Source: Cereibacter sphaeroides 2.4.1 (GTDB lineage Bacteria > Pseudomonadota > Alphaproteobacteria > Rhodobacterales > Rhodobacteraceae). Taken from it: 32,000 nt of DNA. Under the pieces are notes generated by a model. It made no database searches and was not told where the DNA came from. It saw nothing but the letters and a program-made list of their open reading frames with translations. This document shows positions 1 through 32,000 of the stretch, piece after piece. Position 1 is the first letter of the stretch; each line of letters opens with the position of its first letter. Position numbers and translations under genes: made by a program. The stretch is taken from NCBI RefSeq assembly GCF_000012905.2, contig NC_007493.2, positions 990,001 to 1,022,000 of the forward strand. The letters are read 5' to 3'.

Positions 1-265
1 CTTCGAGAAGCTCGATATGGAAGGGCGCTCGATCTTCGGCACGATCCGCGAGCTCTACGGGCTGACGGTCGCGCGGGCGGATCGATGGCTGAAGGGCGCC
101 ATCGTTCCGCCGGAAGTGGCGGCGCGGATGGGCGTGCCGCCCGGCGGCGCCATGATCGCCATCGAGTCGGTCGCCTACGACCACGACGGCAATGCGCTCG
201 AATATTACCGCGCCTACTACAACAGCGAAGTCGCCCCGATCCACGTCGCAACCGACGCCCATTAA
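1..265 (+). CDS. GntR/HutC-family transcriptional regulator, C-terminal UTRA effector-binding part (5'-truncated by window edge)
   Basis: The frame is open from base 2 to TAA at 263-265. The translated tail (...GAMIAIESVAYDHDGNALEYYRAYYNSEV...) resembles the C-terminal UTRA domain of HutC/FarR-type GntR regulators. It lies directly upstream of a sugar locus with a palindromic operator. Confidence 0.7.
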   Translation, partial: FEKLDMEGRSIFGTIRELYGLTVARADRWLKGAIVPPEVAARMGVPPGGAMIAIESVAYDHDGNALEYYRAYYNSEVAPIHVATDAH

Positions 266-315
266 GCGCCTGTCGTCACAGCGAAAAACCTCCAGCGGCC
301 CCGATCTTCGATTTC

Positions 316-327
316 TGATCATTACCA
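316..327. promoter_or_regulatory. Candidate second (imperfect) GntR-type operator half-palindrome TGATCATTACCA
   Basis: Its reverse complement TGGTAATGATCA matches the core TGGTAACGACCA of the 360-377 palindrome at 10 of 12 positions. It sits just upstream of the -35 hexamer, with centres about 47 bp apart. Confidence 0.3.
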
Positions 328-329
328 CA

Positions 330-358
330 TTGACAGAAGCAGATTTGCCTCCTACCTT
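330..358 (+). promoter_or_regulatory. Sigma-70-like promoter of the sugar locus
   Basis: TTGACA (330-335), a 17-nt spacer, then TACCTT (353-358), in a locally AT-richer patch about 100 nt upstream of ATG 459. Confidence 0.45.
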
Positions 359-359
359 T

Positions 360-377
360 TTCTGGTAACGACCAGAA
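360..377. promoter_or_regulatory. Candidate GntR/HutC operator, perfect 7-bp inverted repeat TTCTGGT-AACG-ACCAGAA
   Basis: The arms TTCTGGT and ACCAGAA are exact reverse complements. The core fits the GntR-family GT-Nx-AC pattern and starts 2 nt after the predicted -10, so it would overlap the transcription start. The regulator gene lies immediately upstream. Confidence 0.5.
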
Positions 378-458
378 ACCGCACGTCGGGCGCTGGGAAG
401 GACGCGGCCGAGCCTCGGGAGGAACCTTCGGGTCCGGGCTCCGCGTCAGGGAGGAAGA

Positions 459-1223
459 ATGGACTACAGGACGGTTTTTCGTCTCGATGGCGCCTGCGCG
501 GCCGTCACCGGAGCGGGCAGCGGCATCGGCCTCGAAATCTGCCGGGCCTTCGCAGCCTCGGGCGCGCGGCTCATCCTGATCGACCGCGAGGGCGCGGCCC
601 TCGACCGGGCAGCTGAAGAGCTCGGCGCGGCGGTGGCTTCGCGGATCGTGGCCGATGTGACGGATGCGGAGGCGATGACCGCCGCGGCCGCCGCGGCGGA
701 AGCCGTGGCGCCGGTGTCGATCCTCGTCAATTCCGCGGGCATTGCCCGCCTCCACGATGCGCTCGAGACCGACGACGCCACCTGGCGGCAGGTGATGGCG
801 GTCAATGTGGACGGCATGTTCTGGGCCAGCCGCGCCTTCGGGCGCGCCATGGTCGCGCGCGGGGCAGGGGCCATCGTGAACCTCGGCTCCATGTCGGGCA
901 CCATCGTCAACCGCCCGCAGTTCGCCTCGAGCTACATGGCCTCGAAGGGCGCGGTCCATCAGCTGACGCGGGCGCTCGCCGCCGAATGGGCGGGCCGGGG
1001 CGTGCGGGTGAATGCGCTGGCGCCGGGCTATGTGGCGACCGAGATGACGCTGAAGATGCGCGAGCGGCCCGAGCTCTTCGGAACATGGCTCGACATGACG
1101 CCGATGGGCCGCTGCGGCGAGCCGTCGGAGATTGCGGCGGCGGCGCTGTTCCTTGCCTCGCCGGCGGCGAGCTATGTCACGGGCGCGATCCTCGCGGTCG
1201 ATGGCGGTTACACGGTCTGGTGA
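459..1223 (+). CDS. SDR-family oxidoreductase (short-chain dehydrogenase)
   Basis: 254-aa ORF with a TGAGSGIG Rossmann motif, catalytic YMASK (YxxxK) and an NSAG motif. A Shine-Dalgarno-like AGGGAGGA ends 4 nt before the ATG. Confidence 0.9.
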   Translation: MDYRTVFRLDGACAAVTGAGSGIGLEICRAFAASGARLILIDREGAALDRAAEELGAAVASRIVADVTDAEAMTAAAAAAEAVAPVSILVNSAGIARLHDALETDDATWRQVMAVNVDGMFWASRAFGRAMVARGAGAIVNLGSMSGTIVNRPQFASSYMASKGAVHQLTRALAAEWAGRGVRVNALAPGYVATEMTLKMRERPELFGTWLDMTPMGRCGEPSEIAAAALFLASPAASYVTGAILAVDGGYTVW

Positions 1224-1227
1224 GGCG

Positions 1228-1884
1228 ATGAACGAGATGAGCGATCTGTCCGACCTCGCCAAGCGCGAAGAGATCATCCGCCAGTGTCTCGAGATGAACC
1301 GCTCGGGCCTCAATCAGGGCACCTCGGGCAACATCTCTGTGCGCCATGGCGAGGGGATGCTGATCACCCCCACGTCGCTGCCCTACGACACGCTGGTGCC
1401 CGAGGACATCGTCTTCGTCTCGATGGAGGGCGAGGTGCGGGGCCGGCACAAGCCGTCGAGCGAATGGCGCTTTCACCGCGACATCCTGCGCGAGCGGGCG
1501 GACGTGAATGCGGTGGTGCATGCGCATCCGACCTACTGCACCACGCTCGCCATCATGAACCGCGAGATCCCCTCGATCCACTACATGCTGGCGGTGGTGG
1601 GCGGCCCGAACATCCGCTGCGCGCCCTACGCGATCTACGGTTCGGAGGAGCTGTCGCGGAACGCGGTCGAGGCGCTGCACGACCGCAAGGCGTGCCTTCT
1701 CGAACATCACGGCATGATCGCCGTGGGCAAGAGCCTCGCGCAGGCCATGTGGCTCGCCGTCGAGGTCGAGACGCTGGCCCGGCAGTATCACGGCTGCCTT
1801 CAGATCGGCGAGCCGCGGCTGCTGAGCGAGCGGCAGATCCAGGACGTGATCGACAAGATCGCCGGCTACGGCCACCAGGGCTGA
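1228..1884 (+). CDS. Class II aldolase/adducin-fold protein (fuculose-1-P aldolase-like; could equally be a sugar-phosphate epimerase)
   Basis: In-frame ATG 1228 lies 5 nt after the SDR stop, and 1132-1227 overlaps the SDR C-terminus. The 218-aa product carries GTSGNISVR and HAHPTY motifs typical of the class II aldolase fold. Confidence 0.85.
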   Translation: MNEMSDLSDLAKREEIIRQCLEMNRSGLNQGTSGNISVRHGEGMLITPTSLPYDTLVPEDIVFVSMEGEVRGRHKPSSEWRFHRDILRERADVNAVVHAHPTYCTTLAIMNREIPSIHYMLAVVGGPNIRCAPYAIYGSEELSRNAVEALHDRKACLLEHHGMIAVGKSLAQAMWLAVEVETLARQYHGCLQIGEPRLLSERQIQDVIDKIAGYGHQG

Positions 1885-1949
1885 GCGGCAGAAGGACCCC
1901 GCAAGGGACAAGGCCGGCGGAGGAGCCGGTTGCATAGGGAGGAAGAGAC

Positions 1950-2912
1950 ATGACGACCAAGACCGCGAAGGGCCTGACGATTGCGCTTCTGCTGCTCGCG
2001 ACCCTGTCGCCCGCGCTGGCCGAGGAGCTGACGCTCGAAGGCAAGACGATCGGCATCACCGCGATCGGCACCGATCACGACTGGGACCTCAAGGCCTATC
2101 AGGCGCAGATCGCCGAGATCGAGCGGCTGGGCGGAACGGCCATCGCGCTCGATGCGGGCCGCAACGACCAGACCCAGGTGAGCCAGATCCAGACGCTGAT
2201 CGCGCAGAAGCCCGATGCGATCATCGAGCAGCTGGGCAACCTCGACGTGCTGAACCCGTGGCTGCAGAAGATCAACGACGCGGGCATCCCGCTCTTCACC
2301 GTCGATACGGCGACCCCGCACGCGATCAACAACACCACCTCGAACAACTATTCCATCGGGGCGGAGCTGGCGCTGCAGATGGTGGCGGATCTGGGCGGCA
2401 AGGGCAATGTGCTGGTTTTCAACGGCTTCTATTCGGTGCCGGTCTGCAAGATCCGCTACGACCAGATGAAATACGTTCTCGAGGCCTTCCCGGACGTGAA
2501 GATCATCGAGCCCGAGCTGCGCGACGTGATCCCGAACACGATTCAGTCGGCCTATTCCAACGTCACCGACATGCTGACCAAATACCCCAACGAGGGCGAT
2601 GTCGGCGCCATCTGGGCCTGCTGGGACGTGCCGATGATCGGCGCCACGCAGGCGCTGCAGGCGGCCGGGCGCACCGACATCCGCACCTATGGCGTGGACG
2701 GCAGCCCCGAGTTCGTCGAGATGGTGGCCGATCCCGAGAGCCCCGCGGGCGCGGTGGCGGCGCAGCAGCCCTCCGAGATCGGCAAGCTCGCGGTGCAGAA
2801 CGTGGCGCGTCACCTCGCGGGGCAGGAGGTGAAGCCCTTCACCTTCGCGCCGGCGGTGCTCATCACCAAGGAGAATGCGGCCGAGACCGCCGCGGACTTC
2901 CTGCCGAAGTAA
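1950..2912 (+). CDS. Sugar ABC transporter periplasmic substrate-binding protein (RbsB-like, CUT2)
   Basis: 320 aa with a signal peptide (MTTKTAKGLTIALLLLATLSPALA/EE) and a periplasmic-binding-protein-like sequence. GGGAGGAAG Shine-Dalgarno upstream. Confidence 0.9.
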   Translation: MTTKTAKGLTIALLLLATLSPALAEELTLEGKTIGITAIGTDHDWDLKAYQAQIAEIERLGGTAIALDAGRNDQTQVSQIQTLIAQKPDAIIEQLGNLDVLNPWLQKINDAGIPLFTVDTATPHAINNTTSNNYSIGAELALQMVADLGGKGNVLVFNGFYSVPVCKIRYDQMKYVLEAFPDVKIIEPELRDVIPNTIQSAYSNVTDMLTKYPNEGDVGAIWACWDVPMIGATQALQAAGRTDIRTYGVDGSPEFVEMVADPESPAGAVAAQQPSEIGKLAVQNVARHLAGQEVKPFTFAPAVLITKENAAETAADFLPK

Positions 2913-3095
2913 GCCGGTCGCGCGCGGGCAGAGCCCGGACCCCGAACGGGACCGGGCCTAGGCCCGCGCGCCATGGCCCGACAGGGCCGCCTCACCGGCT
3001 GCGGAGCCCCGCGAGGGGCTTCCTCGGGCGGGTGCCGTCTCTCCTCCCTTCTCCGGCCCCGCCCGTTCCTGCCATCATTCCTCGGGAGCACGTCC

Positions 3096-4604
3096 ATGAG
3101 CGGTCTCGCCATCGACATGACCGGCATCTCCAAGGCCTTCGGGCCGGTGAAGGCGCTGGTCGACGCCGACCTCCGCGTGGCGCGCGGCACGATCCACGGG
3201 CTCGTGGGCCAGAACGGCGCCGGCAAATCGACGATCATCAAGGTGCTGGCCGGGATCCTGAAACCCGACAGCGGCCGTATCACCATCAACGGCACCCGGG
3301 TGGAGAGCCTGACGCCCGCCTCGGTCGAGCGGCTGGGCGTCCATTTCATCCATCAGGAGCGGCTTCTCGTGCCGACGGCCACCGTGGCCGAGGCGGTGTT
3401 CCTGAACTACGAGCTGCGCTTCGGCCCCTTCCTGCGCCCCGGCGCGATGAAGCGGCGCGCCGAAGAGCTGATCCGCACCCATTTCGGGCTCGAGCTGCCG
3501 GGCGACACGCTGGTGCGCGACCTGACGACCGCGCAGCAGAAGATCGTGCAGATCACCCGGGCGCTGGCGCAGGAGGCGCAGGTGCTCGTGCTGGACGAGC
3601 CGACCGCGGCGCTCGTGAAGCGCGAGGTGGACAGCCTCTTTGCGGTGCTGCGCAATCTGCGGGCGCAGGGCATCGCCGTGATCTTCATCTCGCACTACAT
3701 GCAGGAGATCGAGGATCTCTGCGACGAGGTGACCGTGATGCGCAACGGCACCGACGTGGGCGTCGTGCGCCCCGGCGAGACCTCGATCGACGAGATCGTC
3801 TCGATGATGATCGCCCGCGACGTGGGCGAGATGTTCCCCTGCCGCAGCCACGCGCTCGGCGCGCCGGTGCTGCGGGTCGAGGGCCTGTCTCAGGCGGGCC
3901 ATTTCCGCAACGTGAGCTTCGAGGTCCGCGCGGGCGAGGTGCTGGGCATCACGGGCCTCCTCGGCTCGGGCGTGAAGGAGCTGGTCGAGTGCCTCTTCGG
4001 CCTTGAGCAGCCCGATGCGGGCAGCGTCACCATCGACGGCGAGGTGCGCCGCTTCGCCAATCCGGGCCGGGCGGTGCAGGGCCGGGTGGCCCTCGTCCCC
4101 GAGGACCGGCGGGCGCATGGCGTGGCCACCGACATGTCGGTGCGCGACAACATCACCATCGCGAGCCTCGAGCGTTACATGACCCGCGGCTTCGTCTCCC
4201 GCGCGCGGGAGAACGAGGCGGTGGACGGCTTCATCCGCGAGCTCTCGATCAAGACGCCGCACCGCGACCAGCTGGTGCGCAACCTCTCGGGCGGCAACCA
4301 GCAGAAGGTGGCTCTCGCCAAATGGCTCTCGTGCCAGAGCCGGGTCTATGTGCTCGACGAGCCGACCGTCGCCGTCGATGTGGGCGCCAAGGTCGAGATC
4401 TACACGCTGCTCAACCGGCTGGCGGCGGAAGGGGCGGCGATCCTCTTCCTCTCCTCCGACCTGCTCGAGATCGCGGGCTTCTGCGACCGCGCCCTCGTCG
4501 TCTACCGCGGCACGCTGAACGGCGAGTTCGCGGGCGAGACGCTCGACAGCGACCTGCTCCTGGCCGCCGCCTCGGGCGCGCGGGCCCAACGAAAGGAGGC
4601 CTGA
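3096..4604 (+). CDS. Sugar ABC transporter ATP-binding protein (duplicated ATPase, CUT2)
   Basis: Start set at ATG 3096 (MSGLAIDMTGISKAFG...), because the 41 codons upstream are Arg/Pro/Ser-rich junk. Walker A GQNGAGKST, an LSGGNQQKV signature in the second half, and two Walker B motifs (LVLDEPT, YVLDEPT). Confidence 0.9.
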   Translation: MSGLAIDMTGISKAFGPVKALVDADLRVARGTIHGLVGQNGAGKSTIIKVLAGILKPDSGRITINGTRVESLTPASVERLGVHFIHQERLLVPTATVAEAVFLNYELRFGPFLRPGAMKRRAEELIRTHFGLELPGDTLVRDLTTAQQKIVQITRALAQEAQVLVLDEPTAALVKREVDSLFAVLRNLRAQGIAVIFISHYMQEIEDLCDEVTVMRNGTDVGVVRPGETSIDEIVSMMIARDVGEMFPCRSHALGAPVLRVEGLSQAGHFRNVSFEVRAGEVLGITGLLGSGVKELVECLFGLEQPDAGSVTIDGEVRRFANPGRAVQGRVALVPEDRRAHGVATDMSVRDNITIASLERYMTRGFVSRARENEAVDGFIRELSIKTPHRDQLVRNLSGGNQQKVALAKWLSCQSRVYVLDEPTVAVDVGAKVEIYTLLNRLAAEGAAILFLSSDLLEIAGFCDRALVVYRGTLNGEFAGETLDSDLLLAAASGARAQRKEA

Positions 4605-5615
4605 ATGACCATGGCCCTGTCCCCGTCCTCCAGCGAGAGCCCCGCGGGCGCCAGCCGCGGCAAGGCGCTCGCCGCAGCCGCGATCCGGCTCGGCGCGCTC
4701 GCCACCTTCGCGGCCATCATGGCCTATTTCGCCCTGACCGCGCGCGGCTTCGCCACGCCCTTCAACATCGTCAACGTGATCGAGCAATCGGCGATCCTCG
4801 GCATTCTCGCCTTCGGCATGTCGGTCGTCATCATCGGCGGCGGCTCGGAGGTGCAGACCGGCGGCATCGACCTGTCGCTGGCCGCCAATGCGGGCCTCTG
4901 CGCCGCGGTCTTCGCCACCGCGACCAACGCCGGCATGGCCGCGCCGGTGGCGATTGCGGCCACGCTCGGCACGGGGATGCTCGTGGGCGCAGTCAACGGC
5001 TTTGCCGTGGTGGGTCTCGGCATCCTGCCGCTTCTGGCGACCCTCGCCTCGATGAACATCGTGGCCGGCATCGAACTCACGCTGACCGAGAACACGGTCC
5101 TTTCGACCAGCTCGCCGCTGCTGAGCGTCCTCGCCTCGGGCCGCTTCCTCGGGATCTCGGCGCTGGCCTGGGTGCTGATCGCGGCCTCGGTGATCGTGGG
5201 GCTCGTGATCCACCGCACGCCGGTGGGCCTCCGGCTCTATGCGGTGGGCGGCCATCCCGAGGCCGCGCGCGCGGCGGGCCTCAACGTGGGTCTCCATGTC
5301 TGGGGCACCTATGTCTTCGCGGGCCTCTGCGCGGGATTGGCGGCCATCCTCATCGTCTCGCGCCTCTCGGCCTCGACGCCGGGGACGGGCGAGCTTCTGC
5401 TCTCGATCCTCGCCGCGGCGCTTCTCGGCACGGTCTTCTCGCGCCGCTTCGTGCCGACCGTGGGCGGCACCGTCCTGTCGGTGATCTTCATCGGCTTTCT
5501 CGCCAACGGCTTCCAGCTTCTGCATCTGTCGAGCTACTGGGTCTCGGGCGTGCAGGGCGCGCTGATCCTGCTGGTCGTCGCCGTCACCTCCTATGCCCGT
5601 CCGCAGGAGCACTGA
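4605..5615 (+). CDS. Sugar ABC transporter permease (RbsC-like)
   Basis: ATG 4605 abuts the ATPase stop (TGAATG). 336-aa polytopic hydrophobic protein of the BPD type 2 permease pattern. Confidence 0.9.
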   Translation: MTMALSPSSSESPAGASRGKALAAAAIRLGALATFAAIMAYFALTARGFATPFNIVNVIEQSAILGILAFGMSVVIIGGGSEVQTGGIDLSLAANAGLCAAVFATATNAGMAAPVAIAATLGTGMLVGAVNGFAVVGLGILPLLATLASMNIVAGIELTLTENTVLSTSSPLLSVLASGRFLGISALAWVLIAASVIVGLVIHRTPVGLRLYAVGGHPEAARAAGLNVGLHVWGTYVFAGLCAGLAAILIVSRLSASTPGTGELLLSILAAALLGTVFSRRFVPTVGGTVLSVIFIGFLANGFQLLHLSSYWVSGVQGALILLVVAVTSYARPQEH

Positions 5616-5618
5616 GCC

Positions 5619-6596
5619 ATGAGCCTCTCCCTCTCCCGCCATCTGCCGAAGGACCGCGAGAGCTTCTCGACGCTGGCCGTGCTGGTGGCCTTCGTGGGCC
5701 TGTTCCTCGTCTTCGCCACGCAGGCCGATGCGTTCCTGACGCTCGGCAACCTGCGCAACGTGCTGGTGAACAACGTGGTCCTCCTCGCCATCGTGGCGCT
5801 CGGCGTGACCTTCGTCGTCTCCTCGGGCGGCATCGACCTCTCGGTGGGCGTGTCGGTGGACATGGCGAGCCTCGTCTTCGTCTCGGCGCTGGCCGCGGGC
5901 GTGGCGGCGCCGCTGGGGCTCGCCGCCGGTCTCGGCGCGGCGCTCCTCGTGGGGCTGCTGAACGCCATCCTCATCGCGCGGCTGAAGATCAGCCCCTTCC
6001 TCGCCACGCTGGGCGTGCTCTTCATCGGCCAGTCGGTCCAGCGTCTGGCCACCGGCGGCGGCCAGCCGATCTATCTCGTGACCAAGGAGTATGCCGCGAT
6101 CTTCAACGCCATCTCGCGCTCGAGCCTTCTGGGCGTGCCGACGCCGGTCTGGGTGCTGATCCTGTGCGTCCTCGCAACCTGGCTTGCGCTGCACCGCATG
6201 GGCTTCGGCCGGCAGGTGCAGGCCATCGGCGCGCGCCCGGGCGTGGCCTGGTATTCCGGCATCCGCGTGCCCTCGCGGCTGACGCAGGTCTATATCCTCG
6301 CGGCCGTCCTCGCCGGGATCACAGGGATCCTGCTCTCGGCCACGGTGCGCTCCTATGTGCCGATGTCGGGCAATGCCTTCCTCCTCGATGCCATCGGCGC
6401 CACCTTCATCGGCACCACCATCAGCCGCGAGCGCCGGCCCTCGATCCTCGGCACGCTTCTGGGCGTGGCGCTCCTCGCCATGGTCAAGAACGGCCTCCTG
6501 CTCATCGGCTGGAACTTCTACTGGCAGCAGGTGGGGATCGGGGTCCTCGTCTTCGCCGTGCTCGCCCTCAGCTTCGGCCTCCAGCGCCGCCACTAA
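5619..6596 (+). CDS. Sugar ABC transporter permease (second RbsC-like subunit)
   Basis: Starts 3 nt after the previous stop. 325-aa polytopic membrane protein with a GGIDLSVG motif like its neighbour. Confidence 0.9.
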   Translation: MSLSLSRHLPKDRESFSTLAVLVAFVGLFLVFATQADAFLTLGNLRNVLVNNVVLLAIVALGVTFVVSSGGIDLSVGVSVDMASLVFVSALAAGVAAPLGLAAGLGAALLVGLLNAILIARLKISPFLATLGVLFIGQSVQRLATGGGQPIYLVTKEYAAIFNAISRSSLLGVPTPVWVLILCVLATWLALHRMGFGRQVQAIGARPGVAWYSGIRVPSRLTQVYILAAVLAGITGILLSATVRSYVPMSGNAFLLDAIGATFIGTTISRERRPSILGTLLGVALLAMVKNGLLLIGWNFYWQQVGIGVLVFAVLALSFGLQRRH

Positions 6597-6611
6597 CGGA
6601 AAACAGAGATC

Positions 6612-7562
6612 ATGCCGACCTATGACGTGAGTTCCATCGGGTTCTATGTCTGCGACATCCTCGGTCGCCCCGTGACCCGCATCCCCGACGGCGGCCGCGC
6701 CGACTACATCCAGGAGATCCGGATGACGGTCGCGGGCACCGCCGGAGCCACCGCCGCCGACTGCGCCATCCTCGGCCTGAAGACCCTCGCCGTCACCACG
6801 GTGGGCGAGGACGAGATGGGCGACTTCATGGTGGCCAAGCTCACCCGCTTCGGCGTCGATTGCGCCATGGTGGCGCGCGACGGCTCGGTCCAGACGTCGG
6901 CCACCATCCTGCCGGTGCGCCCGAACGGCGAGCGGCCCGCGCTCCATGTGCCGGGCACCGCCGCCACCTTCCGCATCCCCGAGGGCCGGCTCGACGCCGC
7001 ACTCGATGCGCGCATCGTCCATGTCGGTGGCACCGGCCTTCTGAAGAGCTTCGACGGCGCCCCTACGGTCGAGGCGCTGCGCCGCGCGAAGGAGCTCGGG
7101 CGCATCACCACTTTCGATCTGATCCAGGCCACGCCCGAGACCTTTGAGCTGGTCCGCCCCTGCCTGCCCTACATCGACTATTTCGTGCCTTCGATCGAGG
7201 AGGCCTCCGAGATGGCGGGCACGACCGATCCGGCCGAGGTGGCGCGCTTCTTCAAGGGCCTCGGCGTGAAGAACGCGATCCTGACCATGGGCGGGGAGGG
7301 GGTCTACGTCTCGCCCGAGGCGGGCGAGGATTTCCGCTTGCCCGCCCATGCCATCGAGGTGGTCGATACCACGGGCTGCGGCGACAGCTTCACCGCCGGC
7401 GTGATCGTGGGCCTCGCCCGCGGCTGGGACCTGCGCGACTGCTGCCGCTTCGCCTCGGCGGTGGCGGCGCGGGTCGCGATGGGGCTCGGCTCCGACGGAA
7501 AGCTCGTCTCGTTCGAGGACACGATCGAGGCCATGAACACCTTGCCCCTGCGGGCGAACTGA
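6612..7562 (+). CDS. PfkB-family carbohydrate kinase
   Basis: 316 aa with the C-terminal DTTGCGDSF (DTxGxGD) ribokinase/PfkB signature and an N-terminal GG dipeptide region. Confidence 0.9.
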   Translation: MPTYDVSSIGFYVCDILGRPVTRIPDGGRADYIQEIRMTVAGTAGATAADCAILGLKTLAVTTVGEDEMGDFMVAKLTRFGVDCAMVARDGSVQTSATILPVRPNGERPALHVPGTAATFRIPEGRLDAALDARIVHVGGTGLLKSFDGAPTVEALRRAKELGRITTFDLIQATPETFELVRPCLPYIDYFVPSIEEASEMAGTTDPAEVARFFKGLGVKNAILTMGGEGVYVSPEAGEDFRLPAHAIEVVDTTGCGDSFTAGVIVGLARGWDLRDCCRFASAVAARVAMGLGSDGKLVSFEDTIEAMNTLPLRAN

Positions 7563-7572
7563 GGACGGACGG

Positions 7573-8319
7573 ATGACGAAGACGGCGGTTGTGACGGGGG
7601 CGGCGCGCGGGATCGGGCGCGCGCTCGCGGTGGGGCTCGCAGAGGCGGGCTACGATGTGGCGGTGACGGATCTGGCCGCGCAGGCCGACGGGCTGGCCGA
7701 GACGCGCGCGCTGATCGAGGCCGCGGGCCGGCGCGCCTTCGTCGAGACGGTGGATGTCTCGGACCGGGCCGCGGTCGTCGCCGCGATGGCGCGGATCGAG
7801 GACGCCGCGGGCGGGATCGACGTGCTGGTGAACAATGCGGGCATCCTGAAGCCCGCGCGGCTCGAGGATCTCTCGGAGGCCGACTGGGACGCGCATATGG
7901 ACGTGAACGTGAAGGGCGTCCTCTCCTGCTGTCAGGCGGTGCTGCCGGGAATGCGCGCGCGCAAGGCGGGGCGGATCGTCAACATCGCCTCCATCGCGGG
8001 CCGTCAGGGCGTGCCGACCCAAGGCCATTATGCGGCGACCAAGGCCGCCGTCATTACCCTGACGCGGGTGCTGGCGCAGGAGGCCGGCATGGACGGGATC
8101 ACCGTCAATGCCATCTGCCCGGGCATCATCCTGACCGAGATGGGCAAGAACAACCTCGGCTCGGACGAGGCCATCCGCCACTGGGAAGAGGTGGCCGCGC
8201 TGAAGCGTCTCGGCGCGCCCGAAGATATCGTGGGGCCGGTCCTGTTCTTCGCGGGCGAGCAGTCGGCCTTCGTCACCGGGCAGGCGCTGAACGTCTGCGG
8301 CGGGATCTACTTCCATTAG
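7573..8319 (+). CDS. SDR-family oxidoreductase (FabG-like)
   Basis: 248 aa with TGAARGIG, NNAG and YAATKAAV (YxxxK) motifs. GAGGACGG Shine-Dalgarno upstream. Confidence 0.9.
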   Translation: MTKTAVVTGAARGIGRALAVGLAEAGYDVAVTDLAAQADGLAETRALIEAAGRRAFVETVDVSDRAAVVAAMARIEDAAGGIDVLVNNAGILKPARLEDLSEADWDAHMDVNVKGVLSCCQAVLPGMRARKAGRIVNIASIAGRQGVPTQGHYAATKAAVITLTRVLAQEAGMDGITVNAICPGIILTEMGKNNLGSDEAIRHWEEVAALKRLGAPEDIVGPVLFFAGEQSAFVTGQALNVCGGIYFH

Positions 8320-8341
8320 ACCGCAGAGCGGTTCCACCTTC

Positions 8342-8367
8342 GTCCGCGGCGCATCTCCGCCGCGGAC
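8342..8367 (+). terminator. GC-rich hairpin after the second SDR (possible terminator, no U-tract)
   Basis: GTCCGCGGCG-catctc-CGCCGCGGAC forms a perfect 10-bp stem 23 nt after the stop at 8319. It is followed by CCCAACCC rather than a T-run. Confidence 0.3.
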
Positions 8368-8572
8368 CCCAACCCTCCTCCTCCGACGCGGGACCACGCG
8401 GTGCCCCCGATAAGCGGACGCACCGTTGGCGGGTCCGAGGATCCGCACAGGGCGCTTGCGACCTGTGGCCCGCCCGTGGCCGGCCCCCCGCACCGGACAT
8501 GCTCCCCAACCATCCTCTCGCGGCATCTTACGGGCCGCGACAGCCATTCTTCGCCGCCACAGGAGGCCCCTC

Positions 8573-9991
8573 ATGCGCAACATCGACCGTTTCTTCATTG
8601 GCGGCGCCTGGACGGCCCCCCTCGGCACCGACCGGCACCGGCTGGTGAACCCGGCGACGGAGGAGGAGATCGCCGCGATCCCGATGGCCTCGACCGAGGA
8701 TGTCGACCGCGCCGTCACCGCGGCGCGCGCCGCCTTCGAGGGCTGGCAGGCCAGCTCGAAGGAGGAGCGTCTCCTCCTCCTCCGCCGTCTCCTCGATCTC
8801 TACAACGAGGCCTACGACGAGCTGGCCGAGCTCATGACCCGCGAGATGGGCACCGTCGCCCGCTTCAGTCGCGAGGCGCAGGCCTGGGTCGGGCGCGCCC
8901 ATTTGGAGGCCGCCATCGAGGCTCTCGAGGCCGAGAGCTTCGAGGAGATGCGCGGCTCGACCCTGATCTCGAAGGAGCCCATCGGCGTCTGCGCCCTCAT
9001 CACGCCGTGGAACTGGCCGATGAACCAGCTGGTCGTGAAGGTGGCCCCCGCCCTCGCCGCGGGCTGCACGGTGGTGGCGAAACCCTCGGAATTCTCGCCG
9101 CTCTCCTCGATCCGCTTCGCCGAACTGGTCGAGGCCGCGGGCTTTCCGCCGGGCGTCTACAACCACATCACCGGCGCAGGCCCCGTCGCGGGCGAGGCGC
9201 TGGCGCGGCACCCGGACGTGGACATGATCTCGATCACCGGCTCGACCCGCGCAGGGATCGCGGTGGCGCGCGCGGCCGCCGACACGGTCAAGCGCGTGAC
9301 GCAGGAGCTCGGCGGCAAGTCGGCCAACATCATCCTGCCCGATGCGGATCTGGCCACCGCCGTCCGGCAGGGGGTGCTCGACTGTTTCGGCAATGCGGGA
9401 CAGGCCTGCAAGGCGCCCGCGCGGATGCTGGTGCCGGCCGAGCGGATGGAGGAGGCCGCGGCCCTCGCAGGCGCGGCGGCCGAGGCGCTGACGGTGGGGG
9501 CGCCCGAGGGCGAGGTCGATCTCGGCCCCGTCGTGAACGAAAGCCAGTGGCGCCGCATCCAGTCGCTGATCGAGGCGGGCATCGCCGAGGGCGCGCGCCT
9601 CGTTACCGGGGGACCGGGCCGGCCCGACCATCTGCCGCGTGGCTGGTATGTGCGCCCGACCGTCTTTGCCGACGTGGCCCATGGCTCGACCATCGCCACC
9701 GAGGAGATCTTCGGCCCCGTCGTGGCCCTCATTCCCTACCGGGACGAGGAAGAGGCGGTCCGCATCGCCAATGACTCGATCTACGGGCTTGCGGGCTATA
9801 TCCAGACCGGCGACCCCGAGACGGCGCGGCGCATCGCGCGGAAGCTGCGCGTGGGCATGGTCTATATCAACGGCGCGGGCTGGGACGCGCGCGCGCCCTT
9901 CGGTGGCTACAAGCAATCGGGCAACGGGCGCGAACACGGCGCCTGGGGCCTCGCCGACTACCTCGAGACGAAAGCCACGGCCGGATTGTGA
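8573..9991 (+). CDS. NAD(P)-dependent aldehyde dehydrogenase
   Basis: Start set at ATG 8573 (MRNIDRFFIGGAW) with AGGAGG at 8561-8566. The product has ELGGKSA and FGNAGQACKA (catalytic Cys) motifs. 472 aa. Confidence 0.9.
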   Translation: MRNIDRFFIGGAWTAPLGTDRHRLVNPATEEEIAAIPMASTEDVDRAVTAARAAFEGWQASSKEERLLLLRRLLDLYNEAYDELAELMTREMGTVARFSREAQAWVGRAHLEAAIEALEAESFEEMRGSTLISKEPIGVCALITPWNWPMNQLVVKVAPALAAGCTVVAKPSEFSPLSSIRFAELVEAAGFPPGVYNHITGAGPVAGEALARHPDVDMISITGSTRAGIAVARAAADTVKRVTQELGGKSANIILPDADLATAVRQGVLDCFGNAGQACKAPARMLVPAERMEEAAALAGAAAEALTVGAPEGEVDLGPVVNESQWRRIQSLIEAGIAEGARLVTGGPGRPDHLPRGWYVRPTVFADVAHGSTIATEEIFGPVVALIPYRDEEEAVRIANDSIYGLAGYIQTGDPETARRIARKLRVGMVYINGAGWDARAPFGGYKQSGNGREHGAWGLADYLETKATAGL

Positions 9992-11157
9992 CCAGCGCCT
10001 ACCGCAATGCCCTTCTCCTGAGCCTCGGGCCCGCCGCCGGGATCGGGCTCGGCCGCTTCGCCTATGCGCTGCTTCTGCCGGCGATGCAGGCCGACCTCGG
10101 CTGGAGCTATGCCGCGGCGGGCTGGATCAACGCGGCCAATGCCGCGGGCTATCTCGGGGGCGCCATGCTCGCGCCGGCGCTGGCGCAGCGGGTGGGCGCG
10201 GCGCGCGCCTTCGCCGCCGGGCTGGCGATGCTGCTGCCGGCGCTGGCCGCGGTGGCCCTGACGCGGGACGTGGCGGCACTGGCCGCGCTCCGCCTGCTCG
10301 CGGGCGCTTCCGGCGGGGTCGTCTTCGTCTGCGGCGGCCTCCTTGCCGTGGGCCTCAGCCTGCGGGCGGGCTCGGGCGGGCTCGTGCTCGGCACCTTCTA
10401 CGCAGGCACCGGGCTCGGGATGATCCTGTCGGCGCTGGCGGTGGCGCCCCTCCTCGGGATCGCGGGCGCCACCCACTGGCCGCAGGGCTGGCTGATCCTC
10501 GCGGGCCTCTCCGCCCTCTGCGCCGCGCTGGCGCTCCTGCCGCTCAGGGACGGGCTCGGCGCCTCCGTGCGGCAGGCCGGCAGCCGCGGCCCCACGCCTC
10601 TCCGCTTCTGGAGGATCCTCGCCGGCTATCTCCTCTTCGGCCTGGGCTCCATCGGCTACATGACCTTCATCTACGGCCACCTCGCCGAGAGCGCGGGCGG
10701 CTGGCGGCAGGCGATGCTCTTCTGGTGCGCTCTGGGTCTCGCGGCGGTGGCCGCGCCCTCGATCTGGCGGCGGCTGATCGGCGGCGCGAGCCCCGAGCGC
10801 AGCTTCGCGCTCCTCGTGGCCACCAATGCGCTAGGCTCGGTGCTGCCGTTCCTGATGCCGGGCGCGCTCGGCCTCTGGCTCTCGGCCTTCCTGTTCGGCA
10901 GCACCTTCTTCAGCACGGTGGCGGCCACCAGCGCCTTCGCCAGCGCCCTGCCGCAGGCCTTCGATCGGGGCCGCGCGATCCGCGCCTTCACCATCGCCTT
11001 CGCGCTGGGGCAGTTCGGAGGCCCGGTCGTCCTCGGCTGGACGGCCGATCTCACCGGGCGTCTCGATGCGCCGCTGATGTTTGCGAGCCTCGTCGTGCTC
11101 GCAGGCGCGCTGCTGGGTGTTCTCGAGCGTCGGCCGGACGCCATCGACGGGGCATGA
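9988..11157 (+). CDS. MFS transporter, YbfB/YjiJ-like
   Basis: GTG 9988 overlaps the ALDH stop (GTGA). 389-aa polytopic protein whose N-terminus (GLGRFAYALLLPAMQADLGWSYAAAGWINAANAAGYL) resembles the YbfB/YjiJ MFS subfamily. Confidence 0.8.
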   Translation: MTSAYRNALLLSLGPAAGIGLGRFAYALLLPAMQADLGWSYAAAGWINAANAAGYLGGAMLAPALAQRVGAARAFAAGLAMLLPALAAVALTRDVAALAALRLLAGASGGVVFVCGGLLAVGLSLRAGSGGLVLGTFYAGTGLGMILSALAVAPLLGIAGATHWPQGWLILAGLSALCAALALLPLRDGLGASVRQAGSRGPTPLRFWRILAGYLLFGLGSIGYMTFIYGHLAESAGGWRQAMLFWCALGLAAVAAPSIWRRLIGGASPERSFALLVATNALGSVLPFLMPGALGLWLSAFLFGSTFFSTVAATSAFASALPQAFDRGRAIRAFTIAFALGQFGGPVVLGWTADLTGRLDAPLMFASLVVLAGALLGVLERRPDAIDGA

Positions 11158-11389
11158 CCCGCGCCGCCTGCACGGGTGAAGGCGCGTGACCGGGGCGGCC
11201 ACCCCTGCTTGCCCTGCAGGCGAAGCGGCGCAAAATCAGGCAGCAGGCTACGGGCTGCCGCACGCAGGGCTTCTTGCCGCCGATCCGGTTGCTGCCCTGC
11301 GGCGAGATCGCGCCGGGACACACCGCCATCATTTGACTCGGGCCCTCTCCGGAGGCAGGTTCCACATTCCACCGATAGAGGGATCACGG

Positions 11390-11914
11390 ATGACTCGGCT
11401 GCTTCATTTCGGCACGATTGCGGGGCTCGCATCGCTGTTCGGCGTGCTGGTGCCTCCGCACGCGCTGGATGAGCTCATGCTGCCACTGATCGCCGTGCTG
11501 CCCGTCGTGGCCTCGGTGCTGGTGCTGCGGGCGGGCACGCCGATGCCCAGCGCGGGATGGGAGCGGATCGACCCGGTGCGCCGTCACCGCTTCACCCGGC
11601 GGCTCGTGGAACGGACGCTCGCCTATCGCCGGGCGGTCTTCATCCTCTCGGGCAGCTTCCTCGCGCTCGCGGCCATGTTCGCCGTGGGCAAGGGCGGCGT
11701 GCTCGACGGCCTGCTGTCGCAGCGGCAGGAGCAGCTGGTCGCGGCGGTGGTGGGCGGTCTCATCGGGCTCTGCGGTAGCTGCCTGCCCGAGATCCTGCGG
11801 CGCGAATGCGCGGTGGCCGACATCCAGAAGCGGCTCCTCGACGAGCTGCCGGTCTTCCGCGCGAACCGGCCCGGCGCTCAGGTGATCCGGCTGGTGCCTC
11901 GCGCGGGCGCCTGA
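11390..11914 (+). CDS. Hypothetical membrane protein (about 4 predicted hydrophobic segments)
   Basis: Start set at in-frame ATG 11390 (MTRLLHFGTIAGLASLF...). The upstream part of the 242-aa ORF is Ala/Arg/Pro-rich and looks non-coding. I recognise no family. Confidence 0.5.
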   Translation: MTRLLHFGTIAGLASLFGVLVPPHALDELMLPLIAVLPVVASVLVLRAGTPMPSAGWERIDPVRRHRFTRRLVERTLAYRRAVFILSGSFLALAAMFAVGKGGVLDGLLSQRQEQLVAAVVGGLIGLCGSCLPEILRRECAVADIQKRLLDELPVFRANRPGAQVIRLVPRAGA

Positions 11915-12000
11915 CCCGCGGTCCTGCCTCTTTCCCGCCCCCCGCTTGTTCCGAGCGCCCCGGGGGCGCATATGTGAAAGAGACCCCGAGCAGGACCCTT

Positions 12001-13446
12001 ATGACCTTCCGCTTCGACAACAGCTATGCCCGCGACCTCGAGGGCTTCTATGTGGACTGGCCCGCCGCGCCGGTCCCCGCGCCGCGGCTTCTGCGGCTGA
12101 ACCGCCCGCTGGCCGAAGAGCTGGGGCTCGATCCCGACCTTCTCGAGCGCGAGGGGGCGGAGATCTTCTCGGGGAGGCGCCTGCCCGAGGGGGCGCACCC
12201 GCTGGCGCAGGCCTATGCGGGCCATCAGTTCGGCGGCTTCTCGCCCCAGCTCGGCGACGGGCGGGCGCTGCTCATCGGCGAAATCACCGACCGCGCGGGC
12301 CGGAGGCGCGACCTTCAGCTCAAGGGCTCGGGGCGCACGCCCTTTTCGCGCGGCGCGGACGGCAAGGCGGCCCTCGGGCCGGTGCTGCGCGAATATCTGG
12401 TGGGCGAGGCGATGCACGGGCTCGGCATCCCCACCACCCGCGCGCTGGCGGCCGTCGCCACCGGCGAGCCGCTCCTGCGGCAGGAGGGCGAGCGTCCGGG
12501 CGCGATCCTGACGCGCGTCGCGGCGAGCCACATCCGCGTGGGCACCTTCCAGTTTTTCGCCGCCCGCAGCGACATCGACCGGGTGCGACGGCTGGCCGAC
12601 TACGCCATCGCGCGGCATTACCCCGAACTCGCCTCCGCGCCCGAGCCCTATCTCGCCTTCTATGAAGCGGTGGCCGAGGCGCAGGCGCAGCTCGTGGCGC
12701 GCTGGATGCTGGTGGGATTCATCCATGGCGTGATGAACACCGACAACATGACGATCTCGGGCGAGACCATCGACTACGGTCCCTGCGCCTTCATGGAGGG
12801 CTACGATCCCGGCACGGTCTTCTCCTCCATCGACCTGCAGGGGCGCTATGCCTATGGCAACCAGCCCTACATCCTCGCCTGGAACCTTGCGCGGCTGGGC
12901 GAGGCGCTTCTGCCGCTTCTCGATGGCGATCCGGTGCGGGCGGCGGACAAGGCCACTTCCGTGCTGGAAACGGTGGGCGCGCGCTATCAGGGCCACTGGC
13001 TTGCGGGCATGCGCGCCAAGCTCGGGCTGGCCGGGGCCGAAGAGGGCGATGCGCGGCTTGCCGAGGATCTGCTGGAGGCCATGCGTAGCCAGCGCGCCGA
13101 CTGGACGCTGACCTTCCGCCGTCTCGCGGAGGCGGTGACCGACGAAGGCGCGCTCCGCCCCCTGTTCCGGGATCCGGCCGCGCTCGCGGGCTGGCTGCCG
13201 CGCTGGCGGGCCCGGCTGGCGCCCGACGCGGCCGAGCGGATGCGGGCGACAAACCCGATTTACATCGCGCGGAACCACCGGGTCGAGGAGGCGCTGGCCG
13301 CGGCCCATGCCGGCGATCTCGCGCCCTTCGACCGGCTGCTCGAGGCGCTGGCCGACCCCTTCACCGAACGGGCCGACCGCGAGCTGTTCGCCCTACCGGC
13401 CCCGGAGGGGTTCGACGACAGCTACCGCACCTTCTGCGGGACGTGA
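12001..13446 (+). CDS. selO: Protein adenylyltransferase SelO (YdiU family)
   Basis: ATG 12001 (MTFRFDNSYARDLEGFY...) is a typical SelO N-terminus. The 481-aa length and motifs such as QFGGFSPQLGDGRA, GRTPFSR and GVMNTDN fit the pseudokinase-fold AMPylase. Confidence 0.9.
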   Translation: MTFRFDNSYARDLEGFYVDWPAAPVPAPRLLRLNRPLAEELGLDPDLLEREGAEIFSGRRLPEGAHPLAQAYAGHQFGGFSPQLGDGRALLIGEITDRAGRRRDLQLKGSGRTPFSRGADGKAALGPVLREYLVGEAMHGLGIPTTRALAAVATGEPLLRQEGERPGAILTRVAASHIRVGTFQFFAARSDIDRVRRLADYAIARHYPELASAPEPYLAFYEAVAEAQAQLVARWMLVGFIHGVMNTDNMTISGETIDYGPCAFMEGYDPGTVFSSIDLQGRYAYGNQPYILAWNLARLGEALLPLLDGDPVRAADKATSVLETVGARYQGHWLAGMRAKLGLAGAEEGDARLAEDLLEAMRSQRADWTLTFRRLAEAVTDEGALRPLFRDPAALAGWLPRWRARLAPDAAERMRATNPIYIARNHRVEEALAAAHAGDLAPFDRLLEALADPFTERADRELFALPAPEGFDDSYRTFCGT

Positions 13447-13490
13447 GCCGCCGGGTGTCGTAGGATCGGCCGACAGGAAGGGAGAGGGCG

Positions 13491-14681
13491 ATGAGCGGAC
13501 GGGACGCCTTTCTCGCGGGGATGCGCGAGCTGCTGGAGGGGATCGAGGCCGAGGGTCTCACGAAGCGCGAACGGCCCATCCTCTCGGCGCAGGGGACGCA
13601 TGTGCGGGTGGGGGATCGCGACCTCCTGAACCTCTGCGCGAACAATTATCTGGGCCTTGCCAACCATCCGGCGCTGATCGAGGCCGCCCGCCGCGGGATG
13701 GACGAGCACGGCTACGGCATGGCCTCGGTGCGCTTCATCTGCGGCACGCAGGACATTCACCGTGCGCTCGAAGGCCGGATCGCCCGCTTCCTCGGGATGG
13801 AGGATGCGATCCTCTTTGCGGCCTGCTTCGATGCCAACGGCGGTCTCTTCGAGCCGCTGCTCGGCCCCGAGGATGCGGTGATCTCGGATGCGCTCAACCA
13901 TGCGAGCATCATCGACGGCATCCGCCTCTGCAAGGCGCGCCGCTACCGCTACGCCAATTCCGACATGGAGGATCTGCGCCGGCAGCTGGCAGAGGCCCGG
14001 GCCGAGGGCGCGCGCCATATCCTGATCGCGACCGACGGCGTCTTCTCGATGGATGGCTATCTCGCCCGGCTGCCCGAGATCGTGGCGCTGGCCGAGGAAT
14101 TCGGCGCGCTTGTCATGGTGGACGATTGCCACGCGACGGGCTTCATGGGGCCGAAGGGGCAGGGGACGCCCGCCCATCACGGCGTGACGGTGGACATTCT
14201 GACCGGCACGCTCGGCAAGGCTCTGGGCGGCGCACTCGGCGGCTATGTGGCGGGCCCGCAGCCGGTGATCGATCTCCTGCGGCAGAGGGCGCGGCCCTAT
14301 CTCTTCTCGAACGCGCTGCCGCCGGCGGTGGTGGCGGCCGGTCTCGCCGCGCTCGATCTGGTCGAGGCCGCCGACGATCTGCGCGCCGCGCTCTTCGAGA
14401 ACACCGCCTACTGGCGCGCGGGCCTGACCGAGGCGGGCTTCCGCCTGCTGCCCGGCGCGCATCCGATCGTGCCGGTGATGCTCGGCGAGGCGCGGCTCGC
14501 ACAGGAGATGGCGGCGGCGCTCTATGACCGCGGGGTCTATGTCTCGGGCTTCTTCTTCCCGGTGGTCCCGCGCGGGCAGGCGCGCATCCGCACCCAGATG
14601 AATGCGGCTCTGACGCGGGACGATCTCGATCTGGCCCTCGCGGCGTTCCGCGAGGCAGGCAGGGCGGTGGGGGCGATCTGA
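13491..14681 (+). CDS. kbl: Glycine C-acetyltransferase (2-amino-3-ketobutyrate CoA ligase)
   Basis: 396-aa alpha-oxoamine synthase pattern with the PLP-lysine region GTLGKALGG. Translationally coupled to tdh (TGATG overlap at 14679-14683). Confidence 0.9.
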
Positions 14682-15706
14682 TGCGGGCACTGGTGAAGGC
14701 CAAGGCGGAACCGGGCCTCTGGATGGAAGAGCGGCCCGTGCCCGAGATCGGCCCCGACGAGGTGCTCATCCGGGTCCGCAAGACGGGGATCTGCGGCACC
14801 GATGTCCATATCTGGAACTGGGACGACTGGGCGGCGAAGACGGTGCCGGTGCCGCTCGTCACCGGGCACGAGTTTGCGGGCGAGATCGTCGAGGTGGGCC
14901 GCGACGTGCGCGACCTCAGCCCGGGCCAGCGCTGCTCGGGCGAGGGCCATCTGATCGGCCACCATTCGCGGCAGGTGCGGGCCGGGCGCTTCCACCTCGA
15001 TCCCGAGACGCGCGGCATCGGCGTCAATGTTCCGGGCGCCTTCGCCGACTATCTGCGGCTTCCCGCCTTCAACGTGGTGCCGCTGCCCGATGCCATCGAC
15101 GACGAGGTGGGGGCGATCCTCGATCCCCTGGGCAATGCCGTGCACACGGCGCTCAGCTTCGATCTGGTGGGAGAGGATGTGCTCGTGACCGGCGCAGGCC
15201 CCATCGGGATCATGGCCGCGGCTGTGGCGCGGCATGTGGGCGCGCGCCATGTCGTCATCACCGACGTCAATGCCGACCGGTTGCGGCTGTCAACCGAGGT
15301 GGCCGATGTGGTGCCGGTCAATGTGGCCACCGAGGATCTGCGCTCGGTGATGGGCCGACTGAAGATCGTGCAGGGCTTCGACGTAGGGATGGAGATGTCG
15401 GGCGCACCCGCGGGCTTCGACCAGATGGTCGAAGCGATGGTGATGGGCGGTCGCATCGCGATGCTGGGGATCCCGCCCGGCCGCAGCCCCGTGGACTGGA
15501 GCCGGATCGTCTTCAAGGCGCTGACCATCAAGGGCGTCTACGGCCGCGAGATCTTCGAGACATGGTACAAGATGATCGCGATGCTGGAGAACGGCCTCGA
15601 TATCCGGCGCGTCATCACCCACCGCTTTCCTGTGGCGGATTTCGCCGAGGGTTTTGCCGCCATGCGCAGCGGCGCGTCGGGCAAGGTGGTGCTGGACTGG
15701 GGCTGA
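14681..15706 (+). CDS. tdh: L-threonine 3-dehydrogenase
   Basis: 341-aa Zn-dependent alcohol-dehydrogenase fold with GICGTDVH and [12 protein letters not shown] motifs, in the classic kbl-tdh pairing. Confidence 0.9.
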
Positions 15707-15735
15707 TCGGAGCGGACGTCCGCCCCTGATGTCGA

Positions 15736-15758
15736 GCGGCGGCCCATCCGGCCGCCGC
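15736..15758. terminator. Hairpin between convergent tdh and the micro-ORF/P450 unit
   Basis: GCGGCGGCC-catcc-GGCCGCCGC forms a perfect 9-bp stem in the 80-nt convergent intergenic gap. There is no clear U-tract on either side. Confidence 0.3.
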
Positions 15759-15786
15759 AGTCATGTGTCGGTGGTCGCCTCGTCGC

Positions 15787-15873
15787 TCAGAAGATCAGCG
15801 CGAGAATGCCGATGATGACGAGCAGGCCGACGAGAAAGATGATGCCGACGGTGCCGCCGATGAACTTGAGCAT
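15787..15873 (-). CDS. 28-aa hydrophobic micro-protein (single predicted TM helix), not in the ORF track
   Basis: My translation of the minus strand gives MLKFIGGTVGIIFLVGLLVIIGILALIF*. A strong AAGGAGA Shine-Dalgarno lies 5 nt before the ATG, which starts 24 nt after the P450 stop. G/C-ending codons dominate, as in the neighbouring genes. Confidence 0.55.
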   Translation of the reverse strand: MLKFIGGTVGIIFLVGLLVIIGILALIF

Positions 15874-15897
15874 GGGAGTCTCCTTTCCGTTTGCGAC

Positions 15898-17220
15898 TCA
15901 ACCGTTGCGGGAAGCCTCTGTTCCCGCGCGTCGCGAGATCGCCGACAGGATCATGCCGCTGCGGGGCTGGGCCGGCATCCGGTTCAGCCGTACGCCCAGA
16001 TCCTGCGCGGGAACCTCGTAGTCCATCTCGCAGCAGAGGAGGCGGATGGCCTCCTTCATCAGCTCGACGGTGATCATCTCTCCCGGGCAGCGGTGGGTGC
16101 GGGCCACGTCCCCCGCGCCCTGGGGGATGAAGGCCTCGTCCTGTCCCGTCCAGCTCAGCATTCGCTCGGCGCGGAAGCGGGTGGGCTCGGGGAAGTGCCG
16201 CGGGTCGTGCGTCGTGCCGTAGAGATCGAGCAGAAGCCATTGACCTTCCGGGAAGTCGTAGCCCTCCCAAGTGATGGGCCGGGTGGTCACGGCGGCGGTG
16301 AAGGGAAAGAAGGGTGAGGCGCGGCGGACCTCCTCGGCGAAGTCGCCCGCCAGCTCCAGATTGCCCGACCGGAAGAGCTCGCGCCATGTCGTCTCGCGAT
16401 GCAGCGCCAGCGCCGCGAAGGTGATGTAGCGCCCCACGGCCACGATGGGACGGAGCAGGTTCAGAAGCTCCACCGCCGCGACGGACGGATCCAGCAGCGT
16501 GCCGTCCTCCTCGCGGTGGAAGGCAATCGCATGGAGGGCGGTCGCGGCCTCCGGAACCACTTCGCCGGCCCGAACCTCCTCCACGAGGGTGCGCAGGCGC
16601 TTCTCGGTGCCGGCGCGGCGCATCTGCGCCAGCCAGTTGCGCGGGCCGACGCTGCCCGCCTTGTCGATCATGTCGAAAATCTCGTCGGCGAGCTGCGCTT
16701 CGGGCTGGTGGGCGACCCCGGCCCAGCGGCAGCCCGCCCGGGTCAGAAGGCGCGCCGCCTCCTGCTGGAGGACGATCCTCCCCTCCGCTTCCCAGGCGGG
16801 CAGCCGTTCGCGCCATGCAAGGCGCATCTCGGACACCAGCGCCTCGACGCGGGCGGGATCCATGCAGATCGAGAGGAACAGCGCCTTCCGATGCCGATGG
16901 GCCGGACCCTCGAGCTGCTGCACCGAGCCCTTGTCCTGCAGGAGGTGCAGCACGGTCGAGGGCATCGCCCCCACGCGGGTAAGCCCCTCCGCGCCATAGA
17001 GCAGCCGCGCGGCCGCGCTGCCGCGCAGGCAGACGACCTCGCGCAGACGCAGGCGGGTCGCCACCGCGTCGCTGTCCATCCGGTCGCACAGGTTCGAGAC
17101 GAAGCGGTAGCCCTCGCTCATCAAGGCCATCGAGGCATCGATCCGCGGATCCCGCGGCATCTCCCGCAGGCTGGCGGGCGTGCCGGGCTCCTCTGGCCTG
17201 CGGCCCTCATCTGTTGTCAT
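15898..17220 (-). CDS. Cytochrome P450, CYP152-type fatty-acid peroxygenase
   Basis: 440 aa with the heme-thiolate loop FIPQGAGDVARTHRCPGE. The I-helix reads LLRPIVAV (an Arg-Pro pair in place of the usual acid-alcohol pair). As far as I recall the P450 BS-beta sequence, similarity runs over the whole length. GAGGA Shine-Dalgarno 7 nt before ATG 17220. Confidence 0.85.
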   Translation of the reverse strand: MTTDEGRRPEEPGTPASLREMPRDPRIDASMALMSEGYRFVSNLCDRMDSDAVATRLRLREVVCLRGSAAARLLYGAEGLTRVGAMPSTVLHLLQDKGSVQQLEGPAHRHRKALFLSICMDPARVEALVSEMRLAWRERLPAWEAEGRIVLQQEAARLLTRAGCRWAGVAHQPEAQLADEIFDMIDKAGSVGPRNWLAQMRRAGTEKRLRTLVEEVRAGEVVPEAATALHAIAFHREEDGTLLDPSVAAVELLNLLRPIVAVGRYITFAALALHRETTWRELFRSGNLELAGDFAEEVRRASPFFPFTAAVTTRPITWEGYDFPEGQWLLLDLYGTTHDPRHFPEPTRFRAERMLSWTGQDEAFIPQGAGDVARTHRCPGEMITVELMKEAIRLLCCEMDYEVPAQDLGVRLNRMPAQPRSGMILSAISRRAGTEASRNG

Positions 17221-17271
17221 GCGTGTATCCTCGCGTCTCCGGCGGCCCCGAGGGGCAGGGCCAGAATCTCA

Positions 17272-17301
17272 GAAGCTGGCCCCCGGACGGGGGCCAGCTT
17301 C
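17272..17301 (-). terminator. Strong hairpin after the katE/small-protein unit
   Basis: GAAGCTGGCCCCC-ggac-GGGGGCCAGCTTC forms a perfect 13-bp stem 30 nt downstream of the stop at 17331. On the minus strand the trailing sequence is TGAGATTCTGG, only a weak U-tract. Confidence 0.5.
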
Positions 17302-17330
17302 CAATGCTGCGCAGGTCGTCCGGGAGCCGC

Positions 17331-17585
17331 TCAATAGGTCGCGGGCGGATCGCTTGCCGGGAAGGACTCGTCCAGCGTCTCGTCCAGCCGGTCCCAATCG
17401 CGGGGCGGATCGCGCATCGCGTCGCGTCCCGCCTGCCGCACCTCGGGATAGTGGGTGCTGCGGCGGCCGCTCATCAGATGGCGCACCGCGAGCGCCCCGA
17501 AGGCGCCCAGCACCACCGCCGAGGTGAGCATCAGGGCCGAGCCGCGGCCCTGCCGCTCATGGGTCCCAGTTTTCGCATAAGCCAT
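17331..17585 (-). CDS. 84-aa small membrane-anchored protein with C-terminal ...DESFPASDPPATY motif
   Basis: Start set at ATG 17585 (MAYAKTGTHERQ...), 35 nt after the katE stop, with a purine-rich GAGAGAGGA upstream. It has one hydrophobic helix (ALMLTSAVVLGAFGALAV). The remainder of the 321-aa track ORF overlaps katE out of frame. Confidence 0.7.
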   Translation of the reverse strand: MAYAKTGTHERQGRGSALMLTSAVVLGAFGALAVRHLMSGRRSTHYPEVRQAGRDAMRDPPRDWDRLDETLDESFPASDPPATY

Positions 17586-17620
17586 TGTGGGTCCTCTCTC
17601 TTCATGCGCCCAAAGGGCTG

Positions 17621-19753
17621 TCACGGGGAAAACGTCCGGGCGAGGGGAGGGTTCCCGCCCAGCGTCGCCTCGCGCGGCCAGTGGCGCATCCCGCGGCAGG
17701 CCGCCACGAAACCGTCGATGTCGCTGCTCGAGCCGATCTCGATCCAACCCTCGTCCATCTTGGCCCCGAGCGCACAGGCCTCGATCAGCGGCCCCGCCCC
17801 ATGGTGGGCGATGAACTTGCAATGCGCATGCGCATCGGTGAGGAAGTCCTGCGCCGCCGGGTTGGCGGCTAGCATCGCCGCATCCGAGCCCGGCAGCACC
17901 GCCACCGCGTCGAAGATCACCGACGGGCCGCCGCCCAGCTTCTCGTCCGCCGGATGAAGCGTGCCCGCGCTGTCGGTGACGCCGCCTACGCGCGGGGCCA
18001 CGAGCTTCATCATCGCCCCCTCGGCCTGCAGGATCGAGCGCAGCTCGGTCAGCAGCTCGGCCTCGACGCCGTTGCCCGCCAGAACCCCGACGGTGCGGCC
18101 CGCAAAGTTCGGCGGCGGGTTCTTCAGCATGCTGAGCGCATCGGACGGCGGCAGGTCGGTGCGCGTCGGCCGTGCCGCGGGAGCGGGCTCGGGCATCTCG
18201 GTCAGGCCCAGCCCGTCGGCCACCGCCTGCGCCAGAGCGCCGTCGATGTTGAGGAGATGCGCGACGATCCGGGCGCGGATCTCGATCTCCTGACACTTCG
18301 ACAGTTCGAAGACCAGCGCATCGCGGATGTGACCCTGCTCGACCGGGGTCTGGCTCAGGAAGAACTGCCGCGCCTGGCTGTAATGGTCGGCGAAGCTCTC
18401 GGGCCGGAGCCTCCGCTTCTCGCCCTCGTTGCGCACGGCGTAGCTGACATAGCCCTCGAGCGGATGGGCCCGCGGGCCCTTGCCCCAGCCGTTCGGCTCG
18501 TAGTTCACCCGACCCTTGCGGTTCGAGGTCTGCATGTGCCCATCCTGCTGGAAATTGTGGACGGGGCAGCCACGCGGGGCGTTGATCGGCAGCTTGGTGA
18601 AGTTGGGGCTGCCCAGACGCTTGAGCTGGGTGTCGAGGTAGGAGAAGTTCCGTCCCTGCAGCAGCGGATCGTCGGTGAAGTCGATGCCGGGCACCACGTT
18701 CTGGGTGCAGAAGGCCACCTGCTCAGTCTCGGCGAAAAAGTTATCCACGACGCGGTCCAGCGTCAGCGTGCCGACGATGGTGAGGGGTACGAGCTCTTCC
18801 GGGATGATCTTGGTGGGATCGAGCACATCGAAGTCGAAGCGGTTCGCGAACTCTTCGTCGAAGATCTGCAGGCCCAGCTCCCATTCTGGGAAATCGCCGG
18901 CGGTGATCGCTTCCCAGAGGTCGCGGCGGTGCCGGTCGGGGTCGGCGCCGTTGATCTTCAGCGCCTCGTCCCACAGCACCGACTGCATGCCGAGCTTGGG
19001 CTTCCAGTGGAACTTGACGAAGCTCGACTGGCCTTCGGCATTGATGAAGCGGAAGGTGTGGACGCCGAAGCCCTCCATGAAGCGGAAGCTGCGGGGGATG
19101 GCACGATCCGACATCTGCCACATGACCATGTGCATCGACTCGGGCGTGAGCGAGATGAAATCCCAGAAATTGTCGTGCGCCGACTGGGCCTGAGGGAAGC
19201 CGCGGTCGGGCTCGGGCTTCACGGAATGGATGAGGTCCGGGAACTTGATCGCATCCTGAATGAAGAAGACCGGGATGTTGTTGCCGACGAGGTCCCAGTT
19301 GCCTTCATCGGTATAGAATTTCACCGCGAAGCCGCGCACGTCGCGGGCAAGGTCCACCGACCCCTTGGAGCCCGCCACCGTCGAGAAGCGGACGAAGGTC
19401 TCGGTGATCTTGCCTTCCTTCTGGAAGGGGGCGGCGCGGGTGATTTCGGGAATGGCCTTGGTGCATTCGAAGAGCCCGTGCGCGCCGAAGCCGCGGGCAT
19501 GGACCACGCGCTCCGGGATCCGCTCATGGTCGAAGTGGAAAATCTTTTCGCGGAGGATGAAATCCTCGAGCGCGGTCGGTCCCGGCGCGCCGCTCCTGAG
19601 CGAATTCTGGTTGTCGGCGATGGTGACGCCCTGGGCCGTCGTCAGACGCTCGTCCCCTTCGCCGGCGTGCTGGTGGAACTCGCCGCCCGCGCCGTAGTCC
19701 GACACGAGGTTTTCGAAACTGCCGGAACGGGCGGCAGGTTTGTCTTCGGCCAT
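17621..19753 (-). CDS. katE: Large-subunit monofunctional catalase HPII
   Basis: 710 aa with [15 protein letters not shown] and RFSTV catalase signatures and the C-terminal flavodoxin-like extension typical of HPII. AAGGAGA Shine-Dalgarno 6 nt upstream. Confidence 0.95.
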
Positions 19754-19791
19754 CTGGCTCTCCTTGACAGGGGGAACGGCTGGAGTCTGTG

Positions 19792-19819
19792 CGGGGCGCG
19801 TCTCATCCGGCGCGCCCCG
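19792..19819 (-). other. Hairpin in the 121-nt spacer between the secreted-protein gene and katE
   Basis: CGGGGCGCG-(10 nt)-CGCGCCCCG forms a 9-bp stem, extendable by two further pairs. There is no U-tract, so it may be an attenuator, a processing or stabilising element, or a weak terminator. Confidence 0.3.
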
Positions 19820-19874
19820 GCAGGATTGCGGCCCGGGCGAGGATCGACCGGGCCGCGATGGGCGTCGGGCGGCG

Positions 19875-20387
19875 TTACTGCGGCTTGAACGAGGTCACGA
19901 ACGAGCAGGCCTGCGTCCAGACCGAGGCATCGCCCGGAGAGGCGGGCGCGTCGGACGCGTTCGTCGTGTCCTCAGGAACCGGGGCCGGGGTATCCGTGCC
20001 GCCGAGATCCTCGCCGGTCGTCCCGGCCTCATCGGCATCCGGCGTCAGCGAGCCGCCGATGCCGCCGGACGAGGCGCCGCCCATGGAACCCGCGTCCATC
20101 AGATAGGCCTGACAATCGCGCACGGCGCGCTCCCTGGCCTCGGGGTCGAGCGCGGCCCACCGCTTTTCCATCTCGTCGGTCGCTCGGAGCGAAGTCATCG
20201 CCGCATCCTCGAAGAACACGTCGCGCACATCGTCGGACCAGGTCTGCTGGCTGATATCCTTGATGCTGCCCGTGCCGGTCTCGGGAGCTACCGGCCGGGT
20301 GGGATCCATCCCGTCCGCGCCGCTCTGTGCAAAGCCCGGGGCCGCGGCCAGGGCGAGGAGGCTCGCGGTGAAAGCAATCTTTCTCAT
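19875..20387 (-). CDS. Secreted acidic low-complexity protein, unknown function
   Basis: Start set at ATG 20387 ([23 protein letters not shown], a signal peptide) with GGAGAG 5 nt upstream. The mature part is Asp/Glu/Gly/Thr/Pro-rich with two Cys residues. I recognise no family. Confidence 0.7.
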
Positions 20388-20445
20388 CGACAGTCTCTCC
20401 ATTCGTGAACATCACCGGTCCCGCAGCGTGTGCGGGGTTGCGGAA

Positions 20446-20470
20446 GGAACGGCAGCGGCGGACGAATGTT
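20446..20470 (+). promoter_or_regulatory. Candidate ECF-type promoter on the opposite strand, overlapping the previous one
   Basis: The plus strand reads GGAAC(20446-20450)-N16-TGTT(20467-20470), directed toward mpg. Its -35 overlaps the minus-strand -10 and vice versa. Confidence 0.3.
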
Positions 20471-20472
20471 CC
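20448..20472 (-). promoter_or_regulatory. EcfG-type ECF sigma promoter, perfect consensus
   Basis: The minus strand reads GGAAC(20472-20468)-ATTCGTCCGCCGCTGC-CGTT(20451-20448), spacer 16 nt. It lies about 60 nt upstream of start codon 20387. Confidence 0.6.
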
Positions 20473-20520
20473 GGGAGGCGGATGTCACACCGGCGTCAGA
20501 CCGCGCAGGAAGGGGGGCAG

Positions 20521-21075
20521 ATGGAGGGGCAGGCAGCCTGTTTCGCGCGCGAGGCGCCCGCGGTGGCGGTCGATCTTCTGGGGGCGCATCTGCAGGTGCG
20601 CGGCGTGGGCGGACGGATCGTCGAGACGGAGGCCTATACGCCGGACGATCCGGCGTCGCACAGTTTCCGCGGACCCACCCCGCGCAATGCGGCGATGTTC
20701 GGGCCGCCGGGCTGCGCCTATGTCTATCTGTCCTACGGCATCCATCTCTGCCTCAACGTGGTCTGCGCGCCGGGCCATGCCGTGCTGATCCGCGCTCTGG
20801 AACCGACGGAGGGTCTGGCGCAGATGGCGGCCCGGCGCGGCACCGATGTCGCGCGGCTCCTCTGTTCCGGGCCGGGCCGGATCGGTCAGGCGCTGGGTCT
20901 GACACTGGCCGACGATGGCACCGCCTTCGGCACGCGGGGCTTTGCGGTGCGGTGGGGTGCGCCGGTGGCGGCAGGCGAGATCCTGTGCGGCCCGCGCATC
21001 GGCATCAGCCGGGCGGCGGACATGCCCTGGCGCTTCGGCCTGCGCGGCTCTCCCTGCCTCAGCCGCAGGTTCTGA
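20521..21075 (+). CDS. mpg: DNA-3-methyladenine glycosylase (Mpg/AAG family)
   Basis: The ETEAY motif, PASHSFRG and the [10 protein letters not shown] pattern are typical of the AAG family. ATG 20521 follows GGAAGGGGGG, giving a 184-aa product of the usual size. ATG 20482 is an alternative start. Confidence 0.8.
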
Positions 21076-21147
21076 GGCGGAACAATCCCGCCCGGCGGCT
21101 CTTGGAAGGAAGGGGCGCGCGCTGCGCCCGCAGGAGAGGAGGATGCG

Positions 21148-21309
21148 ATGACGAACGACCTGCAACTCGGCCCGAACGATCCGCCGGCTCCGGACCCGAT
21201 GCCCGAGCCGAATCCCTATCCCGATCCGATGCCCGACCCGGATCCTATCCCGCCCGGCGATCCGGACATGCCGAACCCGGGCGAGGAGACGCCCCCGATC
21301 TACAGCTGA
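21148..21309 (+). CDS. 53-aa Pro/Asp-rich micro-protein, not in the ORF track
   Basis: My translation gives MTNDLQLGPNDPPAPDPMPEPNPYPDPMPDPDPIPPGDPDMPNPGEETPPIYS*. GGAGAGGAGG Shine-Dalgarno 6 nt before the ATG, and the third codon positions are mostly G/C. A perfect terminator hairpin starts 30 nt after the stop. Confidence 0.55.
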   Translation: MTNDLQLGPNDPPAPDPMPEPNPYPDPMPDPDPIPPGDPDMPNPGEETPPIYS

Positions 21310-21333
21310 GGCATGCCGGAGGGTTGCGACATG

Positions 21334-21371
21334 AAAAAGGCTCCGGTCTGTGACCGGAGCCTTCTGCTTTT
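21334..21371. terminator. Bidirectional rho-independent terminator
   Basis: AAAAA-GGCTCCGGTC-tgt-GACCGGAGCC-TTCTGCTTTT forms a perfect 10-bp stem flanked by an A-run and a T-run. It lies between the convergent 21148-21309 (+) and 21382-22491 (-) genes. Confidence 0.75.
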
Positions 21372-21381
21372 CAGGACAGCC

Positions 21382-22491
21382 TCAGAAGCCCGAGCCTGCA
21401 ACCTTGGGGCCGGACGTGCCGGGACTCTTGGTCGTGGAGTCGGTCGAGCCCGTCGAGCCCGCGCCAGCCGAGGACATGCCGGTCGAGGATTTGTCCGCCT
21501 CCTTGCCGTGAAGCACGGGCTCCACCTGAGCCTTCGCCTCGCTGGCCGCCGCATCGGCGACGCGTCCCACCTTCGAGGCCAGCGTCTCGCCCTTCTCGGG
21601 CACCAGACCTTCGTCGCGCGCCGCGGCGATGGTGGCGTCGTAGGTCTCGCGCGCGGCCTTCATCGCCCGCTCGCGCAGCTCCCACGACGAAGCCTTCGCC
21701 TCGTCCCAGAGCTCGTCGCTGGTGCGGCCCATCCACTCGTCCTCGGTGCGCGTCCGGGGAAGCGCGGCCCCGATCACGGCGCCGAGCGCCACGGCCGCGG
21801 CACCCACGAGCAGGGGCTGCTGCTCCATGCCGTGGCTCATGCTGTCGCGCATCTGATGCGCGCCGTGGGACGCGCGGTCGCGCAGATGCCCGGCACGGTC
21901 GCGCAGATGCGCCGATCGCTCGCCGAGATCGTCGCGCCAGTGGCCGGCACGATCATAGGCATCCTCGCGCATCCGACCGGCGCGGTCGTAGACATCGTCG
22001 CGCAGGCTGCCCGCGCGGTCACGCGCGTCGCCGAAAGTTTCGGCCACCTTGTCCGTCGCGGAATGGGCCGCGCGGCTCACGCTGTCGGCAGCGTCGCTCA
22101 CCGCATGCTTGACGCGCGAGACCACGCCCTCGCCCCGGTCCGAACGATAGGAGGCGCCACCGCCGTAGGGCTCGTAGGACCGGCGGGCGGGGCCGTAGTC
22201 GCTCCGGTAATATTCTTCGCGGTCATAGGCGCTGACATGGCGCGAGCGGCTCGAGGAGCCGCCGAAGGCGAGCCACGCCAGACCCACCCCGATGAGGCCC
22301 AGAGCCACCGGATTGTCGCGCACCTGCCGGCCGGCGGAATGCATCACGCCCCGCAGATCCTCGACGCCCACGAAATTCGCGAGATCGTCGACGACCTGAT
22401 TGACGGACATCCGCTCCTTCAGCGCGTCGAGAGTGCTTTCGACTCGCGCGCGGTTCTCTTCCACTTCACGTTCGATCTTGTCGGCATTCAT
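21382..22491 (-). CDS. DUF3618-like membrane protein with internal 11-residue repeats
   Basis: Start ATG 22491 (MNADKIEREVEENRARVESTLDALKERMS, a DUF3618-like N-terminus) overlaps the upstream stop (TGATG). It has two hydrophobic helices (PVALGLIGVGLAWLAF and PLLVGAAAVALGAVIGAAL) and a Ser/Thr/Gly-rich tail. Confidence 0.8.
   Translation of the reverse strand: MNADKIEREVEENRARVESTLDALKERMSVNQVVDDLANFVGVEDLRGVMHSAGRQVRDNPVALGLIGVGLAWLAFGGSSSRSRHVSAYDREEYYRSDYGPARRSYEPYGGGASYRSDRGEGVVSRVKHAVSDAADSVSRAAHSATDKVAETFGDARDRAGSLRDDVYDRAGRMREDAYDRAGHWRDDLGERSAHLRDRAGHLRDRASHGAHQMRDSMSHGMEQQPLLVGAAAVALGAVIGAALPRTRTEDEWMGRTSDELWDEAKASSWELRERAMKAARETYDATIAAARDEGLVPEKGETLASKVGRVADAAASEAKAQVEPVLHGKEADKSSTGMSSAGAGSTGSTDSTTKSPGTSGPKVAGSGF
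21832..22032 (-). repeat. In-frame tandem repeats encoding (R/Y)DRAG-type 11-mer and 7-mer units
   Basis: Residues about 154-220 read RDRAGSLRDDVYDRAGRMREDAYDRAGHWRDDLGERSAHLRDRAGHLRDRASHG. The DRAG-like cores are spaced 11, 11, 11, 7 and 7 residues apart. Confidence 0.6.
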
Positions 22492-22892
22492 CAGATCTGC
22501 TCCCGTGCAAGCCGCACGTCGCGGCTGGTCTGTTCGATGGTGCGCTCCGGCACCAGATTGGCGGCGCTCATGTCCTTGCGGCCTCGGGCGATCAGCAGCC
22601 CGCCGATCACGGCCAGGACGGCGCCAACGATGAGGGCGGCCCAGGCAGGACCGACCCAATGGGCGAGGAGGACGACCAGCGCCTGCACCAGCACCAGAAG
22701 CGCCACGAGGAGGAGGATCCCCCCCGCAGCGATCATCTCGGCGCCGACGGCCATGCTGCGTCCGGCCTCGGCAACCTCCGCGCGGATCAGGCGGCTCTCG
22801 CTGCGCACGAGCCCGGTGACATCCCGCACGAGGTCGGACAGAAGATCGCCCAGCGAGCGATCCTCCGGCATACCGCGCTTAGGAGCCTCCAT
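22491..22892 (-). CDS. Holin-X / DUF1469 (Phage_holin_3_6)-like two-TM membrane protein
   Basis: Start set at ATG 22892 with GGGAGG 5 nt upstream. The 133-aa product has an amphipathic N-terminus (LGDLLSDLVRDVTGLVRSESRLIRAEV) followed by two TM helices. Its start overlaps the upstream gene by 14 nt and its stop overlaps the downstream start. Confidence 0.8.
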   Translation of the reverse strand: MEAPKRGMPEDRSLGDLLSDLVRDVTGLVRSESRLIRAEVAEAGRSMAVGAEMIAAGGILLLVALLVLVQALVVLLAHWVGPAWAALIVGAVLAVIGGLLIARGRKDMSAANLVPERTIEQTSRDVRLAREQI

Positions 22893-23703
22893 CTTTACCT
22901 CCCGACGTCGGGCCCGAGCCAAGGGGCTTCACGCTGGCGGCGGTGGGAGCCATCCCTGTGCTGCGGGCCGTGGCCTCGTTGGCGCTCCCGGGCCGAGGCG
23001 GCTCCGTGCCCGGCATCGCAGCGCCGCCCGGGGCGCTGAAGGGTGCGGCGCCGGGCCGACCGGCCATCGCGGGGCGGTTCTGGCCGCCGACATCGTGCGG
23101 CTTCGCGCCGAGAGGCTCGTGCGACGCGCGCTCGTGGGCAGAGCTGCCCGGGGCCGCACCGCGCCAGCGGTCGGCTCGCATCGCGTCGCCCTCATCCCAG
23201 TCGCGCCCACGCGGACGGTTCGACGAGGAGACGAGGAAGCGGCCGATGGCGAGGCCCGCGAACAAGGCGCCGCCCACGAAGAGCGCCGGGTTCTCGCGGC
23301 CGAAGCGCGCGACCGACCGGGTCATGTCTTCCGCCGAGCGGTGGCGCATCCGGTCCGCCATGTCGTCGAGCGTGTGGATCGCGCGATGGATCATCTGCGG
23401 CGGGGCAGGGGCATCGTCGCGCTTTTCCGCTTCCTCGGCACCCTTGCGCATCGACTGGGCGATGCCGTGGATGCTGTCGCACAGATCCTCCTTGCGGCGG
23501 TCCATCTCATCCAGCACGAGGCGCGAGACGCTGGAGCGAGCCCGGTTTGCCTCCTCGCGGGCACGGCCCGCGGCGCCGTGAAGACGCTCGCGGGCATCGT
23601 CCATCTCGCGGCGAGCGGCCTCTCGTGCGGTGTCGGTGAAGCCCGGACGGCCTGACGGATCCGAGGCTGTCCCCGAGCCGGTCATGTTCTTGTCGGTCTG
23701 CAT
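22879..23703 (-). CDS. ElaB/YqjD-like (DUF883-like) charged helical protein with one TM helix and a disordered Pro/Gly/Ala tail
   Basis: Start ATG 23703 (MQTDKNM...) follows GAGGAG 6 nt upstream. It has an Arg/Glu/Asp-rich N-terminal half, then ENPALFVGGALFAGLAIGRFL, then a low-complexity C-terminus. The family assignment is tentative. Confidence 0.7.
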   Translation of the reverse strand: MQTDKNMTGSGTASDPSGRPGFTDTAREAARREMDDARERLHGAAGRAREEANRARSSVSRLVLDEMDRRKEDLCDSIHGIAQSMRKGAEEAEKRDDAPAPPQMIHRAIHTLDDMADRMRHRSAEDMTRSVARFGRENPALFVGGALFAGLAIGRFLVSSSNRPRGRDWDEGDAMRADRWRGAAPGSSAHERASHEPLGAKPHDVGGQNRPAMAGRPGAAPFSAPGGAAMPGTEPPRPGSANEATARSTGMAPTAASVKPLGSGPTSGGKDGGS

Positions 23704-23771
23704 CCTGATCTCCTCGCATTTCTGCGGCCGGAGGCGCGCTCGGCGCCCGGTTCCGGCCTGTGTCGCCCAGA

Positions 23772-23797
23772 AACAGGCGCCGCCCGCCATTTGTTCC
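23772..23797 (-). promoter_or_regulatory. Candidate ECF (EcfG-type) promoter of the three-gene membrane operon
   Basis: The minus strand reads GGAAC(23797-23793)-N17-TGTT(23775-23772), about 70 nt upstream of ATG 23703. There is one mismatch in the -10 (T for C). Confidence 0.4.
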
Positions 23798-23845
23798 GCG
23801 CCTCCGGATGGGCTCGAAGGGCGTCGGGGACCGGCCTTCCGGATG

Positions 23846-23871
23846 GGAACCAACTCCCGCCGGATCCGGTT
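23846..23871 (+). promoter_or_regulatory. Candidate ECF (EcfG-type) promoter of the GSP26-like gene
   Basis: The plus strand reads GGAAC(23846-23850)-N17-GGTT(23868-23871), 35 nt upstream of ATG 23906. It is back-to-back with the 23772-23797 element, with 48 nt between the -35 boxes. Confidence 0.45.
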
Positions 23872-23905
23872 GCTTCGCCAACGCATTGCAGATCAGGAGG
23901 GCCGA

Positions 23906-24403
23906 ATGGCCGATACGAAACTTGCTCAGACCGATCCGAAGGCCGCGCTCTGGAAGCAGCTCGGCAAACTCCGCGCCGGGATGCTCGGCGTCGAGGGTTC
24001 GGGCCAGCACATGCAGCCGATGTCGCACCATTGCGACGAGGCGGCCGCGAAGCTCTGGTTCCTGACCAAGCGCAGCACCGACCTCTTCCGCGCCATCGGC
24101 CCGTCGAGCACGGCGCATTTCTGCATCATCGCGCATGACGAGGATTTTCATGCCTGCCTCTCCGGCCATATCGCCGAAGAGACGGATCGCGCGAAGCTGG
24201 ACGAGATGTGGAATCCCGTGGTCGCGGCCTGGTTCGAGGGCAAGGACGATCCCGACCTCGTGATGGTCTCGGTGAAGCTGCGCAGCGCGGCGATCTGGGC
24301 CTCGACCAGTTCGACCGCGCGCTTCGCCTACGAGATCGCCAAGGCCAATGTGACCGATAGCGATCCCGAGGTGGGCGTCCACAACGTCGTGACCTTCGCC
24401 TGA
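23906..24403 (+). CDS. General stress protein 26-like, pyridoxamine 5'-phosphate oxidase-fold protein
   Basis: ATG 23906 is preceded by AGGAGG at 23895-23900. The 165-aa sequence (...LWFLTKRSTDLF..., ...FEGKDDPDLVMVSVKL...) resembles the GSP26/PNPOx-like split-barrel family. Confidence 0.8.
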   Translation: MADTKLAQTDPKAALWKQLGKLRAGMLGVEGSGQHMQPMSHHCDEAAAKLWFLTKRSTDLFRAIGPSSTAHFCIIAHDEDFHACLSGHIAEETDRAKLDEMWNPVVAAWFEGKDDPDLVMVSVKLRSAAIWASTSSTARFAYEIAKANVTDSDPEVGVHNVVTFA

Positions 24404-24457
24404 TGCAGCGGCGGGCCCGCGCTGCGGAGGCTCGCCGCGAAAATTATGCCGCTCACG

Positions 24458-24483
24458 GGAACCGGCGCGCCAGAGCGCACGTT
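24458..24483 (+). promoter_or_regulatory. EcfG-type ECF sigma promoter, perfect consensus
   Basis: GGAAC(24458-24462)-CGGCGCGCCAGAGCGCA-CGTT(24480-24483), spacer 17 nt. It lies 24 nt upstream of ATG 24507, and the Shine-Dalgarno AGAGGGAGG falls in the short leader. Confidence 0.6.
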
Positions 24484-24506
24484 TAGCGGGCAAGAGGGAG
24501 GTTTAA

Positions 24507-24815
24507 ATGGCATATATGTTCGGAATCATCGTCTTCCTGGCCATGCTGGCTGTCTGCTGGTTCGGCTTCATGGCCGCGGAGCGTCAGGCGGGCCGCCTTC
24601 ACGCCGCGACCGCCCGGTCTCGCGACGCGGAGCCCGCGCACGGCGCAACGCCTTCGGCGCATCGGGATCAGTCGCCCGCCCCGGCGGCCCACCGGGATCA
24701 GGCTGCCGCCGCTCAGTCTTCCAGCGCGCAGCGGATCATGGAGGCGGACACGTCCACGAAAGCCGGTGAGTCCAAGGCCGGCTCTTCGGCCGCAGGGACG
24801 TCGAAAGAGGTCTGA
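24507..24815 (+). CDS. 102-aa membrane-anchored protein with disordered tail, unknown function
   Basis: It has an N-terminal TM helix (MAYMFGIIVFLAMLAVCWFGFMA) and an Ala/Ser/Pro/Gln-rich tail with a duplicated AHRDQ motif. Strong Shine-Dalgarno, a perfect ECF promoter upstream and a terminator hairpin 7 nt after the stop. Confidence 0.65.
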   Translation: MAYMFGIIVFLAMLAVCWFGFMAAERQAGRLHAATARSRDAEPAHGATPSAHRDQSPAPAAHRDQAAAAQSSSAQRIMEADTSTKAGESKAGSSAAGTSKEV

Positions 24816-24821
24816 CGGACC

Positions 24822-24849
24822 CGTGCCCGGCCCACATCCGGGCACGTTT
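24822..24849 (+). terminator. Hairpin terminator after the 102-aa gene
   Basis: CGTGCCCGG-cccacat-CCGGGCACG-TTT: a 9-bp perfect stem followed by a short T-run. Confidence 0.5.
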
Positions 24850-24880
24850 GCCCGGGCATATGCCCCATGCCCGGACAGTG

Positions 24881-24924
24881 CGGAGCGCAGCCTTCCCCCG
24901 GAGGCTGCGCTCCGGTCATTTTAA
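24881..24924 (+). terminator. Second, stronger rho-independent terminator in tandem
   Basis: CGGAGCGCAGCC-(10 nt with an inner TCC/GGA pairing)-GGCTGCGCTCCG forms a 12-bp perfect stem, followed by GTCATTTTAAG. Confidence 0.6.
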
Positions 24925-25220
24925 GACCATGAGGCGCGCGAAGGACTTGACGGAGAGCAGCCTGTCCGATGGCGGCCCCTCCGTCAAATGGCCGTGGCTC
25001 CTCCGCCGAACCTGCGCCCGCAGCCGGGATGCTGCAACGGACCGTTCCGTTACCCGAGATGAAGGGTTCTCGTGCGTCCCGAGGTGTGCGGTCCATGGAC
25101 CCTCCGGGCTCGCCCGGTAAGCCCCCCACAGGCGGGCCGGGCAGGCCTCTGCTCCGCCGGTTGGCGCGCCGCTTCGGGCCTGATACTCTGCGGGCCGTGA
25201 AGAGTTCGGGGGATGTGCCG

Positions 25221-25628
25221 GTGACGGAAGACGAAAACGATGGTGCGGTGGATGCAGGCCGAACCGAGAAGCTGGTGATGGTGGCGGCGCTCGGGGTGAT
25301 CGAGCGGGGGCTCCTGATCCTCGTGGCGCTCATGACCCTTGCGGCGACCTCGGTCGAGATCCTGTCCATCGTCGAACGCCGGAGCGTCAACCTCGGCGAC
25401 ATTCTGCTGATGTTCCTCTACACGGAGGTCATCGCCATGGTCGCGGTGTTCTACACCGGCAAGGGCCTGCCCTTCGTCTATCCGATCTTCATCGCGATCA
25501 CGGCGCTCGCGCGGCTGATCGTGCTGCAGGGCAAGGACATGGACCCCCAGAACATTGTGCTGGAAGCCTCGGCCATCCTGCTTCTTGCCATCGCCGCCGT
25601 CGTGCTGCTGCGCTTCGCGCGGCGATAG
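25221..25628 (+). CDS. psiE: Phosphate-starvation-inducible protein PsiE-family membrane protein
   Basis: The core FLYTEVIAMVAVFYTGKGLPFVYPIFIAITALARLIVLQGK matches the PsiE signature region as I recall it from E. coli. GTG 25221 lies 7 nt after GGGGGA and gives 135 aa, the usual PsiE size. The in-frame extension back to 24969 has visibly lower third-position G+C. The start is uncertain, with alternatives at 25278, 25095 and 25059. Confidence 0.75.
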   Translation: MTEDENDGAVDAGRTEKLVMVAALGVIERGLLILVALMTLAATSVEILSIVERRSVNLGDILLMFLYTEVIAMVAVFYTGKGLPFVYPIFIAITALARLIVLQGKDMDPQNIVLEASAILLLAIAAVVLLRFARR

Positions 25629-25630
25629 GC

Positions 25631-26725
25631 TCAGGCCGCGCTGCGGGCGGCCTCCGGGAAGAGGGCCGCCATCGCGCCGGCCTCCGCCGCGCAGATCCCG
25701 CGCTCGGTGATGAGGCCCGTGACCAGCGAAGCCGGCGTCACGTCGAAGGCCGGATTGCGGGCGCTGGTGCCGTCGGGAGAGATCTGTACCGAGATCACCG
25801 ACCCGTCCGGCGCCTTGCCCTGCACATGGGTCACCTCGGCGCCCGAGCGCTCCTCGATCGGGATCTCCGCCACCCCGTCCCGGACCGTCCAGTCGATGGT
25901 GGGCGAGGGCAGGGCCACATAGAAGGGCACGCCGTTTGCCTTCGCCGCCAGCGCCTTGAGATAGGTGCCGATCTTGTTGCAGACGTCGCCCTGCGCGGTG
26001 GTGCGGTCGGTGCCGACGATCACGAGATCCACCTCGCCGTGCTGCATCAGATGGCCGCCGGCATTGTCCACGATCAGATCGTGGCTCACCCCGTGCGAGT
26101 TCATCTCCCAGGCGGTCAGCAGCGCGCCCTGATTGCGGGGCCGGGTCTCGTCCACGAACACATGGACATCGATCCCCGCCTCGAGCGCATGATAGATCGG
26201 CGAGGTGGCGGTGCCCCAGTCGACGGTGGCGAGCCACCCCGCGTTGCAGTGGGTCAGGATGTTGACCCGGCCGCGCTTCCGCTCGGCGATCTCGCGGATG
26301 AGCGTCAGGCCGTGCGCGCCGATCCGGCGGTTGATCTCCACATCCTCGTCGCAGATCTCGGCCGCACGGCGCGCGGCCGCGGCTGCCCGCTCGGAGGGGG
26401 GCAGGGGCGCCAGCAGGCGGCGCATCTCGTTCAGCGCCCAGCGGAGGTTGATCGCCGTGGGCCTCGTCTCGTGCAGCACCTCCCAGGTCTCGGCGAGCGA
26501 AGCATCGGACGGATCCTCGGCCATCTGCACCGCCATCCCCCAAGCGGCGGTGGCCCCGATCAGCGGCGCGCCGCGCACCCACATGTCCCGGATCGCGGCC
26601 GCGAACTCCGCACGCGTGCGCAGCGGCACGATCCGCAGCTCGTGCGGCAGCCAGCGCTGGTCGATGATGCGGACCTCGCCCGCCTCGCACCAGATCGAGC
26701 GGAAAGGGGTGCCGTTGATCTTCAC
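25631..26725 (-). CDS. mtnA: S-methyl-5-thioribose-1-phosphate isomerase
   Basis: 364 aa of the eIF-2B/MtnA family, with motifs [13 protein letters not shown] and [22 protein letters not shown] start at 26725 with GGAGG 6 nt upstream. Confidence 0.9.
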
Positions 26726-26836
26726 GGAATGCCTCCGGGTCAGTCGTGAGGGTGGAACGCGCCCAGAAGGCCCCGCCCATGGGCCGAGGTCAAGAGAGGC
26801 GCCGCTGCTTGCGACGATCCCGCGCGGGTCGGGGTG

Positions 26837-27271
26837 TCAGTTCACCTTGCGCTGCGGCAGGAAGGGCAGCGGGGCCACCGGCACGCCGTCCTCGATCAGG
26901 CGGCGCGCCTCCTCGGGCTTGGCCTCGCCATAGATCGCCCGCTCGGGCGCGTCGCCCTCGTGGATCTTCCGGGCTTCGGTGGCGAAATTCATGCCGACAT
27001 ATTCCGAATTCTCCTCGACCTGCCGGCGCAGGGCGCGGAAGGCCTCCTCCATCTGCGAGGCGGGGGCGGAGAGGGGCTTCGGCGGCGGCGCGGCAGCAGC
27101 CTTGCGCGCGGGGCGCACCGACGGGGCCATCAGCACCTTCTCGACCGACGAGGAGCCGCAGACGGGGCAGGCGACCCGGCCAGCGGCCAGAAGGTCGTCG
27201 AAGGCGTCCGACGACTGGAACCAGCTTTCGAAGCCGTGGTCCTCGGGACATCTGAGAGAATAGCGGATCAT
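26837..27271 (-). CDS. DUF1178-family protein (zinc-ribbon-like N-terminus)
   Basis: ATG 27271 gives MIRYSLRCPEDHGFESWFQSSDAFD...CPVCGS, the characteristic DUF1178 N-terminus. 144 aa. Confidence 0.85.
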   Translation of the reverse strand: MIRYSLRCPEDHGFESWFQSSDAFDDLLAAGRVACPVCGSSSVEKVLMAPSVRPARKAAAAPPPKPLSAPASQMEEAFRALRRQVEENSEYVGMNFATEARKIHEGDAPERAIYGEAKPEEARRLIEDGVPVAPLPFLPQRKVN

Positions 27272-27342
27272 TCGGAGCACCGGAGCGGAGCCGCCGTCCT
27301 GCGGCTCCTCATCCTGTCAGGTAAAGGTGGATCCCGCGAGGT

Positions 27343-27843
27343 TCAATAGTCGCCCAGCGGCAATCCGTCGTCGCGTTCGGGGTCGGGCTCGGGGGCGGGA
27401 TCGAAGCGCACGAGGATCTCGCGCAGCCCGGGTTCCGCCACCTTGCGCGCGGCCTTGTCCGGCGTGAACCACTTGCGCTTGCGCTGACCGCGCTCGGGAA
27501 AGACGTCCGACATGTCCTCGACCGCCAGCGGGAACACCACGACCTCGCAGGCGATGCTGGCGGCGTTCCTGGCGATCTTCTGGTAGGTGAAGCGGCCGAG
27601 GGGCTGCGGCGCGATCTCGCCCTGAATGCCGGCCTCTTCCCAGGCTTCCTGCGCGGCCGAGTCCGCATCGTCGAGGCCCTCGATGCGGCCGCCCTTCGGG
27701 ATCACCCAGCGGCCGGTATCGCGGCTGGTGATGAGCAGCACCTGGAGCTCGCCCCCCTCGAGACGCCAGCAGATGGCGCCGCACTGCGGCCGGACCTCGC
27801 CGGATCCGTTGCTGGTCAGCCCGATATGACGGCCTTCGCCCAT
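27343..27843 (-). CDS. NUDIX hydrolase
   Basis: 166 aa with a Nudix-box-like GGRIEGLDDADSAAQEAWEEAGIQG. GGGAGAGG Shine-Dalgarno upstream of ATG 27843. Confidence 0.85.
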   Translation of the reverse strand: MGEGRHIGLTSNGSGEVRPQCGAICWRLEGGELQVLLITSRDTGRWVIPKGGRIEGLDDADSAAQEAWEEAGIQGEIAPQPLGRFTYQKIARNAASIACEVVVFPLAVEDMSDVFPERGQRKRKWFTPDKAARKVAEPGLREILVRFDPAPEPDPERDDGLPLGDY

Positions 27844-28025
27844 ATGCCTCTCCCGCCGGGCCTAGGGCCCGGTCTCATCTTGGTCGGTGTCTCGCGTCGA
27901 TTTCTCGTTCTGCCCAATTTAGGGGCGGCAGCCGCCTTATCAACGTTCACAGCCACCGCACGTTCGGGAACTGTCGCACGCATCGGCGCGCGGGCGCAAA
28001 TCAAACGGGGCAAATCGTCGCGCAT

Positions 28026-28053
28026 TTGACGTATTTCGTTCGCCGCCTATGCT
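28026..28053 (+). promoter_or_regulatory. Sigma-70-like promoter of the gpx unit
   Basis: TTGACG (28026-28031), a 16-nt spacer, then TATGCT (28048-28053), in the AT-richer divergent region about 75 nt upstream of ATG 28128. Confidence 0.4.
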
Positions 28054-28127
28054 TCAGCAGCAGGCGGAGTCCGAGGGGGCCCGCTCCGCGCGCCTCCGGC
28101 AGAGGCGCCTCGTGCCGGGACAATGCC

Positions 28128-28658
28128 ATGACCGTCCGTCCGCACCTTGCGCTCGCCTTTGCCTGTCTCGCCGGGCCCGCCCTCGCCGCGGGGCCGCCGC
28201 CGGTCACCTTCGACTCGATCGACGGCGGGCAGATCCGCCTCGACGAGCTGCGTACGGCAGGCCCGGTGCTGGTGGTGAACACGGCCTCGCTCTGCGGCTT
28301 CACCCCGCAATACGACGATCTTCAGGCGCTCTGGGATCGCTACCGCGACGCGGGGCTGACGGTCCTCGCCGTGCCGTCGAACGATTTCAAGCAGGAGCTG
28401 GACGATGCGGGCGCGGTGCGCGACTTCTGCGCCACCAACTTCGACCTGACACTGCCCATGACCACCATCACTCCGGTGACGGGGGCCGAGGCCCATCCCT
28501 TCTACCGCTGGCTCGCAGAGGAGCATGGGGTCGAGCCGCGCTGGAACTTCCACAAGGTTCTGATCGACCGTGACGGGGATCTGGTGGCGAGCTGGTCCTC
28601 GCCGGTGCGGCCGACGGACCGCGAGATCGTGGGCCGGATCGAGGCGCTCCTGCCGTGA
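28128..28658 (+). CDS. Glutathione peroxidase-family protein with signal peptide (BtuE-like, Cys-type)
   Basis: Start set at ATG 28128 (MTVRPHLALAFACLAGPALA/AG). It carries NTASLCGFTPQY (peroxidatic Cys) and WNFHKVLI motifs. 176 aa. Confidence 0.9.
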   Translation: MTVRPHLALAFACLAGPALAAGPPPVTFDSIDGGQIRLDELRTAGPVLVVNTASLCGFTPQYDDLQALWDRYRDAGLTVLAVPSNDFKQELDDAGAVRDFCATNFDLTLPMTTITPVTGAEAHPFYRWLAEEHGVEPRWNFHKVLIDRDGDLVASWSSPVRPTDREIVGRIEALLP

Positions 28659-28668
28659 GGCCGGCAGA

Positions 28669-29796
28669 GTGACCCAGACCGCCGCCGTGGCCTTTCCGGC
28701 CGCGCCTCTCTACATCGGCTCCGAGATCTATCGCCGGTCGAGCTACGGTGGCAGGCATCCGCTGCGCGTGCCGCGGGTCTCGACCGTGACGGATCTCGGC
28801 CGCGCGCTCGGCTGGCTGCCGGCTGCCAGCTTCCGCACCGCGCCGCGGGCCAAGCCCGCCGCCCTCACCCTCTGGCACGATCCGGCCTATGTGGCGGCGT
28901 TGGCCGCGGCCGAGGCGGGGCTTGCCGCGCCCGAACTGCTGGCCGCCCACGGGCTCGGCACGCTCTCGAACCCGGTCTTTCCCGAGATGTTCCGCCGGCC
29001 CGCGACCGGCGCGGGGGGCGTCATGCTCGCGGCCGAACTGCTGCGCGGCGGCGGCGCGATCCATGTGCCGGGCGGAGGCACGCACCACGGGATGCGCGAC
29101 CGGGCGAACGGCTTCTGCTATCTGAACGACCCGGTGCTGGGGATGCTGGTCCTGCGCCGGATGGGGCTCCGGCGCATCGCCTATGTCGATATCGACGCCC
29201 ATCATCCCGACGGGGTGGAGGCGGCCTTCGCGGGCGATCCCGAGGTGCTCCTGATCTCGGTGCACGAGGAGGGGCGCTGGCCCTTCACCGGTGCGCTCGA
29301 GGACGAGGGCGGCGGCACCTGCTTCAACCTGCCGGTGCCGCGCGGGTTCAACGACACCGAGATGCGGGCGGTGCTCGAGGAGCTGATCCTGCCGCGGCTC
29401 GCCGCCTTCCGCCCCGAGGCTGTGGTGCTGCAATGCGGGGCCGATGCGCTGGAGGAGGATCCGCTGTCGCGGCTCTCCCTCTCGAACAACGCTCATTTCG
29501 AGGTGGTGGCGGCGCTGCGTCCGGTGGCGCCGCGCTTTCTCGTGCTGGGCGGCGGCGGCTACAACCCCTGGTCGGTCGGTCGCTGCTGGGCGGGCGTCTG
29601 GGCCACGCTGGCGGGCCACGAGATCCCCGACCGTCTGCCGGAGGCGGCGCGCGCGGTGCTGGCGGGCCTCGACTGGGGCGGGGGCGGGCGTCCTCCGCCG
29701 GCGCCCCCGCTGATCGAGACGCTGCGCGACGCGCCGCGGGAGGGGCCGGTGCGGCCGGAGATCCGGGAGAGGCTCGCCCGCCTCGCGCGGCGATGA
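28669..29796 (+). CDS. Histone deacetylase-family (AcuC/AphA-like) amidohydrolase
   Basis: GTG 28669 lies 10 nt after the gpx stop. The product has HHGMRDRANGFCYLND and DIDAHHPDG metal and active-site motifs. 375 aa. Confidence 0.85.
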   Translation: MTQTAAVAFPAAPLYIGSEIYRRSSYGGRHPLRVPRVSTVTDLGRALGWLPAASFRTAPRAKPAALTLWHDPAYVAALAAAEAGLAAPELLAAHGLGTLSNPVFPEMFRRPATGAGGVMLAAELLRGGGAIHVPGGGTHHGMRDRANGFCYLNDPVLGMLVLRRMGLRRIAYVDIDAHHPDGVEAAFAGDPEVLLISVHEEGRWPFTGALEDEGGGTCFNLPVPRGFNDTEMRAVLEELILPRLAAFRPEAVVLQCGADALEEDPLSRLSLSNNAHFEVVAALRPVAPRFLVLGGGGYNPWSVGRCWAGVWATLAGHEIPDRLPEAARAVLAGLDWGGGGRPPPAPPLIETLRDAPREGPVRPEIRERLARLARR

Positions 29797-30347
29797 TCCG
29801 CGCCTTCGTCGCCCTCGACCTGCCCGCCGAGGTGCGCTCGGCTCTGGCCGTCCAGCAGTTCCTGCTGCCGCTGCCGCGCAAGGTCGAGCCCGAGAGCTTC
29901 CATCTGACGCTCCTCTTTCTGGGCGAGGTGCCCGAGCCGGTGCTCGAAGCGGCCCACGAGGAGTTCGAGACCATCGTCCGGCCGCCCTTCGGGCTGGAGG
30001 TGGCGGGGCTCGGCCTGTTCGGCGGCGAGCGGCCCCGCGCCGTCTGGGCGGGCCTCCGGCCCTCGGACCCGCTCGCGCGCCTTCAGTCCAGGATCGAGCG
30101 CGCGGCGCGGGTTGCGGGGATCGAGCCCGAGCGCCGGCGCTTCGTGCCCCATGTCACCCTCGGCCGCTTCGCGCCGCCGCCCCCCGAGGAGCGCTTCCGC
30201 CTCGAACGGGCGGTGGCGGAGGGTGCCTCCTTCCGCGGCGGCGGCTTCGAGGTCACGCGCTTCGTCCTCTACCGCTCGCATCTGGGGCCGAAGGGGGCGC
30301 GCTACGAGGAGCTCGCCTCCTATCCGCTGCGCGGGGGCGCTCCTTAG
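29793..30347 (+). CDS. thpR: RNA 2',3'-cyclic phosphodiesterase (2H phosphoesterase, ThpR/LigT)
   Basis: ATG 29793 overlaps the HDAC-family stop (ATGA). Two HxT(S)x motifs are present (HLTLLFLG and HVTLGRF). 184 aa. Confidence 0.85.
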   Translation: MIRAFVALDLPAEVRSALAVQQFLLPLPRKVEPESFHLTLLFLGEVPEPVLEAAHEEFETIVRPPFGLEVAGLGLFGGERPRAVWAGLRPSDPLARLQSRIERAARVAGIEPERRRFVPHVTLGRFAPPPPEERFRLERAVAEGASFRGGGFEVTRFVLYRSHLGPKGARYEELASYPLRGGAP

Positions 30348-30357
30348 GACGGGGCCC

Positions 30358-30915
30358 TTAGTAGTAGTTGCCCATGAAGGGGTTGTGATCGAGGAAGATG
30401 TGGGTCGAGGTGATGGCGCCGTAGAGCGCGAGGCCGATGCCCACCAGCACCGCATCGCGGCGGAGCGGACCGGGCGGCGGGCGCACCCATTCCCCCTCCT
30501 GCGCATTGATGAGCAGGATCGACCCCGCCGCCCAGAGCCACATGCTGCCGAAGAGCAGGATGGCCGCCAGATCGCCGTTCACGAGGAGATGTGCCGTGGC
30601 CCAGATCATCGTGGCGAGGAACTGCGGATGCCGGATGCGCGTCCAGATCACGCCCTTCAGCACGCCTGCGCCGAGGAGCACGATCGCCACGAGCATGAGC
30701 AGGTTGTTGAGATAGCCCGTGTCGGGGAGGGGCACATAGACCGGGACGTAGTCGGCGGTCCGGTAGCCGTAGATCATCAGCACGAGGCCCGCGGTGATGA
30801 TGAGGGTGACGAGGCCCTTTCCCGGATCGCCCATCCGGGCGCGGAGGTCGGGGAAGACCCGCTTGAACAGATGGCCTGCGACCCAGAGGAAGATCCCGAG
30901 CGTCAGGAGGATCAT
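30358..30915 (-). CDS. nnrU: NnrU-family membrane protein
   Basis: Start set at ATG 30915 (MILLTLGIFLWVAGHLFKR...). The 185-aa polytopic protein resembles NnrU, with an HPQFLATMIWATAHLLVNGD region. Confidence 0.8.
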   Translation of the reverse strand: MILLTLGIFLWVAGHLFKRVFPDLRARMGDPGKGLVTLIITAGLVLMIYGYRTADYVPVYVPLPDTGYLNNLLMLVAIVLLGAGVLKGVIWTRIRHPQFLATMIWATAHLLVNGDLAAILLFGSMWLWAAGSILLINAQEGEWVRPPPGPLRRDAVLVGIGLALYGAITSTHIFLDHNPFMGNYY

Positions 30916-31096
30916 GGCACGATAACTCCGGCAGACTGACAAGATGCGGGAGGATGCATCCGGACCTGTAAAAGTTCCCTTTTCCGCCGACTGTCGTTGG
31001 GTCAACCAGGGGAAGCGCGCCCTGCGGTTGCAGGCGGCACCGGCGCGCGTCCGCCGGGCGTGTCGGCCGGGGGGCTGCCGACGGAGCGCCCGGAGA

Positions 31097-31201
31097 GGGG
31101 GCGGGATGGGGGAGGGGGGCGCTGGCTGCGTCCGGCGCGTGGGGGCGCTGCCCCCACACCCCCGGGATATTTGAGCCAGAATGAAAGGGAGGGGATGGGG
31201 G
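31097..31201 (+). repeat. G-tract-rich spacer with direct repeat GGGATGGGGG (31103-31112 and 31192-31201) and a G-quadruplex-type motif
   Basis: 31097-31119 reads GGGGGCGGGATGGGGGAGGGGGG, four G-runs of at least 3 with loops of at most 2 nt. A second cluster, GGGAGGGGATGGGGG, lies at 31187-31201. Between them is a hairpin GTGGGGGC-gct-GCCCCCAC at 31139-31157. Confidence 0.45.
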
Positions 31202-31212
31202 TGTCGCCCGGG

Positions 31213-32000
31213 TCAGGCGGGGCGGGTGAGCCGGTCGAGCGCTGCGAGAATGGGGGTGGGATCCGTGGCGCGCGGCTGGGCGTGGGCGGCGGCTATGAGC
31301 GCCTGTTGGCGCTCGGGCGTGAGCCGGGCCAGCGCCGCGCCCAGATCTTCGGCCGAGCTCACGGGCAGGGCGGCGCCGGCCGCGTCGAGCGCTGCGAAGA
31401 CCTCGGCGAAATTGTGGATCGAGGGACCGTGGACCAGCGCCGATCCCGCCTCCATCGGCTCGAACGGCGTATGGCCGCCGCGCGGCGCGAGTGTGCCGCC
31501 GATGAAGGTCGCGCCGCAGAGCCCGTACCAGAGCCCCATCTCGCCCAGCGTGTCCGCGACATAGATCGGCGCGTCGGGCGTGTCTCCGCGCGAGCGGAGG
31601 CGGGCGTCGATCCCTTCAGTCCGGGCCAGGGCCAGAATCTCGGGGCCGCGCTGCGGATGACGGGGCGCGATCACCAGAAGGTCGAAGAGGTCGCGGGCGC
31701 TGCGGAAGGCCTGCAGCACCGCGGCCTCCTCGCCCTCGTGGGTCGAGGCCGCGAGCAGGCAGCGTGCCCGCGGCGGCGCGGGAAAGGGGGGCGTCGCGGG
31801 CAGGGCGGGGCGCACGCCCGCCTTCAGGAGGAGCCGCGGGCCGAGACGCTCCGGCGAAAGGCCCGCCGCGACGAAGCGCCGCTCGGAGGCCGCGTCCTGC
31901 GCCGAGAGCCAGCCGATCGCGCCGAGCATCTGCCGCAGGAGCCCGGGCGCAACCCTTCCCCAGCGCCGCGCCGAGCTTTCCGACAGGCGCGCGCCGATGG
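31213..32000 (-). CDS. waaA: 3-deoxy-D-manno-octulosonic acid (Kdo) transferase, C-terminal part (5' end beyond the window)
   Basis: The frame stays open to base 32000 (my translation upstream of M31929 reads ...IGARLSESSARRWGRVAPGLLRQ). The C-terminal glycosyltransferase region with FIGGTLAPRGGHTPFEP is typical of KdtA/WaaA. Confidence 0.85.
   Translation of the reverse strand, partial: IGARLSESSARRWGRVAPGLLRQMLGAIGWLSAQDAASERRFVAAGLSPERLGPRLLLKAGVRPALPATPPFPAPPRARCLLAASTHEGEEAAVLQAFRSARDLFDLLVIAPRHPQRGPEILALARTEGIDARLRSRGDTPDAPIYVADTLGEMGLWYGLCGATFIGGTLAPRGGHTPFEPMEAGSALVHGPSIHNFAEVFAALDAAGAALPVSSAEDLGAALARLTPERQQALIAAAHAQPRATDPTPILAALDRLTRPA

Follow-up and report, generated by a model that had tools for sequence, protein, structure and literature searches.

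Predicted EcfG-type promoters in a stress-gene cluster of Cereibacter sphaeroides that includes the protein-Z gene puzA

What connects a catalase, a series of small membrane proteins and a photosynthetic complex subunit encoded side by side on chromosome 1 of C. sphaeroides, and which sigma factor might read their genes? The DNA, analysed by computation alone, is a 32-kb stretch of that chromosome (the window; 100% identical to CP015287.1), for which a first-pass annotation had proposed that five copies of the motif GGAAC-N16/17-NGTT, 20-70 nt before start codons, wire a stress-gene cluster to an EcfG-type ECF sigma factor. All five copies are real, position and strand included, but the window holds eight exact matches, the three overlooked being 15900-15924(-), 17631-17655(-) and 28969-28993(-), and a conserved site with one mismatch, GGAAC-N16-TCTT at 21079-21103(+), had also been missed. 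Eight matches compare with 0.53 +/- 0.78 expected from 100 dinucleotide-preserving shuffles, none of which reached that count, and the CGTT form is matched three times against 0.29 expected. The strict form known from Sinorhizobium meliloti, GGAAC-N18/19-TT, gives nine distinct sites (10 raw matches), where Markov simulations average 2.4 raw matches and one in 60 got to 11. Seven of the eight exact matches end 23-68 nt 5' of a same-strand start codon; under a random-placement model, the probability of at least seven such placements in eight is ~3e-10. For the promoters of the sugar locus, selO, kbl-tdh, mtnA and gpx, described earlier as free of the motif, the window scan indeed gives no exact GGAAC-N16/17-NGTT match. 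The sites are:

15900..15924, minus strand: predicted EcfG-type promoter, GGAAC-N16-GGTT, 26 nt 5' of the yohP-like ATG, in the last CYP152 codons
17631..17655, minus strand: predicted EcfG-type promoter, GGAAC-N16-CGTT, 45 nt 5' of the 84-aa gene, in the catalase 3' end
20448..20472, minus strand: predicted EcfG-type promoter (site a), GGAAC-N16-CGTT, 60 nt 5' of ATG 20387, the likely start of the secreted-protein gene
20446..20470, plus strand: site e, GGAAC-N16-TGTT, facing mpg, mirror image of site a
21079..21103, plus strand: variant predicted site, GGAAC-N16-TCTT (equivalent to GGAAC-N18-TT), 44 nt 5' of the 53-aa gene
23772..23797, minus strand: predicted EcfG-type promoter (site d), GGAAC-N17-TGTT, 68 nt 5' of gA, kept in the sister species
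23846..23871, plus strand: predicted EcfG-type promoter (site c), GGAAC-N17-GGTT, 34 nt 5' of the Pyrid_ox_like gene, kept in the sister species
24458..24483, plus strand: predicted EcfG-type promoter of puzA (site b), perfect GGAAC-N17-CGTT, 23 nt before the ATG
28969..28993, minus strand: exact motif match, antisense within a deacetylase-like gene, outside the cluster

Comparison with two sister species, Rhodobacter sp. NSM and C. azotoformans, separates most of these sites from the remainder. At seven sites the three species show 100% identity over the eight scored box bases, namely GGAAC and the final three positions of the -10 box, against 63% identity in the spacers; boxes are unchanged in both sister species at four of the five sites first proposed, at 15900, at 17631 and at the variant 21079 site. 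Site a retains GGAAC and GTT, with GGTT as its -10 box in the sister species. The spacer differs strongly at 15900 and is divergent at 21079, a site that fits the strict RpoE2 consensus of S. meliloti (PMC3738161). At 17631 the spacer is conserved too, so coding constraint contributes to the conservation of this site and confounds its reading. Both the 15900 and the 17631 sites overlap coding sequence.

Two exact matches behave otherwise. Sites a and e together form one 27-bp GGAAC...GTTCC palindrome (20446-20472), and site e, present in all C. sphaeroides strains, is absent from NSM and C. azotoformans and is probably a non-functional by-product of site a. The 28969 match, with no gene within 1.1 kb downstream, retains its full 25-mer, spacer included, in the sister species, where GGTT has become GATT, and probably reflects chance or coding constraint.

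The genes around the conserved sites are as follows:

15787..15873, minus strand: 28-aa small membrane protein, YohP family (Pfam PF25659, E = 3e-12)
15898..17220, minus strand: CYP152-family fatty-acid peroxygenase (P450; PDB 1IZO, E = 2e-102)
17331..17585, minus strand: 84-aa protein with one hydrophobic segment
17621..19753, minus strand: HPII-type large-subunit catalase (Pfam and NCBIfam)
19875..20402, minus strand: acidic secreted protein with a signal-peptide-like N-terminus, 170 aa (ATG 20387) or 175 aa (ATG 20402)
20521..21075, plus strand: 3-methyladenine DNA glycosylase (mpg), no conserved motif
21148..21309, plus strand: 53-aa proline- and aspartate-rich protein (gene call in all assemblies)
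21382..23703, minus strand: three-gene membrane-protein operon gA-gB-gC (gene ends overlap)
23906..24403, plus strand: pyridoxamine-5'-phosphate-oxidase-like protein, general stress protein 26 type (Pfam PF16242, E = 1e-36)

The 28-aa yohP-like gene is called in several assemblies, and a family search with the 84-aa protein gave no match. Within the operon, gA encodes 274 aa, gB 133 aa of the Phage_holin_3_6 family and gC 369 aa with DUF3618. The gene at 23906..24403 is probably Rsp_2384, its position relative to puzA agreeing with PMC8652583. No conserved EcfG-type site was found for psiE, mpg or the P450 gene; for the last, the upstream alignment shows a motif in C. azotoformans only and none in C. 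sphaeroides. The P450 matches NCBIfam CypC at 429 bits, under the family cut-off of 600. A reading of the cluster as a mobile island was rejected; it is chromosomal.

The catalase deserves separate treatment. It matches the NCBIfam HPII model at 905 bits, under the 1102-bit cut-off, and is probably katC (RSP_2380), a name deduced from PMC8920488. Site a had been assigned to a unit of secreted-protein gene and katE: it does precede the secreted-protein gene, whose start at ATG 20387 is favoured because the ribosome-binding site GGAGAG is conserved, but the catalase has no motif in its upstream 120 nt, which are themselves not conserved, and could be reached by read-through only. No terminator was called between the two genes, and the catalase may be co-transcribed with its upstream neighbour. 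That the most 'typical' EcfG target lacks a motif of its own counts against an EcfG reading.

Does C. sphaeroides possess the sigma factor in question? The first-pass annotation had suggested looking for phyR-nepR-ecfG elsewhere in the genome, and the species does encode them: in other C. sphaeroides strains phyR, nepR, ecfG and a HisKA_2 kinase gene share a chromosome with the cluster, and in Pfam searches on the NSM orthologues the ECF sigma factor shows a PhyR_sigma2 domain and the kinase is of the HisKA_2 type. These correspond to PhyR (RSP_1274), NepR-like (RSP_1273), EcfG (RSP_1272) and kinase (RSP_1271) in PMC5830050, a study that defined neither target genes nor a promoter motif. In C. 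sphaeroides, as in C. johrii, C. azotoformans and Rhodobacter sp. NSM, the phyR/nepR-ecfG intergenic region has a pair of perfect GGAAC-N16-CGTT motifs, overlapping, divergent and face-to-face, and the adjoining csbD has one such motif as well. The duplicated motif is a predicted signature of EcfG autoregulation, which fits the reported PhyR-dependent rise of RSP_1272 mRNA on membrane stress (PMC5830050).

The same association recurs at greater phylogenetic distance. Homologous gA-gB-gC operons of Falsirhodobacter, Pseudotabrizicola, Aureimonas and two MAGs also have the motif upstream, at loci L056, L057, L059 and L060 and, as CGAAC, at L058. At two such loci an ecfG-like sigma gene lies less than 10 kb away, itself with the motif upstream, and one of the two, L057, additionally has gene calls for nepR and an HWE kinase.

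Enrichment, placement, conservation and the presence of PhyR-NepR-EcfG all support the view that EcfG-type promoters wire this cluster. It is therefore quite likely that 15.8-24.8 kb is a chromosomal general-stress-response gene cluster whose seven predicted promoters are read by EcfG (RSP_1272). The steps by which this would happen are established in other Alphaproteobacteria, and for C. sphaeroides we infer them, together with the use of EcfG, the transcription start positions and the inducing conditions. In unstressed cells EcfG would be held by NepR (RSP_1273); stress-sensing HWE/HisKA_2 kinases would phosphorylate PhyR (RSP_1274), phosphorylated PhyR would capture NepR, and the freed EcfG would bring RNA polymerase to promoters of the form GGAAC-N16/17-(N)GTT, whose transcripts would begin ~5-11 nt past the -10 box. 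Seven transcription units are predicted: the genes for the 28-aa YohP-like protein, for the 84-aa membrane protein and for the secreted protein, the last with possible read-through into katC, the HPII catalase gene; the gene for the 53-aa Pro-rich protein, from the variant -10 box (TCTT); gA-gB-gC; the GSP26-like Rsp_2384; and puzA. The cluster would provide the first candidate targets of C. sphaeroides PhyR-NepR-EcfG. Its products are mostly small membrane or envelope proteins, in agreement with the membrane stress phenotype of a phyR deletion. In that work, from the Klug laboratory, phenotypes were restricted to membrane and UV stress, with none under oxidative, heat or salt stress (PMC5830050); from the latter result, the regulon may be redundant, or only weakly induced, when cells are grown in the laboratory.

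A further member is the gene at ATG 24507, which is puzA, encoding protein-Z:

24507..24815, plus strand: puzA, protein-Z (PufZ) of the dimeric RC-LH1 core complex, 102 aa, one N-terminal transmembrane helix
24881..24914, plus strand: strong intrinsic terminator 3' of puzA, kept in the sister species, separating puzA from psiE

Residues 1-31 of the product are identical to PDB 7PQD chain PufZ, its computed mass of 10,564 Da equals the published protein-Z value, and the C-terminal 23-mer ADT...KEV and gene neighbourhood agree with PMC8652583. Despite diverged spacers, the puzA site persists in NSM, the CP036419.1 lineage and, with an N16 spacer, C. azotoformans; it is intact in four lineages though protein-Z is down to 52-62% identity. 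Neither PpsR- or FnrL-like sites near puzA nor a sigma-70-like promoter in its region were found, and the conserved perfect motif is predicted to be the sole recognisable puzA promoter. Since puzA encodes a component of RC-LH1, protein-Z is predicted to respond to stress or stationary-phase signals and to stand outside the photosynthesis regulon, which may explain its presence in some preparations and absence in others. Alternatively, puzA could be mainly constitutive, or transcribed by read-through from Rsp_2384 (103 nt upstream, same strand) or by photosynthesis regulators, with little contribution from the EcfG-type site and with strain or purification differences behind the variability of protein-Z. 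Its detection in an LH2-less strain (PMC8652583) and the slight effect of puzA deletion (PMC11346425) would suit this account, which is nevertheless rather unlikely given the lack of other recognisable promoter elements and the retention of a perfect motif beside so divergent a protein. Rsp_2384, moreover, itself lies behind an EcfG-type site, so read-through into puzA would still be EcfG-dependent.

Three further explanations concern the motif as a whole. Many ECF groups recognise GGAAC-/GAAC-like -35 and CGT-like -10 boxes, and because AAC/CGT-type motifs are so common the EcfG assignment is inferential: the promoters could be genuine but read by a different C. sphaeroides ECF sigma factor with similar -35 AAC / -10 CGT specificity. 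Further ECF-type sigmas do exist, for instance RSP_2681, of unknown role, and the phyR mutant lacks general-stress phenotypes (PMC5830050). We consider this unlikely, however, as the identical motif is duplicated at the phyR/nepR-ecfG promoters, the gene content fits EcfG regulons elsewhere (PMC6599016, PMC8226930), and the homologous operon of other genera, which bears this motif too, has ecfG as a neighbour, joined at one locus by genes for NepR and an HWE kinase.

It is very improbable that the copies arose by chance, or as by-products of coding or GC-rich sequence, and play no regulatory part. Two sites do fall within coding DNA, site e and the 28969 match resemble by-products, and about one chance match per window is expected (shuffle mean 0.53), but neither the count of eight and its placement, nor invariant boxes amid drifting spacers in three or four lineages, nor recurrence before a homologous operon in distant genera is readily accommodated. 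Still harder to credit is an inverted-repeat (GGAAC...GTTCC) site for a dimeric transcription factor: although the 20446-20472 and phyR/nepR sites are palindromic, five of the seven conserved sites lack such symmetry, all point toward a gene at promoter-like distance, and the palindromes can be explained by two divergent promoters (phyR/nepR) or a CGTTCC -10 box.

Under EcfG control, the cluster would resemble the RpoE2 regulon of S. meliloti, whose consensus, GGAAC-N18-19-TT, lies 5-11 nt before the start site (PMC3738161) and which includes katC (PMC8226930). The two share promoter architecture, an HPII-type catalase, small proteins of unknown function and PhyR/NepR control; in contrast to S. 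meliloti, the C. sphaeroides regulon is only predicted, its catalase lacks its own motif, its targets are packed in one 9-kb cluster and one of them is a photosynthetic complex subunit. In Sphingomonas melonis Fr1 the EcfG regulon, defined by ecfG-mutant transcriptomics whereas ours is predicted only, contains catalases, GSP26, PRC-barrel proteins and small secreted proteins, and the motif GGAAC-N-GTT is enriched within 100 bp of coding sequence (PMC6599016).

Within the organism itself, the RSP_1271-1274 locus is the proposed regulator of the cluster, while the RpoE-ChrR and RpoHI/RpoHII regulons have overlapping stress themes. Their promoter consensus sequences differ from GGAAC-N16/17-CGTT, and the region holds one weak RpoH-like match only, within the catalase gene. 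The window also includes gpx (RSP_2389).

In E. coli, yqjD/elaB, yqjE and yohP encode sigma-S-dependent small membrane proteins induced by stress or in stationary phase. The likeness lies in gB, of the Phage_holin_3_6 family, and the 28-aa YohP-family protein; the E. coli proteins, however, depend on RpoS and another promoter type, as opposed to the ECF sigma factor predicted here. One gB homologue is named YqjE in its source.

The EcfG consensus that we applied places a -35 box GGAAC and a -10 box (C)GTT 16-17 nt apart, which amounts to GGAAC-N18-19-TT (PMC3738161, PMC6599016). A pattern scan of both strands for exact GGAAC-N16/17-NGTT returned eight matches in the 32-kb window, against a mean of 0.53 across 100 dinucleotide-preserving shuffles, none of which got to eight; the stricter CGTT form was found three times, with 0.29 expected. 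The interval from 15.9 to 24.5 kb holds seven of the exact sites and a GGAAC-N16-TCTT variant, among the genes listed here.

Genes of the cluster, with motif matches additional to the five previously listed (window coordinates)
15787-15873, minus strand, YohP-family 28-aa membrane protein
15898-17220, minus strand, CYP152 fatty-acid peroxygenase
15900-15924, minus strand, promoter site of the yohP-like gene: exact GGAAC-N16-GGTT, 26 nt before the 28-aa gene
17331-17585, minus strand, 84-aa single-helix protein
17621-19753, minus strand, HPII catalase, probably katC/RSP_2380
17631-17655, minus strand, promoter site of the 84-aa gene: exact GGAAC-N16-CGTT, 45 nt before the gene
19875-20387, minus strand, acidic secreted protein
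20521-21075, plus strand, mpg
21079-21103, plus strand, variant site from a one-mismatch scan: GGAAC-N16-TCTT, 44 nt before the 53-aa gene
21148-21309, plus strand, 53-aa proline-rich protein
21382-23703, minus strand, gA-gB-gC overlapping operon of membrane proteins (no family; Phage_holin_3_6; DUF3618)
23906-24403, plus strand, Pyrid_ox_like (GSP26-type) protein
24507-24815, plus strand, 102-aa protein (puzA product)
25215-25628, plus strand, PsiE-like protein
28969-28993, minus strand, exact motif, antisense within a deacetylase-like gene, beyond the cluster

The first-pass annotation had listed five copies (before the secreted-protein/katE unit, the gene starting at ATG 24507, the GSP26-like gene, the three-gene membrane operon and mpg). 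All five were recovered, each at its position and on its strand, and three exact copies are added to them, two within the cluster (15900 and 17631) and one beyond it (28969). The claim that the copies are correctly oriented and close to start codons holds for the enlarged set: in 7/8 exact matches the motif ends 23-68 nt 5' of a same-strand start codon (P ~3e-10 under random placement, given the 34 gene starts in the window). A further site with one mismatch, CGAAC-N16-CGTT at 27942-27966 (-), lies in the gpx/NUDIX intergenic region, ~98 nt 5' of the NUDIX gene start; the gpx of the window is RSP_2389 (PMC8920488).

Control by EcfG presupposes a phyR-nepR-ecfG system elsewhere in the genome, and such a system is found in C. 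sphaeroides. For R. sphaeroides 2.4.1 itself, phyR (RSP_1274), a nepR-like gene (RSP_1273), ecfG (RSP_1272) and a kinase gene (RSP_1271) have been described by Li, Peng and Klug (PMC5830050). The same study reports that induction of RSP_1272 by membrane stress is PhyR-dependent and that the phenotypes of a phyR mutant are confined to membrane and UV stress; target genes and a promoter motif of the system were not defined there. We located the locus first in sister species, via the published phyR primer, and then in C. sphaeroides via a PhyR homologue search. In other C. sphaeroides strains, locus and cluster share a chromosome (CM001161.1, CP033446.1 and CM125964.1). The gene order in C. sphaeroides (retrieved loci L061-L070) is csbD, a HisKA_2 kinase gene, the ECF sigma gene and nepR; phyR follows in divergent orientation, and past phyR comes a crp-family gene. 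Each component was confirmed by Pfam, the sigma factor carrying the domains Sigma70_r2, PhyR_sigma2 and r4_2.

The 100-nt intergenic region between phyR and nepR contains two perfect GGAAC-N16-CGTT motifs, one per gene, facing each other with a 7-nt offset (4939-4963 (+) and 4946-4970 (-) in L063, L064, L067 and L070). This pair is common to C. sphaeroides, C. johrii, C. azotoformans and Rhodobacter sp. NSM (hereafter NSM), and the motif is also present at csbD and at a nearby 164-aa gene. The pair is the autoregulation signature expected of EcfG, and, because the same motif occurs at the phyR and nepR promoters, the local EcfG consensus is the motif seen in the window. On opposite strands, the phyR and nepR-ecfG motifs overlap by 18 bp (GGAACCGAACG...CGTTCGGTTCC; 4939-4970 in the same four loci, L063/L064/L067/L070, and 3920-3951 in the retrieved locus L050). 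Simultaneous occupancy of these overlapping promoters by two polymerases is impossible, and the layout is kept in four Cereibacter lineages.

Seven sites, those before the yohP-like, 84-aa, secreted-protein, 53-aa, gA, Pyrid_ox_like and 102-aa genes, were aligned with their orthologues in the sister species NSM (gB 84% identical) and C. azotoformans. At 7/7 sites the three species show 100% identity over the eight scored box bases (GGAAC and the final three positions of the -10 box); the spacers average 63% identity and the flanking non-coding DNA is poorly alignable. Among the sites kept in 3/3 species is the TCTT variant of the 53-aa gene, which matches the strict S. meliloti consensus GGAAC-N18-19-TT (PMC3738161). 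A fourth lineage (CP036419.1) keeps the puzA, Rsp_2384 and gA sites. The 17631 site falls in the last catalase codons, where the spacer is well conserved too, and conservation is therefore less informative there.

Two exact matches are best read otherwise than as promoters. The first-pass annotation had proposed a promoter toward mpg at 20446-20470 (+), but this site fails the comparison: both sister species read GGTTC there, and the plus-strand GGAAC is lost. The match exists because the -10 box of the opposing site, before the secreted-protein gene, reads CGTTCC in C. sphaeroides, and we set it aside as probably non-functional. At 28969-28993 (-) the whole 25-mer is almost fully conserved, but the sister species have GATT in place of GGTT, and no gene lies downstream. 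An antisense start toward gpx is the alternative here; since the conservation extends through the spacer, we take the match to reflect coding constraint.

The description of the region as a stress-gene island is apt in the sense of a gene cluster and fails in the sense of a mobile element. Horizontal acquisition was rejected: the GC content of the cluster (0.65-0.71) is like that of its flanks, no tRNA genes were found, no integrase or transposase is among the Pfam matches, and the gene order is maintained in C. azotoformans and NSM. Flank-like composition, lack of tRNA or mobility genes and kept gene order together indicate a chromosomal gene cluster. Within the species, the window is 100% identical to CP015287.1 over 19.5 kb and 96.4-98.1% identical to seven other strains, and one window protein has identical copies encoded in many Cereibacter (Rhodobacter) sphaeroides genomes. 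Rfam gave no RNA family matches in the window. Strains vary by a 119-bp insertion in the gap that separates the gC stop codon from that of the 53-aa gene (21329-21391); the extra segment is present in 6/7 other C. sphaeroides assemblies, is absent from the window strain and KD131, and includes a duplicate of the ~63 bp that surround the bidirectional terminator (21337-21363). In some assemblies gA is called as 303 aa from 23790, a start within the predicted promoter; the likelier start is that at 23703 (274 aa), which has the conserved ribosome-binding site GAGGAG.

Some genes of the cluster lack a motif of their own. The first-pass annotation had assigned one site to a secreted-protein/katE unit; the motif does stand at the secreted-protein gene (20448-20472), but a search allowing 0-1 mismatch found none for the catalase itself, whose 120-nt upstream region shows no conservation among the three species outside the ribosome-binding site. 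Terminator calling found no intrinsic terminator in the gap from the secreted-protein gene to the catalase gene, which makes transcription of the catalase by read-through from the 20448-20472 promoter plausible but unproven. The H2O2-using CYP152 peroxygenase (15898-17220 (-)) lies in one gene string with the HPII catalase (17621-19753 (-)). Its gene is preceded by a motif in C. azotoformans only, a perfect GGAAC-N16-CGTT (15692-15716 in L055, the C. azotoformans locus); NSM retains just GGAAC, and in C. sphaeroides the motif is lost. psiE has no motif, and a strong terminator (24881-24914), itself conserved, stands between it and the gene before it. A sigma-70 promoter scan of 15.5-26 kb gave 0 sites, and crude RpoH-like, PpsR (TGT-N12-ACA) and FnrL patterns gave no relevant match near the cluster.

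EcfG control of the cluster, as the first-pass annotation had read it, is a computational prediction. Motif enrichment, position relative to start codons, cross-species conservation, a cognate system in the species and the motif shared with that system's own promoters all support it. The main rival, which we consider improbable, is that another ECF sigma factor reads the sites. A factor of similar specificity would recognise the same boxes; the occurrence of the motif at the phyR and nepR promoters points to EcfG. By analogy with the partner-switch described elsewhere (PMC5830050, background; PMC6599016), stress-activated HWE/HisKA_2 kinases would phosphorylate PhyR, which would sequester NepR, and the EcfG so freed would direct RNA polymerase to the cluster promoters, where transcripts should begin 5-11 nt past the -10 box (PMC3738161). 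The products predicted to result are small membrane and envelope proteins, the GSP26-type protein, protein-Z and possibly the HPII catalase, a set in keeping with the membrane-stress phenotype reported for the phyR mutant. The gene content also has parallels in other species: katC of S. meliloti is RpoE2-dependent (PMC8226930), and an HPII catalase is among the cluster genes, while the EcfG targets of S. melonis include catalases, GSP26 and small secreted proteins (PMC6599016).

A text search of the literature on RSP_1272, RSP_2380 and RSP_2379-2385 found no regulon or expression data; a dRNA-seq data set for R. sphaeroides 2.4.1, GSE71844, is cited in PMC5830050. The genetics of R. sphaeroides PhyR-NepR-EcfG have been studied without published targets or promoter motif, and the cluster offers a first candidate target set for this poorly understood system. 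Its seven conserved candidate promoters, mostly of genes for small membrane and envelope proteins, are ready reporters and a regulatory handle on some ten uncharacterised genes. The promoters themselves belong, on this prediction, to the well-known EcfG class; what is new is the candidate targets and the link to puzA.

The gene at 24507-24815 (+) is puzA, which encodes protein-Z (PufZ) of the RC-LH1 dimer; on chromosome 1 of strain 2.4.1 it occupies 1,014,511-1,014,819. Protein-Z has 102 aa and a mass of 10,564 Da, and puzA, earlier misannotated as the 120-aa opposite-strand ORF Rsp_2385, has Rsp_2384 on one side and Rsp_6224 on the other (Qian et al. 2021, PMC8652583). The computed mass of the window product is likewise 10,564 Da, residues 1-31 are identical (31/31) to the PufZ chain of 7PQD, and the C-terminal 23 residues, ADT...KEV, are the peptide identified by mass spectrometry (PMC8652583). 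In the window, puzA is flanked by the Pyrid_ox_like gene and psiE, and some assemblies annotate the spurious 120-aa ORF on the opposite strand. Its promoter site (24458-24483) is one of two with a perfect CGTT among the five first listed. A transcript from it would be expected to begin about 13-19 nt before the ATG, near 1,014,492-1,014,498 on the 2.4.1 chromosome if orientation and spacing correspond. The motif is kept in NSM, C. azotoformans and the CP036419.1 lineage despite protein identity down to 52-62%, and no PpsR- or FnrL-like sites were found near the gene. A homologue search found PuzA in Cereibacter only.

The link to puzA is unexpected. Protein-Z is a structurally defined component of the RC-LH1 dimer whose presence varies between laboratories. 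The role of protein-Z has been termed 'uncertain' (PMC10214105); on deletion of puzA dimers still form, with slightly lower dimer activity (PMC11346425). Qian et al. observed protein-Z in dimers whose source cells had been grown semi-aerobically in the dark to high density, OD 1.6 at harvest (PMC8652583). In wild-type dimers from anoxic phototrophic cells, the protein-Z density was too weak for Cao et al. to establish its presence, which they put down to growth conditions (PMC9007983). The protein-Z papers make no mention of stress, sigma factors or promoters. An EcfG-dependent puzA promoter would account for such condition-dependent presence. We therefore suggest, tentatively and as a possibility that we would not yet favour, that remodelling of the photosynthetic core complex belongs to the general stress response, with EcfG-dependent PuzA made under stress, in semi-aerobic culture or in stationary phase and docking onto RC-LH1 dimers. 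If true, this would explain protein-Z in the semi-aerobic dark dimers (PMC8652583) as against the weak density in the anoxic phototrophic ones (PMC9007983), and would be the first physiological output of Rhodobacter PhyR-NepR-EcfG in the photosynthetic membrane. Such a link between stress response and photosynthetic core is unreported and testable, and a stress-sigma promoter makes the discrepancy between laboratories simple to test.

Outside the genus, the motif of the gA-gB-gC operon recurs in Falsirhodobacter deserti, Pseudotabrizicola algicola, two MAGs (one with CGAAC) and Aureimonas jatrophae. Two of these non-Cereibacter gA loci have an ecfG-like sigma gene less than 10 kb away, itself with the motif upstream, and at the P. 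algicola locus nepR and an HWE kinase gene were called too. Clustering of general-stress genes is denser in the P. algicola locus (L057) and one MAG locus (L058) than in the window, with 12 and 9 exact matches per 20 kb, respectively, around ecfG-like sigma genes; most of these matches precede small ORFs or PRC-barrel, DUF892, DUF378, DUF3008 and SDR genes. In the A. jatrophae locus (L059), the EcfG motif is separated from gA by an uncalled hydrophobic ORF of 24 aa (MHNIIYLIGLIVVVLAILSFLGLR; ~8980-9055). This ORF is similar in size and hydrophobicity to the YohP-like peptide of the window, a hint that membrane peptides of such tiny size recur in these stress operons.

Follow-up and report, generated by a model that had tools for sequence, protein, structure and literature searches.

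What do three tightly packed membrane-protein genes on the minus strand of Cereibacter sphaeroides 2.4.1 do, and are they a new system? An earlier note on this DNA had put them forward as a good candidate for an undescribed stress-protective membrane complex. The genes and the elements within and around them lie at the following positions of the window, by which we mean the whole 32,000-nucleotide stretch that was analysed.

23772..23797, minus strand: ECF (σEcfG-type) promoter-like element GGAACAAATGGCGGGCGGCGCCTGTT, found by pattern match
22879..23703, minus strand: gene 1, ATG at 23703, TAA at 22881-22879; 274 aa, NdiA1-like
23224..23289, minus strand: TM helix of gene 1, residues 139-160 (hydropathy, alignments; AF2 helix 139-161)
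22879..22892, minus strand: 14-nt overlap of genes 1 and 2, from the gene 1 TAA to the gene 2 ATG
22491..22892, minus strand: gene 2, ATG at 22892-22890, TGA at 22493-22491; 133 aa, PF07332 two-TM hairpin, very probable NdiA2 ortholog
22489..22493, minus strand: TGATG junction of genes 2 and 3 (ATGA overlap), the A being common to TGA and ATG
21382..22491, minus strand: gene 3, ATG at 22491-22489, TGA at 21382; 369 aa, DUF3618, very probable NdiB ortholog
22378..22485, minus strand: DUF3618 signature region, gene 3 residues 3-38 (PF12277, 32.4 bits, cut-off 24.9)
22252..22311, minus strand: gene 3 TM1, residues 61-80, after the invariant Asn60-Pro61; G68, G70 and W73 invariant
21817..22131, minus strand: central charged region of gene 3 with DRAGxxRDDxY-type repeats of 11-residue periodicity
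21751..21822, minus strand: gene 3 TM2, residues 224-247, with invariant Pro226 (alignments, hydropathy)
21337..21363, no strand assigned: GC-rich hairpin of 12 pairs, probable bidirectional terminator, 19 nt past the gene 3 stop

The packing of the genes was found exactly as the earlier note had described it, with both overlaps in place. A Shine-Dalgarno-like element precedes each start (GAGGAG at 23710-23715, GGGAGG at 22898-22903 and GGGAG at 22500-22504), the starts of genes 1, 2 and 3 fit database homologues (275, 133 and 369 aa), and the GC3 of all three genes, 0.84-0.85, is of the coding type. T runs flank the hairpin on both strands, and a convergent small ORF at 21148-21309 uses the same probable terminator as gene 3. 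As read from the DNA, the three genes are one transcription unit that runs from the ECF/σEcfG-type promoter to the hairpin. Genes for a catalase, an MPG glycosylase, a GSP26-like protein and PsiE flank it.

The Sinorhizobium-type counterpart of this operon has a name. SMb20227-20229 of S. meliloti match genes 1, 2 and 3 at 6.8e-30, 5.7e-10 and 6e-56, respectively; their order and common strand are unchanged, and their junctions overlap (positions 3008-3586, 3579-3998 and 3995-4969 of the S. meliloti locus). Names and flanks that agree with SMb20225-20232 identify this locus as ndiA-1/ndiA-2/ndiB, which has been on record as nutrient-deprivation-induced since 2000 (Davey and de Bruijn, cited in PMC4237140) and is reported to respond to oxygen, carbon and nitrogen deprivation (PMC4237140). 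We are highly confident that the operon is the Cereibacter ortholog of ndiA1-ndiA2-ndiB and under ECF-type control. Being orthologous to a strong RpoE2 target of S. meliloti, it is therefore not an undescribed system. What the earlier note said of the biochemical role of such modules still holds: no biochemical function has been reported for the operon or for S. meliloti ndi. Dependence on TspO/FixL is reported for S. meliloti alone (PMC4237140), and no tspO lies within the window.

The ECF-type promoter that had been placed ahead of the genes stands up to comparison. Between the -10 end of the element and the gene 1 ATG downstream there are 68 nt, a suitable distance, and the element can be read as GGAAC-N17-TGTT or as GGAAC-N18-GTT, the σEcfG consensus being GGAAC-N16-17-(C)GTT. 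A pattern search of the whole window returned eight matches to the motif, with 1.0 expected. A footprint emerges over four species: three further Cereibacter/Rhodobacter species retain the blocks CGGAACAAATG and CCTGTTTCTG but vary in the spacer. Beyond these, the operon is preceded by a sense GGAAC..GTT motif at 56 of 79 other loci, where about four would be expected (0.047 per 480-nt window); the exact motif is absent upstream of the operon in the other 23, including Aurantimonas and Caenispirillum. A perfect GGAAC-N16-CGTT stands 50 nt before S. meliloti ndiA-1, and overexpression of RpoE2 raises ndiA-1, ndiA-2 and ndiB by log2FC 4.35, 3.31 and 3.18 (PMC6180224 Data Set). In S. melonis mutants lacking ecfG or phyR, expression of the DUF3618 and DUF1469 genes drops only about 2-fold (PMC6599016), and expression of σH in Actinoplanes raises two DUF3618/Holin-X operons (PMC11205660). 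R. sphaeroides encodes PhyR/NepR/EcfG (RSP_1274-1272), and its PhyR/EcfG cascade works in membrane stress; its EcfG regulon is unpublished (PMC5830050). Promoter and S. meliloti analogy together suggest that the operon is an EcfG-dependent member of the general stress response in Cereibacter.

The three genes travel together. The same triad in the same order was found in 78 of 80 alphaproteobacterial species-level loci of other species, the two exceptions being cut off by contig ends, which argues that the arrangement is not due to chance; the 80 loci are not independent, because many stem from a few genera, notably Mesorhizobium and Aureimonas. A gene 2 homologue is present in 82 of 83 loci (phmmer). 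The gene 1/gene 2 junction shows a 4-nt overlap in 48 of 80 related loci and an overlap of 4, 8, 11 or 14 nt in 72, and the gene 2/gene 3 junction a 4-nt overlap in 69 and a 1-nt overlap in four, figures that are partly so by construction, since the start codon nearest the upstream stop was chosen; the reading-frame relation at these junctions is fixed by homology. The triad also recurs in Caenispirillum, in the gammaproteobacterium Chromohalobacter, in the actinobacterium Nocardiopsis, in a Chloroflexota MAG and in a metagenome contig. Across phyla its neighbours are not conserved, unlike its order and overlaps. The co-occurrence that the earlier note had proposed as a check is strict in Alphaproteobacteria and extends to Nocardiopsis; the coupled translation predicted from the sequence is likewise supported.

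The product of gene 2 belongs, as had been recognised, to the two-TM family PF07332 (Phage_holin_3_6/DUF1469, the YqjE family), which it matches over model positions 1-115 of 116 (1.7e-29, 102.7 bits, cut-off 28.4); E. coli YqjE also matches this model (75.8 bits). Hydropathy gives a hydrophobic hairpin at residues 45-105, two adjacent TM helices broken by HWVGPAW. The family name suggests a phage holin, a class that is not supported for gene 2: genes 1-3 match no PHROG family, tblastn found no gene 2 homologue among 50,697 phage genomes, and neither an endolysin nor any other phage gene lies near the operon to form a lysis cassette. A lysis role is accordingly unlikely, as had been argued from the lack of phage genes nearby.

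Gene 1 has the architecture ascribed to it by the earlier note, namely a charged helical N-terminal half, one TM helix and a disordered tail. More precisely, its hydrophilic helical N-domain (helices at residues 22-137) leads through an RENP motif into a Gly-zipper TM helix, after which comes a disordered tail rich in G, A, P and S (hydropathy, AF2). Alignments show Pro139, Phe142, Gly150 and Arg155 of the TM helix to be invariant across the family and G145 to be conserved. No Pfam or NCBIfam model, DUF883 included, matches the protein. It belongs to a large family without an HMM model, which comprises at least 13,000 clusters (13,050 counted) and has NdiA1 as its S. meliloti member; hhalign relates gene 1 to an S. 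meliloti 'nutrient deprivation-induced protein' with 99% probability.

The DUF3618-like N-terminus, two TM helices and repeat region expected of gene 3 were all recovered. From the N-terminus onwards it consists of a conserved helix, RDNP-TM1, the repeat region, QQP-TM2 with a conserved LPRTRTED motif, a helical C-domain and a low-complexity tail. The DUF3618 match (1.1e-7, Pfam) is common to all 26 aligned homologues. Autocorrelation of residue classes peaks at lag 11 (0.47) and lag 22 (0.34), other lags staying near 0.15, and AF2 predicts the repeat region as one long helix over residues 123-221. The helix-plus-TM module around TM2 resembles the gene 1 family (hhalign 92%).

Taken together, these features are best explained by an ndi ortholog that encodes a stress-induced, membrane-protecting complex, a reading that, as a whole, we hold to be evenly poised between right and wrong. 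The three products would be synthesised at a constant ratio and come together in the cytoplasmic membrane, where the PF07332 hairpin of gene 2 would form the core. Onto this core would pack the Gly-zipper TM helices, one from gene 1 and two from gene 3, each following a conserved (E/D/Q)(N/Q)P kink, while the long hydrophilic helices, of 11-residue periodicity and apolipoprotein/LEA-like, would lie along or near the membrane surface. Such a complex could protect or stabilise the cytoplasmic membrane and envelope in starvation, osmotic, desiccation or detergent-type stress; the operon would then correspond, in Alphaproteobacteria, to the envelope-stress modules YqjD-YqjE-YqjK and PA3040-3042. 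The complex and its membrane-protecting mechanism are a tentative proposal, which falls somewhat short of an even chance. Against this explanation count the similar numbers of K/R on either side of every TM helix and the mild phenotype of the R. sphaeroides PhyR mutant (PMC5830050).

The main rival, possible though on balance doubtful, is membrane-tethered ribosome hibernation. Gene 1 and/or gene 3 would then act like YqjD/ElaB/YgaM, with the PF07332 protein as membrane partner: cytoplasmic helical arms, oligomerised through the Gly zippers, would bind the 50S subunit near the tunnel exit and silence translation under stress. The PF07332 partner is indeed common to yqjD-yqjE-yqjK, DUF883 genes are syntenic with yqjE/yqjK-like genes (bioRxiv 10.1101/2024.08.16.608256), and induction in starvation and stationary phase would fit. 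Like YqjD with its P80, gene 1 has a conserved Pro immediately in front of a Gly-rich TM helix, and gene 3 has two such sites. Several gene 3 homologues carry the JGI label 'ElaB/YqjD/DUF883 family', and the gene 3 HMM gives YqjD a score of 20 bits. Profile comparison with DUF883 yields weak likeness for the TM2 module of gene 3 (72.5%), its N-terminal module (38%) and the gene 1 family, the last at 53% over 26 columns with YqjD alone and 49% over 78 columns with a YqjD/ElaB/YgaM profile of three sequences only. This likeness is concentrated in the anchor motif and could be convergent. Whereas YqjD itself matches both DUF883 models, PF05957 and PF19029 (DUF883_C), neither hits gene 1 at E ≤ 1 or any of 46 gene 1 relatives at E ≤ 0.01, and no Pfam match was found among those relatives; the gene 3 relatives never reach threshold, two of 26 coming to E of about 0.02. 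Nor is gene 1 C-tail anchored, with 114 residues after its TM helix (family median 79, range 11-198), and the ElaB/YqjD (DUF883) assignment of the earlier note is not supported. Finally, YqjD binds ribosomes by its extreme N-terminus, a part that is variable and predicted to be disordered in gene 1.

A pore-forming, holin-like dormancy device is highly improbable. In such a device the PF07332 protein would make the membrane leaky or depolarise it, with genes 1 and 3 encoding antiholin-like regulators, and the outcome would be growth arrest, persistence or controlled release under stress. The Pfam name Putative Actinobacterial Holin-X, the two-TM hairpin and a weak PADLOC '2TM effector' match (E 0.0099) point this way, as does the report, cited from earlier work in PMC11302039, that overexpression of E. 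coli YqjE is toxic and raises persistence. Overexpression of PA3041 in P. aeruginosa, however, is non-toxic (PMC11302039), the operon lacks the phage context described above, and in many lineages it is a stable chromosomal part of a protective stress regulon. That the three are small stress proteins independent of one another, merely co-transcribed and with neither a complex nor a shared function, is a less remote but still quite improbable reading. Each family does occur in other architectures, such as the 187-aa DUF3618 protein of Nocardiopsis or PF07332 with DUF883 and YqjK in E. coli, and PA3042 is poorly conserved within Pseudomonas (PMC11302039). Yet the order is invariant and the overlaps recur across phyla while the flanks vary, genes 1 and 3 have a related helix-plus-anchor module, and the P. 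aeruginosa biofilm phenotype appears only with overexpression of the whole operon (PMC11302039). A more far-reaching view, which we consider decidedly unlikely, sees in the NdiA1/PF07332/DUF3618 triad and in YqjD/YqjE/YqjK the two branches of a single ancient membrane machine that spans phyla and answers to stress sigma factors. This machine would combine the PF07332 hairpin with 'helix-(E/Q)NP-glycine-zipper' anchor proteins; DUF883, the NdiA1 family and both halves of the DUF3618 proteins would be diverged copies of one module, and the task shared by both branches would be to keep ribosomes, or other cytoplasmic machinery, bound to the membrane and silent in dormancy. If true, a widespread hibernation system would be hidden under the labels 'phage holin' and 'hypothetical protein'.

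[quoted passage not shown] Current annotation is of little help: it labels the gene 2 protein a phage holin, for which the evidence presented here gives no support, and leaves a gap in the gene 1 family, whose roughly 13,000 clusters lack a Pfam or NCBIfam model. The rhizobial ndi genes, the enterobacterial and pseudomonad yqjDE(K) genes and the actinobacterial Holin-X/DUF3618 pairs can be treated as one problem, with a tractable set of organisms in which to study membrane protection, or the parking of ribosomes at the membrane, in starved and desiccated bacteria. The operon promoter also offers a ready reporter of the R. sphaeroides EcfG regulon, which is poorly defined.

Compared with known systems, the helices of genes 1 and 3 are reminiscent of LEA group 3 proteins, apolipoproteins, YtxH and CsbD, with which they have charged helices, 11-residue periodicity and stress-induced expression in common. 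Fourteen of the 46 gene 1 relatives and as many of the 26 gene 3 homologues show Apolipoprotein matches below threshold; LEA_4, YtxH and CsbD matches, likewise sub-threshold, occur among family members. Unlike these hydrophilins, the proteins described here are integral to the membrane and belong to a fixed three-gene unit, and no match reaches the threshold of any of these families; the Apolipoprotein/LEA resemblance may be purely compositional.

The overall design also recalls yqjD-yqjE-yqjK and PA3040-3042, each a tight or overlapping trio of small inner-membrane proteins under RpoS or AlgU control. Their middle gene is a PF07332 member, the one family in common with E. coli, and their first protein is helical with a Pro-preceded Gly-zipper TM anchor. 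Both are linked to envelope stress, PA3040-3042 being AlgU-dependent, induced by cell-wall stress and required in envelope homeostasis (PMC3372973; PMC11302039). Ribosome binding and inhibition of translation have been shown for YqjD and ElaB only (bioRxiv 10.1101/2024.08.16.608256). The E. coli parallel drawn by the earlier note is sound in part: the yqjD(DUF883)-yqjE(PF07332)-yqjK(PF13997) cluster is real, but gene 1 lies outside DUF883 and is not tail-anchored, and gene 3, a DUF3618 protein of 369 aa with two TM helices, bears no similarity to the 99-aa YqjK (hhalign probability 0.1% with the full family, 0.3% when the N-terminal module is compared, and no Pfam match to PF13997). Even gene 2 and YqjE show no BLAST-detectable similarity in pairwise comparison.

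The actinobacterial Holin-X/DUF3618 operons (Actinoplanes ACSP50_4921-4923 and the Nocardiopsis locus) keep the order of gene 1 family, PF07332 and DUF3618; the upstream protein of Nocardiopsis matches the gene 1 family at 3.8e-30. They too respond to a stress sigma factor, although a different one (σH in Actinoplanes). Their DUF3618 protein is short, with 187 aa and one TM helix, and is devoid of the repeat region and second TM module, and a BrkB/YihY gene often follows. The S. meliloti ndi locus differs from the Cereibacter operon in its megaplasmid location, in its neighbours (an OsmY-like BON protein and a sugar ABC transporter) and in a shorter NdiA1 (192 aa) without the long Pro/Gly tail of gene 1. 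The two nevertheless agree in their three orthologs, gene order, overlapping junctions and promoter, which in ndi is a GGAAC..CGTT element; the ndi locus is induced by RpoE2 (EcfG).

The three minus-strand genes of the triad (genes 1, 2 and 3, encoding an NdiA1-like, a PF07332 or YqjE-family, and a DUF3618 protein) form one operon that is driven by a stress promoter and translationally coupled; all three products are membrane proteins. The packed triplet with stop/start overlaps, described earlier from the sequence alone, is real: the minus-strand reading and the ORF table place the 14-nt overlap and the TGATG as follows.

23703 to 22879, minus strand: gene 1, ATG to TAA, 274 aa
22892 to 22491, minus strand: gene 2, ATG to TGA, 133 aa
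22491 to 21382, minus strand: gene 3, ATG to TGA, 369 aa
22879-22892, minus strand: 14-nt overlap of genes 1 and 2
22489-22493, minus strand: TGATG, the gene 2 stop and gene 3 start having one base in common
21337-21363: GC-rich hairpin of 12 pairs with flanking T runs, 3' of the gene 3 stop

Shine-Dalgarno-like elements (GAGGAG, GGGAGG and GGGAG for genes 1, 2 and 3, respectively) lie 5–8 nt before each start, and the GC content at third positions (0.84–0.85) matches that of neighbouring genes. Homologues in the databases start with MQTDK..., MEAPK... and MNADK... and measure 275, 133 and 369 aa. Since they begin at the same residues, longer upstream ORF extensions were set aside. The nearest database proteins, from Cereibacter sphaeroides and C. 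johrii, are 94–98% identical. An Rfam search of positions 15000–27000 returned no match. A convergent 53-aa ORF on the plus strand (21148–21309), extremely rich in Pro and Asp (PDPMPEPNPYPDPMPDPDPIPPGDPDMPNPGEE), uses the same hairpin at 21337–21363. It matched no Pfam model, and is probably a real gene because it is kept in four Cereibacter/Rhodobacter loci (L005, L006, L007 and L016).

Pfam searches bore out the family assignments that the earlier note had proposed for genes 2 and 3. Gene 2 matches PF07332 (Phage_holin_3_6, formerly DUF1469) end to end (1.7e-29) and the N-terminus of gene 3 matches DUF3618 (1.1e-7), both over the curated cut-off. The Alphafold2 model of the gene 3 protein, of low confidence (pLDDT 61), predicts helices at 3–59, TM1 at 61–77, disorder, a long helix at 123–221, TM2 at 226–243 and two C-terminal helices. 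The central region has an 11-residue periodicity (class autocorrelation 0.47 at lag 11, 0.34 at lag 22 and ~0.15 elsewhere). These repeats are visible in the protein and not in the DNA, where Tandem Repeats Finder detected just one weak repeat in gene 3 (21 nt x 2.2 copies). Small residues abound in the single TM anchor of gene 1 and in both anchors of gene 3, and a conserved Pro within an (E/D/Q)(N/Q)P motif precedes each of the three. The residues that never vary are, for gene 1, P139 and G150, and for gene 3, N60, P61, G68, G70, W73, P226 and G237. When the positive-inside rule was applied to 76 relatives of gene 1 and 50 of gene 3, K/R counts were similar on either side of every TM helix and gave no indication of topology.

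For the gene 1 protein, Pfam gave no match at E≤1 and NCBIfam none of any meaning, a ZorA hit there being noise at 14 bits against a cut-off of 190. Its Alphafold2 model (46-sequence alignment, pLDDT 68) predicts helices at 22–94, 103–121 and 124–137, followed by a TM helix at 139–161 and a disordered tail enriched in G, A, P and S. Foldseek searches of the PDB with this model yielded non-specific helical matches alone, all with E>2; its long single helices carry no fold information. A word-indexed protein search found 11 relatives and gave the family a Cereibacter-specific look, which was ruled out when the first 170 residues were used in an exhaustive profile search (13,050 representative clusters at E≤1e-3; 7,505 at E≤1e-10). 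No dedicated Pfam or NCBIfam model matched 46 diverse relatives, labelled 'hypothetical protein' in the source annotations. All that they gave were matches below threshold to models of the Apolipoprotein, YtxH, LEA and ATP-synthase-b type, of a sort that long amphipathic helices typically produce. New here is the recognition of a very large family, defined by NdiA1, for which there is no model.

An ECF-type promoter had been called upstream of gene 1, correctly as judged by motif enrichment in the window, conserved blocks and recurrence at other loci. GGAAC-N15-18-GTT occurs eight times in the window versus 1.0 expected, a number reached in 0 of 100 shuffles, and six copies lie 23–68 nt before start codons within the 17.3–24.9 kb stretch:

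23772-23797, minus strand: before gene 1 (pattern match)
23846-23871: before the divergent GSP26-like (GSP26/Pyrid_ox_like) gene at 23906-24403
24458-24483: before a 102-aa ORF (24507-24815)
20448-20472: before the operon of a 175-aa secreted protein and a large catalase (20402..17621)
20446-20470: before the MPG DNA glycosylase gene
17631-17655: before an 84-aa TM ORF (17585..17331, minus strand)

Ahead of gene 1, CGGAACAAATG and CCTGTTTCTG stand out as blocks shared with C. johrii, C. azotoformans and Rhodobacter sp. NSM, and spacer and flanks diverge. A sense-strand motif was found within 450 nt before the gene 1 homologue at 56 of 79 other loci, against a background of 0.047 per such window. 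In S. meliloti, a perfect GGAAC-N16-CGTT precedes ndiA-1 by 50 nt. The exact GGAAC..GTT motif was not found upstream in Caenispirillum or at locus L003. The R. sphaeroides PhyR, NepR-like protein and sigma-EcfG are RSP_1274-1272, and this cascade has been tied to membrane stress rather than general stress (PMC5830050); R. sphaeroides EcfG has no published regulon. Adjacent DUF3618 and DUF1469 genes of S. melonis are expressed ~2-fold lower in ecfG and phyR mutants (PMC6599016), and two DUF3618/Holin-X operons of Actinoplanes are upregulated with sigma-H expression (PMC11205660). In at least one species, the triad operon is EcfG-dependent.

With motifs at this distance from six start codons, the 7.5 kb around the operon (17331–24815) look like a general-stress island. 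The top EcfG targets of S. melonis also include GSP26 and catalase. At 20446–20472, two divergent GGAAC..GTT elements overlap almost fully as the palindrome GGAACGGCAGCGGCGGACGAATGTTCC, one directed toward the hyp175-katE operon and the other toward the MPG glycosylase gene, so that a single 27-bp site could serve both strands. The 84-aa ORF (17331–17585, minus strand; MAYAKTGTHERQG..., one TM helix) is unannotated-looking and lies between the catalase stop and a P450-like gene; the GGAAC-N16-CGTT 45 nt before it overlaps the end of katE. A PsiE-family (phosphate-starvation-inducible) membrane protein at 24969–25628 (plus strand) has a ~110-aa N-terminal extension beyond the Pfam model, rich in Pro, Gly and Arg, its start codon being uncertain.

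The triad in the window is the ndi operon, a known target of the general stress response. The corresponding genes on S. meliloti pSymB are annotated 'nutrient deprivation-induced protein / phage holin family protein / DUF3618 domain-containing protein', and their products match genes 1, 2 and 3 at 6.8e-30, 5.7e-10 and 6e-56, respectively. The supplement of Lang et al. 2018 lists SMb20227 as ndiA-1, SMb20228 as ndiA-2 and SMb20229 as ndiB, preceded by an osmotically inducible (BON) gene and followed by a sugar ABC transporter (PMC6180224), the same neighbours as at the annotated pSymB locus. Overexpression of the EcfG-type sigma factor RpoE2 gave log2 fold changes of 4.35, 3.31 and 3.18 for ndiA-1, ndiA-2 and ndiB (PMC6180224), and ndiA is named among RpoE2-dependent genes (PMC2651895). 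The ndi locus was described in 2000, as cited in PMC4237140, as responding to deprivation of oxygen, carbon and nitrogen through induction that depends on TspO and FixL, and the module can no longer be called undescribed, as the earlier note had it. A second stress island, whose gene content is unlike that of the one in the window, is found on pSymB (L090, 640–2960): 9 kb contain seven GGAAC..GTT motifs (0.7 expected), and the genes that they surround, beside ndiA-1, are BON/OsmY-like, DUF4142 and small hypothetical ones.

Co-occurrence of the three proteins in other genomes was examined by a locus scan with the gene 3 alignment, using one genome per species; 149 species were found and 80 loci kept, a sample limited to proteins with QVRDNP[LV][AP][LF] by the 13-sequence gene 3 subset used. 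HMM searches of all ORFs recovered members of the gene 1 family, of the PF07332 type and of gene 3, in this order on one strand, at 78 of the 80 loci; contig ends cut the triad at the other two. The loci belong to Rhodobacterales, Hyphomicrobiales (Mesorhizobium, Aureimonas, Aurantimonas, Tianweitania), Geminicoccus, Acetobacteraceae and Rhizomicrobium, and are not independent because many share the same few genera. Junctions were distributed as follows, with a bias to overlap because starts were placed at the codon closest to the preceding stop; the frame offset is fixed by homology.

Gene 1 to gene 2: -4 nt at 48, -11 nt at 15, -8 nt at 5 and -14 nt at 4 of 80 loci
Gene 2 to gene 3: -4 nt at 69 and -1 nt at 4 of 80 loci

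The same order was found in Caenispirillum, in assembly GCA_040255145.1, in the gammaproteobacterium Chromohalobacter, in the actinobacterium Nocardiopsis, in a Chloroflexota MAG and in a metagenome contig. In the last three, upstream proteins match the gene 1 HMM at 3.8e-30 to 8.2e-50; downstream proteins match the gene 3 HMM at 3.7e-44 (Chloroflexota MAG) and 2.5e-48 (metagenome contig). Conservation goes beyond what a first reading could know, and its cross-phylum extent is new here. Catalase, GSP26-like, PsiE, MPG, TspO and BON genes are not kept beside the triad outside close relatives or Cereibacter. The triad therefore acts as an autonomous unit, and the context beyond the operon gives no functional clue. 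In Chromohalobacter, the next gene downstream of the triad, convergent with it, encodes TspO (PF03073; L087, 5594–6091); no such neighbour was seen among the 80 alphaproteobacterial loci. In actinobacteria (Nocardiopsis L091, 4599–5663; Actinoplanes ACSP50_3380-3383), a gene for a BrkB/YihY-family membrane protein comes after the triad or pair, and one Actinoplanes operon has a DUF4235 gene downstream. The actinobacterial DUF3618 protein is short (187 aa, one TM helix), which points to the gain of a second helix-plus-anchor module as the origin of the long alphaproteobacterial gene 3.

The three products may form a hetero-oligomer in the cytoplasmic membrane, with small-residue TM helices packed around the PF07332 hairpin and amphipathic helical arms working at the membrane surface. 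Protection of the envelope or membrane is the function we tentatively favour, because homologous or analogous modules have envelope-stress phenotypes, because membrane stress activates the EcfG cascade of R. sphaeroides, and because the helices show the 11-residue periodicity typical of lipid-surface-binding repeats. The main rival, tethering of ribosomes as by YqjD, appears doubtful: the triad has a partner gene in common with the yqj operon and carries the anchor motif, but it does not conserve the part with which YqjD binds ribosomes. A holin-like role, suggested by the name of the gene 2 family, is unlikely, as the earlier note had judged from the absence of phage genes nearby. There was no PHROG match, tblastn found no homologue in 50,697 phage genomes, and no lysis genes lie nearby; together with PADLOC, these searches supported neither a phage nor a defence role.

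The E. coli cluster has the composition given in the earlier note, comprising yqjD (DUF883), yqjE (PF07332) and yqjK (PF13997), with an 11-nt overlap of yqjE and yqjK. The PF07332 gene is common to both operons, since yqjE and gene 2 both match this model, although BLASTP gave no match between them; gene 3 shows no similarity to YqjK. Unlike yqjD, gene 1 has no DUF883 match by HMM and its product is not tail-anchored, so that its placement in the ElaB/YqjD family was wrong at the family level. Aligned by hhalign with YqjD/ElaB/YgaM, the gene 1 family reached a probability of 49–53%, the gene 3 TM2 module 72.5% and the gene 3 N-terminal module 38%, each alignment being centred on a '(V/Y)RENP + Gly-zipper TM' anchor; the gene 1 family against the gene 3 TM2 module gave 92%. 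This likeness may reflect either distant common origin or convergence, and is insufficient for family membership. YqjD and ElaB bind 50S subunits via their N-termini and require TM-mediated dimerisation (bioRxiv 10.1101/2024.08.16.608256). PA3040-3042 depends on AlgU, is induced 10-fold by D-cycloserine and has effects on biofilm and tobramycin tolerance; sessile cells require it for envelope homeostasis (PMC3372973; PMC11302039). The triad in the window is a further case of an ndi-type operon, and the explicit link drawn here between ndi, yqjDE(K) and the actinobacterial Holin-X/DUF3618 loci is new.
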